Source of the DNA: a virus
Reading direction: 5' to 3' (one strand)
Length of the DNA stretch: 64,000 bases
Virus record (IMG/VR): IMGVR_UViG_3300021425_000006
Positions within the stretch are counted from its first letter, which is position 1, and every line of letters begins with the position of its first letter. The notes under the pieces are model-generated. The model ran no database searches, was not told the origin of the DNA, and saw only the letters and a program-made list of their open reading frames with translations. The position numbers were made by a program, and so were the translations under genes. Shown here piece after piece: positions 1 through 64,000 of this stretch.

Positions 1-3000
1 CATGTAGGACAAGAATATAGAAATGCTTGGCTACCGAGTACAGAATACAGAATTAATGATATTGTAAAATATGGCGGCTCGTTATTTAAATGTATAGAAT
101 CTCATACATCAAATGTTAGCGAATTAGAAGATGACAAGTTTACAATATTTGCATTTGGTACACAATTTGACGGAGAGTGGAATAGTACCACCCAGTATAA
201 TATTGGTGATGTAGTAAGATACGGCGGAACATCATACTATGCAATTACAAATAACATTGAATCAGATCCGTCAAGAATTGTAAGAGGAATTTCTTCAGGA
301 GAAGATAGTACTAATGACTGGTTGATATTATCTAAAGGATATCAATTTGTAGGCGAGTGGAGTTTATCAAAAGAATTTAAAACTGGAGATATTACACAAC
401 GTGGCGGTAATGTATACGTTGCTCTAAGAGATGTTAATATTAACGACGGAGACGAAAGTTCGTTAACTTACTTAGATACAGAAGTTTGGGAAAAAATTAT
501 TCCAGGTAAAGTCTTCAAAGCACCTTGGGGAACCGGAAATTATTATTCAGTTGGTGACATAGTTTATCATTTAGGTACAGCATATGTTTGTAACTATGAG
601 CATACATCAGATGGAGAGAATTATCCAGGAGACAACGGAAACATATATGCATACTGGGACATTTTAATCCAAGCAGGTGACGAAGGTGGATTACACGACA
701 AAGGTGACTTGCTTACATTTGGATTATCACGAACAGGAGCAGGTGACGGAAGTACACTTGGAGATACTCGTGTGCAAATTGGCGAAAAAGAGAATGTTTT
801 GTCAATTACAGAAGAACAAGAAATATTTTGGAGAACTTTTACTGCTGACTCAGATGTAATTTATGTTGCTCCATATGGTATTAATGATTCATTTCCAGGA
901 AGAGGTCGAAGTGCAGAATTACCATTTAGAACAGTTAGATATGCTTGTGAATTTATTGAAGATAATTTTCCTCCAATGGCACCAACTAAAGTTTCTGTTG
1001 CAACAGGAAACTATGATGAAATAGGACCAATTATTGTGCCTGCTGGTTGTGTAGTTATGGGTGATGAATTAAGATCAACAACTATTACAGCAACACCAGC
1101 AATTCCAGAATATGCATACGATGCAGCTACTGATACGGGTGACTATGTACACGTTAAAGAATACATTACACATATTTCATCATTTATATTTGATTTAATA
1201 GCTAACAATCCAGTTAGTAATACAGCAGGCAACACTGTAACACCAATAAGAAATATTGATCCATCTAATCTTGAAGCTTCGAATAGGATAATTGCATTAC
1301 TAGATGACTTTAAAGATTATGTAGAATTTTACATTGCGTCTGAAGATAATAATCCAACACTTTCAGGATCAAATACATTATCAGTAGTAGACGGAATGGT
1401 CGAAGGAGCAAATCAGTTAAGAGTAAACTTAGAATGGATACAGGCAGAAATTTATGCTTACTTAAATCTTTCATATGACAATCTTGATAAAGTAAGATTA
1501 TACGATGATATTAATTCTTTAATTAGAGGCGTAGCAAGAGATCTTCAGTTTTCAGGAAACTACGGAACTTTACAAGCAGCTAGAAGATATGCAAATGCTG
1601 TTAATGGTTCGTTTTTAGATGACTTATTTCTCCTTAGAGATACAACAGGTCTTAGAAACTTAACAACTAAAGGACTTACTGGAACACTAAATCCTCCGGG
1701 CGTATTTGACTTGTATCAACGTCCAACAGGTGGTGCATGTACAAGTTTAGATCCAGGTTGGGGTCCAGCAGACGAACGTACATGGATTATGCAAAGATCA
1801 CCTTACATACAGGGTGTAACTAATATTGGCGGAGCATGTGTTGGTAAAAGAGTTGACGGATCTTATCATAATGGCGGTAATAAGTCAATGGTTAGTAATG
1901 ACTTTACACAAGTACTAAGTGACGGTATTGGAGCCTGGGTAAGTAACGGCGCAAGGGCTGAGCTTGTATCAGTGTTTACATATTATTGCTCAGTTGGATA
2001 TTTTGCAGAAGATGGCGGAATTATACGTGCAACTAATGGTAATAACTCATACGGAAGTTGGGGAGCGATTGCTGACGGGAATGATCCTGCAGAAACTCCT
2101 GATACATGTTCTGTATGGAACAGAAATAATGAAGCATTAGTAGCGTCAGCATTTATTGGCGGCTCAACTGACGAAGTAAAACTATTTGAATATGCACACT
2201 GTGGTCAACATTATACAAACGCTACAGCAAGTGTTGTAGGTGCAGGTGCAAGCCTTAGCACCCAATACGAAGACTTTAGAGACTTAGCAATAAGCCAAGT
2301 TCGTCTTATTAATACTACTGGATCAGGATCAGAAGGTGGTAGTAACTATTTGGTTAGACAAGGTTTTGCACAAGTAACAGCAGACGCTAGTTCAACAATT
2401 AAAATATCTAACGCAGATCCAACACAATTTTTAAGTGAAATTGCTGGTATGAGAATAGTTATTATTTCTGGCCCAGCAACAGGACAATACGGTTACATTG
2501 ACTCGTATAGTGTTATTTCAAAAGAAATTGGAGTTAAGAGAGAATCAGATGACCAAGATGGATGGGATCATGTTACTCCAGGGACAACATTGGCTACAGC
2601 TTTTGATTCAACAACACAATACAGAATAGAACCTCGAGTTGAAGTAACGTCACCCAGTCTTTCAAGTAACTCATATGATATAGTAAATGCAAGAACATTT
2701 ACAGATGTAGCAGAAGGCGGAACTAGTGTAACATATCAGAATATCACTATTGGGTTAGGTACTGGTGCAGTTGAAGGAATTGATCAAGCAAGTGCTGTAT
2801 ATCGAATATTAAGAACTGGTAAAGTATATACACCAACTTTGATTGACGGAGGCGCAGGATATGCTCCGGGAGATGTAATAACAATCTCAGGAGACCAACT
2901 AGGCGGTACATCACCTGATAATGATCTAATTGTTACAGTGCTAACAGTAACAGATGATAGTACTAACTCAATACTTACAGCATCATTTAGTGGTGTAGGT

Positions 3001-5001
3001 AGAGAACCAAGACTAGTTGCTTGTGCTGATCCTAATTATATAGCATACAGTGATAACGCAGGACAAACTTGGACAGAAACAACACATGACGTTACAGGAG
3101 TAAACTTTCATACTGTAGTTGCAGGAGATAATAAATTTATTGCAGTTGCAGGTCAATCAAATCAATATGTATTTTCATTAACAGGCGAAAGTTGGACAAC
3201 AAGATCATTTCCAGGTGCAAACAATTGGATGCATGCCACATACGGAGGAGGCAAGTTTGTTGTTTGTGCGGCGGCATATGCTAACTTCTTATACAGCGAT
3301 GATGGACTAACATGGACAGAAACTCCACACGGTGGAGCTGTGTCAGCGTTTGCCAAAGTAGCATACGGGCAAGGCAAATTTGTAAGTGTAAGTAACGAAG
3401 ATAGAGCTGTTACAATTTCTTCAGACGGAATAACTTGGAATAGAGTTAATGATAAACTTCCTGCAGAATTTGCAACAGTTAATGCAATAGAATTTTGTGG
3501 ATTTGCTTATGGTGATAACAGATTTGTAGGCATAACTGAAAGTGGAAAAACATGCTTTTCTGTAGACGAAGGTGAGACATGGGTATTAGGTGGCGATGTT
3601 CCACAAAACGGTGGTAGCACATTAGTTTATACAGATTTAAAATACGGTAACGGTGTTTGGATGGCTACTGCAACAGATGGTGTTGGTGGTCCTACAAACT
3701 TAGTTGCTACAACACAAGACGGAATAACTTGGAATCAATATAATTTAGATGCATCACAACCTTGGGGAACATTAGCATATACTAGTAATGGGAATGACCC
3801 AAAATTTGTTTTGTTAGGAAATCAAGCAACAGGTAACGGAACTGTACAAGCAAGAACTGGCGCAAAAGCAATATTAAGAGCAGATGTAAATCAGGGTAAA
3901 ATTACACAGTTTAAAATATGGAATCCGGGAGGCGGATATGCTAGTACTCCAACAGTAACTATTACAGATAATCAGTTTATATCAGAAGCAGAACCTCAAG
4001 TAAGACTTAGTAACGGTGTTCTTGCTCAACCAACATTTAATAATAGGGGAGCGGGTTATAGAACTAACTCAACAGATGTAACAATAACAGGTGACGGTTA
4101 TGCTGATATTATTGAACAAGGAAATAAACTAACACTGGCAGGGGTAGATGTTGTTCCTGGACCAGGAGTACAAATTAGAATAAACGGAATTTTAGACGAA
4201 GCAACTGAAGTACCAGATGATTTAAAACTTTATAACGGTGTTAAGGCAACAGACTTAGGTGATGACGGTTCTGGTAACGGAACACGATTAGTTGAATTCC
4301 AGATAAGTCCTAACTTAGAAAATACTGACAACTTACAACACGGGACAGTAGTAGAATTAAGAAGTAGGTATAGTCAGTGTAGAATTACAGGTCACGACTT
4401 CCTAGACATTGGTACAGGCGGCTTTGCAGATACAAACTATCCAGGATTATACTCAGACGGAAACTACTTTGTAAGTGCTCCTGAAAATGAAGTATATGAA
4501 ACTAATGGAGGTAGAGTATTCTACACAAGTACAGACCAAGATGGTAACTTTAGAACGGGTGAACTATTTGCTGTTAACCAAGCAACTGGTATTGTTACAA
4601 TTAGTGCTCAGTTCTTTGACTTAGATGGACTATCAGAGTTATCACTAGGTGGAGTTAGATTAGGTGGTTCTGGAACAAGTGTTCAAGAATTTAGTACAGA
4701 CCCAACTATGAGTGCAGACTCAAATCAGGTTATTCCAACCCAAAGAGCTATTGCAACATTCTTAGCAGATAGACTATCAGTGGGTGGTGAAGATCTTCAA
4801 ACCAACTTGTTGCAAGCAGGTAATGTGCAACTTGGTGGAGAGGATAATAAGATTGATATGAACAACGATGAAATCTTACAAATTAGACGTCCTGTAGACT
4901 TCTCAGGACTACAAGCCGACGGCATTACACCAGCCGGAATTGGTGGAACAATACTTTCTCAAATGTTGTTAGTAAGGTCAGACAATGATACCGTACAATA
5001 A
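1..5001 (+). CDS. Giant virion/fibre protein, 5'-truncated (CBM5/12-like W..Y..GD.V.YGG..Y.C repeats, beta-helix region, BNR/Asp-box propeller, conserved C-terminus)
   Basis: Frame 1 is open from base 1 (HVGQEYRNAWLPSTEYRINDIVKYGGSLFKC...), so the start lies upstream of the window; Asp-box-like repeats S.DG.TW; paralogous to 5049-13421. Confidence 0.8.
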   Translation, partial: HVGQEYRNAWLPSTEYRINDIVKYGGSLFKCIESHTSNVSELEDDKFTIFAFGTQFDGEWNSTTQYNIGDVVRYGGTSYYAITNNIESDPSRIVRGISSGEDSTNDWLILSKGYQFVGEWSLSKEFKTGDITQRGGNVYVALRDVNINDGDESSLTYLDTEVWEKIIPGKVFKAPWGTGNYYSVGDIVYHLGTAYVCNYEHTSDGENYPGDNGNIYAYWDILIQAGDEGGLHDKGDLLTFGLSRTGAGDGSTLGDTRVQIGEKENVLSITEEQEIFWRTFTADSDVIYVAPYGINDSFPGRGRSAELPFRTVRYACEFIEDNFPPMAPTKVSVATGNYDEIGPIIVPAGCVVMGDELRSTTITATPAIPEYAYDAATDTGDYVHVKEYITHISSFIFDLIANNPVSNTAGNTVTPIRNIDPSNLEASNRIIALLDDFKDYVEFYIASEDNNPTLSGSNTLSVVDGMVEGANQLRVNLEWIQAEIYAYLNLSYDNLDKVRLYDDINSLIRGVARDLQFSGNYGTLQAARRYANAVNGSFLDDLFLLRDTTGLRNLTTKGLTGTLNPPGVFDLYQRPTGGACTSLDPGWGPADERTWIMQRSPYIQGVTNIGGACVGKRVDGSYHNGGNKSMVSNDFTQVLSDGIGAWVSNGARAELVSVFTYYCSVGYFAEDGGIIRATNGNNSYGSWGAIADGNDPAETPDTCSVWNRNNEALVASAFIGGSTDEVKLFEYAHCGQHYTNATASVVGAGASLSTQYEDFRDLAISQVRLINTTGSGSEGGSNYLVRQGFAQVTADASSTIKISNADPTQFLSEIAGMRIVIISGPATGQYGYIDSYSVISKEIGVKRESDDQDGWDHVTPGTTLATAFDSTTQYRIEPRVEVTSPSLSSNSYDIVNARTFTDVAEGGTSVTYQNITIGLGTGAVEGIDQASAVYRILRTGKVYTPTLIDGGAGYAPGDVITISGDQLGGTSPDNDLIVTVLTVTDDSTNSILTASFSGVGREPRLVACADPNYIAYSDNAGQTWTETTHDVTGVNFHTVVAGDNKFIAVAGQSNQYVFSLTGESWTTRSFPGANNWMHATYGGGKFVVCAAAYANFLYSDDGLTWTETPHGGAVSAFAKVAYGQGKFVSVSNEDRAVTISSDGITWNRVNDKLPAEFATVNAIEFCGFAYGDNRFVGITESGKTCFSVDEGETWVLGGDVPQNGGSTLVYTDLKYGNGVWMATATDGVGGPTNLVATTQDGITWNQYNLDASQPWGTLAYTSNGNDPKFVLLGNQATGNGTVQARTGAKAILRADVNQGKITQFKIWNPGGGYASTPTVTITDNQFISEAEPQVRLSNGVLAQPTFNNRGAGYRTNSTDVTITGDGYADIIEQGNKLTLAGVDVVPGPGVQIRINGILDEATEVPDDLKLYNGVKATDLGDDGSGNGTRLVEFQISPNLENTDNLQHGTVVELRSRYSQCRITGHDFLDIGTGGFADTNYPGLYSDGNYFVSAPENEVYETNGGRVFYTSTDQDGNFRTGELFAVNQATGIVTISAQFFDLDGLSELSLGGVRLGGSGTSVQEFSTDPTMSADSNQVIPTQRAIATFLADRLSVGGEDLQTNLLQAGNVQLGGEDNKIDMNNDEILQIRRPVDFSGLQADGITPAGIGGTILSQMLLVRSDNDTVQ

Positions 5002-5019
5002 CCAGGAAAATTATTTAAT

Positions 5020-5029
5020 GATAAATACA
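5020..5029 (+). promoter_or_regulatory. T4-type late promoter (GATAAATA)
   Basis: TAAATA core upstream of GGAG SD and ATG 5049; same motif recurs before most structural genes. Confidence 0.6.
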
Positions 5030-5048
5030 CTATACGGAGTAAAAACAA

Positions 5049-8000
5049 ATGGCAGAATTTAAACTAGGTAGAATTAGATTTGTTTGGAAAAACAACTGGA
5101 CTACCGGAACAACATACTATAAAGATGACGTTATTGCGTTTGGCGGTAAGGTTTATATTTGTGTAGAAGGTCACAGCAGTGCTGCAGACTTTTTTACAGA
5201 TCTAAATATAGTTCCAAGTAAATGGAACTTAGTAAGTGATGGTCAATCATGGTTAGGTGAATGGGCACACAGTACGTCATATGTAAATAACAATATTGTA
5301 AAATATGGATCGAAGTTATATATCTGCCAAACTAATCATACTTCGACTACAATATCTGGAACAGTAACAAGAGCTGTAACGGTTGCTGTAAATACACAAT
5401 CTCCAGGTAACAATGTTTTTGTATTAGACGGAACACAGTATCCTAGTATACAATTCCAACACGGCAAAACATACGAATTTACACAAGATGATGCATCTAA
5501 TGTAACGCACCCGTTTTTGTTTAGTACAACAAAGAACGGAACACACGGCGCTGGAACAGAATATACAACTGGCGTAAAATATTATATTGACGGTGCAGAA
5601 GTAGATGACTCAGCTGCATACATAGCTGCATTTGACACTGCAACAAATAGAAAGATAACAATAGAGCCAACAGCTTCTACTCCAGAAACACTTTACTACT
5701 ATTGCTATAACCATTCTAATATGTCAATTGATTCAGAAATTGATATTATAAATTATGGCATCGAAGCAGACTTAGGTAACTGGCAAACATTTGCAGAAGG
5801 CTTAGACTGGAAAGGCGACTGGACTGCAGGGTATCAATATAGAAACAACGATTTTGTAAAATATGGTGGAGCATCATACGTATGTAAAACTCCGCATACA
5901 TCACAAGCATCTGGACTAGAAACTGATCAAGCAAATTGGGAACTTTTAAATAAAGGTTTTGATTATAGATCAGAATGGGTTGCAAGTAAAAAATATCTAG
6001 AAAACGATGTTGTACGTTATGGTGCAGGTCTTTGGATATCAATTGCTAACCACACTAGTAGCTCGGCATTTGCTACAGATTCTGCAAACTGGGAAAAGTT
6101 TGTTGAAGGATTTCAATATGAAGCTGAATGGACATGGGAAGGAAGTTACCAAACTGGTGACGTAGTACGTTATGGCGGTAATCAATATATTGCTAAACAA
6201 GATAACACTGATAAGATTCCACCATTAGAACCAACTAACTGGGATCTATTTTCTGAAGGCTTTAAATTTATTGGCGACTGGGGAGCAGATAGTTCACAGT
6301 ACGAACATAAAGTAGGTGATGTAGTTAGACTAGGCGGATTTACATATCGCTGTATTTTAGATCATCAAAATCAACAACCACCAAATGCATTGTATTGGGA
6401 GAGACTAAACTCAGGCTTTGAGTGGAGAGGTGAATGGATTGATGAACAAGAATACTTCGAAGGTGACGTAGTACGTTATGGCGATAGTTCATATGTTTGT
6501 ATACTTGGACACATATCAGAAGGTGATGACTACTCATCTGATCAAGTAGGCGCACAAGGTTCTCGCCCAGATTTAGCAGATAGTGGACAATATTGGTCAG
6601 CACTTGCAATTGGTACAGAACAGTCAGTATTAACAACTACAGGTGACTTAGTTTATTATAGCGGATCAGCACCAACAAGACTGCCAATTGGTAAAGATGG
6701 ACAAGTTTTACAAGTTAATGCAGACGCATTACCTGAATGGGCGTTTTTAGGAGCCTCAGAAGATGTTTACTATGTTGCAGAACATGGTAAAGACGAACCA
6801 GCACCGATTTATGGACAATCAATTGATAGACCATTTAAAACTATTAAGTATGCAGCTCAACAAGTTGAACAAGGTGCAAAGAATCCAGAAGCAGCAAAAC
6901 TACTTGAACTAAACAGAAGATTTATTCAAAGAGAAATTGTTGAGTGGACCGATTATCAAATTACAAATAATACAGCACCATTTACATCTAGTTTCACATA
7001 CGAGTCTAGTAAGTGTGAAAGAGATATGGGGCTTATTGTTGATGCTATTATTCATGATATTAAACATGGCGGTAATGTTCGTTCAAGAGAAGCGGCATTA
7101 TCTTATGTAAATGAAACAGCAGGATCACCTTACTTAACACAAAAAGCAGAAACTGTTGCTAGTATTAATTATGGATTAACAGTAATTAACAATGTTCTTG
7201 CACAAACAGATCCTAGTGTTAATTACCAAACAACAAACGGTGATAACTCAACAGCAGTTGTATCACAGTACAAAGATGAACTATTAGGCGCAGAGCCAGT
7301 TAATGCTGATATTGCTGCAAACGTAAAAATTATTACTGATGCAATTACAGCAGGCGTTGATACTAATATTCCTGCAAGAGTTATAAACAATACATTAATT
7401 AAAGTTTCTACAGGAAGATATATTGAAGTTTTACCAATAATTGTTCCAGCAGAATGTTGTATTATAGGCGACGAACTTAGAGCTGTAACTGTTGAACCAA
7501 GAACAGCAGACAATGCTGTGTTAACACCTAAAGGCGATTTTAAATATACCTTTAAAGGACTTGAAAGAATGGCCGACATTGTTGGTGACATTGTTACAGG
7601 ACAAACAGTTACTCCAACAACAGGTAATACACAATCACAAAACCAAACATGGCCTTATGCCGAAACAACTGTAGTTGGACCAGAGGTAACACGTTTAGCA
7701 AGATCAGTTAATGATAGAATTAACGTAGGATTGGGTGAAAAGAGGAACGGTAACTTACCTACATTCCATACTATGTCAGACACAAGTGCTGGTCGTGCAA
7801 GAGATTTGGTATTAAGAAATAAAGAATTTATACAAGCAGAAACTGTTGCGTATATTGCAGATCAATATCCAAACTTAAATTATAGTAGAACTAAGTGTAA
7901 ACAAGACGTTGGTCTTATACTTGACAGTATTGCATATGATTTAACATATGGCGGTAACTGGATGAGTGAAACTGCAGGACTTGCATATTATAACGGTGCA

Positions 8001-11000
8001 AGTGGTGTACTTCAAATTGATAGTACAGAGAAAGCAGCAACGATTGCAACATATGGCATTATAAAAGCACACTCACAAACAGTTTCAAGAGACCTTGCTG
8101 TTAGTCCAACATATCAATCAACTGTTACACAGGTAAGTGGTATCGGCGGAGATGCAGGAGATGCAACTACAATAGGTAACTTGTTTGACGATATTATTGA
8201 TATTGTTGATAACGGCCCTAGTAATTCAAGTATTACATATCCTGTAGTAACAGGTGCAGCAGCTGGGTTACAGTCAGCGGCAACAACATTAGCAAGTAAG
8301 AAAACTGAAATTGGTGAGCAAACAATTGACTTCATTAATAACAACTTTGGTAGTTTCAAATATAATAGTGCAATTTGCAGACGAGACTTAACAAACATCA
8401 TTACTGATGTAATGTTTGATGCAGCATTAGGAACAAATTACAATGGTGTTTATAACGGTATTGCTTATACTAGACCAATTAATGCATACAATCTAGCAAA
8501 TCAAAGAGTAGAAACTATTGGTGCTATTAGAAAGGCTAGAGATTTAGTATTAGCTATTACTAGTGACGCAACTGCTGAAACTAGAATTCAATCATCAATG
8601 AACGAAATTGTTGATATTATTAATAATAATACAGGTCCAGCTGTTCCAGGAGATGGAATAGCAGACACACTAAGTTTTCCAAGTCCATCAGGTGTTGATC
8701 AAAACAGAGTAGATGCAAAGGATAACTTAGTAGCAAACAGAGAATTTATTAAAGCAGATGTTGTTGCATATGTTAACAACAATACACCACCAGTAGGATA
8801 CGATCAGGCAAAATGTGCTAGAGATGTAGGTTACATAGTTGACGCAATGTGTTATGATGTATTATATGGCGGTACAATGGCTGCAACAAGAATAACAGAA
8901 TCATACTTTGGAATTTTTGGTGCAATTTATCCAGATGGACAAGTAACTGAAACTGTAGCAGCTTATAACCATATGAGTACATTGTTAGGTTTAATTGTAC
9001 AAGAATCAAGTGTTACAGCACAGTCTGGAAATAGTGAAGTTCAAACTACACTAGGTACACCGGCAAGTGCTACAGAAGCTAATTCAATAGCTGCAGGTAT
9101 GACTATTATTACAGATGCACTTACAGCAGGCAATACTGACAGTGTTCCGGCAGTAGTATATCCAGATGTTACTTGGGCGTCAAGTGCTATTCAGTCAGAT
9201 AAAACTGATGTTGACACTGCAAGACCTGCAACTATATTAAGTGTATTACAATTCATTACTGATACATATAATGACTTTAAATATGATCATGCTAAGTGTA
9301 CTAGAGACATTGGCTTAATCATTGATGCAGCAGCATATGATTGGCAATTAGGTACTAACTATGCTAGTTTGATAACAGCATTAAGTTACTTAAGAGCACC
9401 ATCAAGTAAAGTTGTTGGAGATCAAAAGACAGCAACTATTGCTGCAAATGAATTTGCAAAAACACTTGCGGTACAAAATGTAGGTGGCGAAGCAGATGCT
9501 ATAGCAGGAATCAACACAACATGGCAAATAGTTCAAGATACATTATTTGCTGGAGCTGCAGAAGGCGGCATGAAGTCAGTTAATGACCAAGAGGTATTTA
9601 ATGCTATACGTCAATTAGAACTTAATAAAGACTTTATTGCAGACGAAGTTGTTGCTTATGTGAATGATTACTTTAGTGATACTGTTACAGCAACAGCAGT
9701 AGTTGTTGGTGGTTCAGCAGGTGGAACAGATTCTAATAGATTAACAGTTACTTCAACAGCCTGGTTAGACGAAGGTATGGAAGTCAAGTTAACTAATACA
9801 AACAGCATTTTAGAAAACTCTAGTTTGTTCCTTCCTAATACAAAGTACTATGTAAAAGAAATTATTAGCGGAACACAATTTAGTTTATCAAATAGTGTAG
9901 ACGGTACAGAAGTAGCTGTAGATAATCCGTGGAGCGGATCAATTAAAATTGAAAAAGCATATGTTTACAGCGAAGCAATTTGTAAACGTGATGTTAAAGA
10001 ATACGTTAATGCAATGAAATGGGACCTTGAATGGGCTCAGACATGGAAACGTCAATATAAAATTGGTAATACAGAAAACGCATTAACATTCTACAGACCA
10101 GGAATATACAAAACATTACTGGCTGCAAGATATTATGTTAATAGTGTTATTGGCTCACAAGAAGAAGACTTTTACTACTTACGTAATGGCACAGGATTAA
10201 GACTTATGTCTATGAAAGGACTAAAAGGTGACTTAGGTCCTGCAAACGAGTTTGGAACACAACGACCAACAGCAGGTGCTTATGCATCGTTGGATCCGGG
10301 TTGGGGTCCAAACGATCAACGTGTATGGATTACAGCAAGATCACCGTATGTACAAAACTGTACAACATTTGGTTTTGGAGCAACTGGTCAAAAAATTGAC
10401 GGTGCATTACACGCAGGCGGAAATGACTCAATTGTTAGTAACGACTTTACACAGGTTATTAGTGATGGTATTGGAGCATGGATTACAAACAACGGTAGAG
10501 CAGAACTTGTGTCAGTGTTTACATACTACTCACACGTAGGTTATCTTGCAGAGAACGGCGGACGTATACGTGCAACTAACGGTAATAACTCATATGGTAA
10601 ATATGGATCGTCAGCAGAGGGTGTTGACCCAACTGAAGTTCCAGTAACAGCAGTTATTGATAACGCATCACAATATAATGCAACTATTTCAGGTGTTAAT
10701 ACAAATAATAATGAAATACTAAATGTTGAATTTAGTCATGCAGGTAACGATTATACTGAAGCATTGCTTGAGTTCTTTGGTCCAGGTACTAATGAAGAAG
10801 TACTAGCAGACGAATATAGAGACGGAGCAATGTTCCAAACTCGTATTATTGAAACTACACCAGATACAGCAGGCGGTACCGGATATACATCGGTATCAAA
10901 CGTTGCACAGTCCGGTGGAACTACATATGTTGATCTTTCATCAACAGACGGTAATGTAAGTTCAGCGTACATTGGTATGAGAGTTCAAATTATTGGTGGT

Positions 11001-13421
11001 GCAGGTATAGGACTATTTGGTATAATTGACACATATGATGCAGGTACAAAACGTGCAACAGTAGTTAAGGTATCAGATGGTACAGCAGGTTGGGATCACG
11101 TTGTTCCAGGAACAACATTTGCTGCTCCTAACTCTACATCAACATATCAAATTGAACCAGCAGCAATATTTACAGCACCGCCACAGTCAAATACACAAAG
11201 AACGCTTAGTGGTGCAACAGAAGTACAAGATGCTGTATTTGTAGAAACATCAGCACAGTACACAGGAGTAGCAACAGTTACTGAATCAGACGGTACTGGT
11301 GCAACATTTGATATTACTAGAAACGGCGAAAAGTATTATGTTACATTAAATAATGCAGGATCTGGTTATGGTAGATTAAACCACTGTGAAATTCCAGGAA
11401 CTTCATTAGGTGGCGCAACACCTGCAAATGATATTACTATTACAATTACAACAATTAACGCAGCCACAGGTGCTATTGTTGATTTTGACTTTACTGGAAT
11501 AGGACAAAAAGGTAGATTTGTTGCAATACCAACTAGTGGAACAGGTGGCCTCAAAAGTGTTGACGGCATTACTTGGACAGCAGAAGCGTTACCAACTCCA
11601 GGATCAGGTTCATACGAATCAATAGCAACTGGATTATTAGATGACGGATCAAGTGTTTACAAAACAAGTGCTGTAGTTGCTGTATGTGCAGGAGATAATA
11701 CAGCGGCATATAGCGTTGATGGAGATACTTGGGCAACTAGTAGTTTACCAGCTGGACTAGCATCTGCAGGCTCTAAGAGCATAGCATTTGGTAATGTTGG
11801 CACTAACGATAATAGATTTGTTGTAACAAGTGTAGGCGATAGAGATGTTGCATTTAGCCAAGACGCAGGTTTAACTTGGTCGCTAAGTTCAAATGCATTG
11901 CCAGCAACTGGATACAATCTAGTAAGATACGGAAAAGGATTGTTTGTTGCAATGAAAACTGGAACTAACGAGACAGTATGGAGTGCAGACGGTGTTACAT
12001 GGAGTGCAGGTGCAGGCTTATCTACAGATACATGGACTGACCTAGTTTGGGGTAATGGTCGATTTGTTGCAATAGCAGCAAGTGGAACTAAAGCAGCATA
12101 TAGTTTAGATGGTAAAAACTGGACTGATGCAACATTACCAACTGTTGGAACACCAAGAAATATTGCATACGGACAAGGCGTATTTGTTGTTACATTCCAA
12201 GATGACGCAGATACTATTGTACATTCAGAAAATGGAATACAGTGGACAAGTAAAACTATAACAGCAAATGGAAGTTCAGGATACGGTGCAGTTGTATTTG
12301 GTAATCCAGGACAAGATGGTAAGTTTATATGTCACACATATGACAGTACATCGGTTGCTGAAGAAGTTAAAGTTGGAGCAACAGCAAGAGGAAGAGCAGC
12401 GATTGCAAACGAAAAACTGTTCCAAATTAATATTGAAGAACCAGGAAGCGGCTACACTAGTGCGCCAACAATTACAATTACTGATCCAAACAACATTACA
12501 GATGTTGAATTACAGGTAAGAGTTGGTAACGGTGCAATAGCAAATCCAACATTTATAAATAGAGGAACAAGTTTTACAACAGCTACAGCTTCTGTTAACG
12601 CAGAAGGAAGTAACGGTAAAGCAGACTTCTTCCAAAACGGAGCATACATTGCTGTTAAGAGATTAACATCAACTCCAGTTCCAGGATCGAACGTTGTAAT
12701 TGCTGGAATACCTGACAAGTTCTTTAAACTTGTTAGTACAGTAAGTTTAACTGGCGTTAACGATGGTTCTAAGAAAGGATTCTTACAACTTAGTCCATCA
12801 TTAACAATTAGTGAAGCACCAGCAGACGAAGCAGATACATCAATGCGTATTAGATTTAGTCAGGTACGTTTAACAGGACATGACTTCCTAGATATTGGTA
12901 CTGGTAACTTTGTAGATACTAACTATCCGGGTGTTCCAGTTAATGCACCAGTACAAAGTCAAGAAACAAATGACTTTGACGGTGGTAGAGTATTCTACAC
13001 AGCAACTGACCAAGATGGTAACTTTAGAGTAGGTTCATTGTTTAGTATTGAACAGGCAACTGGTGTTGCAACACTAGATGCTGATGCATTTAATATTGCA
13101 GGACTACAAGAACTATCACTGGGTGAAGTTACACTAGGTGGTAACTCAGCAAGTATTACTGAATTTAGTACAGATCCATTCTTTACAGCAAATTCAGATA
13201 CAGTAGTTCCGACACAAAGAGCTGTAAAAGCGTATATTGAAGCTCAAATTGGTGGTGGTGGTGCATCGCTAAACGTGAACTCAGTAACAGCAGGCGACAT
13301 ATTTATTAACACCAATCAGATAACAACGGTGTCTGGAGAAACGATAAATATCAAAGCAAACGTTAACTTTAGTGGAAGTGTTCTTGGCTTACCACTAGCA
13401 TTAAATTACATGTTAAGATAA
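5049..13421 (+). CDS. Giant virion/fibre protein, 2790 aa (7 CBM-like repeats, cupredoxin-like insert, 6 helical (K/I)CxRD repeats, beta-helix, Asp-box propeller)
   Basis: Repeat motifs visible in translation; shares SLDPGWGP, SNDFTQV.SDGIGAW, GHDFLDIGTG, TDQDGNFR with the upstream paralogue. Confidence 0.8.
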   Translation: MAEFKLGRIRFVWKNNWTTGTTYYKDDVIAFGGKVYICVEGHSSAADFFTDLNIVPSKWNLVSDGQSWLGEWAHSTSYVNNNIVKYGSKLYICQTNHTSTTISGTVTRAVTVAVNTQSPGNNVFVLDGTQYPSIQFQHGKTYEFTQDDASNVTHPFLFSTTKNGTHGAGTEYTTGVKYYIDGAEVDDSAAYIAAFDTATNRKITIEPTASTPETLYYYCYNHSNMSIDSEIDIINYGIEADLGNWQTFAEGLDWKGDWTAGYQYRNNDFVKYGGASYVCKTPHTSQASGLETDQANWELLNKGFDYRSEWVASKKYLENDVVRYGAGLWISIANHTSSSAFATDSANWEKFVEGFQYEAEWTWEGSYQTGDVVRYGGNQYIAKQDNTDKIPPLEPTNWDLFSEGFKFIGDWGADSSQYEHKVGDVVRLGGFTYRCILDHQNQQPPNALYWERLNSGFEWRGEWIDEQEYFEGDVVRYGDSSYVCILGHISEGDDYSSDQVGAQGSRPDLADSGQYWSALAIGTEQSVLTTTGDLVYYSGSAPTRLPIGKDGQVLQVNADALPEWAFLGASEDVYYVAEHGKDEPAPIYGQSIDRPFKTIKYAAQQVEQGAKNPEAAKLLELNRRFIQREIVEWTDYQITNNTAPFTSSFTYESSKCERDMGLIVDAIIHDIKHGGNVRSREAALSYVNETAGSPYLTQKAETVASINYGLTVINNVLAQTDPSVNYQTTNGDNSTAVVSQYKDELLGAEPVNADIAANVKIITDAITAGVDTNIPARVINNTLIKVSTGRYIEVLPIIVPAECCIIGDELRAVTVEPRTADNAVLTPKGDFKYTFKGLERMADIVGDIVTGQTVTPTTGNTQSQNQTWPYAETTVVGPEVTRLARSVNDRINVGLGEKRNGNLPTFHTMSDTSAGRARDLVLRNKEFIQAETVAYIADQYPNLNYSRTKCKQDVGLILDSIAYDLTYGGNWMSETAGLAYYNGASGVLQIDSTEKAATIATYGIIKAHSQTVSRDLAVSPTYQSTVTQVSGIGGDAGDATTIGNLFDDIIDIVDNGPSNSSITYPVVTGAAAGLQSAATTLASKKTEIGEQTIDFINNNFGSFKYNSAICRRDLTNIITDVMFDAALGTNYNGVYNGIAYTRPINAYNLANQRVETIGAIRKARDLVLAITSDATAETRIQSSMNEIVDIINNNTGPAVPGDGIADTLSFPSPSGVDQNRVDAKDNLVANREFIKADVVAYVNNNTPPVGYDQAKCARDVGYIVDAMCYDVLYGGTMAATRITESYFGIFGAIYPDGQVTETVAAYNHMSTLLGLIVQESSVTAQSGNSEVQTTLGTPASATEANSIAAGMTIITDALTAGNTDSVPAVVYPDVTWASSAIQSDKTDVDTARPATILSVLQFITDTYNDFKYDHAKCTRDIGLIIDAAAYDWQLGTNYASLITALSYLRAPSSKVVGDQKTATIAANEFAKTLAVQNVGGEADAIAGINTTWQIVQDTLFAGAAEGGMKSVNDQEVFNAIRQLELNKDFIADEVVAYVNDYFSDTVTATAVVVGGSAGGTDSNRLTVTSTAWLDEGMEVKLTNTNSILENSSLFLPNTKYYVKEIISGTQFSLSNSVDGTEVAVDNPWSGSIKIEKAYVYSEAICKRDVKEYVNAMKWDLEWAQTWKRQYKIGNTENALTFYRPGIYKTLLAARYYVNSVIGSQEEDFYYLRNGTGLRLMSMKGLKGDLGPANEFGTQRPTAGAYASLDPGWGPNDQRVWITARSPYVQNCTTFGFGATGQKIDGALHAGGNDSIVSNDFTQVISDGIGAWITNNGRAELVSVFTYYSHVGYLAENGGRIRATNGNNSYGKYGSSAEGVDPTEVPVTAVIDNASQYNATISGVNTNNNEILNVEFSHAGNDYTEALLEFFGPGTNEEVLADEYRDGAMFQTRIIETTPDTAGGTGYTSVSNVAQSGGTTYVDLSSTDGNVSSAYIGMRVQIIGGAGIGLFGIIDTYDAGTKRATVVKVSDGTAGWDHVVPGTTFAAPNSTSTYQIEPAAIFTAPPQSNTQRTLSGATEVQDAVFVETSAQYTGVATVTESDGTGATFDITRNGEKYYVTLNNAGSGYGRLNHCEIPGTSLGGATPANDITITITTINAATGAIVDFDFTGIGQKGRFVAIPTSGTGGLKSVDGITWTAEALPTPGSGSYESIATGLLDDGSSVYKTSAVVAVCAGDNTAAYSVDGDTWATSSLPAGLASAGSKSIAFGNVGTNDNRFVVTSVGDRDVAFSQDAGLTWSLSSNALPATGYNLVRYGKGLFVAMKTGTNETVWSADGVTWSAGAGLSTDTWTDLVWGNGRFVAIAASGTKAAYSLDGKNWTDATLPTVGTPRNIAYGQGVFVVTFQDDADTIVHSENGIQWTSKTITANGSSGYGAVVFGNPGQDGKFICHTYDSTSVAEEVKVGATARGRAAIANEKLFQINIEEPGSGYTSAPTITITDPNNITDVELQVRVGNGAIANPTFINRGTSFTTATASVNAEGSNGKADFFQNGAYIAVKRLTSTPVPGSNVVIAGIPDKFFKLVSTVSLTGVNDGSKKGFLQLSPSLTISEAPADEADTSMRIRFSQVRLTGHDFLDIGTGNFVDTNYPGVPVNAPVQSQETNDFDGGRVFYTATDQDGNFRVGSLFSIEQATGVATLDADAFNIAGLQELSLGEVTLGGNSASITEFSTDPFFTANSDTVVPTQRAVKAYIEAQIGGGGASLNVNSVTAGDIFINTNQITTVSGETINIKANVNFSGSVLGLPLALNYMLR

Positions 13422-13438
13422 CATTAGGAGAAAACAAA

Positions 13439-13759
13439 ATGGCAACAGGAATTTTAGGAACAGCAGATTTAAGTGCAAATACAGATACAACTGTATACAC
13501 TGTACCTGCTAGTACATTTGCAGTAGTAACTGTTAGTGTATCAAATAGATCAGCAAATAACAGAGCTGTTCGTGTAGCATTAGCTGCTTCAGGAACACCA
13601 ACTAATGCAGAGTATATTGAATTTGACTCACAGTTAATTGGTAATGGTGTACTTGAAAGAGGCGGAATTGTTATTGATGCGAGCAAAAATATTGTATGTA
13701 GATGCGACAGTACAGATGTAAGTGTTGTAGTATACGGTATTGAAACCTCAACAGTTTAA
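13439..13759 (+). CDS. Small beta-rich virion protein
   Basis: AGGAG SD; beta-strand composition; fibre-gene context; TAAATA at 13345-13350. Confidence 0.6.
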   Translation: MATGILGTADLSANTDTTVYTVPASTFAVVTVSVSNRSANNRAVRVALAASGTPTNAEYIEFDSQLIGNGVLERGGIVIDASKNIVCRCDSTDVSVVVYGIETSTV

Positions 13760-13770
13760 GGAGAATAATA

Positions 13771-14682
13771 ATGCGTAGAATTACAACAGGTGTACAGGGT
13801 GGTCCGGTTTTAGGTACATTCACTGCCAAAGAGAATAACTTACAAACTATTGAAGACAATGTCGATATGGTGCTCGACCCAAACGGAACTGGTGAAGTAA
13901 AAGCTGCGAAACATGTTCAAATTAATGGTGAAAAAAGTTTAAAATTAGCAGATGCAGCAAGTAGTAATTATGCTGGGTTTAAAGCACCAAGCACTTTAGG
14001 AGGCAGTTATACATTAACTATGCCATCAGCATTACCATCAGCAAATGGTTATGCAATAACAAGTGATACAAGTGGTAACTTGTCATTTGGGGATATTAGT
14101 TTTGAAACAACAAACCAAACAGGAGACTCGGGCACCTATTACGTTGCCATAATGGATGATGCCGATGCTAATGATGGTAGTGTTACAGGCTTAAATTATA
14201 GTGGCGGAAAACTGTCATTTGTTCCTGCATCTGGTATGTTATCAGCAACAGCAATTACTACAACCGCTAATAGTAGCTTAGGTGGTACTACAACAATAAG
14301 CACTATTGACTGTAATGGCGGTAATATTGATGGTACAACAATTGGCGGGGCATCTAGAGCTGCTGGTAGTTTTACTACAATGACAGCAACTAGTATTGTA
14401 GAGGATTCAAGTATTGCTCTTAAAGAAAACGTTAATCCTATTACTAATGCATTAGAAAATGTATTAAAATTATCAGGTGTTACATATGATCGTAAAGACG
14501 GAAGTACAAAGGACGAAGCTGGATTAATTGCAGAAGATGTTTATAATGTATTGCCAAACCTAGTTAAACTAGATGATGCTGGTAAACCACTTGGTATTAA
14601 CTATACCAAACTTACAGCATATTTGATTGAGTCTGTTAAAACATTAACAAACGAAATCGCTGAATTGAAAAAAAGTAAATAG
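13771..14682 (+). CDS. Tail fibre protein with C-terminal intramolecular chaperone (peptidase S74-like)
   Basis: SSIALKENVNPI...GLIAEDV...P.LV...INYTKL.AYLIES.K.L pattern at C-terminus. Confidence 0.85.
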   Translation: MRRITTGVQGGPVLGTFTAKENNLQTIEDNVDMVLDPNGTGEVKAAKHVQINGEKSLKLADAASSNYAGFKAPSTLGGSYTLTMPSALPSANGYAITSDTSGNLSFGDISFETTNQTGDSGTYYVAIMDDADANDGSVTGLNYSGGKLSFVPASGMLSATAITTTANSSLGGTTTISTIDCNGGNIDGTTIGGASRAAGSFTTMTATSIVEDSSIALKENVNPITNALENVLKLSGVTYDRKDGSTKDEAGLIAEDVYNVLPNLVKLDDAGKPLGINYTKLTAYLIESVKTLTNEIAELKKSK

Positions 14683-14694
14683 GGAGTAAGCCTA

Positions 14695-15657
14695 GTGGCA
14701 ACTTTAAAGAACACAGTTATAAACTCAACTAATCAGACTACCCTTCCTAAAGGTACAACAGCCCAACGCCCTTCTAATCCAGGCGACGGTGCTATGAGAT
14801 TTAATACCGACTTAGGATATGTTGAATATTATTTTAAGGGATTTTGGGCAGATGTTAGAACGGGTCAAGGCGCATTTATGCGTAGGAACTGTGTTATGCA
14901 TTTAGATGCTACATTGCCAGAATCGTATCCAGGTAACGGAAGTGTATGGTATGACCTGTCAGGTAATGCTAACAATATGAATGTTGCAACTAATGCTTGG
15001 CAAAATAGTTCGTTAGGAACAGGCCCGCACATTAAAGGAACTACTACTACTAATGAAGGTGATCAAAATTATGGTGTAGACGGGTACTTTGATTTTAATG
15101 GTAGTTATGGTCAAGCTAAGACAGCTTCTGATATCTCACTAGAGGGTGATGTAACATATTATTGTGTTTCAAGAGTAAAAACTAGCACAAGTGAGTGGAG
15201 AACACTCACAAGATCTTACAGTGCTGATCATCATGTAATAATACGAAGTGGCGCTTATAATGTTGGTACGTATGACAACAATAGTTCCGGCTTTATCGAC
15301 AGTGGTGCAAATCAAGACACACAATTTCCTTGTTACAGTAGCGATCAGTATACTGGTACTTCTAGCGGAAGTACTATGAGAATGTTTGCTGTTTATGCAT
15401 GGAGTTGGAGTAATAGTGATAATCCAACATATAAGTTTTTTATTAATGGATTTCTTGCAGGAACTATAACAAACTCAAACGCAAGATATAATAGAGGATT
15501 TGGTTCTTTAGGCGGATATCATAGTGGTAGTACTAGTGTTACTACTGGTAGCCAGTACTGGGGAGATATTAAGTTTTTCTCAGCACACTCTGATAGACAT
15601 ACCGACGAAGAAATTAGAAACAATACGCACTCTTTAAGACATAGATTTGGAATATAA
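14695..15657 (+). CDS. Fibre/adhesin with LamG/concanavalin-like domain
   Basis: N-terminal LPKGTTAQRP...GAMRFNTD anchor; HLDA...SYPGNGSVWYDLSGN; GTG start after GGGAG. Confidence 0.7.
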   Translation: MATLKNTVINSTNQTTLPKGTTAQRPSNPGDGAMRFNTDLGYVEYYFKGFWADVRTGQGAFMRRNCVMHLDATLPESYPGNGSVWYDLSGNANNMNVATNAWQNSSLGTGPHIKGTTTTNEGDQNYGVDGYFDFNGSYGQAKTASDISLEGDVTYYCVSRVKTSTSEWRTLTRSYSADHHVIIRSGAYNVGTYDNNSSGFIDSGANQDTQFPCYSSDQYTGTSSGSTMRMFAVYAWSWSNSDNPTYKFFINGFLAGTITNSNARYNRGFGSLGGYHSGSTSVTTGSQYWGDIKFFSAHSDRHTDEEIRNNTHSLRHRFGI

Positions 15658-15660
15658 CAC

Positions 15661-16698
15661 ATGGCACAACTATTAGATACAAATTTTAATGATACTGGAT
15701 ATTTAAGATTACCTGTAGGAACTGATGCTGATAGACCAGCAAACGAAGTAGGTGCAGTAAGATTAAATAGTAATTTAGGAATCGTTGAATATTGGGACGG
15801 TTATGCTTGGGCATCTAACAGTGTTGCATTTCCGCATAGAACAATTATTACTACATCATATGTACTTGGTGGATACAAAAGTGCAGCTGTTTGGAATAAT
15901 GTTAATAAGTGTTTTAATTCTACTGATACTACAATTAATCTAGGCGATGGCACTTTAGAAAGAGCATTTAACTATCAATGGGGAGCATGTAGTAAAGATT
16001 ATACGTATGTCTTTGGTGCAGGTAATGCTCACGTTGCAAGCTCAAACTATGTTATTGCTTTCAATATGAGAACAGAAACTAATGCTACTGATATTTCACG
16101 TAATTTAAGTTATAATAGAATACGTTTAGGTGGAGTTTTCCAAGAAGATGTACTTGCATTTACTGTTGGCGGAGGATCTGCTAATATTGAAGAATACAAC
16201 ATGGTTACAAAATCAGTTGTGAGCGTACTTAGTCCTACGTATACTTCAGCTTCAGCTTGGGGTGCTAGTCATGAAACTTATGGCATTATGTTTACGTCTA
16301 ACGATAATAGAAACTTTACATTTGCAACAAGAACACTTACATCTAGAGGCGGCACTACAATAAGTAATCACCACCAACAGAAATCAATACAGAGTAAACA
16401 CAACTATGCATGGTGCGGCGCTAATGGGTCTTACCAAGGCGGCTATACGTATCGAAAAACTAATTTTATTACTAATAGTACATCAGGAACTGTAAATAAA
16501 CCTCTTGGTAATTGCGGTGAAGAAAACTATACAATGGGTCAAGACCATCAGTATATGCTAGGACAATATAACGGACTACAGAATAACTTATCACACAGAT
16601 GGAATTATAATACAGATTCAGGCTTCCAGTTAGGCGCATCAGGCGAACCTAAAGGTAAAGCAGGAATGAGTAGTGCTGTGTGCGGATGGAACAACTAA
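15661..16698 (+). CDS. Fibre/adhesin with Kelch-like beta-propeller
   Basis: Same N-terminal anchor (YLRLPVGT..RP); YVLGGY, YVFGAG, FTVGGG blade motifs. Confidence 0.6.
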   Translation: MAQLLDTNFNDTGYLRLPVGTDADRPANEVGAVRLNSNLGIVEYWDGYAWASNSVAFPHRTIITTSYVLGGYKSAAVWNNVNKCFNSTDTTINLGDGTLERAFNYQWGACSKDYTYVFGAGNAHVASSNYVIAFNMRTETNATDISRNLSYNRIRLGGVFQEDVLAFTVGGGSANIEEYNMVTKSVVSVLSPTYTSASAWGASHETYGIMFTSNDNRNFTFATRTLTSRGGTTISNHHQQKSIQSKHNYAWCGANGSYQGGYTYRKTNFITNSTSGTVNKPLGNCGEENYTMGQDHQYMLGQYNGLQNNLSHRWNYNTDSGFQLGASGEPKGKAGMSSAVCGWNN

Positions 16699-16709
16699 AG
16701 GAATAATAA

Positions 16710-17801
16710 ATGGCAACGTTAAAGAACAGTCACATTAACGATTCAGGATACTTAAGAGTACCTAGGGGAACTACTGGACAAAGATCAAACAATCCAGAAG
16801 GTGCATTACGTTATAACACTGACAAAGGTGCAGTTGAATATTATTCCACACTTCATAATAGTGCTTGGCAAGACTTTACAATTCCTTGGTATACAAGACA
16901 AATTGTTACAGCCGGTTATGTTATGGGTGGATACAAAAGTTCAGCTGTTTGGAAAAACGTAAACAGAACAGACCATTCGACAGATACTTCTACTGACTTA
17001 GGAGACTTATTAGATAGAACAGGAAACTATAAAGCTGGTGCTGTAGGACTAGACAGGGCGTTCTATTTTGGAACAACAAACGCACACAATGCTAGTGGTA
17101 ATATTACTAGTGGATTTAGTATGCGTACAGATACAGCATTTGCATGTCAAGCAGGTTCTAATATGGCTAATAGTAGAGGTCATATGGGAGCAATATTTAA
17201 AGAACACTTAGCAACTTGGATTACAGGTGGCGGAAGATCAGATGTTGAACGATTTGACAATATTACAGAAATAATGTATGCTAGACCAGGTCTAAGTACT
17301 ACAGCCGGCCAGGGCGGATCAACAGCAGGCGGACCTTGGGGTATTAGTGCAGAAAACTATGGAACATGGTATATGGGCGAAGGTTATAGTGGCACAGTTT
17401 ATTGCTGGAATTTCCAATTTGCAAGTGAGACATTATTATCAAGAAGTGGTACACAACCAGGATATCATTTCCAACAAAAGTCTATAGCTTCTAAATTAGT
17501 TCACGGGTATGCCGGAAACAACGGAAGCTGGGCAGGCGGCTACACATATCGTAGAACTAATCATCTTACAGATACAACAGCAAGTGGAAGTTATATGAAT
17601 AAAGCATATACTAACTGTGGTGAAGAAAACTACACGTTAGGCAATGATAAATCATATATGTTAGGACAATACAACGGACTACAAAATAACTTAGCTGCTA
17701 AATTTGTATACGCAACAGAAACCCAAACACAGGGTGCATCATCAATGGAGCCTAAAGGGCCAGCTGGACGAAGTTCAGGTTTCGGCGCTTGGAGAGCGTA
17801 G
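16710..17801 (+). CDS. Fibre/adhesin with Kelch-like beta-propeller, paralogue of 15661-16698
   Basis: Shares GGYKS.AVW.NVN, HxQQKS, NCGEENYT, YMLGQYNGLQNNL, EPKG.AG.SS. Confidence 0.6.
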   Translation: MATLKNSHINDSGYLRVPRGTTGQRSNNPEGALRYNTDKGAVEYYSTLHNSAWQDFTIPWYTRQIVTAGYVMGGYKSSAVWKNVNRTDHSTDTSTDLGDLLDRTGNYKAGAVGLDRAFYFGTTNAHNASGNITSGFSMRTDTAFACQAGSNMANSRGHMGAIFKEHLATWITGGGRSDVERFDNITEIMYARPGLSTTAGQGGSTAGGPWGISAENYGTWYMGEGYSGTVYCWNFQFASETLLSRSGTQPGYHFQQKSIASKLVHGYAGNNGSWAGGYTYRRTNHLTDTTASGSYMNKAYTNCGEENYTLGNDKSYMLGQYNGLQNNLAAKFVYATETQTQGASSMEPKGPAGRSSGFGAWRA

Positions 17802-17855
17802 TCTAGTTAAATACTCGTATAAGTAATACTTGATATTATTTTTTAGGAGATATAA

Positions 17856-18749
17856 ATGACAGACAACAATATTGACAAAAAAGTCGATAGACAACAGCAG
17901 TATTTTAGTGATGCGCCAACAATGCCACTAACTACTAATGTAGATCAATTATCAGAAAAAGATAAAGAAACATTAAGTTCTGCTTATAATAAGCAATGGA
18001 CTAATCCAAAATTTAAACTAAAATGGTTTGTTGGACAAACACAAATTACCCCATTTGCAAAATTACGTCAGTGGATGTTAGAACTTAGAAGTAGGGAAGA
18101 ATCATTACAACAAATTTTGTACGATAATCAAAAGTGGGAAGTTGAACGAGATCGCAATCAATGGATTGCTGATAATACTGAAGATCAATTTGATAAAAGA
18201 TTAGCACAAATTGAAGCTGATAACGAATCTAAAAATTTAGATCAGTCTCGTAAAAAACTACGTGAATATTATCTTGAAAGACAAAATCTAATTGACCTTA
18301 TTAATGAGTTTTTAGAGTCAGACGAAGCATTACTTCCAGATGGTTCAGGCAGAACTTATATGGATATTCTAAACACTGAAGAAGAAGATGTATACGAAGC
18401 AGAGTATTGGACAAATAGATTAGCAAAACAAGCATCAGCAGATCTAGTATTCTATGGCAGAATTAATACAGGAAACATGGATGCTATTTTAAGTATGGCT
18501 CCAGAACAACAAACTGAAACATTAGGACTTGCCCTTAGTTATGCATCTCAGTTACAACAGGTTCAAACTAACTTGCAACTTGAAGTAGACGAAAAATTAA
18601 AGTTGGGAGCTCAACCAACTAAAGATTTGCTAACTCCGCAGCCGATGCAAGAACAGATAACCGAGCAAGAACCAGGGCAGGCTTTTGACAGAGATACTTT
18701 TGAGCCAGTTAACAATAAGGATGACGACTTTGATTTATATAATTCATGA
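17856..18749 (+). CDS. Hypothetical helical/coiled-coil protein
   Basis: 297-aa ORF, AGGAG SD, TAAATA at 17808-17813. Confidence 0.7.
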   Translation: MTDNNIDKKVDRQQQYFSDAPTMPLTTNVDQLSEKDKETLSSAYNKQWTNPKFKLKWFVGQTQITPFAKLRQWMLELRSREESLQQILYDNQKWEVERDRNQWIADNTEDQFDKRLAQIEADNESKNLDQSRKKLREYYLERQNLIDLINEFLESDEALLPDGSGRTYMDILNTEEEDVYEAEYWTNRLAKQASADLVFYGRINTGNMDAILSMAPEQQTETLGLALSYASQLQQVQTNLQLEVDEKLKLGAQPTKDLLTPQPMQEQITEQEPGQAFDRDTFEPVNNKDDDFDLYNS

Positions 18750-19263
18750 AACAATCTCGGGTAATGATCCTCGCTGGTTGCCCGGCATGGAGAGAATTGG
18801 AGATTTTTGGAGTTATACTGTAAGCACAGCACCCGACGGAACCTTTGTTGATTGGTTAAATGGTGCTGTTGTTCCAGAAAAAGTAGCAAAGTCATATAAG
18901 TTTGTAACAGCACTAAACGGAGAAATACCAGTAGCAAAGAAAACTGATATATACGAACAAATTGTTCAAGATACCGGTGATACACATACTGAAGAAGGTC
19001 CTAAATTTTATTACGAGTTGTCTGAGCAAGATACTAATAACGGCCTTCAGTTTTTAAAGACTGTTATGAATTTGCACATTAAAAATAAATTAGATGCAAA
19101 CAATGGATACATTCCTGCGTTAACTAAAATGGGCAATGAAGTTACTACATTAGATGAATGTCAGCGTTTGATGTATAATTATTTTGAGTGTAATTTCCCT
19201 GCAACTAATTTAACTCCTCGTACTCCAACATTTAAAGTTAATTGGTCCGAAAAAGAAACATAA
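18721..19263 (+). CDS. Hypothetical protein
   Basis: In-frame ATG at 18721 preceded by TAAGG is a more plausible start than 18685. Confidence 0.6.
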   Translation: MTTLIYIIHETISGNDPRWLPGMERIGDFWSYTVSTAPDGTFVDWLNGAVVPEKVAKSYKFVTALNGEIPVAKKTDIYEQIVQDTGDTHTEEGPKFYYELSEQDTNNGLQFLKTVMNLHIKNKLDANNGYIPALTKMGNEVTTLDECQRLMYNYFECNFPATNLTPRTPTFKVNWSEKET

Positions 19264-19269
19264 TTCAAC

Positions 19270-19298
19270 TTGACACGGAACGCATTATATGCTATACT
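19270..19298 (+). promoter_or_regulatory. sigma70-type promoter with extended -10
   Basis: TTGACA(19270-75)-17 nt-TATACT(19293-98), with TG at 19290-91. Confidence 0.8.
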
Positions 19299-19332
19299 AA
19301 GTATAAAATATAGCTATACTAGTGAGACATGA

Positions 19333-21003
19333 ATGCAAAAAATATTTAGTGTACCTTTAAACCCTAAACTTACTCCTGAACAATTTCAAGAGTATTATGA
19401 TTTTTTAAAGACGTACAAACATCTTATATACGATGTATACTTTACAAGTAGAATACCGCCTTTTGTGCAAGATGCAATGGGTGATATTTTCATGCATAAT
19501 GAGGATTATTCATATGCAATTAATACAGCACTGTATATTCAAAAAGAAATAGGTATACCGATTAGTGCTACATTTAATAATACTACAGTACCTCCAACAC
19601 AGTCTAATTTAGATACACTTATTAGAAACTTTAAACCTTTGTATGATGCAGGCGTAAAAACTGTAACTATTCCGCATACACACTGGATGGCAACAGGACA
19701 AATTAAAAAAGCATTTCCTGAATTACAAGTTAAAAATACAATTTTAAGAGATGTACGTACCGCCAGTGAAATAGTTAATCTTGCTAAAGTAGGATTTGAT
19801 TACATTAATCTTGATAGAGATTTAATGCGTGATAGAGATACATTACTACGCTTAAAAGAGGCAAAAGACTGGATTAAAGTTAATTTAGGAAAAGAAATAA
19901 AGTATAGTTTACTTGCTAATGAAGGATGTTTAGGAAACTGTCCAATGATGGTTGAACATTTTGAGTTTAATAATACAAGGCAAGACCCAACACCACAATA
20001 CTTTAATGATCCTATTAGTCGTGTTAGTTGTCCAAAATGGGACGTATTAGATCCTTCAGTTCATTTGAAAACAGCAGACCTTCCACCATGGAAAGAAGAC
20101 TGGGAAGAATTTTTAAACGACTTAGGTATTGATGTATTTAAAATGCACGGACGTGAAGCAATACCAAGACTTTACGAAACAATGGAAATAATTCGTAAAT
20201 GGGATAGAGACGAAGAAATTGTTGCAGCAGGATTTGAAACATATCTTGAAGAAACAAATTTAAAAGACAAGCCTATTAATATATGGCGTGACAAAATTAA
20301 AAATTGTAAATTTGATTGTTGGGAATGTCAATATTGTGATAAAATTTATAAGGCTAAGTCAGACTTAGATCATAGTGATATTATTAAACATGTAGCATCA
20401 GTTATTGCTGATAGCGGAGTACCTAAGATAAAAGTTGATGTACCAGGTTTAACAAGTCCAAGAGTACAAACAGTATTAAATGGCATTGCACAAGGAGTTG
20501 GCAGTTATTTAGAAATTGGCTCATACTTAGGTGCTACAATGTGTTCAGTTATTAAAGATAATCCTATAAATGCTATTGCTATTGATCAATGGGAAGAACA
20601 AATTCAACCCCAAAAAGACGAAACACTTCCACCAAACAATCTTGAAGAATTTAAAAAGAACATTGAAAGGTATCAACCTCAGTCAGGAGGTGTAACTGTA
20701 ATTAATGCTGATATGATGTCAGTTGATACAACCCCTTGGCAAAAGCAAGTACAGATGTTCTTCTATGACGGGCCTCACGATGCTGAAAGTACACGCGATG
20801 CTGTTATACATTATTGGAATACATTTGCAAATGAAGTTGTTTTAATATTTGACGATGCTAATTGGGATGGAGTTGTTGAAGGTGCGAGAGAAGCAATCAA
20901 TGCTTGTGAAGGATTAGTGACATATGAGAAAATATTACTAAACAGTGAAGAGAATCCAAAAGAATGGTGGAACGGATTATACATATTGGTTGTTAGAACA
21001 TGA
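19333..21003 (+). CDS. Peptidase-U32-family-like Fe-S protein fused to class I SAM-dependent methyltransferase
   Basis: LANEGCLGNCP...SCPKW...DVFKMHGRE, Cys cluster CKFDCWECQYC; C-terminal YLEIGSYLG...FFYDGPH...IFDD. Confidence 0.65.
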   Translation: MQKIFSVPLNPKLTPEQFQEYYDFLKTYKHLIYDVYFTSRIPPFVQDAMGDIFMHNEDYSYAINTALYIQKEIGIPISATFNNTTVPPTQSNLDTLIRNFKPLYDAGVKTVTIPHTHWMATGQIKKAFPELQVKNTILRDVRTASEIVNLAKVGFDYINLDRDLMRDRDTLLRLKEAKDWIKVNLGKEIKYSLLANEGCLGNCPMMVEHFEFNNTRQDPTPQYFNDPISRVSCPKWDVLDPSVHLKTADLPPWKEDWEEFLNDLGIDVFKMHGREAIPRLYETMEIIRKWDRDEEIVAAGFETYLEETNLKDKPINIWRDKIKNCKFDCWECQYCDKIYKAKSDLDHSDIIKHVASVIADSGVPKIKVDVPGLTSPRVQTVLNGIAQGVGSYLEIGSYLGATMCSVIKDNPINAIAIDQWEEQIQPQKDETLPPNNLEEFKKNIERYQPQSGGVTVINADMMSVDTTPWQKQVQMFFYDGPHDAESTRDAVIHYWNTFANEVVLIFDDANWDGVVEGAREAINACEGLVTYEKILLNSEENPKEWWNGLYILVVRT

Positions 21004-21587
21004 TACATAACTTTTTTAGTACTCCTATATACATTGATGCTGATCGAGACAATACAGTTGAATCAGAATTATCATCAATTATACCTAAACTAGAATTTAA
21101 GAACGATTGGCAACCTCATAATGATACAGCAAATACTACGTTTATACCTAATAAACAAACTAATATAATAGAAGATTATAAATTACTTAACACTAAAAAA
21201 TTAATTCTTAAGCATGTCAAAAAGTATCTTAATGATGCACAACAGTCTATCGAAGATGACTATCAAATAGCAGAGTCGTGGTTAAATATATTTGAGAAAG
21301 ATAATAATATCGGACTACATGAACACGGGTACCAGCCTAATACAGTTAGTGGTGTATACTATCATAAAGCTGATAAAGATTGCGGAATGATTTCTTTTAA
21401 AAGTCCAAATCCGTTTGTTATTTCTTTCCCTCATAGGTGTGAACAGTATAGTAACATTGTTAGAGTTCCGCCAGAGCAAGGAATGATAATATTATTTCCT
21501 AGTTGGTTACAACATAAAGTGGAGCCAAATAAAGCAGGTAAAGATAGAGTGTCTTTATCTTTTAACATAGAATTTTTATATAGGTAG
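21000..21587 (+). CDS. 2OG-Fe(II) oxygenase (TIGR02466-like)
   Basis: SWLN...HEH...SGVYY...FPSWLQHKV...RVSLSFN. Confidence 0.85.
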   Translation: MIHNFFSTPIYIDADRDNTVESELSSIIPKLEFKNDWQPHNDTANTTFIPNKQTNIIEDYKLLNTKKLILKHVKKYLNDAQQSIEDDYQIAESWLNIFEKDNNIGLHEHGYQPNTVSGVYYHKADKDCGMISFKSPNPFVISFPHRCEQYSNIVRVPPEQGMIILFPSWLQHKVEPNKAGKDRVSLSFNIEFLYR

Positions 21588-21591
21588 ATGA

Positions 21592-23106
21592 ATGTTTTTA
21601 AATAAAGTCAAAAAAATTGTAATATTTGGCGGCGGAACAAGTGGATGGTTATCTGCAGCATATCTAAGAAATCAATTACAAGTTCCAGCTGAAATTGTAT
21701 TAATTGAAGACTCAGATGCAGGACCAATTGGCGTTGGTGAAGGTACACAACCATTAACAGCAGAATTTTTATGGCGTTGCGGAATTCCACCTCACAAGTG
21801 GATGAATGCTAGTGATGCATCATTTAAGTATGGGGTTGAATGCATTGGGTGGAACGATGAGCCTTATTTTGTTGACAATGACACCGCTGTAAATAGTGTA
21901 ATTGCTGAAGACTTTTTCTACTCAGACTATTTTATAGATAAACCTTATTCAGAATTAGCAGAATGGCATCCAGCATATCGACTTGCTAAAGCAAATAAAT
22001 CTTTAAAGTATGAAGATTATCTAGATGTTAATACAGGTATGGGACCAAGTGGTTTTGGCTCTGTACATTTTTCTGCATATCAAATTATTAAAACAATCAA
22101 AGATCTAATAATTGACGATATTACATATATTGATACTAAAATTACAAGTATTACAAAAAATGAAAATGGTATTGAATATTTAATAAATGAAGAAGGCGAA
22201 AAATATACAGGTGATTTATTTTTAGACTGTACAGGATTTAGTAGTTTATTACTTGAAAAAGAGTTAGGATCAAAATGGCAGTCATTTAACGATTTAGGAT
22301 TACTTACTGATAGAGCTGTAATGATACAGACACAATATACTAATCCTCAAGAAGAATGTCATCCTTATACAAAAGCAACCACAATGGATGCAGGCTGGTG
22401 CTTTACTATTCCTATCTTTACAAGAGTTGGTAACGGATACATATATTCAAGTAAACATATTAGCGACGAAGATGCCGAAGCAGAACTAAGAAAACATTTA
22501 GGTGAGTATGTTGCACCAGCTAAACACTTAAAGATGAAGTGTGGTGCCCATCATGAGATTGCTTTAAAAAATGTAGTAGGAGTTGGTCTTAGTGCAGGCT
22601 TTGTTGAGCCATTAGAAGCAACAGGAATTACATTTACAACAGCACTAGTACATAGTTTAACTGATTTATTAAATGCAAATAATAATGTTTGGTCTGACCA
22701 AGCCAAGCATTTAATGAATCAAGGCTTTGGTGAAATGTCTGCAGAAATATTTACATTTGTTTGGGCACATTATCACTATAGTACAAGAAGCGATACAGAA
22801 TTTTGGAAAGAAGTACGTAGTCAAAAAATTGAAGATAGACCAAGGTTTGTAAAAGAGATACTTGGAGCATTTTTGCCTCGACCACAAAGATTTCTACATT
22901 TAACACCAAGCAGTATGTTCTGTGTTACGCAATGGTTTAGTATGCTTCATGCTGGCGGAGCATATGAAGGAACAGAGTCTGCGTTAACTGACAAACAAAA
23001 AAAATATGCTGAGTATTTTTGTAAATCGCATACCGCTAGAGTAGAACTAGCAGAAGATATGTTTTTAAATCATTATGATTATCTAAAAGAATGGTATGAA
23101 AGATGA
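21592..23106 (+). CDS. Flavin-dependent (tryptophan-halogenase family) halogenase
   Basis: GGGTSGW, GVGEGT, catalytic-Lys region ASFKYG, DLFLDCTGF, GWCFTIP, R.GNGYIYSS, GFVEPLEATG. Confidence 0.9.
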   Translation: MFLNKVKKIVIFGGGTSGWLSAAYLRNQLQVPAEIVLIEDSDAGPIGVGEGTQPLTAEFLWRCGIPPHKWMNASDASFKYGVECIGWNDEPYFVDNDTAVNSVIAEDFFYSDYFIDKPYSELAEWHPAYRLAKANKSLKYEDYLDVNTGMGPSGFGSVHFSAYQIIKTIKDLIIDDITYIDTKITSITKNENGIEYLINEEGEKYTGDLFLDCTGFSSLLLEKELGSKWQSFNDLGLLTDRAVMIQTQYTNPQEECHPYTKATTMDAGWCFTIPIFTRVGNGYIYSSKHISDEDAEAELRKHLGEYVAPAKHLKMKCGAHHEIALKNVVGVGLSAGFVEPLEATGITFTTALVHSLTDLLNANNNVWSDQAKHLMNQGFGEMSAEIFTFVWAHYHYSTRSDTEFWKEVRSQKIEDRPRFVKEILGAFLPRPQRFLHLTPSSMFCVTQWFSMLHAGGAYEGTESALTDKQKKYAEYFCKSHTARVELAEDMFLNHYDYLKEWYER

Positions 23107-23684
23107 CATCAATATTAACGGCTAAGTTTTTTCATAACGAAAATGTAGGTACAGAAGCACAAGTATCTCAACTACTCGATGATATTAATAGTGTTTATGA
23201 TGCAACACCTTCAACAGATGCTACTAATCTAGACTGTTGGAGATCTTCGCATGTCTATGAAAATATAAGTTGGCTAACTGATGCAATTATAGATCTAGTA
23301 AACGAAAATGTTGATTACTATAGTGAATTAGATAGTATTTTTGCAAAACTAATGACAAAACACAATCGTAAATATATTTTAACTTACTGGACTAACGTAA
23401 ATAAACCAGGAAGTAGAAATGTAATGCATAGTCATAAAGACGCAATATTTTCTGGTGTATACTATGTAAAAGGTGCAGATACTGGAGACTTAAGAATAGT
23501 TAATCCGGCTAACGTACTAGGAGATTGCGATAGTGCTTCACCATTTGTTAGAGACTTTTATTTTTCTCCGGCAGACAAAGATCTAATAATGTGGCCAAGT
23601 TGGCTACCGCATGAAGTAGAAACAAATAAACATGCAAGTAAAAATAGAATTAATATAGCATTTGATATTAGGATAGCAAAATGA
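23103..23684 (+). CDS. 2OG-Fe(II) oxygenase (TIGR02466-like)
   Basis: WTNVN...HSH...SGVYY...WPSWLPHEV...RINIAFD. Confidence 0.85.
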   Translation: MTSILTAKFFHNENVGTEAQVSQLLDDINSVYDATPSTDATNLDCWRSSHVYENISWLTDAIIDLVNENVDYYSELDSIFAKLMTKHNRKYILTYWTNVNKPGSRNVMHSHKDAIFSGVYYVKGADTGDLRIVNPANVLGDCDSASPFVRDFYFSPADKDLIMWPSWLPHEVETNKHASKNRINIAFDIRIAK

Positions 23685-24418
23685 AAAAGATACAATTTTT
23701 CTCGTCAATTCCTGGTGTAGCAGACGCATGTCCAATTATACCTGCAAGTAAGTACATTACTAACTGGCAAAAGCGAGCTAGAGAAGACTATAAAACATCG
23801 TCAAAAAGATCAAAAGGTAGGATGGATCATATTGCTCAATGCCCGGGCATATTTGATTTAAACAAACATGGATATATCTTACCAATGTGGCATGATGTTT
23901 TAATTGAGACTATGGGCGACGGCAAAGAATTTAAGTGGACAGTTCCAACATCAGATATTCACGAGCTTGCTGAAGGTAAAGAAATTCTTAGTAAGCAACA
24001 AACTGGAGTTGAAACACTAATGCCAGTTAAACCTTGGAGCATGACTTCACTAATTAAATTTAACACACCTTGGAATGTTATTGCACCTAAAGGGGTTAAA
24101 TTTATAATGATACCAATTGCATATCCTGATAGTTTTGAGTTTGAAAGTAGTATAGGTATATTAGATCCAAGTGTAAGTACTGAGTTAAATGTTCAAGCAT
24201 TTTACAATATTCCTAAAGGAGAGTATTTGCTTAAAGCAGGAACACCTTTAGCACAAATTATACCATTATCAGAGCAACAGTTTGAGTTAGTAGTAAGAGA
24301 TAAAAATGCAAGTGACGAGCTTTGGTTAAAAAAGAAACAATTTATTATGAACTTTACATTTAAAATTAAACGTAACTTAGTTCAAGATATATACAATAAA
24401 CATTTTGGAGGAAAATAA
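23681..24418 (+). CDS. Conserved-looking phage protein (CPG..D..GY, GTPLAQIIP; possibly dUTPase-like fold)
   Basis: ATGA-type overlap with upstream oxygenase; motif pattern only. Confidence 0.5.
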   Translation: MKKIQFFSSIPGVADACPIIPASKYITNWQKRAREDYKTSSKRSKGRMDHIAQCPGIFDLNKHGYILPMWHDVLIETMGDGKEFKWTVPTSDIHELAEGKEILSKQQTGVETLMPVKPWSMTSLIKFNTPWNVIAPKGVKFIMIPIAYPDSFEFESSIGILDPSVSTELNVQAFYNIPKGEYLLKAGTPLAQIIPLSEQQFELVVRDKNASDELWLKKKQFIMNFTFKIKRNLVQDIYNKHFGGK

Positions 24419-24861
24419 TGGCTATCGAAGAATTTGCAACAGAAGAGTTAAGCATTTTTACAATTAAGAAAAAAGAAGTAAAAGACTCCTATACTATGCG
24501 TAAGTTCCAACGAGATCGCTTACGATCACAAGTATTATTAACTCAACTATTAGACGAGAAAGATCTTATTCTATTTTATATTGATGAAGAAGGTATAGAG
24601 CAACATACTGTTGCAACTAGAAATTCACATCGCCAGCCTTTAAAAGAAGAACCTATAACAATGGAAGAATATAAAAAGGGTCCTGTTGAAGAAATTCAAC
24701 ATATTAGTTTTCTTAAAATACCGGGCTACACACCAATGGTATTGCATGTTGATTGTATTACTAAATTTATTTTAGCGACTCATAATATTTACGAAATACT
24801 TAATCCTCAAACACCACCAGAAGATTTGCACGGATCAAACATCAAACAAGAGCAAATATAA
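24418..24861 (+). CDS. Hypothetical protein
   Basis: GGAGG SD, TAATG stop/start overlap. Confidence 0.65.
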   Translation: MAIEEFATEELSIFTIKKKEVKDSYTMRKFQRDRLRSQVLLTQLLDEKDLILFYIDEEGIEQHTVATRNSHRQPLKEEPITMEEYKKGPVEEIQHISFLKIPGYTPMVLHVDCITKFILATHNIYEILNPQTPPEDLHGSNIKQEQI

Positions 24862-24904
24862 GTAGACACGTACAGATAAATACTCTATATAAAGGAGTTT
24901 TTTA

Positions 24905-26224
24905 ATGGCATCAAATCAAGCACCAGTTGTCGATAGAATTAGAATAATTCCTAGACCTGACGACTTTTTAGATAGAAATGTTGGTTCTAGTGGTGAAGTA
25001 TTCTTTAATAAAGCAACAAATTCATTAAGAGTGTACAGTGGCGCAATAGCTGGTGGCTACGAACTAGTTACGTCAGATTTAGCAAACGTAACCAATGATG
25101 CACTACTAACAAAAGCAACTACAGCAGGCCTTGCTAAAACAGACTTAACTAATATTGCTGACAGTGACTTTTTAACAAAAGCAAACCAAGCAGGAATAAC
25201 AGCAGGATCAGGCGGAGCAAGTATTGACGTTTCTGCAACTGTTCCTAGTTCACCATCTGAAGGGAGCATTTGGCTAAACAGTAATACTGGAGCATTGTAT
25301 GTTTACATTACCGATGTAGATGGTTCTCAATGGATTCAGCCAGTAGTTGGAGTAACCACAGGCGGTGGCGGCAGTGGCGACACTAATCAAAACGCATTTA
25401 GCAACTTTGCAATAGCAGGACAATCTACAGTAACAGCTGCAACTACAACCGATACAGTAAATTTTGCTGCAGGTTCTGGCATGACTATTACTACTAGCGG
25501 AGATACTATTACGTTTGCCTCAACAGGTGGAGGTGGCGGCGGTGGAATTGCCTTAACAGATTTATCTATTACTACAGCAAGTGCAAATGCTACGCCATCA
25601 TTAGTATACGATGACACTACCGGAGTATTTACATACACGCCACCTGCTATAGACAATTTTATTACAGCAAGCAGTACCGACGAGCTTACAAATAAAACCG
25701 GAAACATTAGTCAATGGACTAATGATGCAAACTATCTAACTTCAACTGTTGAAACAGATACATTAGATAGTGTGACTGGCAGAGGTGCTACTACAACTAA
25801 TGATATTACAGTAGGCGATATAACTGCTGATGCATATATTAATGCAGGCACAGGTTCACCAACATTTACTAGTGCTAGTTCAATAACACTAACAGCACCA
25901 GACGGTGTAATATCAAATGGTGTCTTTGCTCCTATGTACACTGGGTTAGTAAAAGGATCTTCAAATCCAGTTACAGTAATTGGACAAGGAGTTAGTATTA
26001 CAAGTGTTGCTGACAACGGCCTAGGTGATTATACTTTAACTTTTAGTAGTCCACTTGCTGCTGACACTGATAGTTTTGGATTAATAGGATCTGCACAAAA
26101 TCAATCAAGTTCAGCAACAGTATCATTTGTTAAAACAAGTACTACTGTAATTCGAATATACGTACATGATGCATCTGGCACGAACATAGACGCTGATGTG
26201 TTTCTTACGATTTATGAGATTTAA
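24905..26224 (+). CDS. Tail fibre-like protein
   Basis: G/T/S-rich; PSSPSEGSIW, DTLDSVTGRGATT fibre motifs; late motif GATAAATAC at 24875. Confidence 0.7.
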   Translation: MASNQAPVVDRIRIIPRPDDFLDRNVGSSGEVFFNKATNSLRVYSGAIAGGYELVTSDLANVTNDALLTKATTAGLAKTDLTNIADSDFLTKANQAGITAGSGGASIDVSATVPSSPSEGSIWLNSNTGALYVYITDVDGSQWIQPVVGVTTGGGGSGDTNQNAFSNFAIAGQSTVTAATTTDTVNFAAGSGMTITTSGDTITFASTGGGGGGGIALTDLSITTASANATPSLVYDDTTGVFTYTPPAIDNFITASSTDELTNKTGNISQWTNDANYLTSTVETDTLDSVTGRGATTTNDITVGDITADAYINAGTGSPTFTSASSITLTAPDGVISNGVFAPMYTGLVKGSSNPVTVIGQGVSITSVADNGLGDYTLTFSSPLAADTDSFGLIGSAQNQSSSATVSFVKTSTTVIRIYVHDASGTNIDADVFLTIYEI

Positions 26225-26226
26225 CA

Positions 26227-28224
26227 ATGAGTGAAAAGGAATATGTTGTTGTTGTTAATCGAGGTGAAGACTTAGAGGCATTTGATGCTGAACTAGAAGC
26301 ATCAACAGGTTCTGGACCAATACCAAATAGATCAGTAGAAGTTGCTAATCCAAGACCTGGATCAGATCGCATGACTCACTGGTTGCTTACTGACGACGAA
26401 GCAGAAGAATTAAAAAAAGATCCACGAGTATATTGTGTAGAAATACCTGTTGATCAAAGAGACGATATCCAGATTGGATACGCGGCTAGGCAAACAGGAA
26501 CATTTTATAGAGGTTCAAATTTACAATCAAGTTATGTGAATTGGGGCTTAAGAAGATGTACAGCAATTGATAACTCAACATTTGGATTTCAAACTACACT
26601 AACTGGAGATTACGATTATGCTATTGACGGTACTGGAGTTGATGTTGTAATACAAGACAGTGGTATACAAGCAGATCACCCAGAATGGGTTAGTACTAAA
26701 GACGAACTCATTGACACTGTACAAGGCGGTGTTGCTACATTTAATTTTATTGATAACAACATAGCAACTAATGATATATACGTACCATATTATCAATTCG
26801 CAAATCCTACAGCTAATTATATTGCTTCAATGACAGGCACACCTTGGGCAAACGGACAATATGATGGTGCCGAATTTTTAATACGATTTGTTTTAGCAGA
26901 CGGCAAGACTGTAGAAAGAACTAGAATATTCGGAGGCATAGGAAACGGTACAGTAACTGCAGAAAAAAATACTTTTGAACTTAGTCTAGCAGGTACAATA
27001 CATATTGAACAAACTAGCGAAGATTTAAGACTTGCTTTTACTTCCGGTGGATACACTCAAAACGGAGTAATACAGTTATGGTTAAAAGCCGGACAGACTA
27101 GAATGCGTCAAATAGATTGGTACGGTGCAAGTGGACTTAGTGGTACACAAAATGCAAATCATTATAGAGATGCTGACGGCCACGGAACACATGTTGCAGG
27201 TATAGCAACAGGTAAAACATATGGTTGGGCTAAAGGTGCTCATGTTTATTCACAAAAGTTAAATGGACTTGAAACACTTTCCGGATCTGACGGAACAGGA
27301 ATTGCAATATCAGATGCGTTTGATGCTATAAGATTATGGCATAACAATAAACCAAAAGACCCAGTTACTGGCGCAAAACGCCCAACAGTTGTTAATATGA
27401 GTTGGGGGTACAGTAGCGTTATAACAACTAATCCTGATTTTGGCACTTATAGAGGTTCAGCATGGACATGGGGATCTACATATACAGATCGATATGTATT
27501 ATGGGCAGCTACTGGTGTACCAACAGCAACTGAAGGCAGCGGCTTTAGAATGCCAGTCCGTGTAGGATCAATTGATGCTGAAATTGAAGCCATGATTGAT
27601 GCCGGCATACATGTTTGTATTGCTGCTGGTAATACTCCAATGAAGCATGATGTTTCAAATGGATTAGATTATAATAATGTTGTAGTATTTAATGCTGTAT
27701 CTTACGAGTACCATAGAGGAAGTTCACCGTATAGTGACCGTGCATTAAATGTAGGTAATATTGACAGTAGTATTCAAGCGTCAGGAGGAAGTTATTACGA
27801 TAAGACAGCAACATCATCTATTAGAGGCCCTGCTGTAAATATATGGGCTCCGGGAAATGGAGTAGTAAGCACAGCAAGTAATATAGGTGATGCTTCGTAT
27901 ACTACAATAGATTATCCAGATGATGATAATTATAAAATTATGAATATCGGAGGCACTTCAATGGCGTCTCCTCAAGTAGCAGGTCTTGTAGCATTAAAGG
28001 CCCAATCAACACCAACAGCAAGTCCAGATAAATTGCGTCAAGATATTATTAATGATGCAAAAGATGTAGTATATAACACAGGTTCTAGTACTGATTATGA
28101 TAATTTAAATCAGAGCTTGTTAGGTTCTGAACCTAACATAATGTTTTCCAAGTATGCGGTATATAATCCAATGTCTTATACAGGACCTCTAACAATTCGT
28201 AACGTTGGACCTCGATTGCGATAA
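26227..28224 (+). CDS. Subtilisin-like serine protease (S8) with propeptide and inserted domain
   Basis: Triad motifs VDVVIQDSG, GHGTHVAG, GTSMASPQVAG; oxyanion AAGN. Confidence 0.92.
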   Translation: MSEKEYVVVVNRGEDLEAFDAELEASTGSGPIPNRSVEVANPRPGSDRMTHWLLTDDEAEELKKDPRVYCVEIPVDQRDDIQIGYAARQTGTFYRGSNLQSSYVNWGLRRCTAIDNSTFGFQTTLTGDYDYAIDGTGVDVVIQDSGIQADHPEWVSTKDELIDTVQGGVATFNFIDNNIATNDIYVPYYQFANPTANYIASMTGTPWANGQYDGAEFLIRFVLADGKTVERTRIFGGIGNGTVTAEKNTFELSLAGTIHIEQTSEDLRLAFTSGGYTQNGVIQLWLKAGQTRMRQIDWYGASGLSGTQNANHYRDADGHGTHVAGIATGKTYGWAKGAHVYSQKLNGLETLSGSDGTGIAISDAFDAIRLWHNNKPKDPVTGAKRPTVVNMSWGYSSVITTNPDFGTYRGSAWTWGSTYTDRYVLWAATGVPTATEGSGFRMPVRVGSIDAEIEAMIDAGIHVCIAAGNTPMKHDVSNGLDYNNVVVFNAVSYEYHRGSSPYSDRALNVGNIDSSIQASGGSYYDKTATSSIRGPAVNIWAPGNGVVSTASNIGDASYTTIDYPDDDNYKIMNIGGTSMASPQVAGLVALKAQSTPTASPDKLRQDIINDAKDVVYNTGSSTDYDNLNQSLLGSEPNIMFSKYAVYNPMSYTGPLTIRNVGPRLR

Positions 28225-28245
28225 ATATAAAAAAGGAACTATATA

Positions 28246-29841
28246 ATGGCTTTAAATTTTCCAATCAGTCCTAACATAGACGATACATATACAGATGGTA
28301 CAACCACATGGAAGTGGGATGGGTCTGTATGGAACATTGTTGACGGTGCAGACGGAGTTGCATTATTTAAAACTGTTGCAGGCGATACTGGTAGTGCAAC
28401 AGCCACAACAGCCACAGACACAATTACTATTGCAGGCGGCACGGATATTAGTAGTAGTGTAGTAGGAAAAACTCTAACAATTAATTATACAGGTTCAGCA
28501 TCTAATCCAAATTTATTTTCAAGCATAGGTACAGATGACGGAACATTAAGTGCAACAACACCTACTAGTACTTTTGATATTATTGGCGGCACAAACATAA
28601 CTACACAAAATGCAACAGACACTAATGACATCGAAATTAATGTAAGTCCATTTAGCATAGACTTTTTGTCAGACGTTGACACAACAACATCACCTCCGAG
28701 TACAGGTAGTGTAATAAAATGGGATGGCACAAAATGGGCACCAGGAACTGATGCTACTACTGGCGGTGGTGGCACTGATGCGGATACACTTGATGGTCAA
28801 GATGGATCATACTATTTAAACTATAATAATCTTTCTAATACACCGAGTGTATTAACATTAACTGATTTAAGTATTGGTAATGAATTAACAGCCTCGGGAG
28901 ATGGAGCAATTAGTTATGATAATACTACAGGTGTGTTTAGATTTACACCTCCAGATCTTAGCAGTTACTTAACTAGTGTACCGGCACAGTCATTTAGTAG
29001 TTTAACAGGTAAGCCGACAACACTTGCAGGCTATGGCATTACAGATGCATTTGACGGTGTGTTTAGTTCACTTACTAGCAAACCAACAACACTTGCAGGA
29101 TACGGTATTACAGATGCAGCATTAGCATCAAGCATACCAACAGATTTAACAGACTTAAACATTGTAGATGGCACAGCAAATCAAGTACTAACAACTAACG
29201 GTGCAGGCGGATTTAGTTTCCAAGACGTAGCTGCTAGTTCAGGCGAACCGAACCAAAATGCATTTAGTAATGTTGCTGTAGCAGGACAAACAACAGTAGC
29301 TGCAGAATCAAAAACTGATACACTTACACTTGTAGGCGGCACCAGTATTAATGTAACTACTGATGCTAATACTGACTCAGTAACTATTGCATATAATGGT
29401 GCATCGGGTGTTACTGAATTTTCAGACTTAACTGATGTAAATGACGCAAACTTTTTAACGGTTGATAGAATTTTTGAACACGCTGCAACTACGTTCACTG
29501 TAGACAACATCGGTGCTACAGCTTATACATTTAACCCACATTATTCAGGAAATAATCCATCAATCTATTTAATATCTGGACATACATATGCATTTAATTT
29601 ATTAGGCATAGGCGGCCATCCATTTGAAATACAAGATGGATCTTTAAATGCACTTACAACAAATTTATTACATATAGCCGAAGACGGTACAGTAAGTGCT
29701 GATAGTGATGCACAAGGTCAAGACGACGGAACATTGTATTGGAGAATTCCAGAAAATACTAGTGGTTCTTTTGCATATCAGTGTACACTACATTCTGCTA
29801 TGGTTGGAAGCATTACTGTTAAAAGATTAAGCAGTCTTTAA
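28246..29841 (+). CDS. Tail fibre-like protein with C-terminal cupredoxin-like domain
   Basis: KPTTLAGYGITDA x2, DADTLDGQDGSYYL, C-terminal GHPF...YQCTLHSAMVG. Confidence 0.75.
   Translation: MALNFPISPNIDDTYTDGTTTWKWDGSVWNIVDGADGVALFKTVAGDTGSATATTATDTITIAGGTDISSSVVGKTLTINYTGSASNPNLFSSIGTDDGTLSATTPTSTFDIIGGTNITTQNATDTNDIEINVSPFSIDFLSDVDTTTSPPSTGSVIKWDGTKWAPGTDATTGGGGTDADTLDGQDGSYYLNYNNLSNTPSVLTLTDLSIGNELTASGDGAISYDNTTGVFRFTPPDLSSYLTSVPAQSFSSLTGKPTTLAGYGITDAFDGVFSSLTSKPTTLAGYGITDAALASSIPTDLTDLNIVDGTANQVLTTNGAGGFSFQDVAASSGEPNQNAFSNVAVAGQTTVAAESKTDTLTLVGGTSINVTTDANTDSVTIAYNGASGVTEFSDLTDVNDANFLTVDRIFEHAATTFTVDNIGATAYTFNPHYSGNNPSIYLISGHTYAFNLLGIGGHPFEIQDGSLNALTTNLLHIAEDGTVSADSDAQGQDDGTLYWRIPENTSGSFAYQCTLHSAMVGSITVKRLSSL
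29011..29118 (+). repeat. Intragenic imperfect direct repeat (69-nt period) encoding KPTTLAGYGITDA
   Basis: aagccgacaacacttgcaggctatggcattacagatgca vs aaaccaacaacacttgcaggatacggtattacagatgca. Confidence 0.8.
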
Positions 29842-30099
29842 ATCATTAACAATATTAGTTAATCGCTTACGTATCTCAATTATTCGTATTCTATTTTCGT
29901 GTAATGAACGAGGGTCAATATATCCGTTATTTGCAGGATCGTGACCGGCGTCTATTTGTGCTGCTTCGGATGCTAATTCTTTTAATAACTTATTACATTC
30001 TTCTTTAAGTGCAGGATTAGATACCAAAGAAAGTTCTTGAGTAAAATATTTTAAGTCTTTTTGAAATTTTGGAAGTTCACTAAACTTTAGATTGTTCAT
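29827..30099 (-). CDS. Hypothetical protein
   Basis: ATG at 30099 after GAGG; last gene of the minus-strand block. Confidence 0.6.
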   Translation of the reverse strand: MNNLKFSELPKFQKDLKYFTQELSLVSNPALKEECNKLLKELASEAAQIDAGHDPANNGYIDPRSLHENRIRIIEIRKRLTNIVNDLKTA

Positions 30100-30463
30100 T
30101 GTCTGCCTCAATATTACTTGCAGGTATTATGTGATAAACATCTTTAGGATCGTATTTGGTTGCTGTTTCTGCTATAGCACTTCCTGCATATAAACATTCT
30201 AAACTAACAGGCATCAATGGAGGAACATGAAACACTGAACCTTCATTTAAATCGTTTTCATATAGTTTACCTGTTTCAGTGTCAATCCATCTAATTCTAA
30301 GTTGACCGCTATTAACAAACCACGACTTAGTAGTATTCTTAGTAAAGCTCATGTTAGTTTTTGATCCTATGTGTTCAAATACTAATATTTTACTAGAATA
30401 GTGTTCGGTATTAGCCCATAATACTTCATATCCATATTCAGTTTTAGTCACATTGTCATTCAT
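30080..30463 (-). CDS. Cupin-fold protein
   Basis: GYEVLW...KSWFVNSG...LNEGSVFHVPP. Confidence 0.6.
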   Translation of the reverse strand: MNDNVTKTEYGYEVLWANTEHYSSKILVFEHIGSKTNMSFTKNTTKSWFVNSGQLRIRWIDTETGKLYENDLNEGSVFHVPPLMPVSLECLYAGSAIAETATKYDPKDVYHIIPASNIEADNEQSKV

Positions 30464-30471
30464 TTTAATAC

Positions 30472-30909
30472 CTAATTAATTAAATTGATTACTTCAAAAA
30501 GTGTTTCAAGTTTACGTATATTAACTTTACTTTCAAGTGTATTTTTTAATCCAAAATGTAAAGGTTTTGGCCACTTATTAAAACTGACCCACGCATAACC
30601 GTCGTGTTCTTTATTAAGTTGTGGAATAAATTCTTTGTCAATAACACACAAGTATGTATGAAACAAGAATTGTGTATCATTGCTTACAAACGTTTCAAGC
30701 GGAATAGTTTTTTTAATGTTAGGAACATTACCTATTTCTTCTTTAATTTCTCGTTGTAAACCTTCCCACGGAGTTTCTTTATCTTCAGTTGTGCCGCCAA
30801 CTAATCCCCAAACATTATCTCGCTTGGTGTTAGCCCTGCGAACAAACAGGAATCGTTTAGTTTCTAGTGTATAAAAGATTGCACCACTACAGATAATTTT
30901 TTTGCTCAT
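30472..30909 (-). CDS. NUDIX hydrolase
   Basis: Nudix box GGTTEDKETPWEGLQREIKEEIG; start MSKKII at 30909. Confidence 0.88.
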   Translation of the reverse strand: MSKKIICSGAIFYTLETKRFLFVRRANTKRDNVWGLVGGTTEDKETPWEGLQREIKEEIGNVPNIKKTIPLETFVSNDTQFLFHTYLCVIDKEFIPQLNKEHDGYAWVSFNKWPKPLHFGLKNTLESKVNIRKLETLFEVINLIN

Positions 30910-30923
30910 ACAAATAATTATCT

Positions 30924-32366
30924 TTAAAGTGCTAGTCTCCAGGTGCCTCTTGGATACTCGCCGTCTACTGAAAGTAGCCATTCTGAGTTATTCCAACGGT
31001 ATTGTTTTGAAGTTGTAAGATTAGTAATGTATACTACGTCAGTTGCACTATCATTTGCAGAAGCATCAAATACTACATGCCATCTAGTACCATCCCATTC
31101 AATAATGTCATTTGCTTGTGCTACAAAGTCTGACCCGTCTTGATTTTTCCATGCGTCTGGACCATCAGTATTAATTGCATTGCCAATTGGATTAAGTATT
31201 AAAACTCTAGGTGTAGTAGAGCCTAAGTTTAATGCTGATGTTCCTGTTGTTGCAGGATCAATAATATAATCTACATTACTTCTGTCGCCCATTGGGCCTG
31301 TTAATACTGTATTGTCTGGTAACGAATCTGCGTCCCAGTTAACACTAATTTGTGTTTCGTCTAACGGGTTTAGACTAAATGTGCCAACTATTGCATACTC
31401 AGTGTCTTGATAATCTAAGCGTCTTAAATGTATTTGGGAAATACCTGCTTCGTATGAGCCCGGCATTGCTTCAAATAGTGTTCGCCAATCAACAGTGCCA
31501 ACTTTACCTTTGTATATTAATTTAACACTATTACCTTCAACGTATATCCCTTGATTTTCATATGTAACTGTTGTAACATTAGTATTATTACTAGTCTCAT
31601 ATATTTCATTTCCGTTTCGATCAACACGCCCTACTACTATTGAGTCGTCCCATGCATCAAGTTGCGGGGTTGATAAATCAACTTCTATAGTGCCTTTAGA
31701 TTCGTCATGTATACTAGCAATAATATTTGTTATTACACCTAACTTTTTCACCTTAACGGGCGGACTAATGTATATTGGTACAGCAAAGCTCATTGACGAT
31801 ACATCAATTTCACTTTCAGTTCCTACAGGAATAGTTCTATTACTAAAATTAATACTAGTAATGCTTACTGTTGTTAAACTAGTCCAGTCAATATAATTGT
31901 CTGTAGTCTGTATTTCTAATGTAGGATTAAATAGAACTAGTATTTGTTCCATTAACTGCAATTTTTGATCTGTGTTCGAAGTCCATAAGTCAACATTTAA
32001 GTTTAAAATATAAGGAGTAGGATGTAGACGTTCTACAGTATAATTTTTACCTTGAATACCTTCATATGTTTGTGTATCGTCATTGTACTTTTGTTCTCTA
32101 ATATGTTGCTTACTAACATAACTTGAATCAGATATTCTTGATGAATCTGTTTCTAATCCTTGGATATACACACCCATTCTAGGCACACTTGGTATTTTGT
32201 TTTCACTATTATCACGCAAAATACTACCAACTTGTCTAGTAATGTCGCCATACATAACTGGTACTGTCACGAGTTTATTTTCGTTATCTTTGTAACTAAA
32301 GTTACTCATTAACCTAACCATTTGGGTTACGTATCTTCTAATTTGTCCGTCGTAAAAATGTTGCAT
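30924..32366 (-). CDS. Tail terminator / sheath stabiliser (T4 gp15-like) with C-terminal extension
   Basis: HFYDGQIRRY, PTPY.LN..VD.W...QLMEQILVLFNP. Confidence 0.75.
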   Translation of the reverse strand: MQHFYDGQIRRYVTQMVRLMSNFSYKDNENKLVTVPVMYGDITRQVGSILRDNSENKIPSVPRMGVYIQGLETDSSRISDSSYVSKQHIREQKYNDDTQTYEGIQGKNYTVERLHPTPYILNLNVDLWTSNTDQKLQLMEQILVLFNPTLEIQTTDNYIDWTSLTTVSITSINFSNRTIPVGTESEIDVSSMSFAVPIYISPPVKVKKLGVITNIIASIHDESKGTIEVDLSTPQLDAWDDSIVVGRVDRNGNEIYETSNNTNVTTVTYENQGIYVEGNSVKLIYKGKVGTVDWRTLFEAMPGSYEAGISQIHLRRLDYQDTEYAIVGTFSLNPLDETQISVNWDADSLPDNTVLTGPMGDRSNVDYIIDPATTGTSALNLGSTTPRVLILNPIGNAINTDGPDAWKNQDGSDFVAQANDIIEWDGTRWHVVFDASANDSATDVVYITNLTTSKQYRWNNSEWLLSVDGEYPRGTWRLAL

Positions 32367-33505
32367 TAGATATCAGCCTCTGGTTTTTTAGGTCTTAGAG
32401 CTTTACTTAAACTACTGCGTTCTTGTACAGTTTCTCCAGCAATTTCGTTTGTATTTGTATTGTTAATAAATGTACCCTTTTGTGTAGTCTCTGTATTTGT
32501 GTTTGACAATGTCATTCTTACATCACCTTCAACTTTAATCCATCTTGTACCATCATATTGGAAAAGACGTTTTGGTAAAAAATCGGTTCTAAGGAAATAA
32601 TCCCCGTCAACAGCATCAGTTGGAAATGATATGCCATGTCCAAATGTTGCTCCGTTTGGTGCATTCTCTTGACCTATTAGATAACCTTGATAACCGGATC
32701 TAGACGGTTTTGCTTGTATCTCGCCGTCAGCATTGGTATTCTTAAGGTCAACACTACCGTCTGCATTAGAATCTAAACTATAATAATGTGCAACGTCATA
32801 GCCCGACTTAGGAGCATCTGCTTCTGCTTGTGCTACTACAGCATCATTAATTTGCATTTCTTTTTCATATGTTGACAATACATCTCGTAGTGTATCGCCA
32901 CCAGGTGCATGTTCGTCTGCTGGTAGATCTAATATATCTTTGTATTCTTGTGAATCGTATATTTGCTTTAACTTTAATCTATAAAGATGTGGATACCAAG
33001 TAGGTGAAAATCCTTCAGCGGCTCTGTTAATATCTTCAATAACATAAAACCGTTTAAGTGCTACAGTATAATCGTTAAGAGCATATTCATCTTTAAGATG
33101 TGGTAATTCTATTACATCACCTGGCATTAACTTTCTGCCAATTGTTTCTACACTACTATTAATGTGTACTGTCATAAACAATGTATCATTACTTAAGAAT
33201 AGCCCAAATTGGCTTAAATCAAAGTCAATGTCTTGTACATTGTAAATACCTCTAATAGTATAGATATCGTCGTCATACTTGCGATCCCTATTTTCCATAA
33301 ACAACATATCTTGTATGTTGGTTTCTTTAACAACATCGTAATGAGGTTGATCTGCTGTTGCATCCTCTTCTGATGTATTTTTAGGGCCGATATACTTATG
33401 AACAAATAAGTCAGTTCCTCCAACTGTAAACATTTCGAGGATCTGTTTATCTAAAAACTTGTAGTCTGCACCTTTTTCGGGTTTGTATAAACTTAATCTT
33501 GGCAT
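32366..33505 (-). CDS. Neck/head-closure protein (T4 gp14-like)
   Basis: LSQFGLFL...MPGDVIELPHL; position between gp13-like and gp15-like genes. Confidence 0.65.
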   Translation of the reverse strand: MPRLSLYKPEKGADYKFLDKQILEMFTVGGTDLFVHKYIGPKNTSEEDATADQPHYDVVKETNIQDMLFMENRDRKYDDDIYTIRGIYNVQDIDFDLSQFGLFLSNDTLFMTVHINSSVETIGRKLMPGDVIELPHLKDEYALNDYTVALKRFYVIEDINRAAEGFSPTWYPHLYRLKLKQIYDSQEYKDILDLPADEHAPGGDTLRDVLSTYEKEMQINDAVVAQAEADAPKSGYDVAHYYSLDSNADGSVDLKNTNADGEIQAKPSRSGYQGYLIGQENAPNGATFGHGISFPTDAVDGDYFLRTDFLPKRLFQYDGTRWIKVEGDVRMTLSNTNTETTQKGTFINNTNTNEIAGETVQERSSLSKALRPKKPEADI

Positions 33506-33510
33506 AAACA

Positions 33511-33543
33511 TATTTATCGTTATGTGTCGCCATACGATAAATA
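33511..33543. promoter_or_regulatory. Divergent pair of late promoters
   Basis: TATTTATCGT (33511-20) and ACGATAAATA (33534-43) form a perfect 10-bp inverted repeat. Confidence 0.7.
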
Positions 33544-33562
33544 CTATTGGAGAAACAATTAT

Positions 33563-34321
33563 ATGACAGACTTAGCAACACAAAAACAAGAAATTTTCGA
33601 CTATGTTCACAGTATGTTAGGTGGTGGTATGGTCGATGTTGAACTTGACCCTGTTCATTATGAAACAGCGTTAACCAAAGCATTAACAACATATCGTCAA
33701 AGATCAGATAATGCTGTAGAAGAATCTTATATCTTCTTAGAATTAATACCTGATCAAAATGAATATACGTTAGCCAATGAGATTATGGAAGTAAGAAGAC
33801 TATTCCGTAGAAGCATAGGTTCTCGTTCAGGTGGCGGTGACGGCGGAACATTGTTTGAACCGTTTAACATGGCATATACTAACACATACTTACTATCTAG
33901 TTCTAACATGGGCGGATTAGCAACTTATGATTTGTTTAGTCAATACCAAGAGTTAGTTGGTCGTATGTTTGGTTCTTTTATTGAATTTAAATGGAACAGT
34001 ACTACAAAGAAACTAACTATTCTCCAAAGACCAAGAGCAGACGAAGAAGTAATGATGTATTGTTACAACTATCGTCCAGATTCAGAACTACTTAAAGACT
34101 ATCTAGCAATTCAATGGATTAAAGATTATACACTTGCAAGTTGTAAATACATGCTCGGCGAAGCACGTAGTAAGTTTGCTACTATAGCAGGTCCACAAGG
34201 CGGTTCAGCACTTAATGGCGAAACACTAAAAGCAGAAGCACAAGCCGAATTAGAAAAACTACAGAACGACGTATCATTACAAGTTGGTGGTGGTGTCGGC
34301 TATGGTTTCACTATTGGCTAA
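33563..34321 (+). CDS. Neck protein / head-tail adaptor (T4 gp13-like)
   Basis: LGGGMVDVEL...WIKDY.LA..K..LGEARSKF...GPQGG..LNG; GGAG SD. Confidence 0.75.
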   Translation: MTDLATQKQEIFDYVHSMLGGGMVDVELDPVHYETALTKALTTYRQRSDNAVEESYIFLELIPDQNEYTLANEIMEVRRLFRRSIGSRSGGGDGGTLFEPFNMAYTNTYLLSSSNMGGLATYDLFSQYQELVGRMFGSFIEFKWNSTTKKLTILQRPRADEEVMMYCYNYRPDSELLKDYLAIQWIKDYTLASCKYMLGEARSKFATIAGPQGGSALNGETLKAEAQAELEKLQNDVSLQVGGGVGYGFTIG

Positions 34322-34511
34322 GCCATCCCAAAAAGAAGCCTGCAGGCTTTTTTATATGGTTAAAGGCCATCTTCCAAATGACATGAAAACAATTTATGCC
34401 TGCTATGAAGGATACTTCAAACGGTTATGGAATAATAACGAAGGTTACACACACGAAACAGGTTTTGAAGAGGCCTATAATCAATTTCTAAATAAAACTA
34501 TTGACAAGTAG
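34314..34511 (+). CDS. Small hypothetical protein (start uncertain)
   Basis: Fills the gap between gp13-like gene and promoter, but overlaps a terminator-like hairpin at 34336-34353. Confidence 0.35.
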   Translation: MAKPSQKEACRLFYMVKGHLPNDMKTIYACYEGYFKRLWNNNEGYTHETGFEEAYNQFLNKTIDK

Positions 34512-34529
34512 TATAAAATACAGTATAAT
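34501..34529 (+). promoter_or_regulatory. Consensus sigma70 promoter
   Basis: TTGACA(34501-06)-17 nt-TATAAT(34524-29). Confidence 0.85.
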
Positions 34530-34556
34530 TAATTTAATTAAAAAGGATTATACTTT

Positions 34557-35084
34557 ATGTTACCAAAACTCCTCGTAGTAGGGCACGGCCGACACGGCAA
34601 AGATACAGTTTGCGAAATGTTAGAAAAGTACAACTATTCATTTCAATCATCATCAAAATTTTGTTCAGAACTTTTCATATTCAATGATCTAAAAGACAAG
34701 TACGGTTATGCCAATGAGGAAGAATGTTATGTGGATAGACATAACCATAGAGCAGAATGGTACGACATGATTCACGAGTATTGTAGTAAAGATCTAGCAC
34801 GATTAGGGCGTAATTTATTTGCTGAAAATAGTATATACTGTGGACTAAGAAATAAACGTGAATTCTTTGCAATGCAAAATGAAGAAATATTTGACTATGC
34901 TATTTGGGTAGACAGAGCAGATCATTTGCCTTTAGAAAGTTACAAGTCTATGAGTATTGAACAATGGATGTGTGATTATACTATTGACAATAACGGTGAC
35001 CTTGAGCGTTTAGAAAAGAATGTAGATGTACTAATTAAAACTATATTTAAAAATCGGGGATTAGATCTCCCTGCTTCCACCTAA
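34557..35084 (+). CDS. Deoxynucleoside monophosphate kinase-like P-loop protein
   Basis: GHGRHGKDT P-loop; GLRNKREF; DYTIDNNGDL. Confidence 0.7.
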   Translation: MLPKLLVVGHGRHGKDTVCEMLEKYNYSFQSSSKFCSELFIFNDLKDKYGYANEEECYVDRHNHRAEWYDMIHEYCSKDLARLGRNLFAENSIYCGLRNKREFFAMQNEEIFDYAIWVDRADHLPLESYKSMSIEQWMCDYTIDNNGDLERLEKNVDVLIKTIFKNRGLDLPAST

Positions 35085-35385
35085 CTCCTTCTTTTTGTAA
35101 AGTTCGTTGACAATTAGCACAGATAGTTTTTAAGTTAGTAGGACGACAATTATTTAAGTCGCCGTCTACATGAAACACATTAAACTGTTCGTGATGTTTA
35201 CTTTGAAAACCACATTTTTCGCATTTATCTTTTTTAACATAACCTGACTGTTTCCATTTAGGAATACCAATACTCTTTCCGCCTGTTCTTAAACATCGCT
35301 CACAGCGTTTTCGATAATATGTTTTATTACCTTTTTTGTAGTTAATAGCGGCTGGTCTTTGTCCGCAAACGCATAATGGTCTCAT
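35047..35385 (-). CDS. HNH endonuclease-like zinc-binding protein
   Basis: CEKCG...HVDGDLNN...NLKTICANC; N-terminal Cys pairs; start MRPLC. Confidence 0.75.
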   Translation of the reverse strand: MRPLCVCGQRPAAINYKKGNKTYYRKRCERCLRTGGKSIGIPKWKQSGYVKKDKCEKCGFQSKHHEQFNVFHVDGDLNNCRPTNLKTICANCQRTLQKEGVRWKQGDLIPDF

Positions 35386-35494
35386 ACTTGTATTTACCTC
35401 ACCTTTTTGGTCCCTTTTTTGTGGTGTTTTCGCCATTGTTTTTTTACTAAGATGCTAAATACTAGTAACAACTTATACCTAATAGGAGAACAAA

Positions 35495-38400
35495 ATGGCA
35501 TTAACATCACCAGGAGTACAGGTCAGCGTAATTGACGAGAGCTTTTACACACCAGCTGAACCAGGTACCGTACCAATGATATTCGTTGCTTCCGCCCAGG
35601 ATAAACTGAATGGCGCAGGCACAGGGACAGCAGCAGGAACAACTAAGGCAAACGCAGGTAAGCCATACTTACTTACTTCGCAACGCGACCTTACTGAAAC
35701 CTTTGGCGACCCAACTTTTATAACAGATTCTAATAACAATCCAGTACACGCAGGAGAACTTAACGAGTACGGATTACAAGCAGCTTATTCAATGCTTGGT
35801 GTTAGCAACAGAGCATATGTTGTTCGTGCAGACATCGACCTTAATGAATTAAAAGCATCAGCAACAGCACCAGCGGCTGCACCAGCAGACGGAACAAGTT
35901 GGTTTGATACACAAACTTCAACTTTTGGTATATTTGAATGGAATTCAAATTCAGCTACTACAACAGGCGGACAAACTTTTAGTAATAAAGTTCCAACTGT
36001 TATCACTGATGTAACTAAACTAGTTGGCAACAGTGCAACTGGAAATCCAAAAACATCAGTTGGCCAAATTGGTGATTATGTAGTTGTTGCAACTACAACA
36101 GTAAATAAGTTGTTTTACAAAAATTCAAGCGGTGCATGGGTACAAGTTGGAAGTGCAGCTTGGAAAGGCAGTCACGCTACAGTAAAAAGTTCTTCAGCTG
36201 TTGCTAGTGTTGCTTCAGGCGTAACAATGACAATTAACAGTGTTACTGTTACATCAAGCGGAACAGCATTAACAGATGTAGTAAGCGATATTAACGCTTT
36301 ATCAATTGCAGGCGTTACAGCGGCAGTAGTAGATAGCCAATTAGAGCTTTATAATACAGGTGCTTCAACAGCAAATATTATTATTGCAGAAGGAACAGGA
36401 CTTGCAGACGATGTTAAGATTCCAGCAGGAACTTATGCAATTCCAGCATTAACAACTGCTCCACATACAAGCGTACCAGAGTATAAGTCAACTGATACAA
36501 CTCCAAGACCATCAGGAAGTGTTTGGTTTAAAACTACTGAACCTAATTTAGGTGCTCGTATTAGAGTTAAGCAGTATGCTGTTGGAACTGGCACATGGAC
36601 ACAAGTTGCTGCTCCAATTTATGCTAATAACCAATCAGCATTATACGCACTAGATAAAAGCGGTGGCGGTGCTAATTTAGCAGCAGGTTCATTGTATGTA
36701 CAATCTAACGTAGCCGAAGAAGCAGTTAACTTAGCAACTTTTAAAATATTTGAAAGAGCAGCATCAGGTGCAACTGTTATAACAAGTTCAGCTGTAGCAG
36801 CTCAACTTTCAGCACAGAGCTATGCTTTTGATATTCAAGAAACTTTAGCAAACAATGGTGCATTACAGACAGCAAAAACTGTATCATTTACAGCAGTAGG
36901 CGCTTCAGGTGATGCAGATACACTAGCAGGTGCTATTAACAGTGCAGGATTTACTAACATTGTTGCAACTGTTGACACTGCTAACAAAGTTTCAATTAAA
37001 CACACATTAGGTGGAGACTTCCGTATTACTGATACAGGAGGTGCATTAGCACTTATTGGTTATGCAGCTTATGTAGATGCAAATTCAGGAACACCTAATT
37101 TATATGCTGCTCCAGCAGGCGACACAGTAAATGATTTTGTTGCTTCAAACTGGAAAGTATTAGCATATACAGCAGGCGAAGATGCTCCAACAGCATTAAC
37201 AGCAGATGGCACACTTTGGTACAATTCAATTGTAGACGAAGTTGACCTTATGATTCACAATGGTACTACTTGGGTAGGTTACTTAGATTCAACAAGTCCG
37301 TTTTATGCGGCTACTGATGGTGATAAGACTGATCCAAATGGACCGCAAGTTTCAGCTTCTGAGCCAACATTACAGTCAGACGGTACAGCACTTAAAAATG
37401 GAGACATTTGGGTCAGCACAGCAGACTTAGAAAACTATCCGTTAATTTACAAATATAACGGTTCTACATTAAAGTGGGTATTACTAGATAAAGGTGATCA
37501 AACTACTGAAGACGGTGTACTATTTGGTGACGCTCGTTATAACACAGCAGGATCAAACAGTGCAACAGCAGGTGAGATTAAAGACCTATTATCAAGCAAC
37601 TTCTTAGACGCAGATGCTCCAGATCCAGCACTTTATCCAAAAGGAATGCTATTATGGAACACAAGACGTTCAGGATTTAATGTTAAGAAATTTGTTAGAA
37701 ACTATGTTGATACATCATTAGACAATGGACGTTTTGGTGATGAGTCAATGAGTTCTTACTACACACACCGTTGGGTAACTGAATCAGCTAACCAAGATGA
37801 CGGTTCAGGTAGCTTTGGTGCTAAGGCACAACGTAAAGTTGTTGTACAGGCAATGCAAGCAATGGTTAACAGTAATGACGAAATTAGAGATGATGAGTCA
37901 AGAGTGTTTAACTTAATGGCAACTCCAGGATATCCAGAACTAATTGGAGAAATGATTGCACTAAACAATGATAGAGGCTTAACAGCATTTATTGTTGGTG
38001 ATTCACCAGCTAAACTAAAATCCGATGCAACATCTTTAAACGAATGGGGTTCAAATGTTAACCTTGCAGTTGAAGATAATGATGCAGGACTAGTAAGCAG
38101 AGATGAATACTTAGGTGTGTTTTATCCATGGGGCTTCTCAAGCGATAACGCAGGTAACAACGTAGTTGTTCCACCAAGTCATATGATGCTAAGAACACTT
38201 GCATTAAGTGACCAAGTTAGTTATCCTTGGTTTGCACCAGCAGGTACAAGACGTGGTGGTATTACTAACGCTTCAGCAACAGGATATATTGATGCAGAAG
38301 GCGAATTTGTAAGTGTAGCGTTGAACGAAGGACAACGTGATACACTTTATAGTTTAAGTATTAACCCAATTACGTTTATTACAGGTGCAGGTCTTGTTAA

Positions 38401-38758
38401 CTTTGGTCAAAAAACTCGTGCAAGAGGTGCAAGTTCTTTAGATAGAATTAACGTTTCTAGACTTGTAATATTCTTACGTAGTCAACTTAACAAACTTGCT
38501 AAACCATATATCTTTGAGCCAAATGATAAGATCACACGTGATCAGATCAAACAAGCGGCTGAAAGTTTATGTTTAGAGTTAGTTGGTTCAAGAGGACTTT
38601 ATGACTTCTTAGTTGTATGTGACGAAAGTAACAATACACCTAGCAGAATTGACAGAAACGAGCTTTATTTAGATATAGCAATTGAACCAGTTAAAGCAGT
38701 TGAGTTTATATACATTCCACTGAGATTGAAAAATACTGGTGAGATAGCAGGCTTGTAA
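35495..38758 (+). CDS. Contractile tail sheath protein (gp18-like), 1087 aa
   Basis: SPGVQVSVIDES; PWFAPAG.RRG; DRINVSRL; FEPND; VVCDESNN; IEPVKAVEFIYI. Confidence 0.93.
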   Translation: MALTSPGVQVSVIDESFYTPAEPGTVPMIFVASAQDKLNGAGTGTAAGTTKANAGKPYLLTSQRDLTETFGDPTFITDSNNNPVHAGELNEYGLQAAYSMLGVSNRAYVVRADIDLNELKASATAPAAAPADGTSWFDTQTSTFGIFEWNSNSATTTGGQTFSNKVPTVITDVTKLVGNSATGNPKTSVGQIGDYVVVATTTVNKLFYKNSSGAWVQVGSAAWKGSHATVKSSSAVASVASGVTMTINSVTVTSSGTALTDVVSDINALSIAGVTAAVVDSQLELYNTGASTANIIIAEGTGLADDVKIPAGTYAIPALTTAPHTSVPEYKSTDTTPRPSGSVWFKTTEPNLGARIRVKQYAVGTGTWTQVAAPIYANNQSALYALDKSGGGANLAAGSLYVQSNVAEEAVNLATFKIFERAASGATVITSSAVAAQLSAQSYAFDIQETLANNGALQTAKTVSFTAVGASGDADTLAGAINSAGFTNIVATVDTANKVSIKHTLGGDFRITDTGGALALIGYAAYVDANSGTPNLYAAPAGDTVNDFVASNWKVLAYTAGEDAPTALTADGTLWYNSIVDEVDLMIHNGTTWVGYLDSTSPFYAATDGDKTDPNGPQVSASEPTLQSDGTALKNGDIWVSTADLENYPLIYKYNGSTLKWVLLDKGDQTTEDGVLFGDARYNTAGSNSATAGEIKDLLSSNFLDADAPDPALYPKGMLLWNTRRSGFNVKKFVRNYVDTSLDNGRFGDESMSSYYTHRWVTESANQDDGSGSFGAKAQRKVVVQAMQAMVNSNDEIRDDESRVFNLMATPGYPELIGEMIALNNDRGLTAFIVGDSPAKLKSDATSLNEWGSNVNLAVEDNDAGLVSRDEYLGVFYPWGFSSDNAGNNVVVPPSHMMLRTLALSDQVSYPWFAPAGTRRGGITNASATGYIDAEGEFVSVALNEGQRDTLYSLSINPITFITGAGLVNFGQKTRARGASSLDRINVSRLVIFLRSQLNKLAKPYIFEPNDKITRDQIKQAAESLCLELVGSRGLYDFLVVCDESNNTPSRIDRNELYLDIAIEPVKAVEFIYIPLRLKNTGEIAGL

Positions 38759-38793
38759 AAATGATAAATAATATTATAACAGGAGCAAATTAA

Positions 38794-39432
38794 ATGGCTA
38801 TTTCATCACTATCAAAAATTACAGTTCCACTAGCAAGTGATAACAGTTCTTCCAACCAAGGACTGTTAATGCCAAAACTTCAATATCGCTTTAGAGTGAG
38901 CTTGGAGAACTTTGGTGTAAGTGCAGGGGAAGTTACAGAGTTAACAAAACAAGTTGTTGATGTTACTAGACCAAACGTTAGCTTCGAAACTATGACGATT
39001 GACGTTTACAACTCAAGAGTATACCTAGCAGGTAAACATACTTGGGAAGCTATTACATTGAACTTAAGAGACGATGCAACAGGTGCTGTTCAAAAATTAG
39101 TCGGCGAACAACTACAGAAGCAATTCGACTTTATGGAGCAATCAAGTGCTGCAAGCGGAATTGATTATAAGTTCGTAACTAGGATCGAAGTACTAGACGG
39201 TGGTAACGGTAACTTTGAACCGACTGTGTTAGAAACTTTTGAAGTATATGGTTGTTATTTAGAAAGTGCAAACTATAACACATTAGCATATAGTGCTAAT
39301 GAGCCAGTTACAGTTTCACTAGCTATTAAATACGATAACGCTATACAGACTCAAGGTGCTAGCGGAGGCGGTGTTGGTACTGCTATTGGCAGATCAGTTG
39401 CAGCTATTGCATCTACAACTGGCGTAAGCTAA
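38794..39432 (+). CDS. Tail tube protein (gp19-like)
   Basis: Follows sheath; YRFRV...RP......YLAGKHTWEAITLNLRDD. Confidence 0.85.
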   Translation: MAISSLSKITVPLASDNSSSNQGLLMPKLQYRFRVSLENFGVSAGEVTELTKQVVDVTRPNVSFETMTIDVYNSRVYLAGKHTWEAITLNLRDDATGAVQKLVGEQLQKQFDFMEQSSAASGIDYKFVTRIEVLDGGNGNFEPTVLETFEVYGCYLESANYNTLAYSANEPVTVSLAIKYDNAIQTQGASGGGVGTAIGRSVAAIASTTGVS

Positions 39433-39460
39433 GAGTAATTGTAATTAAAATCTTTGAAGA

Positions 39461-39488
39461 AGGGATCTTTTATAGGTCCCTTTTTTTT
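39461..39488 (+). terminator. Rho-independent terminator
   Basis: AGGGATCT-TTTAT-AGGTCCCT followed by T run. Confidence 0.85.
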
Positions 39489-39523
39489 ATCTACGCATAT
39501 AATTCACTTGGATAAATATTAGT

Positions 39524-40918
39524 ATGAGCAAGTTTGGCGGATTTCTAGATAATTTAGTAAGTGGGGCTTTAAACCCTAAAGGTGACATGGCGGACTACCG
39601 TCATGCTTCTCGACTATACACAGATGATAACTTTAGGTTAGCACCTAAAACTAAGTTTCTGTATCATGTTTCATTTAATTTAAATGAAGAAGTAATTAAA
39701 AAGGTTCGTCCTAACTTTGATAAAAAGCATGGCTTAGAAGTTAACATGCTAGTCAAAACAGCAGACTTACCAAAGTATAATGTTACAACAGAAACTAAAA
39801 ACAAATACAATCGTAAGAAAAATTTACAAGTTAGATTAGACTATGATCCTATTAACATTACATTTCACGATGATAATATGGGTCTTACAACATACCTTTG
39901 GGAATCGTATTATAGATATTATTTTGTAGACGGCAACTTAGGAAGTTTAGATGCTGCAGGCAAACCTAATCAAACATCAACAGGGTTTATGCCACATAAC
40001 ACATATGAAGGCAAAGCACTAAATGCATTTAGATACGGATTTGATAATAATTCGTATGCACCGTTCTTTAATAGTATTCAAATAAGCCAAATGGCTAGAC
40101 ATCAATATGTAACATACACATTAGTTAATCCTATTATTAGTAGTTTTCAACATGATACAATGGATCAGTCCGCAGGCGGCGAAACTTCACAAAATACAAT
40201 GCAAATATTATATGAATCAGTATTCTATAGTACAGGTGCTGTTGAAGAAGGTAATGCTCCTGTAGGATTTGGTACAGAACATTATGATACATCTCCAAGT
40301 CCAATTAGTATTGCCGGCGGTGGAGCTGCTAGTCTACTTGGCGCAGGCGGAGTATTAGCCGGCGGAGCAAGTGTGTTTAGTGATCTTAGTAGCGGTAATG
40401 TTGGATTAGGAACATTAATTAAAGCAACGAATACAATTAAAAATGCTAAAAAATTAACTAAAGAAGGTGTACGTAACGAAGGATACAGTGTATTAGGTAA
40501 ATCATTAACAGCGGCAACTGGAGCAAATGTAAGTGGATTAGCAAATTCTAGTTTTCCAAAGAGTGGCGGAACAGGACAAAATAACGCTACAGAAGCAACA
40601 CCGTTAGTAACATCTAAACAAAATAAACAACTATCTAATGCAGAAATACAAAATCAATTAGAAGATGTACCAATCTTAAAAGATGCTGTAGCAAAACAAT
40701 TAGTTGCTACCGGAGTAGTAGCATCAACAGTAGCAGGGCTTTCAGTGGGTAATGCAGTTGGACTGAGTGTTTATGAAACATTAACAGTTCAAGAGAAAAA
40801 TGCAATCAAAGAAGAAGTTGACGAAAAAATTGCTGAGGGAGATCCTAAGGTTCTTTCTGTTAGTAATAAAATAGTATCTTCTTATAGAGAATCACAAGGA
40901 ATATTATCTAATGTCTAG
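39524..40918 (+). CDS. Tube-fold baseplate/tube-initiator protein (gp54/gp48-like)
   Basis: VKTADLPK...YDPINITFHDD tube-like N-terminal half. Confidence 0.55.
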   Translation: MSKFGGFLDNLVSGALNPKGDMADYRHASRLYTDDNFRLAPKTKFLYHVSFNLNEEVIKKVRPNFDKKHGLEVNMLVKTADLPKYNVTTETKNKYNRKKNLQVRLDYDPINITFHDDNMGLTTYLWESYYRYYFVDGNLGSLDAAGKPNQTSTGFMPHNTYEGKALNAFRYGFDNNSYAPFFNSIQISQMARHQYVTYTLVNPIISSFQHDTMDQSAGGETSQNTMQILYESVFYSTGAVEEGNAPVGFGTEHYDTSPSPISIAGGGAASLLGAGGVLAGGASVFSDLSSGNVGLGTLIKATNTIKNAKKLTKEGVRNEGYSVLGKSLTAATGANVSGLANSSFPKSGGTGQNNATEATPLVTSKQNKQLSNAEIQNQLEDVPILKDAVAKQLVATGVVASTVAGLSVGNAVGLSVYETLTVQEKNAIKEEVDEKIAEGDPKVLSVSNKIVSSYRESQGILSNV

Positions 40919-41276
40919 TAACCTACCAGTACAATCAAATGACTCCGCAGACGGAACTAAAAAGTTTTTTGACCAATATTTTACAGAAGCAATATCATAT
41001 CCTAGTAATCAAGTCGATGCTGTTATTGGGTTTTTTGAAAATAAAGGTTTTGAAAAACTAGCGGCTAGAAGTACAGCAACAGTTATATTACAACAAGCCA
41101 AAATTGATAACGTTAATGTATTTGAAATAATTGATACACTTAAAGGATTAACAAAAATTCAATTAAGCGAAATAGTTGCTGAAATATTAAACTATGACCG
41201 AAACAAAGTAAGTACACTCGGTTTCAGATCAACGTCAGTTTCGGAAAAGTTAGAACGAAGAAACATTGTAGAGTAA
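40911..41276 (+). CDS. Hypothetical protein
   Basis: ORF overlapping upstream stop. Confidence 0.6.
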   Translation: MSSNLPVQSNDSADGTKKFFDQYFTEAISYPSNQVDAVIGFFENKGFEKLAARSTATVILQQAKIDNVNVFEIIDTLKGLTKIQLSEIVAEILNYDRNKVSTLGFRSTSVSEKLERRNIVE

Positions 41277-41280
41277 CATT

Positions 41281-41718
41281 ATGGGCCGTTTTGCACAAGG
41301 CAAGTTTACTCCAAAATATCCAGAGAAGTATGTAGGAAACAAAACTCCTACTTATAGAAGTAGTTGGGAATTTGCTTTTATGAAATTCTGCGATGAGCAT
41401 TCAAGTGTTGAAAAATGGGCTAGTGAAGCAATTAAAATCCCTTATAGAAATCCACTAACAGGCAAACATACAATATATGTTCCAGACTTTTTTATAGTGT
41501 ATACTGGTAGGAAAGGTGGGCAACAAGTTGAACTAATAGAAGTTAAACCCGAAAATCAAACTGTATTTGAAAAATTAGGTCGTAGTCGTCATAACCAAGC
41601 TGCTTGGATAGTTAATCAAGCAAAATGGGAAGCTGCTAGTAAGTGGTGTAAAGGTAAAGGTATACGTTTTAGAATAATCTCTGAAAAGGATATTTTCCAC
41701 AGTGGCAAAAGACGATAA
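41281..41718 (+). CDS. Head completion nuclease (T4 gp4-like, TnsA-type PD-(D/E)xK)
   Basis: YRSSWE..FM.FCD....W.SE...IPY...Y.PDF...EVKP...N.AKW.AA. Confidence 0.88.
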   Translation: MGRFAQGKFTPKYPEKYVGNKTPTYRSSWEFAFMKFCDEHSSVEKWASEAIKIPYRNPLTGKHTIYVPDFFIVYTGRKGGQQVELIEVKPENQTVFEKLGRSRHNQAAWIVNQAKWEAASKWCKGKGIRFRIISEKDIFHSGKRR

Positions 41719-41747
41719 ATAATAGTAGCATATAATGGAAAGATCCA

Positions 41748-42239
41748 ATGACTAAAAAATTAGAAGACTTATTAAATTTGCCAGATTCAAAAGAAATTAT
41801 TGATGATGCAAAAAAGCAAAAGGCAAAGACAGCGGTTGTTGAACAACAAGAAACATTCCGTGATATAGCAGAGTTTGATAAAATTGCTAGTGCATTGCCT
41901 GCCGTAAAAGGCTTAGGTGAAAAAGCAGATACTGAATTAAATGATATTGCTGATCGTGCATTAACAGCATACGAAGACTTAATGGATCTTGGCATGAATG
42001 TTGAATCACGCTATAGCGGTCGTGTATTTGAAGTAGCAGGCGGCATGCTTAAGACAGGATTAGATGCCAAAGTAGCAAAACTTAATAATAAGTTGAAAAT
42101 GGTTGAATTGCAACTTAAAAAAGAAAAACAAGATAAAGATACCTTAGATACAGGCGATGTAGTTAATGGCGAAGGCTTTGTTGTAACTGATAGGAACAGC
42201 CTACTAGAACGCCTAAAAGGCATTGATAAGGATAAATAA
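41748..42239 (+). CDS. Putative terminase small subunit
   Basis: Helical protein with R.FEVAG.ML, coiled coil, C-terminal DRNSLL; upstream of large terminase. Confidence 0.45.
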   Translation: MTKKLEDLLNLPDSKEIIDDAKKQKAKTAVVEQQETFRDIAEFDKIASALPAVKGLGEKADTELNDIADRALTAYEDLMDLGMNVESRYSGRVFEVAGGMLKTGLDAKVAKLNNKLKMVELQLKKEKQDKDTLDTGDVVNGEGFVVTDRNSLLERLKGIDKDK

Positions 42240-42262
42240 TATATAAGATAGGAAATACTATA

Positions 42263-42823
42263 ATGAAATCTTTTACAGAATTTTTAACAGAATCAAAAAA
42301 AACATATCCTTTTAAAATAGGAGTAGCAGGTACATTACCTGAAGGCTTTGTAGACTCTATGGAAACAGCATTAAAGAAATATGATGTTGTAAATATGTCA
42401 GCAGGCAAGAAAACTCCAATTCAAGAAAGACCATTAGATTTTCCGCAACTACAAAATACAGAAGTAACATATTTTGAAGTTGAATTAAACTATCCAACAA
42501 CAGTACAAGTATTGCAAGAATACTTAGCAAAGTGTTGTGGCATAGACCAAGGTCATTTTATTGTTCGCAATCCAAACGAGCCACAAGAAGAATATCAGCA
42601 ACCTAAACCAGAAGGCGAATATGAGCCAATGTTAACACAAGAAGATATGGGCGGCCCATCTGCTCAAAATGAAGTTGCAGGTAATAGAGTAATGGACTTA
42701 CTTAAAGAACTTGAAGTTGCACGTAAAGAGCGTGATATGGATCCTACGGAGTCAGCACAAACTGGCGAAATAGTAAAAGACATAGAACAAAAAGAAAACG
42801 CTAAAAGCGTATTAGGGAGTTAA
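42263..42823 (+). CDS. Putative internal head protein
   Basis: N-terminus MKSFTEFLTE resembles the T4 capsid-targeting sequence. Confidence 0.5.
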   Translation: MKSFTEFLTESKKTYPFKIGVAGTLPEGFVDSMETALKKYDVVNMSAGKKTPIQERPLDFPQLQNTEVTYFEVELNYPTTVQVLQEYLAKCCGIDQGHFIVRNPNEPQEEYQQPKPEGEYEPMLTQEDMGGPSAQNEVAGNRVMDLLKELEVARKERDMDPTESAQTGEIVKDIEQKENAKSVLGS

Positions 42824-42826
42824 AAA

Positions 42827-43648
42827 ATGGATTTAAAAGATCTAATTCAAAAAATGGACAACATTGAATCAACTCAAGAGTTGAATGAATCAGTTGTAAA
42901 TGAACTGGGATATCCGGAAAATCCAGGTGCCCCTGTAAGTATGAATGTAAGTTTAAATGCAAGCGGCAAAGAACATGTTGCTGACTTGATTGACATGATG
43001 AAAAATGCAGGTATTGGTGACGGTGAAGGTGATTCAGAAGCATCAGGACCAATGCGTGGCGACATGGAAAAATTTAGAAGTATGATTGACGACCCACATG
43101 ATGGGAAAGGTCATGAACACTTTGGTACAGCTAAAGATATTGATGACCCAGAAGAGCCAGGCAAAGATGAAGTGCCAGGTGATGATGATTCAGAAGAAGG
43201 ATTCTTAGGTGGTGTAGCAGGTGGTGTAGCAGGCGGAATGCTTGGCGGACCATTAGGAGCATTAACAGGTGCAGCGGCAGGTGATTCGTTAACAGATGAC
43301 GAAGCAACTGAAGGCTGGGACAATGAGCCAGATGAAGAATACAGAGATCACAAACACATGACTAAAGATTTATCCGGCGGCATTAATAGAGAAAAGCCAA
43401 AAGGTGCAATCCGTGCAAAAGATCCAGCAATACATCAAACAGTTGAAACTACTAGTGTAAAAGAGCAGCTTTGGGCAGCATTAAACGAAAAGATGGCAGC
43501 CGAAGGACGTGGACGTGGTAAAAAGAAAAAAGTAATGGCTAGCAGAGGCCGTGGCAAGACTGAAGATATTAAAGAAATGGATTGTCCAGAATGTGGCAAA
43601 CCAGGCAAAAAGAAATTAATGGCATGTGCATCATGCGGTTGTAAGTAA
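42827..43648 (+). CDS. Acidic low-complexity protein, putative head core/internal protein
   Basis: D/E-rich, glycine zipper, RG/K patch, C-terminal CxxC...CxxC. Confidence 0.55.
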   Translation: MDLKDLIQKMDNIESTQELNESVVNELGYPENPGAPVSMNVSLNASGKEHVADLIDMMKNAGIGDGEGDSEASGPMRGDMEKFRSMIDDPHDGKGHEHFGTAKDIDDPEEPGKDEVPGDDDSEEGFLGGVAGGVAGGMLGGPLGALTGAAAGDSLTDDEATEGWDNEPDEEYRDHKHMTKDLSGGINREKPKGAIRAKDPAIHQTVETTSVKEQLWAALNEKMAAEGRGRGKKKKVMASRGRGKTEDIKEMDCPECGKPGKKKLMACASCGCK

Positions 43649-43674
43649 CAACTTTATTAAATTTTAATAAATCC

Positions 43675-43702
43675 AAATAGGCTCTTAGGAGCCTATTTTT
43701 TT
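43675..43702 (+). terminator. Rho-independent terminator
   Basis: AAATAGGCTC-TTAG-GAGCCTATTT then TTTT. Confidence 0.85.
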
Positions 43703-43716
43703 CTGTAAATACTTTT

Positions 43717-44055
43717 ATGACAGATTGGACCAAGTATTTTGAACACATAAAGCCTGTGTGTCCGTGGAGCGGAGCTGCATGGAAAAAGGGCGAAATAAAA
43801 GTAAGATACTGGAACGATGAAATAGAAGAACTAGATAATAATCAAGCCATCATATATATTTGTAAAGGATATAATCGTAGACGTCTTAAAAAACTTTGTA
43901 AAAAAGTTGACGTAAGCGAGAAATATGAATGGTTATGGAGCGAACCTACACACGGTGATTATGCTTCTCCAGTCCCTATACTAATACAGCAAGACAAACG
44001 CAAACTGTTTGATTTAAGATTCGATACAGGCTACTATGACGATATAATTGGTTAA
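43717..44055 (+). CDS. Hypothetical protein (PVCPW motif)
   Basis: ORF directly after TAAATA motif at 43706-43711. Confidence 0.6.
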   Translation: MTDWTKYFEHIKPVCPWSGAAWKKGEIKVRYWNDEIEELDNNQAIIYICKGYNRRRLKKLCKKVDVSEKYEWLWSEPTHGDYASPVPILIQQDKRKLFDLRFDTGYYDDIIG

Positions 44056-44063
44056 ATACTACT

Positions 44064-45644
44064 ATGAGTAAGAGTTTAGATGGTGTCCTCACCAAAAAAG
44101 CAAATCAAAAAGAAACGTTCAACGAAGAACAGATACAAGATCTGCAGGCATGCATGGACCCTGATGATGGGTATATGTACTTTGCACGGAAGTTTGCGTA
44201 CATACAGCATCCTGTACAAGGTAAACTTTTATTCGACCCTTACGAATATCAACTTCGCTTAATGGATTCATATCATAGTTATAGATTTAATATTAATATG
44301 ATGCCGAGGCAAACAGGTAAAACTACATGTGCGGCAATATACCTAGCATGGTATGCAATGTTTGTACCTGATCAAACTATACTAATTGCTGCACACAAGT
44401 ACACAGGTGCTCAAGAGATTATGGCACGTATTCGTTATGTGTATGAAACTTGTCCAGATCATATTAGAGCAGGTGTTACATCATACAACAAAGGCTCAAT
44501 TGAATTTGAAAACGGTAGTAGGATTGTAAGCCAAACAACTACTGGAAATACTGGACGTGGTATGTCCATATCATTACTATACTGTGACGAGTTTGCATTT
44601 GTGCAACCTAATATTGCAGAAGAATTTTGGACTTCAATATCACCTACACTAGCAACAGGTGGTCGTGCTATTATTACAAGTACACCAAACAGTGACGAAG
44701 ATACATTTGCTACTATCTGGAAACAAGCAGAAGATAAATTTGATTCACACGGTAACGAACAAGACGTAGGCATAAACGGCTTTCATAGTTTTGTTGCAGA
44801 ATGGCAAGAACATCCGGATAGAGACGAAGAATGGAAAGAAGCAGAAATTGGACGTATTGGCGAAGAAAAGTTTAGACGTGAATACGGCTGTGAATTCTTA
44901 GTATTTGATGAAACACTTATTAATAGTATATACTTGGCAAACATGGAAGGTCAAAGTCCAATACTAAACATGGGTCAAACACGCTGGTACAGTAAGCCAT
45001 CACCAGATTTTACATATGCAGTTGCACTTGATCCTAGCATGGGTACAGGCGGCGACAATGCGGCTATTGAAGTATATGAACTACCAAGTTATAAACAAGT
45101 AGCAGAATGGCAACACAATCAAACAGCAATACCTGGGCAAATTAGAGTACTTGCTGACATTTGTAAGTACATAGAAACTGAAACAGGAAATACTAATGGC
45201 ATTTACTGGTCTGTAGAAAATAACGGTATAGGCGAAGCTGCATTATTAGTTATTAACGACTTTGGGGAAGAAAACATACCGGGGTTATTTGTAAGCGAAC
45301 CTATGCGTAAAGGTCATGTACGTAAGTTTAGAAAAGGATTTAACACTACACATGGTACAAAGATTACTGCATGTAGTAGGCTAAAAACTATGATAGAAGG
45401 TGAAAAGATGTTTGTATCTAGTAAACCTCTAATATCAGAACTTAAAAATTATATTGCATCAGGGTCAAGTTATCAAGCAAAACCCGGAGCATCAGATGAC
45501 TTAATAAGTGCAACACTTTTAGCAATTAGAATGATGGCTGTACTAAAAGACTGGGATCCAAGAATATATAACACATTTAACCAAGCAGAAGATAATGAAG
45601 ATTACGAACCGCCAATGCCAATCTTCATTAGCTCAAACTATTAA
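44064..45644 (+). CDS. terL: Terminase large subunit (T4 gp17-like)
   Basis: Walker A PRQTGKT, Walker B LLYCDEFAF, ITSTPN, nuclease ALDPS.G.GGD, ENN, DDL. Confidence 0.95.
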   Translation: MSKSLDGVLTKKANQKETFNEEQIQDLQACMDPDDGYMYFARKFAYIQHPVQGKLLFDPYEYQLRLMDSYHSYRFNINMMPRQTGKTTCAAIYLAWYAMFVPDQTILIAAHKYTGAQEIMARIRYVYETCPDHIRAGVTSYNKGSIEFENGSRIVSQTTTGNTGRGMSISLLYCDEFAFVQPNIAEEFWTSISPTLATGGRAIITSTPNSDEDTFATIWKQAEDKFDSHGNEQDVGINGFHSFVAEWQEHPDRDEEWKEAEIGRIGEEKFRREYGCEFLVFDETLINSIYLANMEGQSPILNMGQTRWYSKPSPDFTYAVALDPSMGTGGDNAAIEVYELPSYKQVAEWQHNQTAIPGQIRVLADICKYIETETGNTNGIYWSVENNGIGEAALLVINDFGEENIPGLFVSEPMRKGHVRKFRKGFNTTHGTKITACSRLKTMIEGEKMFVSSKPLISELKNYIASGSSYQAKPGASDDLISATLLAIRMMAVLKDWDPRIYNTFNQAEDNEDYEPPMPIFISSNY

Positions 45645-45662
45645 AGAGTTGATAAATACAAT

Positions 45663-47771
45663 ATGCAAACATTAAATATAGTAGCCAAAGAATTATTTAA
45701 TAAGATAAGAGGACGCTTTCCAAGTGTTACTATTGGCGATGGTGAAGGTAATGTAACTACAACACCCGAACAGGCAAGATTTTATGACTTTGATTTTATA
45801 TCTGAAGGCAGAGCTGTAGGAAAAGTATCTATTAGTTTAGAAGATAAAGCAGTATCAGTAGTATATAATCAAGGACTAGTTACTAACGAAGATAGTATTA
45901 CTAAAGAAAGTTGGTATAATTTTTTAAAGGAATTAAGGCAATTTGCAAAAAAGCGTATGCTAAACTTTGATACTAGAGATATTAATAAATCAAATTTAAA
46001 TAGAAGAGATTACAAATTTTTAGCAAATAACCGTATAGAGGAAAAAACAATGAGCGAAGGAAAACTTTACGGTACAAGTAGATTAAGTTATCAAGACTTT
46101 GATGGCGCAAGGCTTGTATTACGTCATAGTCAGGCAGTAAACCAAGAAAGAGCTGCAGGCAGAACACAGAATGTCGAAAGCATCTATATAGAAAGTGCTG
46201 AAGGAGAAAGATTCAAGTATCCATACAAGCATATTAATGGTGCTAGAGCAATGGCAAGACACGTTGCTGAAGGCGGTAATGCTTATGATGATTTTGGTAA
46301 ACATATTGTAGGACTAAGTGAAGAACTATCTAAGTTAAAGAAATTTAAAAATTACATGGGTCGCTCAAATGTAATGGCTGAAAGTTTAGCTGGATATGTT
46401 GATGTTGTTAAAGAACGTTTATCAACAGTTAAAAAGACAATTGAAAGTTTACAAAAGAAAGCATACTATACAGAAGCATTTGAAAACTTTGAAAAAACTG
46501 AAGTAACAGAAGTACCACAAGATGTTGCAGAAAATTGGATTGATGAATTAACTATACGTCAGTTTAACGAAGAACTCAAAGATGTATTTCCATACATTTA
46601 TAATTTAGTAAGTGAAAATACTCGTGCAAAAGAATTAGGCCCAACAGACTTAGAAGGTTATGTTGTATACGAAGGCAAAGTAAGAGACGAGTTACAAGAT
46701 AACTTTGATGAGCTATGTGCAATGAAAGAAAACGGCGCAAGTGATAAAGAATTAAAAGCTGCTGCTGATAAGATGGCATTTGGCGGACAAGCACTTGAAG
46801 CATGTTTATCAGGTGCAGATAATCCGTTTGGTAGTGACGATCATATGGAGCCAGATTTTGAATCACAATTAGAAAACGGCTTTGAAGAAATGATGGGTCA
46901 GTTTGCCGAAGGTGCAGGTGAATACAGTTATACATTAGAATATAACGGTGAAGAAAATGGTTATGCAAAACATAAACTCACTATTACATCTCCAGAAGGG
47001 AAAACTAAAGTAGTTGCTGATGACTTTACATACTTTGATACTGAAGACCCAGAAGAACTACAAGCAGAATTAGAATCTTGGTTCAATAAAGGACACGGTG
47101 TAGGCGATGAAGGTATGGACGAAGGGTTTGATCCAGATGAATTTGAAGGCGAATTTGATTATGATGCTGTTGGTGACGACGGTGAAGAAGATTCAGCAAC
47201 AGTAACATACAAGGCTAACATTGACGATATGGGAAGACCAGTTGTTGATCCTAAATCAATTAAAGTACACGCTTCAGGTAATAATCCAAGTAGCAAATTA
47301 GGCTATGATGTTGACAGCGACACTGCAATGCAAGATATGAAAGAACTCCTACAAATGGCACAAGAAGATGCAGACGAAATGTGGGATTCACGTGATAACA
47401 AATATGCACACGGCGAAGGTAATGCATACGCACACGCTGTGAAGAAAGCAAAAGACAGTGGTAAGAAAAAGGGCGATGAAATTGATGGTCCAGATGGCGA
47501 AAAGATCAAGTTAGAAAAAGAAGAACAAAAGACACCATTAGGCGAGTTTATACTAAGTTACTTTGATAGAGAAACTGGACAGTTTCCAAAAGGCGAAACA
47601 GCAATACTTACTATGGTAGAAAAAGATTACGGTGAAAACTACATTACACCTGCAAAACAATTTATTGAAGCAATTAATAATAAAGTAGCAGAAGTAATGG
47701 GTTACAAAGAACAAGAAGACGAAATACAAACACCTGAACTAAGCAGAATTAGAGACTTAGCAGGACTTTAG
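45663..47771 (+). CDS. Large protein with acidic modular C-half, putative head core/structural protein
   Basis: GER...GARAMARH core; C-terminal ELSRIRDLAGL; late motif at 45653-45658. Confidence 0.55.
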   Translation: MQTLNIVAKELFNKIRGRFPSVTIGDGEGNVTTTPEQARFYDFDFISEGRAVGKVSISLEDKAVSVVYNQGLVTNEDSITKESWYNFLKELRQFAKKRMLNFDTRDINKSNLNRRDYKFLANNRIEEKTMSEGKLYGTSRLSYQDFDGARLVLRHSQAVNQERAAGRTQNVESIYIESAEGERFKYPYKHINGARAMARHVAEGGNAYDDFGKHIVGLSEELSKLKKFKNYMGRSNVMAESLAGYVDVVKERLSTVKKTIESLQKKAYYTEAFENFEKTEVTEVPQDVAENWIDELTIRQFNEELKDVFPYIYNLVSENTRAKELGPTDLEGYVVYEGKVRDELQDNFDELCAMKENGASDKELKAAADKMAFGGQALEACLSGADNPFGSDDHMEPDFESQLENGFEEMMGQFAEGAGEYSYTLEYNGEENGYAKHKLTITSPEGKTKVVADDFTYFDTEDPEELQAELESWFNKGHGVGDEGMDEGFDPDEFEGEFDYDAVGDDGEEDSATVTYKANIDDMGRPVVDPKSIKVHASGNNPSSKLGYDVDSDTAMQDMKELLQMAQEDADEMWDSRDNKYAHGEGNAYAHAVKKAKDSGKKKGDEIDGPDGEKIKLEKEEQKTPLGEFILSYFDRETGQFPKGETAILTMVEKDYGENYITPAKQFIEAINNKVAEVMGYKEQEDEIQTPELSRIRDLAGL

Positions 47772-47819
47772 GCAAAGAATTTGAATCGTAAAAGATTCAA
47801 AATAAAGTCAAAAAAATAC

Positions 47820-47848
47820 TTGACTTTATAAATAAAAGAGTGTAACAT
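47820..47848 (+). promoter_or_regulatory. Overlapping sigma70-like and late promoter of SSB gene
   Basis: TTGACT(47820-25)-17 nt-TAACAT(47843-48) with TATAAATA at 47827-34. Confidence 0.6.
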
Positions 47849-47915
47849 GTACTACATGTGTTACACTTTAACTAGGCACATAAAACCATATAAGGCATAT
47901 AGGAGGCATTAAATT

Positions 47916-48902
47916 ATGGCATCACTAGCAGAAATCAGAGCAAAACTGAAAGAACAAGAATCACGTTCAAGTGGTTCACAAAGCGGCGGCGGCGACAACG
48001 CAATTTACCCATTTTGGAATATCAAAGAAGGCGAGAGTGCAACTCTACGTTTCCTTCCTGATGGAGATGAGTCAAACACTTTCTTCTGGAAAGAACGTTT
48101 GATGATTAAACTTCCATTCGCGGGTATTAAAGGTGAGACTGACTCACGTCCAGTACAGGTACAAGTACCATGTATGGAAATGTACGGCGAAAGCTGTCCA
48201 GTACTAACTGAGGTACGTCCTTGGTTTAAAGACGCAAGTTTAGAAGACATGGGTCGTAAGTATTGGAAGAAGCGTTCATACGTATTCCAAGGATTTGTAA
48301 CAGACAATCCACTGGCAGACGATAGTACTCCAGAAAACCCTATTAGACGTTTTATTATTGGACCACAGATTTTCCAAATTATTAAAGCGGCACTAATGGA
48401 CCCCGATATGGAAGAATTACCAACAGATTATACTGCTGGTGTAGACTTCCGTCTTAATAAAACATCTAAAGGTGGATACGCAGACTACAGCACAAGTAAT
48501 TGGGCACGTAGAGATCGTCCATTGACAGATGTTGAAATGAATGCCATCAATACGCATGGTCTGTTTAACTTTTCAGACTTCCTTCCTAAAAAGCCAGATG
48601 AAGTGGCTGTTAAGGTAATTAAAGAAATGTTTGAAGCATCAGTAGATGGTGAAGCATATGATCCTGATCGTTGGAGCAACTACTTCCGCCCAAGCGGAAT
48701 GGCTGCACGTACAGGTGATCCTACAAAGGCGGCTTCTCCAGAAGCAACAGCAACTAGTCAAAGTGCTCCGGCAGAAACAACTGCTCCAGTAGCAGAAGCA
48801 ACTCCAGAGCCAGCACCAGCAACAGCACCAGCGGCTGCAGCAGGTGGCGGTGACGCAAGTGATATACTTGCAATGATCCGTAATAGACAAAACAACGGCT
48901 AG
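47916..48902 (+). CDS. Single-stranded DNA-binding protein (T4 gp32-like)
   Basis: LRFLP, CPV, YWKKRSY, DF.L.K..KGGYADY..S; AGGAGG SD. Confidence 0.88.
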   Translation: MASLAEIRAKLKEQESRSSGSQSGGGDNAIYPFWNIKEGESATLRFLPDGDESNTFFWKERLMIKLPFAGIKGETDSRPVQVQVPCMEMYGESCPVLTEVRPWFKDASLEDMGRKYWKKRSYVFQGFVTDNPLADDSTPENPIRRFIIGPQIFQIIKAALMDPDMEELPTDYTAGVDFRLNKTSKGGYADYSTSNWARRDRPLTDVEMNAINTHGLFNFSDFLPKKPDEVAVKVIKEMFEASVDGEAYDPDRWSNYFRPSGMAARTGDPTKAASPEATATSQSAPAETTAPVAEATPEPAPATAPAAAAGGGDASDILAMIRNRQNNG

Positions 48903-48908
48903 CAAACA

Positions 48909-48980
48909 TGCTTCTATTAGCAAACTCGAGAACAGAGATTCACGGTTTACCTGTCAACGTTCCAAACGCTAATAGAAGCA
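48909..48980 (+). other. Intergenic stem-loop element
   Basis: TGCTTCTATTAGC / GCTAATAGAAGCA perfect 13-bp inverted repeat enclosing 46 nt. Confidence 0.7.
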
Positions 48981-49001
48981 AACTTTAATATAGGAGATAC
49001 A

Positions 49002-50081
49002 ATGGCTAAATCATTTGACGTAAGTAAATTTAGAAAAGACTTAACTAAGTCTATTCAAGGTATGAGTAGTGGCTTTAACGATCCAACAGATTGGGTAAGC
49101 ACTGGCTCATATGCACTAAACTATCTTATTAGTGGCGACTTTAATAAAGGTGTTCCGCTAGGTAAGGTTACAGTGTTTGCAGGAGAGTCTGGCGCAGGTA
49201 AAAGTTATTTTGCGGCAGGTAATATTGTAAGACACGCACAAGAACAAGGCATTTATGTAGTTTTAATTGACTCAGAAAATGCACTTGACCAAGCATGGTT
49301 AGAAGCACTAGGTGTTGATTGTGATGAGTCGAAATTACTTAAATTAAGTATGAGTATGATCGACGATGTTGCAAAAACTATTTCAACATTTATGACAGAC
49401 TATAAAGCAATGGATGTGGAAGATCGTCCTAAAGTATTGTTTGTAATTGACTCACTAGGTATGCTACTAACACCAACAGATGTTGATCAGTTTAACAAGG
49501 GTGACATGAAAGGTGATATGGGTCGTAAGCCTAAAGCACTAACAGCACTTGTTAGAAATACTGTTAACATGATCGGCGCACATAACGTAGGTTTAGTTTG
49601 TACTAATCACACTTATGCATCGCAGGATATGTTTGATCCAGATGATAAAATAAGTGGCGGACAGGGCTTTATATACGCTTCTAGTATTGTTGTAGCAATG
49701 AAGAAGTTAAAGCTCAAAGAAGATGCAGACGGTAATAAGATCAGTCAAGTTATGGGTATCCGTGCTGGCTGTAAAGTAATGAAAACACGTTATGCAAAAC
49801 CGTTCGAAGGCGTACAAGTTAAGATTCCATACGAAACAGGTATGAATCCTTATAGTGGCGTTGTTGAACTTTTTGAAGCAAAGGGTGTTATCGAAAAGCA
49901 AGGTAACAGATTAAAATATGTTACTATGGATGGAGAAGAGATTCTCGAATATCGTAAAAATTGGAATGGCGAGTTATTAGACAAAGTTATGTCTGATTAC
50001 ATCACTCAAGAAGCTTCTGTGGTAAATACCTCGAAAGAGGAAGATTTAGATCTACCAGAAGAAGTATTAACTGAGGAGTAA
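49002..50081 (+). CDS. uvsX: RecA-like recombinase UvsX
   Basis: GESGAGKS Walker A, IDSENA, VIDSLG, NHTY, SGG. Confidence 0.92.
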   Translation: MAKSFDVSKFRKDLTKSIQGMSSGFNDPTDWVSTGSYALNYLISGDFNKGVPLGKVTVFAGESGAGKSYFAAGNIVRHAQEQGIYVVLIDSENALDQAWLEALGVDCDESKLLKLSMSMIDDVAKTISTFMTDYKAMDVEDRPKVLFVIDSLGMLLTPTDVDQFNKGDMKGDMGRKPKALTALVRNTVNMIGAHNVGLVCTNHTYASQDMFDPDDKISGGQGFIYASSIVVAMKKLKLKEDADGNKISQVMGIRAGCKVMKTRYAKPFEGVQVKIPYETGMNPYSGVVELFEAKGVIEKQGNRLKYVTMDGEEILEYRKNWNGELLDKVMSDYITQEASVVNTSKEEDLDLPEEVLTEE

Positions 50082-50083
50082 AT

Positions 50084-50329
50084 ATGAGCCACGGATTTGA
50101 TGACGAAGCAGTAATTGCAGAAGTTTGGACAGTGTTCAAAGAGTACCTTGACAAGAAAAGTGTTGATCAAGCAGCAGAAAGGTATGTTGATTTATTAGCA
50201 GACTATGGTGTTGGTGACGATACTTTAGCTCAAGCAATGGGTACAGATTCTGAACTAGACACAGCAATTAACTACTATCTTGATATAGAAGAGTCAGACA
50301 TCCTAGACGAAGAAGAAGACTGGGGTTAG
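50084..50329 (+). CDS. Small acidic hypothetical protein
   Basis: GAGGAG SD; D/E-rich. Confidence 0.7.
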   Translation: MSHGFDDEAVIAEVWTVFKEYLDKKSVDQAAERYVDLLADYGVGDDTLAQAMGTDSELDTAINYYLDIEESDILDEEEDWG

Positions 50330-50330
50330 T

Positions 50331-50786
50331 ATGGGTTGGTATAGCGAAGTATCAAGAGACATTAACAAGATTCCTGACGCTGTAGCGTTTTTTGAAAAAG
50401 AATTAAACGAGGCCAAAACTGAAGTTAAGTTATATGGCAACGTTGAAAAAGCAGCATCAGAAATGCCAGGTATTGTTGAACATCGTTTTAACCAACTTCA
50501 AGAAATTGAAGCCATACTAAACTATCTTAATATTGAACTACGCAGATTGCGTAGTTCTTTTTTCAAAAAATATCTTGAAAATTATCAACGAGCTCTGTCT
50601 AGCCGCGATGTAGAAAAGTACGTCGACGGCGAGGCAGATGTTGTTGACTACGAAAAAATTATTAATGAGTTTGCACTTATGCGTAACAAGTGGTTAGGTT
50701 TACTCAAAGGACTTGATCAAAAACAATGGCAAATTACTAATGTTGTTAAACTACGTGTAGCAGGCATGGAAGACGCAAGCCTTTAA
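50331..50786 (+). CDS. uvsY: Recombination mediator UvsY-like
   Basis: Helical; KYVDGEADV...KGLDQKQWQITN.VKLR; next to uvsX. Confidence 0.75.
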   Translation: MGWYSEVSRDINKIPDAVAFFEKELNEAKTEVKLYGNVEKAASEMPGIVEHRFNQLQEIEAILNYLNIELRRLRSSFFKKYLENYQRALSSRDVEKYVDGEADVVDYEKIINEFALMRNKWLGLLKGLDQKQWQITNVVKLRVAGMEDASL

Positions 50787-50841
50787 TATTCTCTTACATA
50801 ATCCTGGTTGGTAAATATACATAATACACTAGGAGATCTTA

Positions 50842-51495
50842 ATGTTCGACGAATTCCAAAATTGGACTGTTCTAAAAGGTGATAGAACCTTAAAAAGAGC
50901 AATCCAAGCTCAAGGAACCGAAAACGTACTACAATACCAAAAAGAACAACTTGATATAGCATTAAGTTTTTGTGAAAACATGCGCCATGGAATTGACATT
51001 GGTGCAAATTATGGACTTATGTCTTACAACATGTCTCCGTATTTTGAACAAGTATCTTCTTTTGAAATAGTTCCTGAACTGAATCAATGTTTTAAAAAAA
51101 ATATGCAAAAGTTTGATATTCGAAATGTTAATATATATAATTGCGGTTTAGGTGATAGAGAAAAAGAAGTAGCAATAGACTTTGATCCTTTAAGCACGTT
51201 TAGGACCCATGTTGATAAAGACACAAAAGGTTCTATTAAAATAAGAACATTAGACAGTTACAATTTTGGAAATGTAGACTTTATTAAAATGGATGTTGAA
51301 GGATATGAGCCTTTAGTTGTTTATGGCGGAATGAAAACAATTGAAAAATTTAAACCTGTTATACTATACGAACAAAAAGGTCACGCTGAAAGATTTGGTT
51401 ATAGAAAAAATATTGTTATGGAACTGCTTAGGGATCTCAAATATAGAAAACTAGCAAACGTAGGATCTAAAAACGCACTAATAGGTGTTATATAA
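50842..51495 (+). CDS. FkbM-family methyltransferase
   Basis: IDIGANYG, FE, TLDS, FIKMDVEGYE. Confidence 0.88.
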   Translation: MFDEFQNWTVLKGDRTLKRAIQAQGTENVLQYQKEQLDIALSFCENMRHGIDIGANYGLMSYNMSPYFEQVSSFEIVPELNQCFKKNMQKFDIRNVNIYNCGLGDREKEVAIDFDPLSTFRTHVDKDTKGSIKIRTLDSYNFGNVDFIKMDVEGYEPLVVYGGMKTIEKFKPVILYEQKGHAERFGYRKNIVMELLRDLKYRKLANVGSKNALIGVI

Positions 51496-51510
51496 TGAAA
51501 TGGAGATTGA

Positions 51511-52065
51511 ATGGCACATTCTAATGAATATGTTGAAGAACTAAAAATACTACACAATAAAAAAACTTTTGGAGTAACTAAAGGAATACCATTAGTAGTT
51601 AATAAGTTAATTGAAGAAAAAAATATAAAAAGTTTTTTAGACTTTGGTGCTGGCAAAGGCGGCACTAGCGAATACATTAGAAATCAATATCCTAATGTTC
51701 TTTTACACACATTTGATCCTGCAACGTTTCCAAATCCTTTACCTGAAGAAGTTGAATTAATTTATAGTAGTGATGTGCTAGAGCATGTTGAAGAACATTT
51801 AATTGACGAAACATTACAAGACCTATGTAAGCGTTCTACTAGATATCAATATCATTTAATAGCATGTCATCCTGCAAAGAAAACATTAAGCGACGGACGT
51901 AATGCACATCTAATTATTGAAAAACCTAAATGGTGGAAACGTAAGATACAAGCAATACCTGATTGGAAAATTATACACGAAGATATAATGGATCATGTTG
52001 CACAACCAAAAAAAGGTCCACCTATTAATGTTGTAAAATATATTGTAATAATGGAAAAGTTATGA
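51511..52065 (+). CDS. Class I SAM-dependent methyltransferase
   Basis: LDFGAGKG, DP, DVLEHV, LSDGRNAHLI. Confidence 0.85.
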   Translation: MAHSNEYVEELKILHNKKTFGVTKGIPLVVNKLIEEKNIKSFLDFGAGKGGTSEYIRNQYPNVLLHTFDPATFPNPLPEEVELIYSSDVLEHVEEHLIDETLQDLCKRSTRYQYHLIACHPAKKTLSDGRNAHLIIEKPKWWKRKIQAIPDWKIIHEDIMDHVAQPKKGPPINVVKYIVIMEKL

Positions 52066-52682
52066 AGCAAGTATTTGAATACTGGATGCCGTCAACTGAC
52101 GACCATTTTGAAAGACTGATTAAAAAAAGAGTTCGTCGAGGCGGCCCTCCTGAATATCAAGATGATGTAAGAGAAGCAGCTTATCAACATGTTACTGACT
52201 TTAATGTATGTTTAGATATTGGAGCAAACGTTGGTCTTTGGGCTAAACCCTTAACTAGAAAATTTAATAAAGTTATTGCATTTGAACCTTTAGAACAAGT
52301 ATATTCTTGCTTAGAAAAAAACACACAAGGATTAAATGTTGAAATACATAAGTGTGCATTAGGTAATAAAAATTCAACTATTGATATGAAGTATGACAGT
52401 CATAATACTGGTGCTAGTCATGTTATCGAAGGGGAAGGATCTATTAATGTTCGACGTCTAGACGACATTGATTTACCAAAGTTCGGGCTAGTTAAGATTG
52501 ACTGTGAGCGTTATGAACTTGAAATACTTAAAGGTGCAATAGATACCTTGCTAAAATATAAGCCAATTGTAGTTTGTGAGCAACACCCAGATACAAATTA
52601 TTGTGCAGGTAAATTCTTAAAAGACCACGGTGCTGTTGAGCTTACTAATGTAAGAAAGGATTATGTGTTCGGTTGGGAATAA
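52062..52682 (+). CDS. FkbM-family methyltransferase
   Basis: LDIGANVG, AFEP, RLDD, KIDCE. Confidence 0.88.
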   Translation: MKQVFEYWMPSTDDHFERLIKKRVRRGGPPEYQDDVREAAYQHVTDFNVCLDIGANVGLWAKPLTRKFNKVIAFEPLEQVYSCLEKNTQGLNVEIHKCALGNKNSTIDMKYDSHNTGASHVIEGEGSINVRRLDDIDLPKFGLVKIDCERYELEILKGAIDTLLKYKPIVVCEQHPDTNYCAGKFLKDHGAVELTNVRKDYVFGWE

Positions 52683-52727
52683 CACCATAATATAGTTCCT
52701 ACCATTAAGTACGCACTAAATACTAGC

Positions 52728-53501
52728 ATGGAACGCATCGTATTAGTAACTGGCGGCTTTGACCCGCTTCACTCCGGACATATTGCTTATTTTAAAGAAG
52801 CAAAAAAATTAGGAACAAAACTAATTGTAGGAGTTAACTCAGACGAATGGTTAACTCGAAAGAAAGGCAGACCTTTTATGTCTTTCGAAGAACGCATTTC
52901 TATCATCAAAGAACTATCCATTGTTGATAAAGTAATTGGATTTGATGACAGCGACAATACTGCTTGTCATGCAATCTTCCACACGTTGAGTACACACGGT
53001 AGTGGAACTAAAGTAATCTTTGCTAACGGCGGAGATAGAACTAACGATAATATCCCAGAAATGAAAACATACGGCGATATGCCTTATGTAGATTTTGTAT
53101 TTGGTGTCGGTGGCACTGACAAGCAAAATAGTAGTAGCTGGATATTAGACGAATGGAAACAACCTAAAACAGATAGGAATTGGGGGTACTATAGAGTGTT
53201 ACATGAAAATGGAAAAGAAGTAAAAGTAAAAGAATTAACAGTTGATCCAGGACAAAAATTATCTATGCAACGGCATCAACACAGGAGTGAACATTGGTTT
53301 GTTAGTACAGGTACAGCAACCGTTTACACTTTAGATACATCAACTGATGTAGATTTATATGGAACATATAGAACACACGAGAGCTTACATATACCGCAAG
53401 GCATGTGGCATCAGTTAGCAAACGAAACAACAGAACCGTTAACACTAGTTGAAATACAGTATGGTACTGAATGCGTGGAGGAAGACATTGAGCGAAGATA
53501 A
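52728..53501 (+). CDS. Cytidylyltransferase-like (HxGH) domain fused to mannose-6-phosphate-isomerase-type cupin
   Basis: TGGFDPLHSGH, GVNSD, ANGGDR, SSS; RNWGYY...LSMQRHQHRSEHW...EIQYG..CVEEDIER. Confidence 0.85.
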   Translation: MERIVLVTGGFDPLHSGHIAYFKEAKKLGTKLIVGVNSDEWLTRKKGRPFMSFEERISIIKELSIVDKVIGFDDSDNTACHAIFHTLSTHGSGTKVIFANGGDRTNDNIPEMKTYGDMPYVDFVFGVGGTDKQNSSSWILDEWKQPKTDRNWGYYRVLHENGKEVKVKELTVDPGQKLSMQRHQHRSEHWFVSTGTATVYTLDTSTDVDLYGTYRTHESLHIPQGMWHQLANETTEPLTLVEIQYGTECVEEDIERR

Positions 53502-55191
53502 AATAAAAAAACAAAAACCGTTAAAAGTTTATGTAGGCTGGGACTCTAGAGAGCCTATTGCTTTTGAGGTTTGTAAGGCAAGCATACTAAAACATGCAAC
53601 AGTACCAGTTAAAATTGTGCCGTTAAAAAGACATAACCTTGTAAGAGATAATATGTATTGGCGAGAAGAAGATGCACTGGCTAGTACAGAATTTACATTT
53701 ACTAGATTCCTAGTTCCAGACTTAATGGGTCACAGAGGCTGGGCATTGTTTATTGACTGTGACTTTTTATTCTTGACCGACATTAAAGAATTGTTTGATC
53801 AGGTTAATGATAATTATGCTGTTATGTGTGTTCATCACGACTATACTCCTAAAGAAGGAGAAAAGATGGACGGAAAAAAACAACTTAACTATCCACGTAA
53901 AAACTGGTCAAGTGCTGTATTATGGAATTGCGGTCATCCTGATAATAAAGTTGTTGACAAAGAGTTAGTTAACGATCCTACTATAGACGGCAAGTATATG
54001 CATAGATTTAGTTGGCTTACTGATGACAAAATAGGAAAGATTAGTCACGAATGGAATTGGTTAGTTGGTTGGTATAAGCCTGTACGTGACGGACAACCAA
54101 AAGCATTACATTACACTGAAGGTGGTCCTTGGTTTGATCAATATCGTAATTGTCCATTTAGTAAAGAATGGTATGAAGCACAAGCGGCTATGTACGAAGA
54201 TAGAGTTAAAGAACTTACTCAAGAAGTAAAAGACTTAAAAAATAGAACAGTTGAGATAGACGAATTAACATTGCCTAAAGAAACTAAAACATTACTAAAT
54301 GCCTATTTACAAAATCTTATAGACCCAACAGAAGCAATTTACAAATCAAAAGAAACAATTAAACATATAACGGAGAAAAGAATGGGAGTAAAAGTAGCGG
54401 CTATCGCACCCGGCGCAGACGACTTTGATCTTGACAAGAAAGGATTAGAATATGATCCTTATTTGCAAGATTTCATTATAGGGTGTGGTGGTAACATTAG
54501 CGAGTTCAACTTGCAAGAAGGCACTAAAAACACCTTAGTTATAAGAGGTCTAGGCGGTGGAAGTCAGAAAGCATTAAAGTATTGTATAGAAAATAAAGTA
54601 GATTATTATGCAATTGATACAGGTTATTTACAACCGGGATCACGTAAAGACTACCACAGAGTCACAAAAAATAATCTACAAAACTTAGGTCCTATTGTTG
54701 ATCGAGATTTAGATCGACTTGGCAAACTTAATTGGAAATGGCGTAAGCCTAGAAAAAATAATAAGAAGATTTTAATTTGTCCGCCAAGCGAAAAGGTAAT
54801 GAAGTTTTACGGAGAAAACTTAGACGAGTGGTTAAAGAATACTGTTGACACAATTAAAACTTTAACTAATGCACCAATTGAAATTAGAAAGAAACCAGAC
54901 AGACGTATACGTGTTACTACAGATACAATATGGGACGCACTTGATACAGCGTCATGCCTTGTAACGTATAACAGTATTGCAGCAACAGAAGCTGTACTAC
55001 ATAGCATACCTGCTATTGCACTAGCACCAAATGCAGCTTCAGTACTATGTAGTAATAACTTACGTGATGTTGTAAGACCAGAAGTACCTGAAAAAGAAGA
55101 TGTTATAAGGTATGCGGCACATTTATCATACTGTCAATTTACAGCACAAGAATTAAGAACAGGCACTGCCTGGAAGTTACTTAATTCATGA
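53488..55191 (+). CDS. Two-domain glycosyltransferase (GT-A with DCD motif + capsule-synthesis-like GT-B)
   Basis: VGWDSRE, STEFTFTRF, FIDCDF, YPRKNWSS, HYTEGGPW; C-terminal VTYNS.AA.EAV...IPA; probable TTG start after GGAGG. Confidence 0.75.
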   Translation: MSEDKIKKQKPLKVYVGWDSREPIAFEVCKASILKHATVPVKIVPLKRHNLVRDNMYWREEDALASTEFTFTRFLVPDLMGHRGWALFIDCDFLFLTDIKELFDQVNDNYAVMCVHHDYTPKEGEKMDGKKQLNYPRKNWSSAVLWNCGHPDNKVVDKELVNDPTIDGKYMHRFSWLTDDKIGKISHEWNWLVGWYKPVRDGQPKALHYTEGGPWFDQYRNCPFSKEWYEAQAAMYEDRVKELTQEVKDLKNRTVEIDELTLPKETKTLLNAYLQNLIDPTEAIYKSKETIKHITEKRMGVKVAAIAPGADDFDLDKKGLEYDPYLQDFIIGCGGNISEFNLQEGTKNTLVIRGLGGGSQKALKYCIENKVDYYAIDTGYLQPGSRKDYHRVTKNNLQNLGPIVDRDLDRLGKLNWKWRKPRKNNKKILICPPSEKVMKFYGENLDEWLKNTVDTIKTLTNAPIEIRKKPDRRIRVTTDTIWDALDTASCLVTYNSIAATEAVLHSIPAIALAPNAASVLCSNNLRDVVRPEVPEKEDVIRYAAHLSYCQFTAQELRTGTAWKLLNS

Positions 55192-56117
55192 AAGTTGTAA
55201 GTTATTTGAAAACTGTTCCTGCTGGAAACAGAAACCTGCAAAAACCTGAATTGTTAAGACAATTTGTTAACGGTGTTAATGCCGCTGGCGACATTGGTAT
55301 TTTGCATGATCAAAATAACTTAATAGATTGTGACGTTGGTATGATTCAAGGTTGGGTCTATGACAAAACTACTACTGAGCATTTGCGTCTACGTAAAACA
55401 ATTATAAAAACACAAAAACTTACTGGCAAGCATTCTGCTACAGCAGATGCTAATTTATTTTTGTATCACGATAAAACAAACCCACATGGATATTTACGTT
55501 ACAGTTTTAACGGTGTATTTCCTAGTACAGGAGAATATTGTGATAGCGAAATAGATCCTACACGGTGGACACAAATATCTCAAGATACAGGAATAAAATT
55601 AGAACCATATAAATTAACAGGCGGCCATATTGTATTAATGTTACAACGAAATGGCGGCTGGAGTATGGGCGGACTAAATGTAGAAACGTGGGCACTAAAG
55701 ACTATTGCTAATATAAGACGTTATACAGATAGACATATTATTATACGCTCACACCCCGGTGATCGATTTGCAAAGAATTATTTAAAAACTCTACATGCTA
55801 ACTTAAAAGGTCAGCCTTCAATATCAATATCAAAGATTGGTACACCTTACGAACAAGACATGCGTAATGCATGGGCAGTAGTTAATCACAATAGTAGTGC
55901 AGCTGTTGGACCTATTATAAACGGCTATCATTGTTTCTTAACTGACCCGAGAAATAGTCAGTGTTCTGAAGTATCAAACACAGACTTTAAACATATTGAA
56001 AAGCCATTAGAATATGATAGAGAACGTTGGTTACAACGTATTAGTATGATGCATTGGAAATTTAGTGAATTAACAAACGGATCTTGTTGGCGTCATATGA
56101 GACAGTTTATCTCCTAG
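55188..56117 (+). CDS. Capsule-synthesis (KpsS/KpsC-like) GT-B glycosyltransferase
   Basis: LMLQ...IIIRSHP...VVNHNSSAAV..IING. Confidence 0.55.
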   Translation: MKVVSYLKTVPAGNRNLQKPELLRQFVNGVNAAGDIGILHDQNNLIDCDVGMIQGWVYDKTTTEHLRLRKTIIKTQKLTGKHSATADANLFLYHDKTNPHGYLRYSFNGVFPSTGEYCDSEIDPTRWTQISQDTGIKLEPYKLTGGHIVLMLQRNGGWSMGGLNVETWALKTIANIRRYTDRHIIIRSHPGDRFAKNYLKTLHANLKGQPSISISKIGTPYEQDMRNAWAVVNHNSSAAVGPIINGYHCFLTDPRNSQCSEVSNTDFKHIEKPLEYDRERWLQRISMMHWKFSELTNGSCWRHMRQFIS

Positions 56118-56955
56118 TCCAATAGGACTCAGTTCTATTAACCATAATATCTTTAGGTAAACTTTTTCCTGTATTTTTACGATCACCTTTCATGTGATCA
56201 ATCCATTTACCAAGTATAGTATTAATTAACGGATGTCCGCCGCCGCCTGTTTTTGCTTCTCGAAGATACATTTCTGCACTGTAATCAAATGCATTAGGAA
56301 AGTCTGATTTAAATCTATTTAGAATATTACCAAACACAAAACTGTCATGCCATTCTTCTAATAAAAATATACCTTCTTCTGCTTGTTCGTATACACGTTC
56401 AAACTCTTTTAAGAACTCGTGACACACAGGATGATTAAGATTCATTCCATAAAATCCGCACTCTGGCCATGTCTGTGATCCTTTGCCTCGACCAACATAT
56501 GTAATCCATTGATTGTCTGGTAAGCATTCTTTAAACTCATTGTATGACCAATTACTGTGTACAAACGTATCTGCATCCATCCACACACACCAGCCCTTAG
56601 AGCGTTCACAAGCGTCATACACAGCATATGTCTTATTAGCAAAGCGTATAGCGTCCCACTTAAATGCTTTATGGTGATCACGCGGTCTACGTGCTTTAAT
56701 ATCTTGTGGAGGTATGCCGTTTGCTTTAGGCACATCTTTCCAACGCTCTTTAAAAGCATTTAGTTTAGGCAATGCTTCTTTTGCGTCGAGTATCGTAATC
56801 TGTTCTGGATTAGGATTTATAGGGTTACAGTCCTCAGCATATACCAGTAACTTAATTCTACTATCAACTTTTTCTGCAAAACTATCTAAAAATCTTTGTC
56901 CGTATAATGTTAGTCCTGGTTGGTGAAAAGTTGTAACCACAGTTATGTCAGTCAT
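56107..56955 (-). CDS. GT-A glycosyltransferase
   Basis: RFANK.YA, WMDAD DxD motif, ECGF, EWHDS, DHMKG. Confidence 0.7.
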   Translation of the reverse strand: MTDITVVTTFHQPGLTLYGQRFLDSFAEKVDSRIKLLVYAEDCNPINPNPEQITILDAKEALPKLNAFKERWKDVPKANGIPPQDIKARRPRDHHKAFKWDAIRFANKTYAVYDACERSKGWCVWMDADTFVHSNWSYNEFKECLPDNQWITYVGRGKGSQTWPECGFYGMNLNHPVCHEFLKEFERVYEQAEEGIFLLEEWHDSFVFGNILNRFKSDFPNAFDYSAEMYLREAKTGGGGHPLINTILGKWIDHMKGDRKNTGKSLPKDIMVNRTESYWTRR

Positions 56956-56967
56956 TCGTTAATCCTC

Positions 56968-56991
56968 TTAAATACTATATAAGGTATTTAA
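56968..56991. promoter_or_regulatory. Face-to-face pair of late promoters
   Basis: TTAAATAC (+, 56968-75) and GTATTTAA (-, 56984-91) between divergent GT genes. Confidence 0.65.
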
Positions 56992-56993
56992 CA

Positions 56994-57869
56994 ATGATTT
57001 TTTGTCTCTACACTGATTATGGCGCACTAAATAGCAAGCCAATTTTTGAAGCATTTGCCAAAAGTGTAACCGATGCTGGCCATACAGTCATATATAATGA
57101 GCCCTATAGAGTTATGTCGCATTATAAAAACTATGACGTTGCCGTTATATGGAGTGTTCTATGGAACGGACGAATGGCACAAAACAAGACGGTATGGGAA
57201 CAGAATCGTTTATTAGATAGACCGGTTATAGTATTAGAAGTGGGCGGCATAAAAAGAGGCACAACATGGAAGGTCGGATTAAATGGCATTAACAAAGATG
57301 CTTATTTTGGCAATGCTACTCGAGGTAGTAATCGTGCTAAACGCTTTGGTTTAGAACTTAAACCTTGGCGAACTGAAGGCGAATATATTCTTATTTGTGG
57401 GCAACACGACAAGAGTCTGCAATGGGCAGGCATGCCTCCAATGAGCCAATGGGTTCAAAAGACTATTACAGAAATACAACAATATACAAATCGTCCTATA
57501 ATATTTAGGCCTCATCCTAGATGTCCATTGCCTCATATAGAACATGAATTTAAAAATGTATTAAGGCAAGACCCACGTAAACTTACCGGCACATATGACG
57601 ACTTTGATATGAAGTTTGACAACATATGGGCTACAGTAAGTTGGTCTAGTAATCCAGGCATACACAGTATTATAAACGGTGTACCTGCATTTGTAGGACC
57701 ATCAAGTTTAGCATGGAATGTTGCTAATGCATCGTTAGAAGATATCGAAGATCCACATATGGGTGCAAGAGAAGAATGGCTCGAAGAGTATGCACACACC
57801 GAGCATACTATAGATGAAATAGCTCAAGGTATTCCGTTAAATCACTTATTAAACCAATTATCTTCTTGA
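56994..57869 (+). CDS. Capsule-synthesis (KpsS/KpsC-like) GT-B glycosyltransferase
   Basis: LICGQ...IIFRPHP...VSWSSNPGIHSIINGVPAF; paralogous to 55188-56117. Confidence 0.55.
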   Translation: MIFCLYTDYGALNSKPIFEAFAKSVTDAGHTVIYNEPYRVMSHYKNYDVAVIWSVLWNGRMAQNKTVWEQNRLLDRPVIVLEVGGIKRGTTWKVGLNGINKDAYFGNATRGSNRAKRFGLELKPWRTEGEYILICGQHDKSLQWAGMPPMSQWVQKTITEIQQYTNRPIIFRPHPRCPLPHIEHEFKNVLRQDPRKLTGTYDDFDMKFDNIWATVSWSSNPGIHSIINGVPAFVGPSSLAWNVANASLEDIEDPHMGAREEWLEEYAHTEHTIDEIAQGIPLNHLLNQLSS

Positions 57870-57894
57870 CTTTACAAGCATTTTGTTATAAAAT
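57866..57894 (+). promoter_or_regulatory. sigma70-type promoter
   Basis: TTGACT(57866-71)-17 nt-TAAAAT(57889-94). Confidence 0.65.
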
Positions 57895-57923
57895 ATATGT
57901 ATTAGTTGAGGAGAACTATACCC

Positions 57924-59129
57924 ATGAAAACTTGCGAAGATTGCTTAGAGTTATTAATAGGATTACATACAGGTCCTAAGTTCGATGTTGAATCGCCAGA
58001 TGTTAATTTTCTAGGTAGTATTGCTAGACAAACTTTTAGAGGTATTGGTTTTACAGATCGTCAATATGAAGCTGTTAAAGAAAAATTAACAGGAACATAT
58101 CAATCACAATTTGTAGAACACAATATAGATCTTAATGAGTGTATTAACACATTAAGAATTCCGTTAAGAAAGTTAGATCGAGCAAAATGGATCAAAGTAA
58201 TTGACAACGGGCAGGATGAACCTTATATTGGTGTACGATTTGTTTTTAGTAAAAAATTAATTGCTAAAAAAGAAAATTTAAAAAACAAAGTTGTGCATCT
58301 TGGATACGATAAACTTGAAAAGGTACATTCGTTCCAACTAACTGAATCTGCTATCTATCAAATAGTAGAAGAATTTAAAAATTCGCACTTTGATATTGAG
58401 GAACAATTACTTAACCAACATAGGAAGATAACAGAAATAATGCAAAACAAGAAAGACTATATTCCTGGTATATATAATTTTAATCTTAAGAACTTACATC
58501 AGAACGGTGTTAACTACGTTGTGTCAGCGTTAGGAGAACCGACGCCTAATAACTTATATAAGTTTTATGATAGAAGAGAATTACTAGGCCTATCTCACTT
58601 TGATCAAAATGACTTAGAACAAACTTTAAAATCTTTATTACCGTTAACTAAACGATTAATTCAACGAGAACAAACACATGTCTTAGTTAAGCCGTCTGAA
58701 TTTACTATTCATAATTTAGTAGAAACTATACTAGAATTATTTCGCTTTCCACTAGTAATTGTTCTAAATGAAAAGTATGCAAGAGACGAGCTTTACGAAT
58801 TTAATAGAGCATTTAACGGAATTATACCAAGTGATAATATGTCTGTTATGTTTAGATTAGAAAATAAAGAACCAGATGCAGTAGAGTTTAATCGCTATAT
58901 CAAAGAGAATAATTTAAACAATCCGGTTGACAAAAATACCAAAATAGTGTATATTAGTAATAATAAAGTTCCAAAACCGTTATTGACATCTGACTGGGTG
59001 CCAATCACAGGCATTACAACTGAGTCAAGGCAGCCACCTAAGATAGAAACTTATTTAGGTGCTCTTGATTTAGTGATGCATTACGACAACGATGTAGTAT
59101 GGAGAGGAAGTACAGTAGAAAAAATATGA
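57924..59129 (+). CDS. Hypothetical protein coupled to UvsW
   Basis: GAGGAG SD; ATGA overlap with helicase. Confidence 0.7.
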   Translation: MKTCEDCLELLIGLHTGPKFDVESPDVNFLGSIARQTFRGIGFTDRQYEAVKEKLTGTYQSQFVEHNIDLNECINTLRIPLRKLDRAKWIKVIDNGQDEPYIGVRFVFSKKLIAKKENLKNKVVHLGYDKLEKVHSFQLTESAIYQIVEEFKNSHFDIEEQLLNQHRKITEIMQNKKDYIPGIYNFNLKNLHQNGVNYVVSALGEPTPNNLYKFYDRRELLGLSHFDQNDLEQTLKSLLPLTKRLIQREQTHVLVKPSEFTIHNLVETILELFRFPLVIVLNEKYARDELYEFNRAFNGIIPSDNMSVMFRLENKEPDAVEFNRYIKENNLNNPVDKNTKIVYISNNKVPKPLLTSDWVPITGITTESRQPPKIETYLGALDLVMHYDNDVVWRGSTVEKI

Positions 59130-60586
59130 GTTGTAGATTAATAATACAAGACGAAGTAAACATTAAACTAGAAGGTTTAGATGTAGATGTACGCCGTAAA
59201 TTATCAAATGCATTGAAGTTTGAAGTACCATATGCAAGGTATATGCCGCAATATAAACTAGGTCGTTGGGACGGCAAGGTTGCATTTTTTGGTATAGGTG
59301 GTACAGGTTATGTTAATCATTTAGACACAGTAGTTTCAATATTACAAAAAGAAAATGTTGAAATAGTAGACATTGTAGATCAAAGACATCCTATACAATT
59401 AAACTTCACCCCAGTAACAAAAGATTACTGGAAGGATCGAGGCATCCAATGGCCTAAAGGTCACCCTGCAGAAGGTGAAGACATTATTCTACGTGACTAT
59501 CAGGTTGAAGCCATCAACAACTTCCTTGATAATCCGCAGAGCTTGCAACAGATTGCAACTGGTGCAGGTAAAACTATTACCACAGCAACATTAAGTCATA
59601 TCAGTGAGCCTTACGGACGTAGTCTTGTAATTGTGCCAAATAAATCTCTTGTTGAACAAACGGAAGAGGATTATATAAACTGTGGACTCGACGTCGGTGT
59701 ATACTTTGGTGATAGGAAACAACTTGGCAAGACTCATACTATTTGTACTTGGCAGAGCTTAAACATTTTAGACAAGAAAACTAAAGATGGTTCTGCTGTG
59801 CTGAGTCTTGCTGAATTTTTAGAAGGTGTAAGCACAATTATTATTGACGAAGTACACCAAGCAAAAGCAGAAGTATTAAAAAAATTACTTACACAAAACT
59901 TACGTAATGCTCCAATACGTTGGGGACTTACTGGAACTATTCCAAAAGAAAAGTTTGAGTTTGAAAGTATACATGCAAGTATTGGACCAGTCATTGGACA
60001 AATTACTGCAAAAGAATTACAAGACAAAGGTGTACTTGCTGAATGTCATGTTAATGTAGTACAGTTAATCGATGTTGTTGAACACAGAGATTATCAATCA
60101 GAATTAAAATATCTAGTAACAGATAGTAATAGGTTAGAATATATAGGCAAATTATTAAACACAGTTTCTCAATCAGGCAACACTTTAATATTAGTAGATA
60201 GAATTAGTGCAGGACAACAGTTAGCGGATCTTATTCCTGGTAGTACATTTGTTAGCGGCACAGTTAAAGTTAAAGACAGAAAAGAAACATACGACGAGAT
60301 TAAGGAAGGTACTAACAAAGTTATTATTGCTACATACGGTGTAGCAGCTGTTGGACTTAACATTCCTAGAATTTTCAATCTTGTACTTATTGAACCTGGC
60401 AAAAGTTTTGTTAGGGTTATACAAAGTATAGGTAGAGGCGTAAGAAAGGCAAAGGACAAAGACTTCGTGCAAATATGGGATTTAACATCTACATGTAAGT
60501 ATGCGAAGAGACATTTAACACAACGAAAAAAATTCTATAAGGAAGCACAATATCCTTTCACTATAGAAAAAGTAGAATGGAATTAA
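59126..60586 (+). CDS. uvsW: SF2 DNA helicase UvsW-like
   Basis: WDGK, LRDYQ, ATGAGKT, DEVH, GLTGT, QSIGRGVR. Confidence 0.92.
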   Translation: MSCRLIIQDEVNIKLEGLDVDVRRKLSNALKFEVPYARYMPQYKLGRWDGKVAFFGIGGTGYVNHLDTVVSILQKENVEIVDIVDQRHPIQLNFTPVTKDYWKDRGIQWPKGHPAEGEDIILRDYQVEAINNFLDNPQSLQQIATGAGKTITTATLSHISEPYGRSLVIVPNKSLVEQTEEDYINCGLDVGVYFGDRKQLGKTHTICTWQSLNILDKKTKDGSAVLSLAEFLEGVSTIIIDEVHQAKAEVLKKLLTQNLRNAPIRWGLTGTIPKEKFEFESIHASIGPVIGQITAKELQDKGVLAECHVNVVQLIDVVEHRDYQSELKYLVTDSNRLEYIGKLLNTVSQSGNTLILVDRISAGQQLADLIPGSTFVSGTVKVKDRKETYDEIKEGTNKVIIATYGVAAVGLNIPRIFNLVLIEPGKSFVRVIQSIGRGVRKAKDKDFVQIWDLTSTCKYAKRHLTQRKKFYKEAQYPFTIEKVEWN

Positions 60587-60589
60587 CAT

Positions 60590-61096
60590 ATGAGAATATT
60601 AACGCTAGAAAATAAATCGTTTGAACTAAACGATATGCCAGAACAGATTGAAGATGAAATACGATTTGCTGTATTAGATAACAGCGATCCTAGTAACACT
60701 GATTTCTTTTTTGTACCAATGATCTTTTTAGAATCATTTAGTGCGCCAGCAATGGTAATGGAAATTAATGGAAAAGAAATAATGATGCCAGTTGATTGGA
60801 GCATTGCAGTAGGTGATAGTGAAAGTGGATCTGACTTAGAAGTACTACCACTAACAAGTATTAATGATAGAGGATTTGAAGCATTCCTCTTTAATCCGTT
60901 AACAAGTTTTAAAGTTGACTTTGGCACTGTAAAGATTACTAACTTTTACTCAGATGTAAAATGGTATTTTCCAAAAGTAAAGAACGGACAGTTACTTTCA
61001 ATACCTATTACAGAAGGCGACAATCCTTTGTGTGCATTTTTTATTAAAGAGATAAGCAGACAAAGTGAAGTTATAGACTTTGGTCAGTTATTATAA
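60590..61096 (+). CDS. Hypothetical beta-rich protein
   Basis: ORF directly after uvsW. Confidence 0.65.
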   Translation: MRILTLENKSFELNDMPEQIEDEIRFAVLDNSDPSNTDFFFVPMIFLESFSAPAMVMEINGKEIMMPVDWSIAVGDSESGSDLEVLPLTSINDRGFEAFLFNPLTSFKVDFGTVKITNFYSDVKWYFPKVKNGQLLSIPITEGDNPLCAFFIKEISRQSEVIDFGQLL

Positions 61097-61106
61097 GGAG
61101 AAACAC

Positions 61107-61463
61107 ATGACTTTAAAAGCAGGAAAAATATGGGGTCAAACAGAACTGATTCACGCAAACGGTGTACTAGAGTTTCATCGTATTGAATATAAAGGTGGAT
61201 TTAAATGTTCAGAACACGAACACAAATTTAAATGGAACGGCTTCTTTGTTGAGTCAGGCAAGATGTTAGTACGTGTTTGGCAAGACGATCAAGAAGGATT
61301 AGTTGATGAAACTATTTTAAATCCAGGAGACTTTATGCAAGTAAAGCCAGGCAAAGTACATCAGTTTGAAGGAATAGAAGACGGTGTAGCATTTGAACTA
61401 TACTGGGCAGAGTTTAATCACGATGATATTGTTAGACGTACAGTAGGAAGTCCAGTTAAGTAA
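61107..61463 (+). CDS. Cupin-fold protein (sugar isomerase-like)
   Basis: KIWG, CSEHEH, FFVESG, PGKVHQF; AAGGAG SD. Confidence 0.75.
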   Translation: MTLKAGKIWGQTELIHANGVLEFHRIEYKGGFKCSEHEHKFKWNGFFVESGKMLVRVWQDDQEGLVDETILNPGDFMQVKPGKVHQFEGIEDGVAFELYWAEFNHDDIVRRTVGSPVK

Positions 61464-61990
61464 TGTACAGTAAAAAGTACATAGAAGAGCTTCGTATAAT
61501 ACATGCTGACAAAACACGACTCAAAGGGTTTGGCGGCAAGATGAAAGACTTAGGTGAATTTCATACTTATATGGACAAATGGAAGCCTTCTAGTGTACTC
61601 GACTACGGCTGTGGTAAAGGTACTATACTTGGTAAATTAAAAGAACAGTATCCAGACACAGGCTTTGCAGGATATGATCCTGCTGTAGTTTATTATGCAA
61701 ATGGTGCAACTGAAGTAGACTGTGTATTCAGCAACGATGTATTAGAACACATTGAGCCTGAATTTATTGGGCAAGTATTACATCATATAGATACACTTGC
61801 TAACAAGTACATATGGTTGCGTATCGATACACTACCAGCTCGTAAAAGATTATCAGACGGTCGCAATGCTCATTTAATAATTGAAGACCAAGACTGGTGG
61901 ACTGAAATGATACAACACAGCATAGACGGAATTGTAGTTTATAATAATGTTAATAAAAAAGGTAAACTAGATGTCGCAATCGAAAAATAA
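61463..61990 (+). CDS. Class I SAM-dependent methyltransferase, paralogue of 51511-52065
   Basis: LDYGCGKG, YDP, DVLEHIE, LSDGRNAHLI. Confidence 0.85.
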   Translation: MYSKKYIEELRIIHADKTRLKGFGGKMKDLGEFHTYMDKWKPSSVLDYGCGKGTILGKLKEQYPDTGFAGYDPAVVYYANGATEVDCVFSNDVLEHIEPEFIGQVLHHIDTLANKYIWLRIDTLPARKRLSDGRNAHLIIEDQDWWTEMIQHSIDGIVVYNNVNKKGKLDVAIEK

Positions 61991-62252
61991 AATGGTACCA
62001 GGTGCCGCACTAATATACGAACGTAACGACGGAGTTGTATATGCAAGATATAGAGACGCACCGCATAATAAATTACCACGTTGGATTATAGGTGGTGACC
62101 CAGCAGGGGTTGCTAGAGCACAAGGCGATTTGTTAAGTTATGCCGAATGGCAAGAATTGTGCGAACTATCAGAAGTTTATCCAACTTTAAAAAAATTATT
62201 AGATCAACTAGTAACAACATACTATACTGTTAAAGAAACTCAACATAACTGA
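61971..62252 (+). CDS. Hypothetical protein
   Basis: IYER.DGVVYAR motif; tightly packed. Confidence 0.6.
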   Translation: MSQSKNKMVPGAALIYERNDGVVYARYRDAPHNKLPRWIIGGDPAGVARAQGDLLSYAEWQELCELSEVYPTLKKLLDQLVTTYYTVKETQHN

Positions 62253-62265
62253 GTAAGGGGTTAAT

Positions 62266-63360
62266 ATGAACAATTATATTTTTACAAGCGAAAGCGTAAG
62301 CAACGGACACCCAGATAAGGTAGCTGATCAAATTAGTGATGCACTTGTTGACGCTGGTCTAAAAGCAGGAGACGAAACTACTCGTGTTGCTGTAGAAACA
62401 CTAGTAACTACTAACATGGTAACGTTAGCTGGAGAAGTAAAGAACTTTAATGTAAGCAAAGACGAAGTAAAAGAAATTGTCCGAAACAAAGTTAAAGAAA
62501 TTGGTTATGAACAAGATGGCTTTCATTGGGAGAACTTAAAAATTTATAATGAAATACATAATCAAAGTTCGGACATTGCATTAGGTACAGACGACTTTGG
62601 GGCAGGCGACCAAGGACTTATGTTTGGATATGCCTGCAACGATAATGAAGCATATATGCCTGCTCCAATATATTATGCACACAATATTTTAGAAACATTA
62701 AATACTGTTAGAAAAACTGTAGACTTTTTAGGACCAGATGCAAAGTCACAAGTAAGTATAGAGTATCAAGGACACAAACCAAAACGTGTTGATCAAATTG
62801 TTATCAGCACACAACACGCCGAAGGCAAAAACGACATAGCTTCGGCACTAGCACAACAGTCAGCAGTTGCTGTATTAGGAGACTTAATCGATGAAAAAAC
62901 TACATGGCATCTTAACCCTACTGGAAATTTCGTTATTGGTGGTCCTGACGGTGATGCAGGTGTTACTGGGCGGAAAATTATTGTTGATACTTATGGGGGT
63001 TTTGCTCCTCATGGTGGCGGTGCGTTTAGTGGCAAAGATCCCACCAAAGTCGACAGAAGTGCAGCCTACATGGCACGATGGCTCGCCAAAAATGTAGTAG
63101 CAGATGACATGGCAGATTGGTGCCAGATTCAACTAAGTTATGCAATTGGTGTTAAAGAACCTACTAGCATCTATGTTGACAGCAACGGACATAATCGAAG
63201 TATTGAAAAGTTTATTCGTAACGAAATTGATCTAACACCTAAAGGAATAATTGATAGATTTGATCTGTTTAACTTCCATGAGTATAGTGCTAATTGCGTA
63301 TACGGACATTTCGGAAATAAAGATGTTCCTTGGGAACAAATAGGATGGGAGAAATCATGA
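62266..63360 (+). CDS. metK: S-adenosylmethionine synthetase
   Basis: FTSESV..GHPDK.ADQISD, GAGDQG, GRKIIVDTYGG, GGGAFSGKD.TKVDRSAAY. Confidence 0.97.
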   Translation: MNNYIFTSESVSNGHPDKVADQISDALVDAGLKAGDETTRVAVETLVTTNMVTLAGEVKNFNVSKDEVKEIVRNKVKEIGYEQDGFHWENLKIYNEIHNQSSDIALGTDDFGAGDQGLMFGYACNDNEAYMPAPIYYAHNILETLNTVRKTVDFLGPDAKSQVSIEYQGHKPKRVDQIVISTQHAEGKNDIASALAQQSAVAVLGDLIDEKTTWHLNPTGNFVIGGPDGDAGVTGRKIIVDTYGGFAPHGGGAFSGKDPTKVDRSAAYMARWLAKNVVADDMADWCQIQLSYAIGVKEPTSIYVDSNGHNRSIEKFIRNEIDLTPKGIIDRFDLFNFHEYSANCVYGHFGNKDVPWEQIGWEKS

Positions 63361-63515
63361 GTGACAAACAATGGGTAGATGACAGTTTAATGTTAACTAA
63401 GTTGCACGACTTAGCAAGAGAACAAGATAGTAAAGAGCTACGAGAAATAGCAGACAGGTTTAGTGATCTAATAAACCGAGCTCAAGGTCGTAGACATTGG
63501 ACTGGCAATGAATAA
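63357..63515 (+). CDS. Small hypothetical protein
   Basis: ATGA overlap with metK stop; GGGAG SD. Confidence 0.55.
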   Translation: MSDKQWVDDSLMLTKLHDLAREQDSKELREIADRFSDLINRAQGRRHWTGNE

Positions 63516-63639
63516 ATGTAGTACATGTGGTGAAAGGGTATTTGAAATAAAGTATCATACCCCAGATCACCAACATGTATTTTGTGATGCATATTGCTCA
63601 CATGAATATTATAAACAAAGGAGAGACGATGAGACATAG
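63508..63639 (+). CDS. 43-aa Cys-rich protein (TRASH/YHS-like), absent from the ORF track
   Basis: MNKCSTCGERVFEIKYHTPDHQHVFCDAYCSHEYYKQRRDDET, overlapping both neighbours. Confidence 0.55.
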   Translation: MNKCSTCGERVFEIKYHTPDHQHVFCDAYCSHEYYKQRRDDET

Positions 63640-63853
63640 GATAGCAGGAGTAATCTTCCTAGCATTAGGAGTTTATTTTTTTATGCAAGATATGTTACCA
63701 CACTCAATGGGTGCTGGAGCAGCAATGGAAATGAATAATTCAACACATAGTAATACATTACTAGGCTTAGGAGAAATGACATGGATGTGGTTTACAATGG
63801 CACTTGTACATTTCTTTATACGTGATTGTAATTGTAAGGAGTGTTGCAAATGA
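63629..63853 (+). CDS. Small two-TM membrane protein, Met/His-rich loop, Cys-rich tail
   Basis: AAGGAG SD; two hydrophobic segments. Confidence 0.6.
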   Translation: MRHRIAGVIFLALGVYFFMQDMLPHSMGAGAAMEMNNSTHSNTLLGLGEMTWMWFTMALVHFFIRDCNCKECCK

Positions 63854-64000
63854 GAATAATTGCAGGACCGTGTCAACACGAATCACTAGATAAAAGTTAT
63901 GAAATTGCTAAAGAATGTAAACGTGTGTGCGATAAACTTGGCATTGAGTATTATTTCAAAGCAAGTTATGATAAAGCAAATCGCACAAGTGCATCTGGTA
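63850..64000 (+). CDS. kdsA: 3-deoxy-D-manno-octulosonate 8-phosphate synthase, 3'-truncated; absent from the ORF track
   Basis: MRIIAGPCQHES...YFKASYDKANRTS signature. Confidence 0.88.
   Translation, partial: MRIIAGPCQHESLDKSYEIAKECKRVCDKLGIEYYFKASYDKANRTSASG

Follow-up and report, generated by a model that had tools for sequence, protein, structure and literature searches.

Kdo is considered a signature of Gram-negative envelopes and of plant or algal walls, and both Kdo and methyl groups naturally end the chain in O-antigen pathways of the ABC-transporter type. Virus-encoded glycosylation of the virion is known from chlorovirus capsid glycans (with O-methylated sugars), mimivirus fibrils and the capsids and tails of mycobacteriophages, and such viruses encode the synthesis of nucleotide sugars as well as the transferases and methyltransferases that decorate the particle, the same concept that we propose here for a jumbo phage. 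The closest described enzymes are KpsC/KpsS (GT107), the N-terminal module of WbbB (GT99) and KrkA (GT140), families in which the Asp nucleophile of the QXXXD motif has been called absolutely conserved (PMC12887879, PMC10148158); the general base of KpsC is Glu66, and the HP motif is common to CMP-sialic-acid transferases as well (PMC10148158). Among phages, glycan clusters of the type carried by Pelagibacter phage Mosig EXVC030M (Kyanoviridae) have been interpreted as serving O-antigen modification (PMC7029224), while the kdsA/kdsB genes of Synechococcus phage S-SCSM2R were taken as cell-wall modification genes (PMC12801897). A preprint describes a phage GT-B enzyme that puts a mass assigned to Kdo on 5hmC, together with a cytidylyltransferase-dependent heptose pathway (bioRxiv 10.1101/2023.12.21.572611).

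The stretch analysed here (the window) comprises 64,000 nt of IMG/VR record IMGVR_UViG_3300021425_000006, from an uncultured aquatic jumbo phage. It holds a cassette, set among recombination and replication genes including uvsX and uvsW, whose probable product is a methylated acidic sugar chain, made late in infection. The features of the cassette and its flank are:

50812-50817, plus strand: TAAATA late-type motif, 24 nt upstream of the MT1 gene
50842-51495, plus strand: MT1, FkbM-family methyltransferase (PF05050 1e-11; TIGR01444 72.6 bits, cut-off 37.7)
51511-52065, plus strand: MT2, class-I SAM methyltransferase (PHROG 24759 7e-15; Methyltransf_23 below cut-off)
52062-52682, plus strand: MT3, FkbM-family methyltransferase (TIGR01444 95 bits, cut-off 37.7)
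52717-52722, plus strand: TAAATA motif, 5 nt ahead of the nucleotidyltransferase-cupin ATG, a leaderless-type arrangement
52728-53501, plus strand: HxGH nucleotidyltransferase (RfaE-II/TagD-like) fused to a type-II phosphomannose-isomerase cupin (PF01467 5e-15, PF01050 9e-26)
53449-55191, plus strand: 580-aa fusion of an N-terminal GT8-like GT-A domain and a C-terminal KpsC-fold paralogue
55188-56117, plus strand: KpsC/WbbB-fold CMP-sugar transferase paralogue (blastp 4e-17 to 56994-57869)
56107-56955, minus strand: retaining-type GT-A (GT6/GT8-like fold; no family hit, model pLDDT 89.8)
56969-56990, both strands: divergent TAAATA pair in the 38-nt spacer (56956-56993) between the GT-A and KpsC-like genes
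56994-57869, plus strand: KpsC/WbbB-fold CMP-sugar transferase (model pLDDT 95.6; fold searches and profile against PDB)
57866-57894, plus strand: sigma70-like promoter TTGACT-17-TAAAAT, heading a tightly packed operon that runs from 57906 to kdsA/kdsB
61080-61463, plus strand: small cupin (Cupin_2 33 bits)
61463-61990, plus strand: MT4, class-I SAM methyltransferase (Methyltransf_23 34.1 bits, cut-off 27)
62266-63360, plus strand: MetK, S-adenosylmethionine synthetase (three Pfam domains, 2e-57, 1e-37 and 2e-33)
63841-64000, plus strand: 5' end of kdsA (Kdo-8-phosphate synthase), the first 53 codons, cut by the window end

Profile searches and blastp recovered every gene listed in a preliminary description made from the letters alone, and the paralogies that it had proposed are genuine. 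The four methyltransferases indeed fall into two pairs, MT1 with MT3 (blastp 9e-25) and MT2 with MT4 (3e-30). The nucleotidyltransferase-cupin fusion, which also has NCBIfam and PDB relatives, is the presumed source of a second activated sugar or alcohol phosphate, and the small cupin accompanies the cassette in relatives by synteny. The two anticipated GT-A domains were likewise borne out: the N-terminus of the 580-aa protein, with DCD as its DxD, matches Pfam GT8 (PF01501) marginally (24.4 bits against a cut-off of 24.3) and PHROG 28018 at 3e-51, and the matches shown by Foldseek for the 56107-56955 model are all GT-A, nearly all of them GT6/GT8 retaining enzymes, with D127-x-D129 invariant among relatives.

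The three GT-B-like domains comprise residues ~330-580 of the 580-aa protein and the products of 55188-56117 and 56994-57869, which are paralogues by blastp (4e-17, 3e-8); as described from the letters, two carry Q...RxHP and all three an NS/SS motif. A relationship to Kdo transferases, for which HMM and Foldseek comparison had been proposed as the check, was recovered by both routes, as the family profile has KpsC as its best PDB match (E 3.4e-4) and the fold search ranked KpsC, WbbB and KrkA within its first 15 entries, clearly separated from generic GT-B enzymes, which identifies the KpsC/WbbB/KrkA type of modified GT-B fold. Identity to these enzymes is only 12-16%, however, and none of the three window domains matches Pfam Capsule_synth (PF05159) at E 0.01 or better; in a diverse family set of 88 members, 6 match Capsule_synth (best 9e-5), 8 match DUF6716 and one matches the polysialyltransferase Pfam.

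Profile alignment with KpsC places Gln on Gln, HP on HP and Ser141 on Asp160, such that the 56994-57869 protein carries Q137, R172-x-H174-P175 and E82 but has Ser141 in place of the Asp nucleophile. Across the 88 homologues Q137 and H174 are present in all, the H174-P175 pair is invariant or kept in 86, and the E82 position is acidic in 87 and falls on KpsC Glu66, though this alignment stretch alone scores near zero; the nucleophile column holds Asp in 25, Ser in 55 and Cys in 2. Motif alignment across relatives showed that the 55188-56117 protein keeps Gln and RSHP and has Gly at the nucleophile position, whereas the degenerate domain at the C-terminus of the 580-aa protein has lost both Gln and His (Pro for Gln, RxKP for HP) in all relatives examined. 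The Ser, Gly and no-motif states are all conserved in orthologues at ~55% identity. Because the Asp nucleophile is absent from all three, these domains are not ordinary enzymes of the KpsS/KpsC type, with which they had first been compared; Kdo transfer is therefore not assured, and one of the three is probably not catalytic in the KpsS/KpsC manner.

The missing Asp, a defining residue, also bears on a reading that we consider unlikely, namely that the donor of the KpsC-fold proteins is some other CMP-activated ulosonic acid or a different compound and that kdsA and kdsB are ordinary auxiliary metabolic genes sustaining host Kdo/LPS that merely share a variable island. The HP motif shared with CMP-sialic-acid transferases (PMC10148158) and the polysialyltransferase match of one family member agree with such a reading, but the closest folds are by a clear margin Kdo transferases and not sialyltransferases, the Kdo-carboxylate-binding Gln is invariant, and no nonulosonic-acid synthesis genes were seen.

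The supply of Kdo can be followed beyond the window end in G001, a contig 98% identical to the window, in which the full kdsA encodes 257 aa (NCBIfam equivalogs NF003543, 340 bits against a cut-off of 242, and TIGR01362, 329 against 314) and is followed by a KdsB-like gene. The five best NCBIfam models of the latter are all KdsB (E 4e-51 to 4e-35), each under its curated cut-off, and Pfam CTP_transf_3 matches above cut-off at 95.6 bits. This pair supports the phage-borne Kdo supply that had been postulated and points to CMP-Kdo as the likely donor. The search for kdsB, kdsC and kdsD downstream thus succeeded in part, since a kdsB-like gene is there, whereas kdsC and kdsD were found neither downstream nor elsewhere in the 93%-complete relative G002. 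The kdsA/kdsB genes and the KpsC-like trio co-occur in G002 and five further relatives (L005, L007, L015, L042 and L044), while G003, a 92%-complete relative, has neither; this joint gain or loss between G002 and G003 argues against a non-Kdo donor. On the other side, homologous transferase modules occur without kdsA/kdsB in L061, in Mosig and in Caulobacter jumbo phages (CcrColossus group), and kdsA/kdsB lie in a separate transcription unit from the transferases. L041 has kdsA/kdsB and no KpsC-like genes in the stretch examined.

Relatives at ~55% identity keep the order of the core genes (nucleotidyltransferase-cupin, GT8, degenerate domain, paralogue, GT-A, paralogue), while the tailoring genes, sugar-modifying types throughout, differ: FkbM in the window's phage, a rhamnosyl-O-methyltransferase-like gene plus GT25 in G002 and a carbamoyltransferase in L041. 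The Mosig glycan cluster and the glycosyltransferase pair of the Caulobacter jumbo phages, annotated just as hypothetical proteins or glycosyltransferases, share homologues in matching order, including methyltransferases, a GT-A of the 56107-56955 type, a GT8-like GT-A and KpsC-like paralogues; Mosig adds a sulfotransferase and, like L038 and G002, has GT8 and the degenerate domain as separate genes. S-SCSM2R resembles the window's phage in its KdsA and KdsB pair within a glycosyltransferase-rich genome and in a GT8-like gene 47% identical to the N-terminus of the 580-aa protein, but its KdsA is only 39% identical and tblastn detected no KpsC-like relative in it. The notion that the cassette has its own SAM supply did not survive this comparison: metK is found in 459 related viral loci and lies ~160 kb away from the cassette in G002, and is thus a lineage-wide phage gene that adjoins the cassette here and is not a member of it.

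As for timing, TAAATA is present at all four positions reported for it (50812, 52717, 56969 and 56985), the divergent pair consisting of a plus-strand copy at 56969 and a minus-strand copy at 56990-56985. Of 59 upstream windows of 60 nt, 17 contain TAAATA, the highest count of 15 same-composition hexamers; as the runner-up reaches 12, the enrichment is modest. The motif also precedes virion genes, among them those for tail fibre, sheath, tube and terminase, and among relatives at ~55% protein identity it is kept before the nucleotidyltransferase gene in L038, L042 and G002 and in the divergent spacer in L009, L015 and G002. That the cassette genes sit behind late motifs holds for the transferases and three methyltransferases, for which the motif suggests late expression, but not for kdsA, kdsB, metK, the second cupin and one methyltransferase. 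The latter belong, along with uvsW, to the operon headed by the sigma70-like promoter, which recurs at the matching place in L009, L015, L038, L042 and G002 and, judged by its sequence, is presumably early.

On these observations of gene identity, fold, motif states, synteny and promoter-motif conservation we base a tentative reading, the likeliest of those considered here, in which the enzymes of the cassette build a tailored oligosaccharide, probably one with Kdo in it, in the cytoplasm of the infected cell, with virion proteins as the most probable acceptor. The early sigma70-type operon would deliver the precursors, with CMP-Kdo coming from KdsA and the KdsB-like cytidylyltransferase, the Gram-negative host being left to provide arabinose-5-P and the Kdo-8-P phosphatase step, and the adjoining MetK raising SAM. 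Assembly enzymes would then come from the operons behind the virion-type TAAATA: the nucleotidyltransferase-isomerase fusion would furnish the second activated building block, the two retaining GT-A transferases would take part in assembly, and the FkbM and class-I methyltransferases would O-methylate the sugars. The pair of KpsC/WbbB-fold transferases retains the Gln that binds the carboxylate, the His-Pro that binds CMP and an acidic residue at the putative general-base position; with Ser or Gly in place of the Asp nucleophile, the two would have to use another chemistry, either direct inverting displacement or some other nucleophile. The degenerate third copy, fused to one GT-A, would probably serve to bind the acceptor or as a scaffold. 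In the 64-kb window no threonine/serine-rich protein was found as a candidate acceptor.

A strong rival for the acceptor, though we hold it to be less probable than the virion, is the host envelope: host LPS, capsule or another lipid-linked glycan might be modified or prematurely capped with Kdo and methyl groups, altering the cell surface such that, for example, superinfection is blocked or progeny do not stick to debris. The nearest solved relatives work on lipid- or undecaprenyl-linked glycans, similar genes in pelagimyophages and S-SCSM2R have been interpreted in this way (PMC7029224, PMC12801897), enzymes of the GT8, GT25 and FkbM/RfbT types are characteristic of LPS loci, an OmpA-family gene lies between kdsA and kdsB in G002, and the phage's Kdo pathway depends on host steps. 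Yet the transferases sit behind the virion-type motif and not an early promoter, which is late for a surface change in a lytic infection, and the genes scanned in the cassette and its flanks included no recognisable flippase, ABC exporter or ligase. Moreover, close structural relatives occur in Tetraselmis virus 1, a giant virus of a green alga (four proteins, TM 0.80), so that the fold is not confined to the assembly of bacterial envelopes. This similarity is also the one tested link to virion-glycosylating viruses, which use other enzyme families and sugars.

Glycosylation of the phage DNA with Kdo and other sugars, followed by methylation, as a means of evading host nucleases, is very improbable. 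The position of the cassette among uvsX, uvsW and other recombination and replication genes and the precedent of a phage GT-B enzyme acting on 5hmC (bioRxiv 10.1101/2023.12.21.572611) would fit it, but no source of a 5-hydroxymethyl base was found in the cassette-bearing, 93%-complete G002 (no ThyA-type hydroxymethylase, C5-methyltransferase or TET/JBP dioxygenase, the TET model being weak as it matched no control genome), the reported DNA enzymes are T4 beta-GT-like while the top matches of the window family are KpsC, WbbB and KrkA, and the transferases again lie behind the late-type motif.

If the phage indeed makes CMP-Kdo and has its own divergent Kdo-transferase-like enzymes, virus-built glycans would extend to an acidic bacterial sugar, and the change from Asp to Ser at the nucleophile position poses a directly testable question on glycosyltransferase mechanism. 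A bolder version, which we regard as rather doubtful, is that a very large, virus-rich branch of the Kdo-transferase fold swapped Asp for Ser (occasionally Cys) as a new catalytic solution for ulosonic-acid transfer, and that jumbo phages, perhaps also giant algal viruses, coat their virions with a methylated Kdo glycan made from their own CMP-Kdo. The identity of the acceptor would bear on how abundant aquatic jumbo phages escape recognition or interact with their hosts, and aquatic metagenomes contain ~4,000 homologues of the KpsC-like family, up to 70-90% identical and without Pfam assignment.

The stretch comes from an uncultured jumbo myophage of the T4 superfamily. Virion genes, among them those for fibres, baseplate parts, sheath, tube and terminase, lie at 1-47771, and this block is followed by genes for a gp32-like SSB and for a UvsX whose best matches are in jumbo phages (e.g. 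Atu_ph07, GAP32 and Vibrio phage 2.275.O). A megablast search with the region against a collection of isolated phages gave no match. IMG/VR, from which relatives for comparison were taken, holds a 37-kb contig of 98% identity (G001) and related contigs by the hundred, the longest of 342 kb.

Every gene that the preliminary description had listed for a Kdo/methyl-glycan system is present in the window, with the methyltransferase, nucleotidyltransferase-cupin, second cupin and MetK families assigned via Pfam, PHROGs and NCBIfam. The methyltransferases form paralogue pairs and the GT-B-like domains a set of three paralogues, both with clear statistical support. The genes discussed by coordinate are:

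50842-51495, FkbM methyltransferase gene (MT1)
53449-55191, 580-aa protein with a GT-B-like domain at its C-terminus
55188-56117, GT-B-like paralogue
56107-56955, minus strand, GT-A gene
56994-57869, GT-B-like paralogue
61463-61990, class-I methyltransferase gene (MT4)

While this observation is confirmed, its interpretation as a late, methylated and possibly Kdo-containing glycan is supported in part. The finding is a phage version of a known enzyme type within a conserved glycan cassette; reports of kdsA/kdsB in phages, and of LPS-like glycosyltransferases in phages, already exist.

With an E cut-off of 0.001, the product of 56994-57869 has ~4,000 homologues, with a Pfam domain in none (2,462 representatives in a 50%-clustered library); across the family, a few members match Pfam Capsule_synth or DUF6716. 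For the three unknown proteins, searching the PDB with single sequences yielded noise only. A profile of the family found KpsC as its best PDB match (E 3.4e-4), and seven of the eight remaining matches with E up to 1 were KpsC or WbbB. Moreover, in a Foldseek search with the AlphaFold model of this product (pLDDT 95.6), ranks 1-27 were all KpsC, WbbB or KrkA chains. On these profile and fold matches, the GT-B domains are therefore not unrelated to Kdo transferases, a possibility that would have undermined the earlier interpretation. The biology of these nearest enzymes, along with how papers have interpreted comparable phage genes (PMC7029224, PMC12801897), would argue for the host envelope as the target of the glycan. 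In BFVD the same fold occurs in four Tetraselmis virus 1 proteins (TM up to 0.80), two of which carry the name capsule polysaccharide biosynthesis protein, and one CcrColossus protein also has a KpsC-like fold. Kdo-type 2-keto sugar acids, one of them a 5-O-methyl form, are found in the theca of the Tetraselmis virus 1 host (PMC10762512).

WbbB, KpsC and KrkA share a QXXXD motif, in which the Gln binds the Kdo carboxylate and the absolutely conserved Asp acts as covalent nucleophile, and an HP motif that binds CMP (PMC12887879, PMC10148158). In an alignment of 88 members of the 56994-57869 family, Q137 and H174 are invariant and R172, P175 and several more residues nearly so. HMM alignment with KpsC equates Q137 with the motif Gln, HP with HP and E82 with the general base Glu66, whereas KpsC Asp160 falls on Ser141. 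The residue-141 column holds Ser in 55 of the 88 representatives, Asp in 25, Gly in 5, Cys in 2 and Asn in 1; the Asp-bearing representatives are the more distant members, and the ten Asp-type representatives that we looked up were metagenomic records only. (The Cys found in two representatives is the same substitution that traps a stable Kdo adduct in KpsC, WbbB and KrkA.) Among orthologues at ~55% identity the residue is always Ser in the 56994 group and always Gly in the 55188 group. With Ser or Gly at the position of the Asp nucleophile, the 55188-56117 and 56994-57869 copies look catalytically equipped but, judging from their sequences, would be unable to work by the known double displacement. 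In the 580-aa protein the C-terminal domain always shows PPS(E/D/Q)K for GQxxx and RxK for RxH, and this third copy, which is a separate gene in the relatives L038 and G002 and in Pelagibacter phage Mosig, is by its motifs a conserved yet degenerate module. We found no paper on the 56994-57869 family or its altered nucleophile.

The minus-strand gene 56107-56955 gave no family match. Its product is modelled with a GT-A fold (pLDDT 89.8), its DxD is invariant, and the Foldseek matches listed are GT-A glycosyltransferases, nearly all of them retaining GT6/GT8 enzymes.

In the window kdsA is cut by the end of the stretch after 53 codons; in G001 it is complete and scores above the NCBIfam KdsA equivalog cut-offs. 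Of the kdsB, kdsC and kdsD genes that the preliminary description proposed to look for downstream, a KdsB-like gene does follow kdsA in G001 (its best models are all KdsB, each scoring under its curated cut-off), but nothing resembling KdsC or KdsD, and no HAD or SIS feature, was seen in the two genes behind it. Neither a SIS-type KdsD nor KdsC was found in G002, a 330-kb, 93% complete relative, and the phage would therefore depend on a Kdo-making host. The cupins were considered as a substitute arabinose-5-P isomerase, but no support for this was found. Two small overlapping ORFs between metK and kdsA, 63508-63639 and 63575-63853, are kept in the closest relatives only; one product is Cys/His-rich (43 aa), the other (92 aa) hydrophobic with a Cys-rich end.

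G002 has the same core order as the window: nucleotidyltransferase-cupin, GT8, degenerate domain, paralogue, GT-A, paralogue, unknown gene, uvsW, cupin, kdsA and kdsB. Its metK lies ~160 kb from the cassette, and among the 459 related viral loci with metK only a minority have the cassette alongside. G003 (342 kb, 92% complete) has neither KpsC-like genes nor kdsA. The tailoring genes vary: FkbM and class-I methyltransferases in the window; a rhamnosyl-O-methyltransferase-like gene, a GT25 and a class-I methyltransferase in G002; and, around metK-kdsA-kdsB in L041, a carbamoyltransferase (NodU/CmcH-type), an FkbM gene and three radical-SAM (SPASM-like) genes. Such differences around a fixed core are typical of a variable glycan locus. 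By comparison, Pelagibacter phage Mosig, Caulobacter jumbo phages and a freshwater podophage have homologous transferase modules without kdsA/kdsB. The L041 stretch 207-11158 also contains a PNP_UDP_1 nucleosidase-like gene and a small cytidylyltransferase and lacks the KpsC-like trio; in G002 an OmpA-family (peptidoglycan-binding) gene lies between kdsA and kdsB (L085:16574-17086).

That the cassette sits among recombination genes could point to DNA as the glycan target, as could a preprint in which a Kdo-sized adduct on 5hmC is attributed to a phage enzyme resembling T4 beta-GT (bioRxiv 10.1101/2023.12.21.572611). However, the fold of the window transferases is KpsC-like, and no ThyA-type hydroxymethylase, TET/JBP or C5-methyltransferase was found in G002.

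Many virion genes have TAAATA 4-48 nt upstream, though its enrichment is modest. As proposed earlier, this late-type motif also precedes MT1, the nucleotidyltransferase-cupin gene and both genes flanking the 56956-56993 spacer, and the copies at the nucleotidyltransferase gene and the divergent spacer are kept in diverged relatives. Upstream of 57906, the window and five relatives share a TTGAC(T/A)-17-TA-rich site, and from it runs a gap-free series of genes including uvsW, cupin, MT4, metK, kdsA and kdsB. A generic sigma70 consensus scan of the region showed no enrichment (50 sites versus 63.6 expected), and only the site at 57866, being intergenic and conserved, was taken into account. From the placement of the TAAATA motifs versus the sigma70-type site, precursor supply seems to be early, and assembly to run in parallel with virion synthesis. 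Within the sigma70-type operon, uvsW is flanked by two conserved genes of unknown function, 57906-59129 (407 aa, without family match) and 60590-61096 (168 aa, matching PHROG 11279), which hold their place in all cassette-bearing relatives.

The late-type motifs would argue for the virion itself as the glycan target, as would the presence of the fold in a eukaryotic giant virus and the fact that no exporter, flippase or ligase gene was seen among the genes scanned. A check of the window for threonine-rich fibre proteins as partners of the transferases was negative: in no protein does a stretch qualify as Thr/Ser-rich (at most 17 of 40 residues), and none lies next to the transferase genes. At several genes (43706-45666, 52717-52730), including those for the large terminase and the nucleotidyltransferase-cupin, the ATG lies 4-5 nt past TAAATA and leaves no space for a Shine-Dalgarno site, which suggests leaderless late mRNAs; at the nucleotidyltransferase gene this short spacing is kept in L038, L042 and G002.
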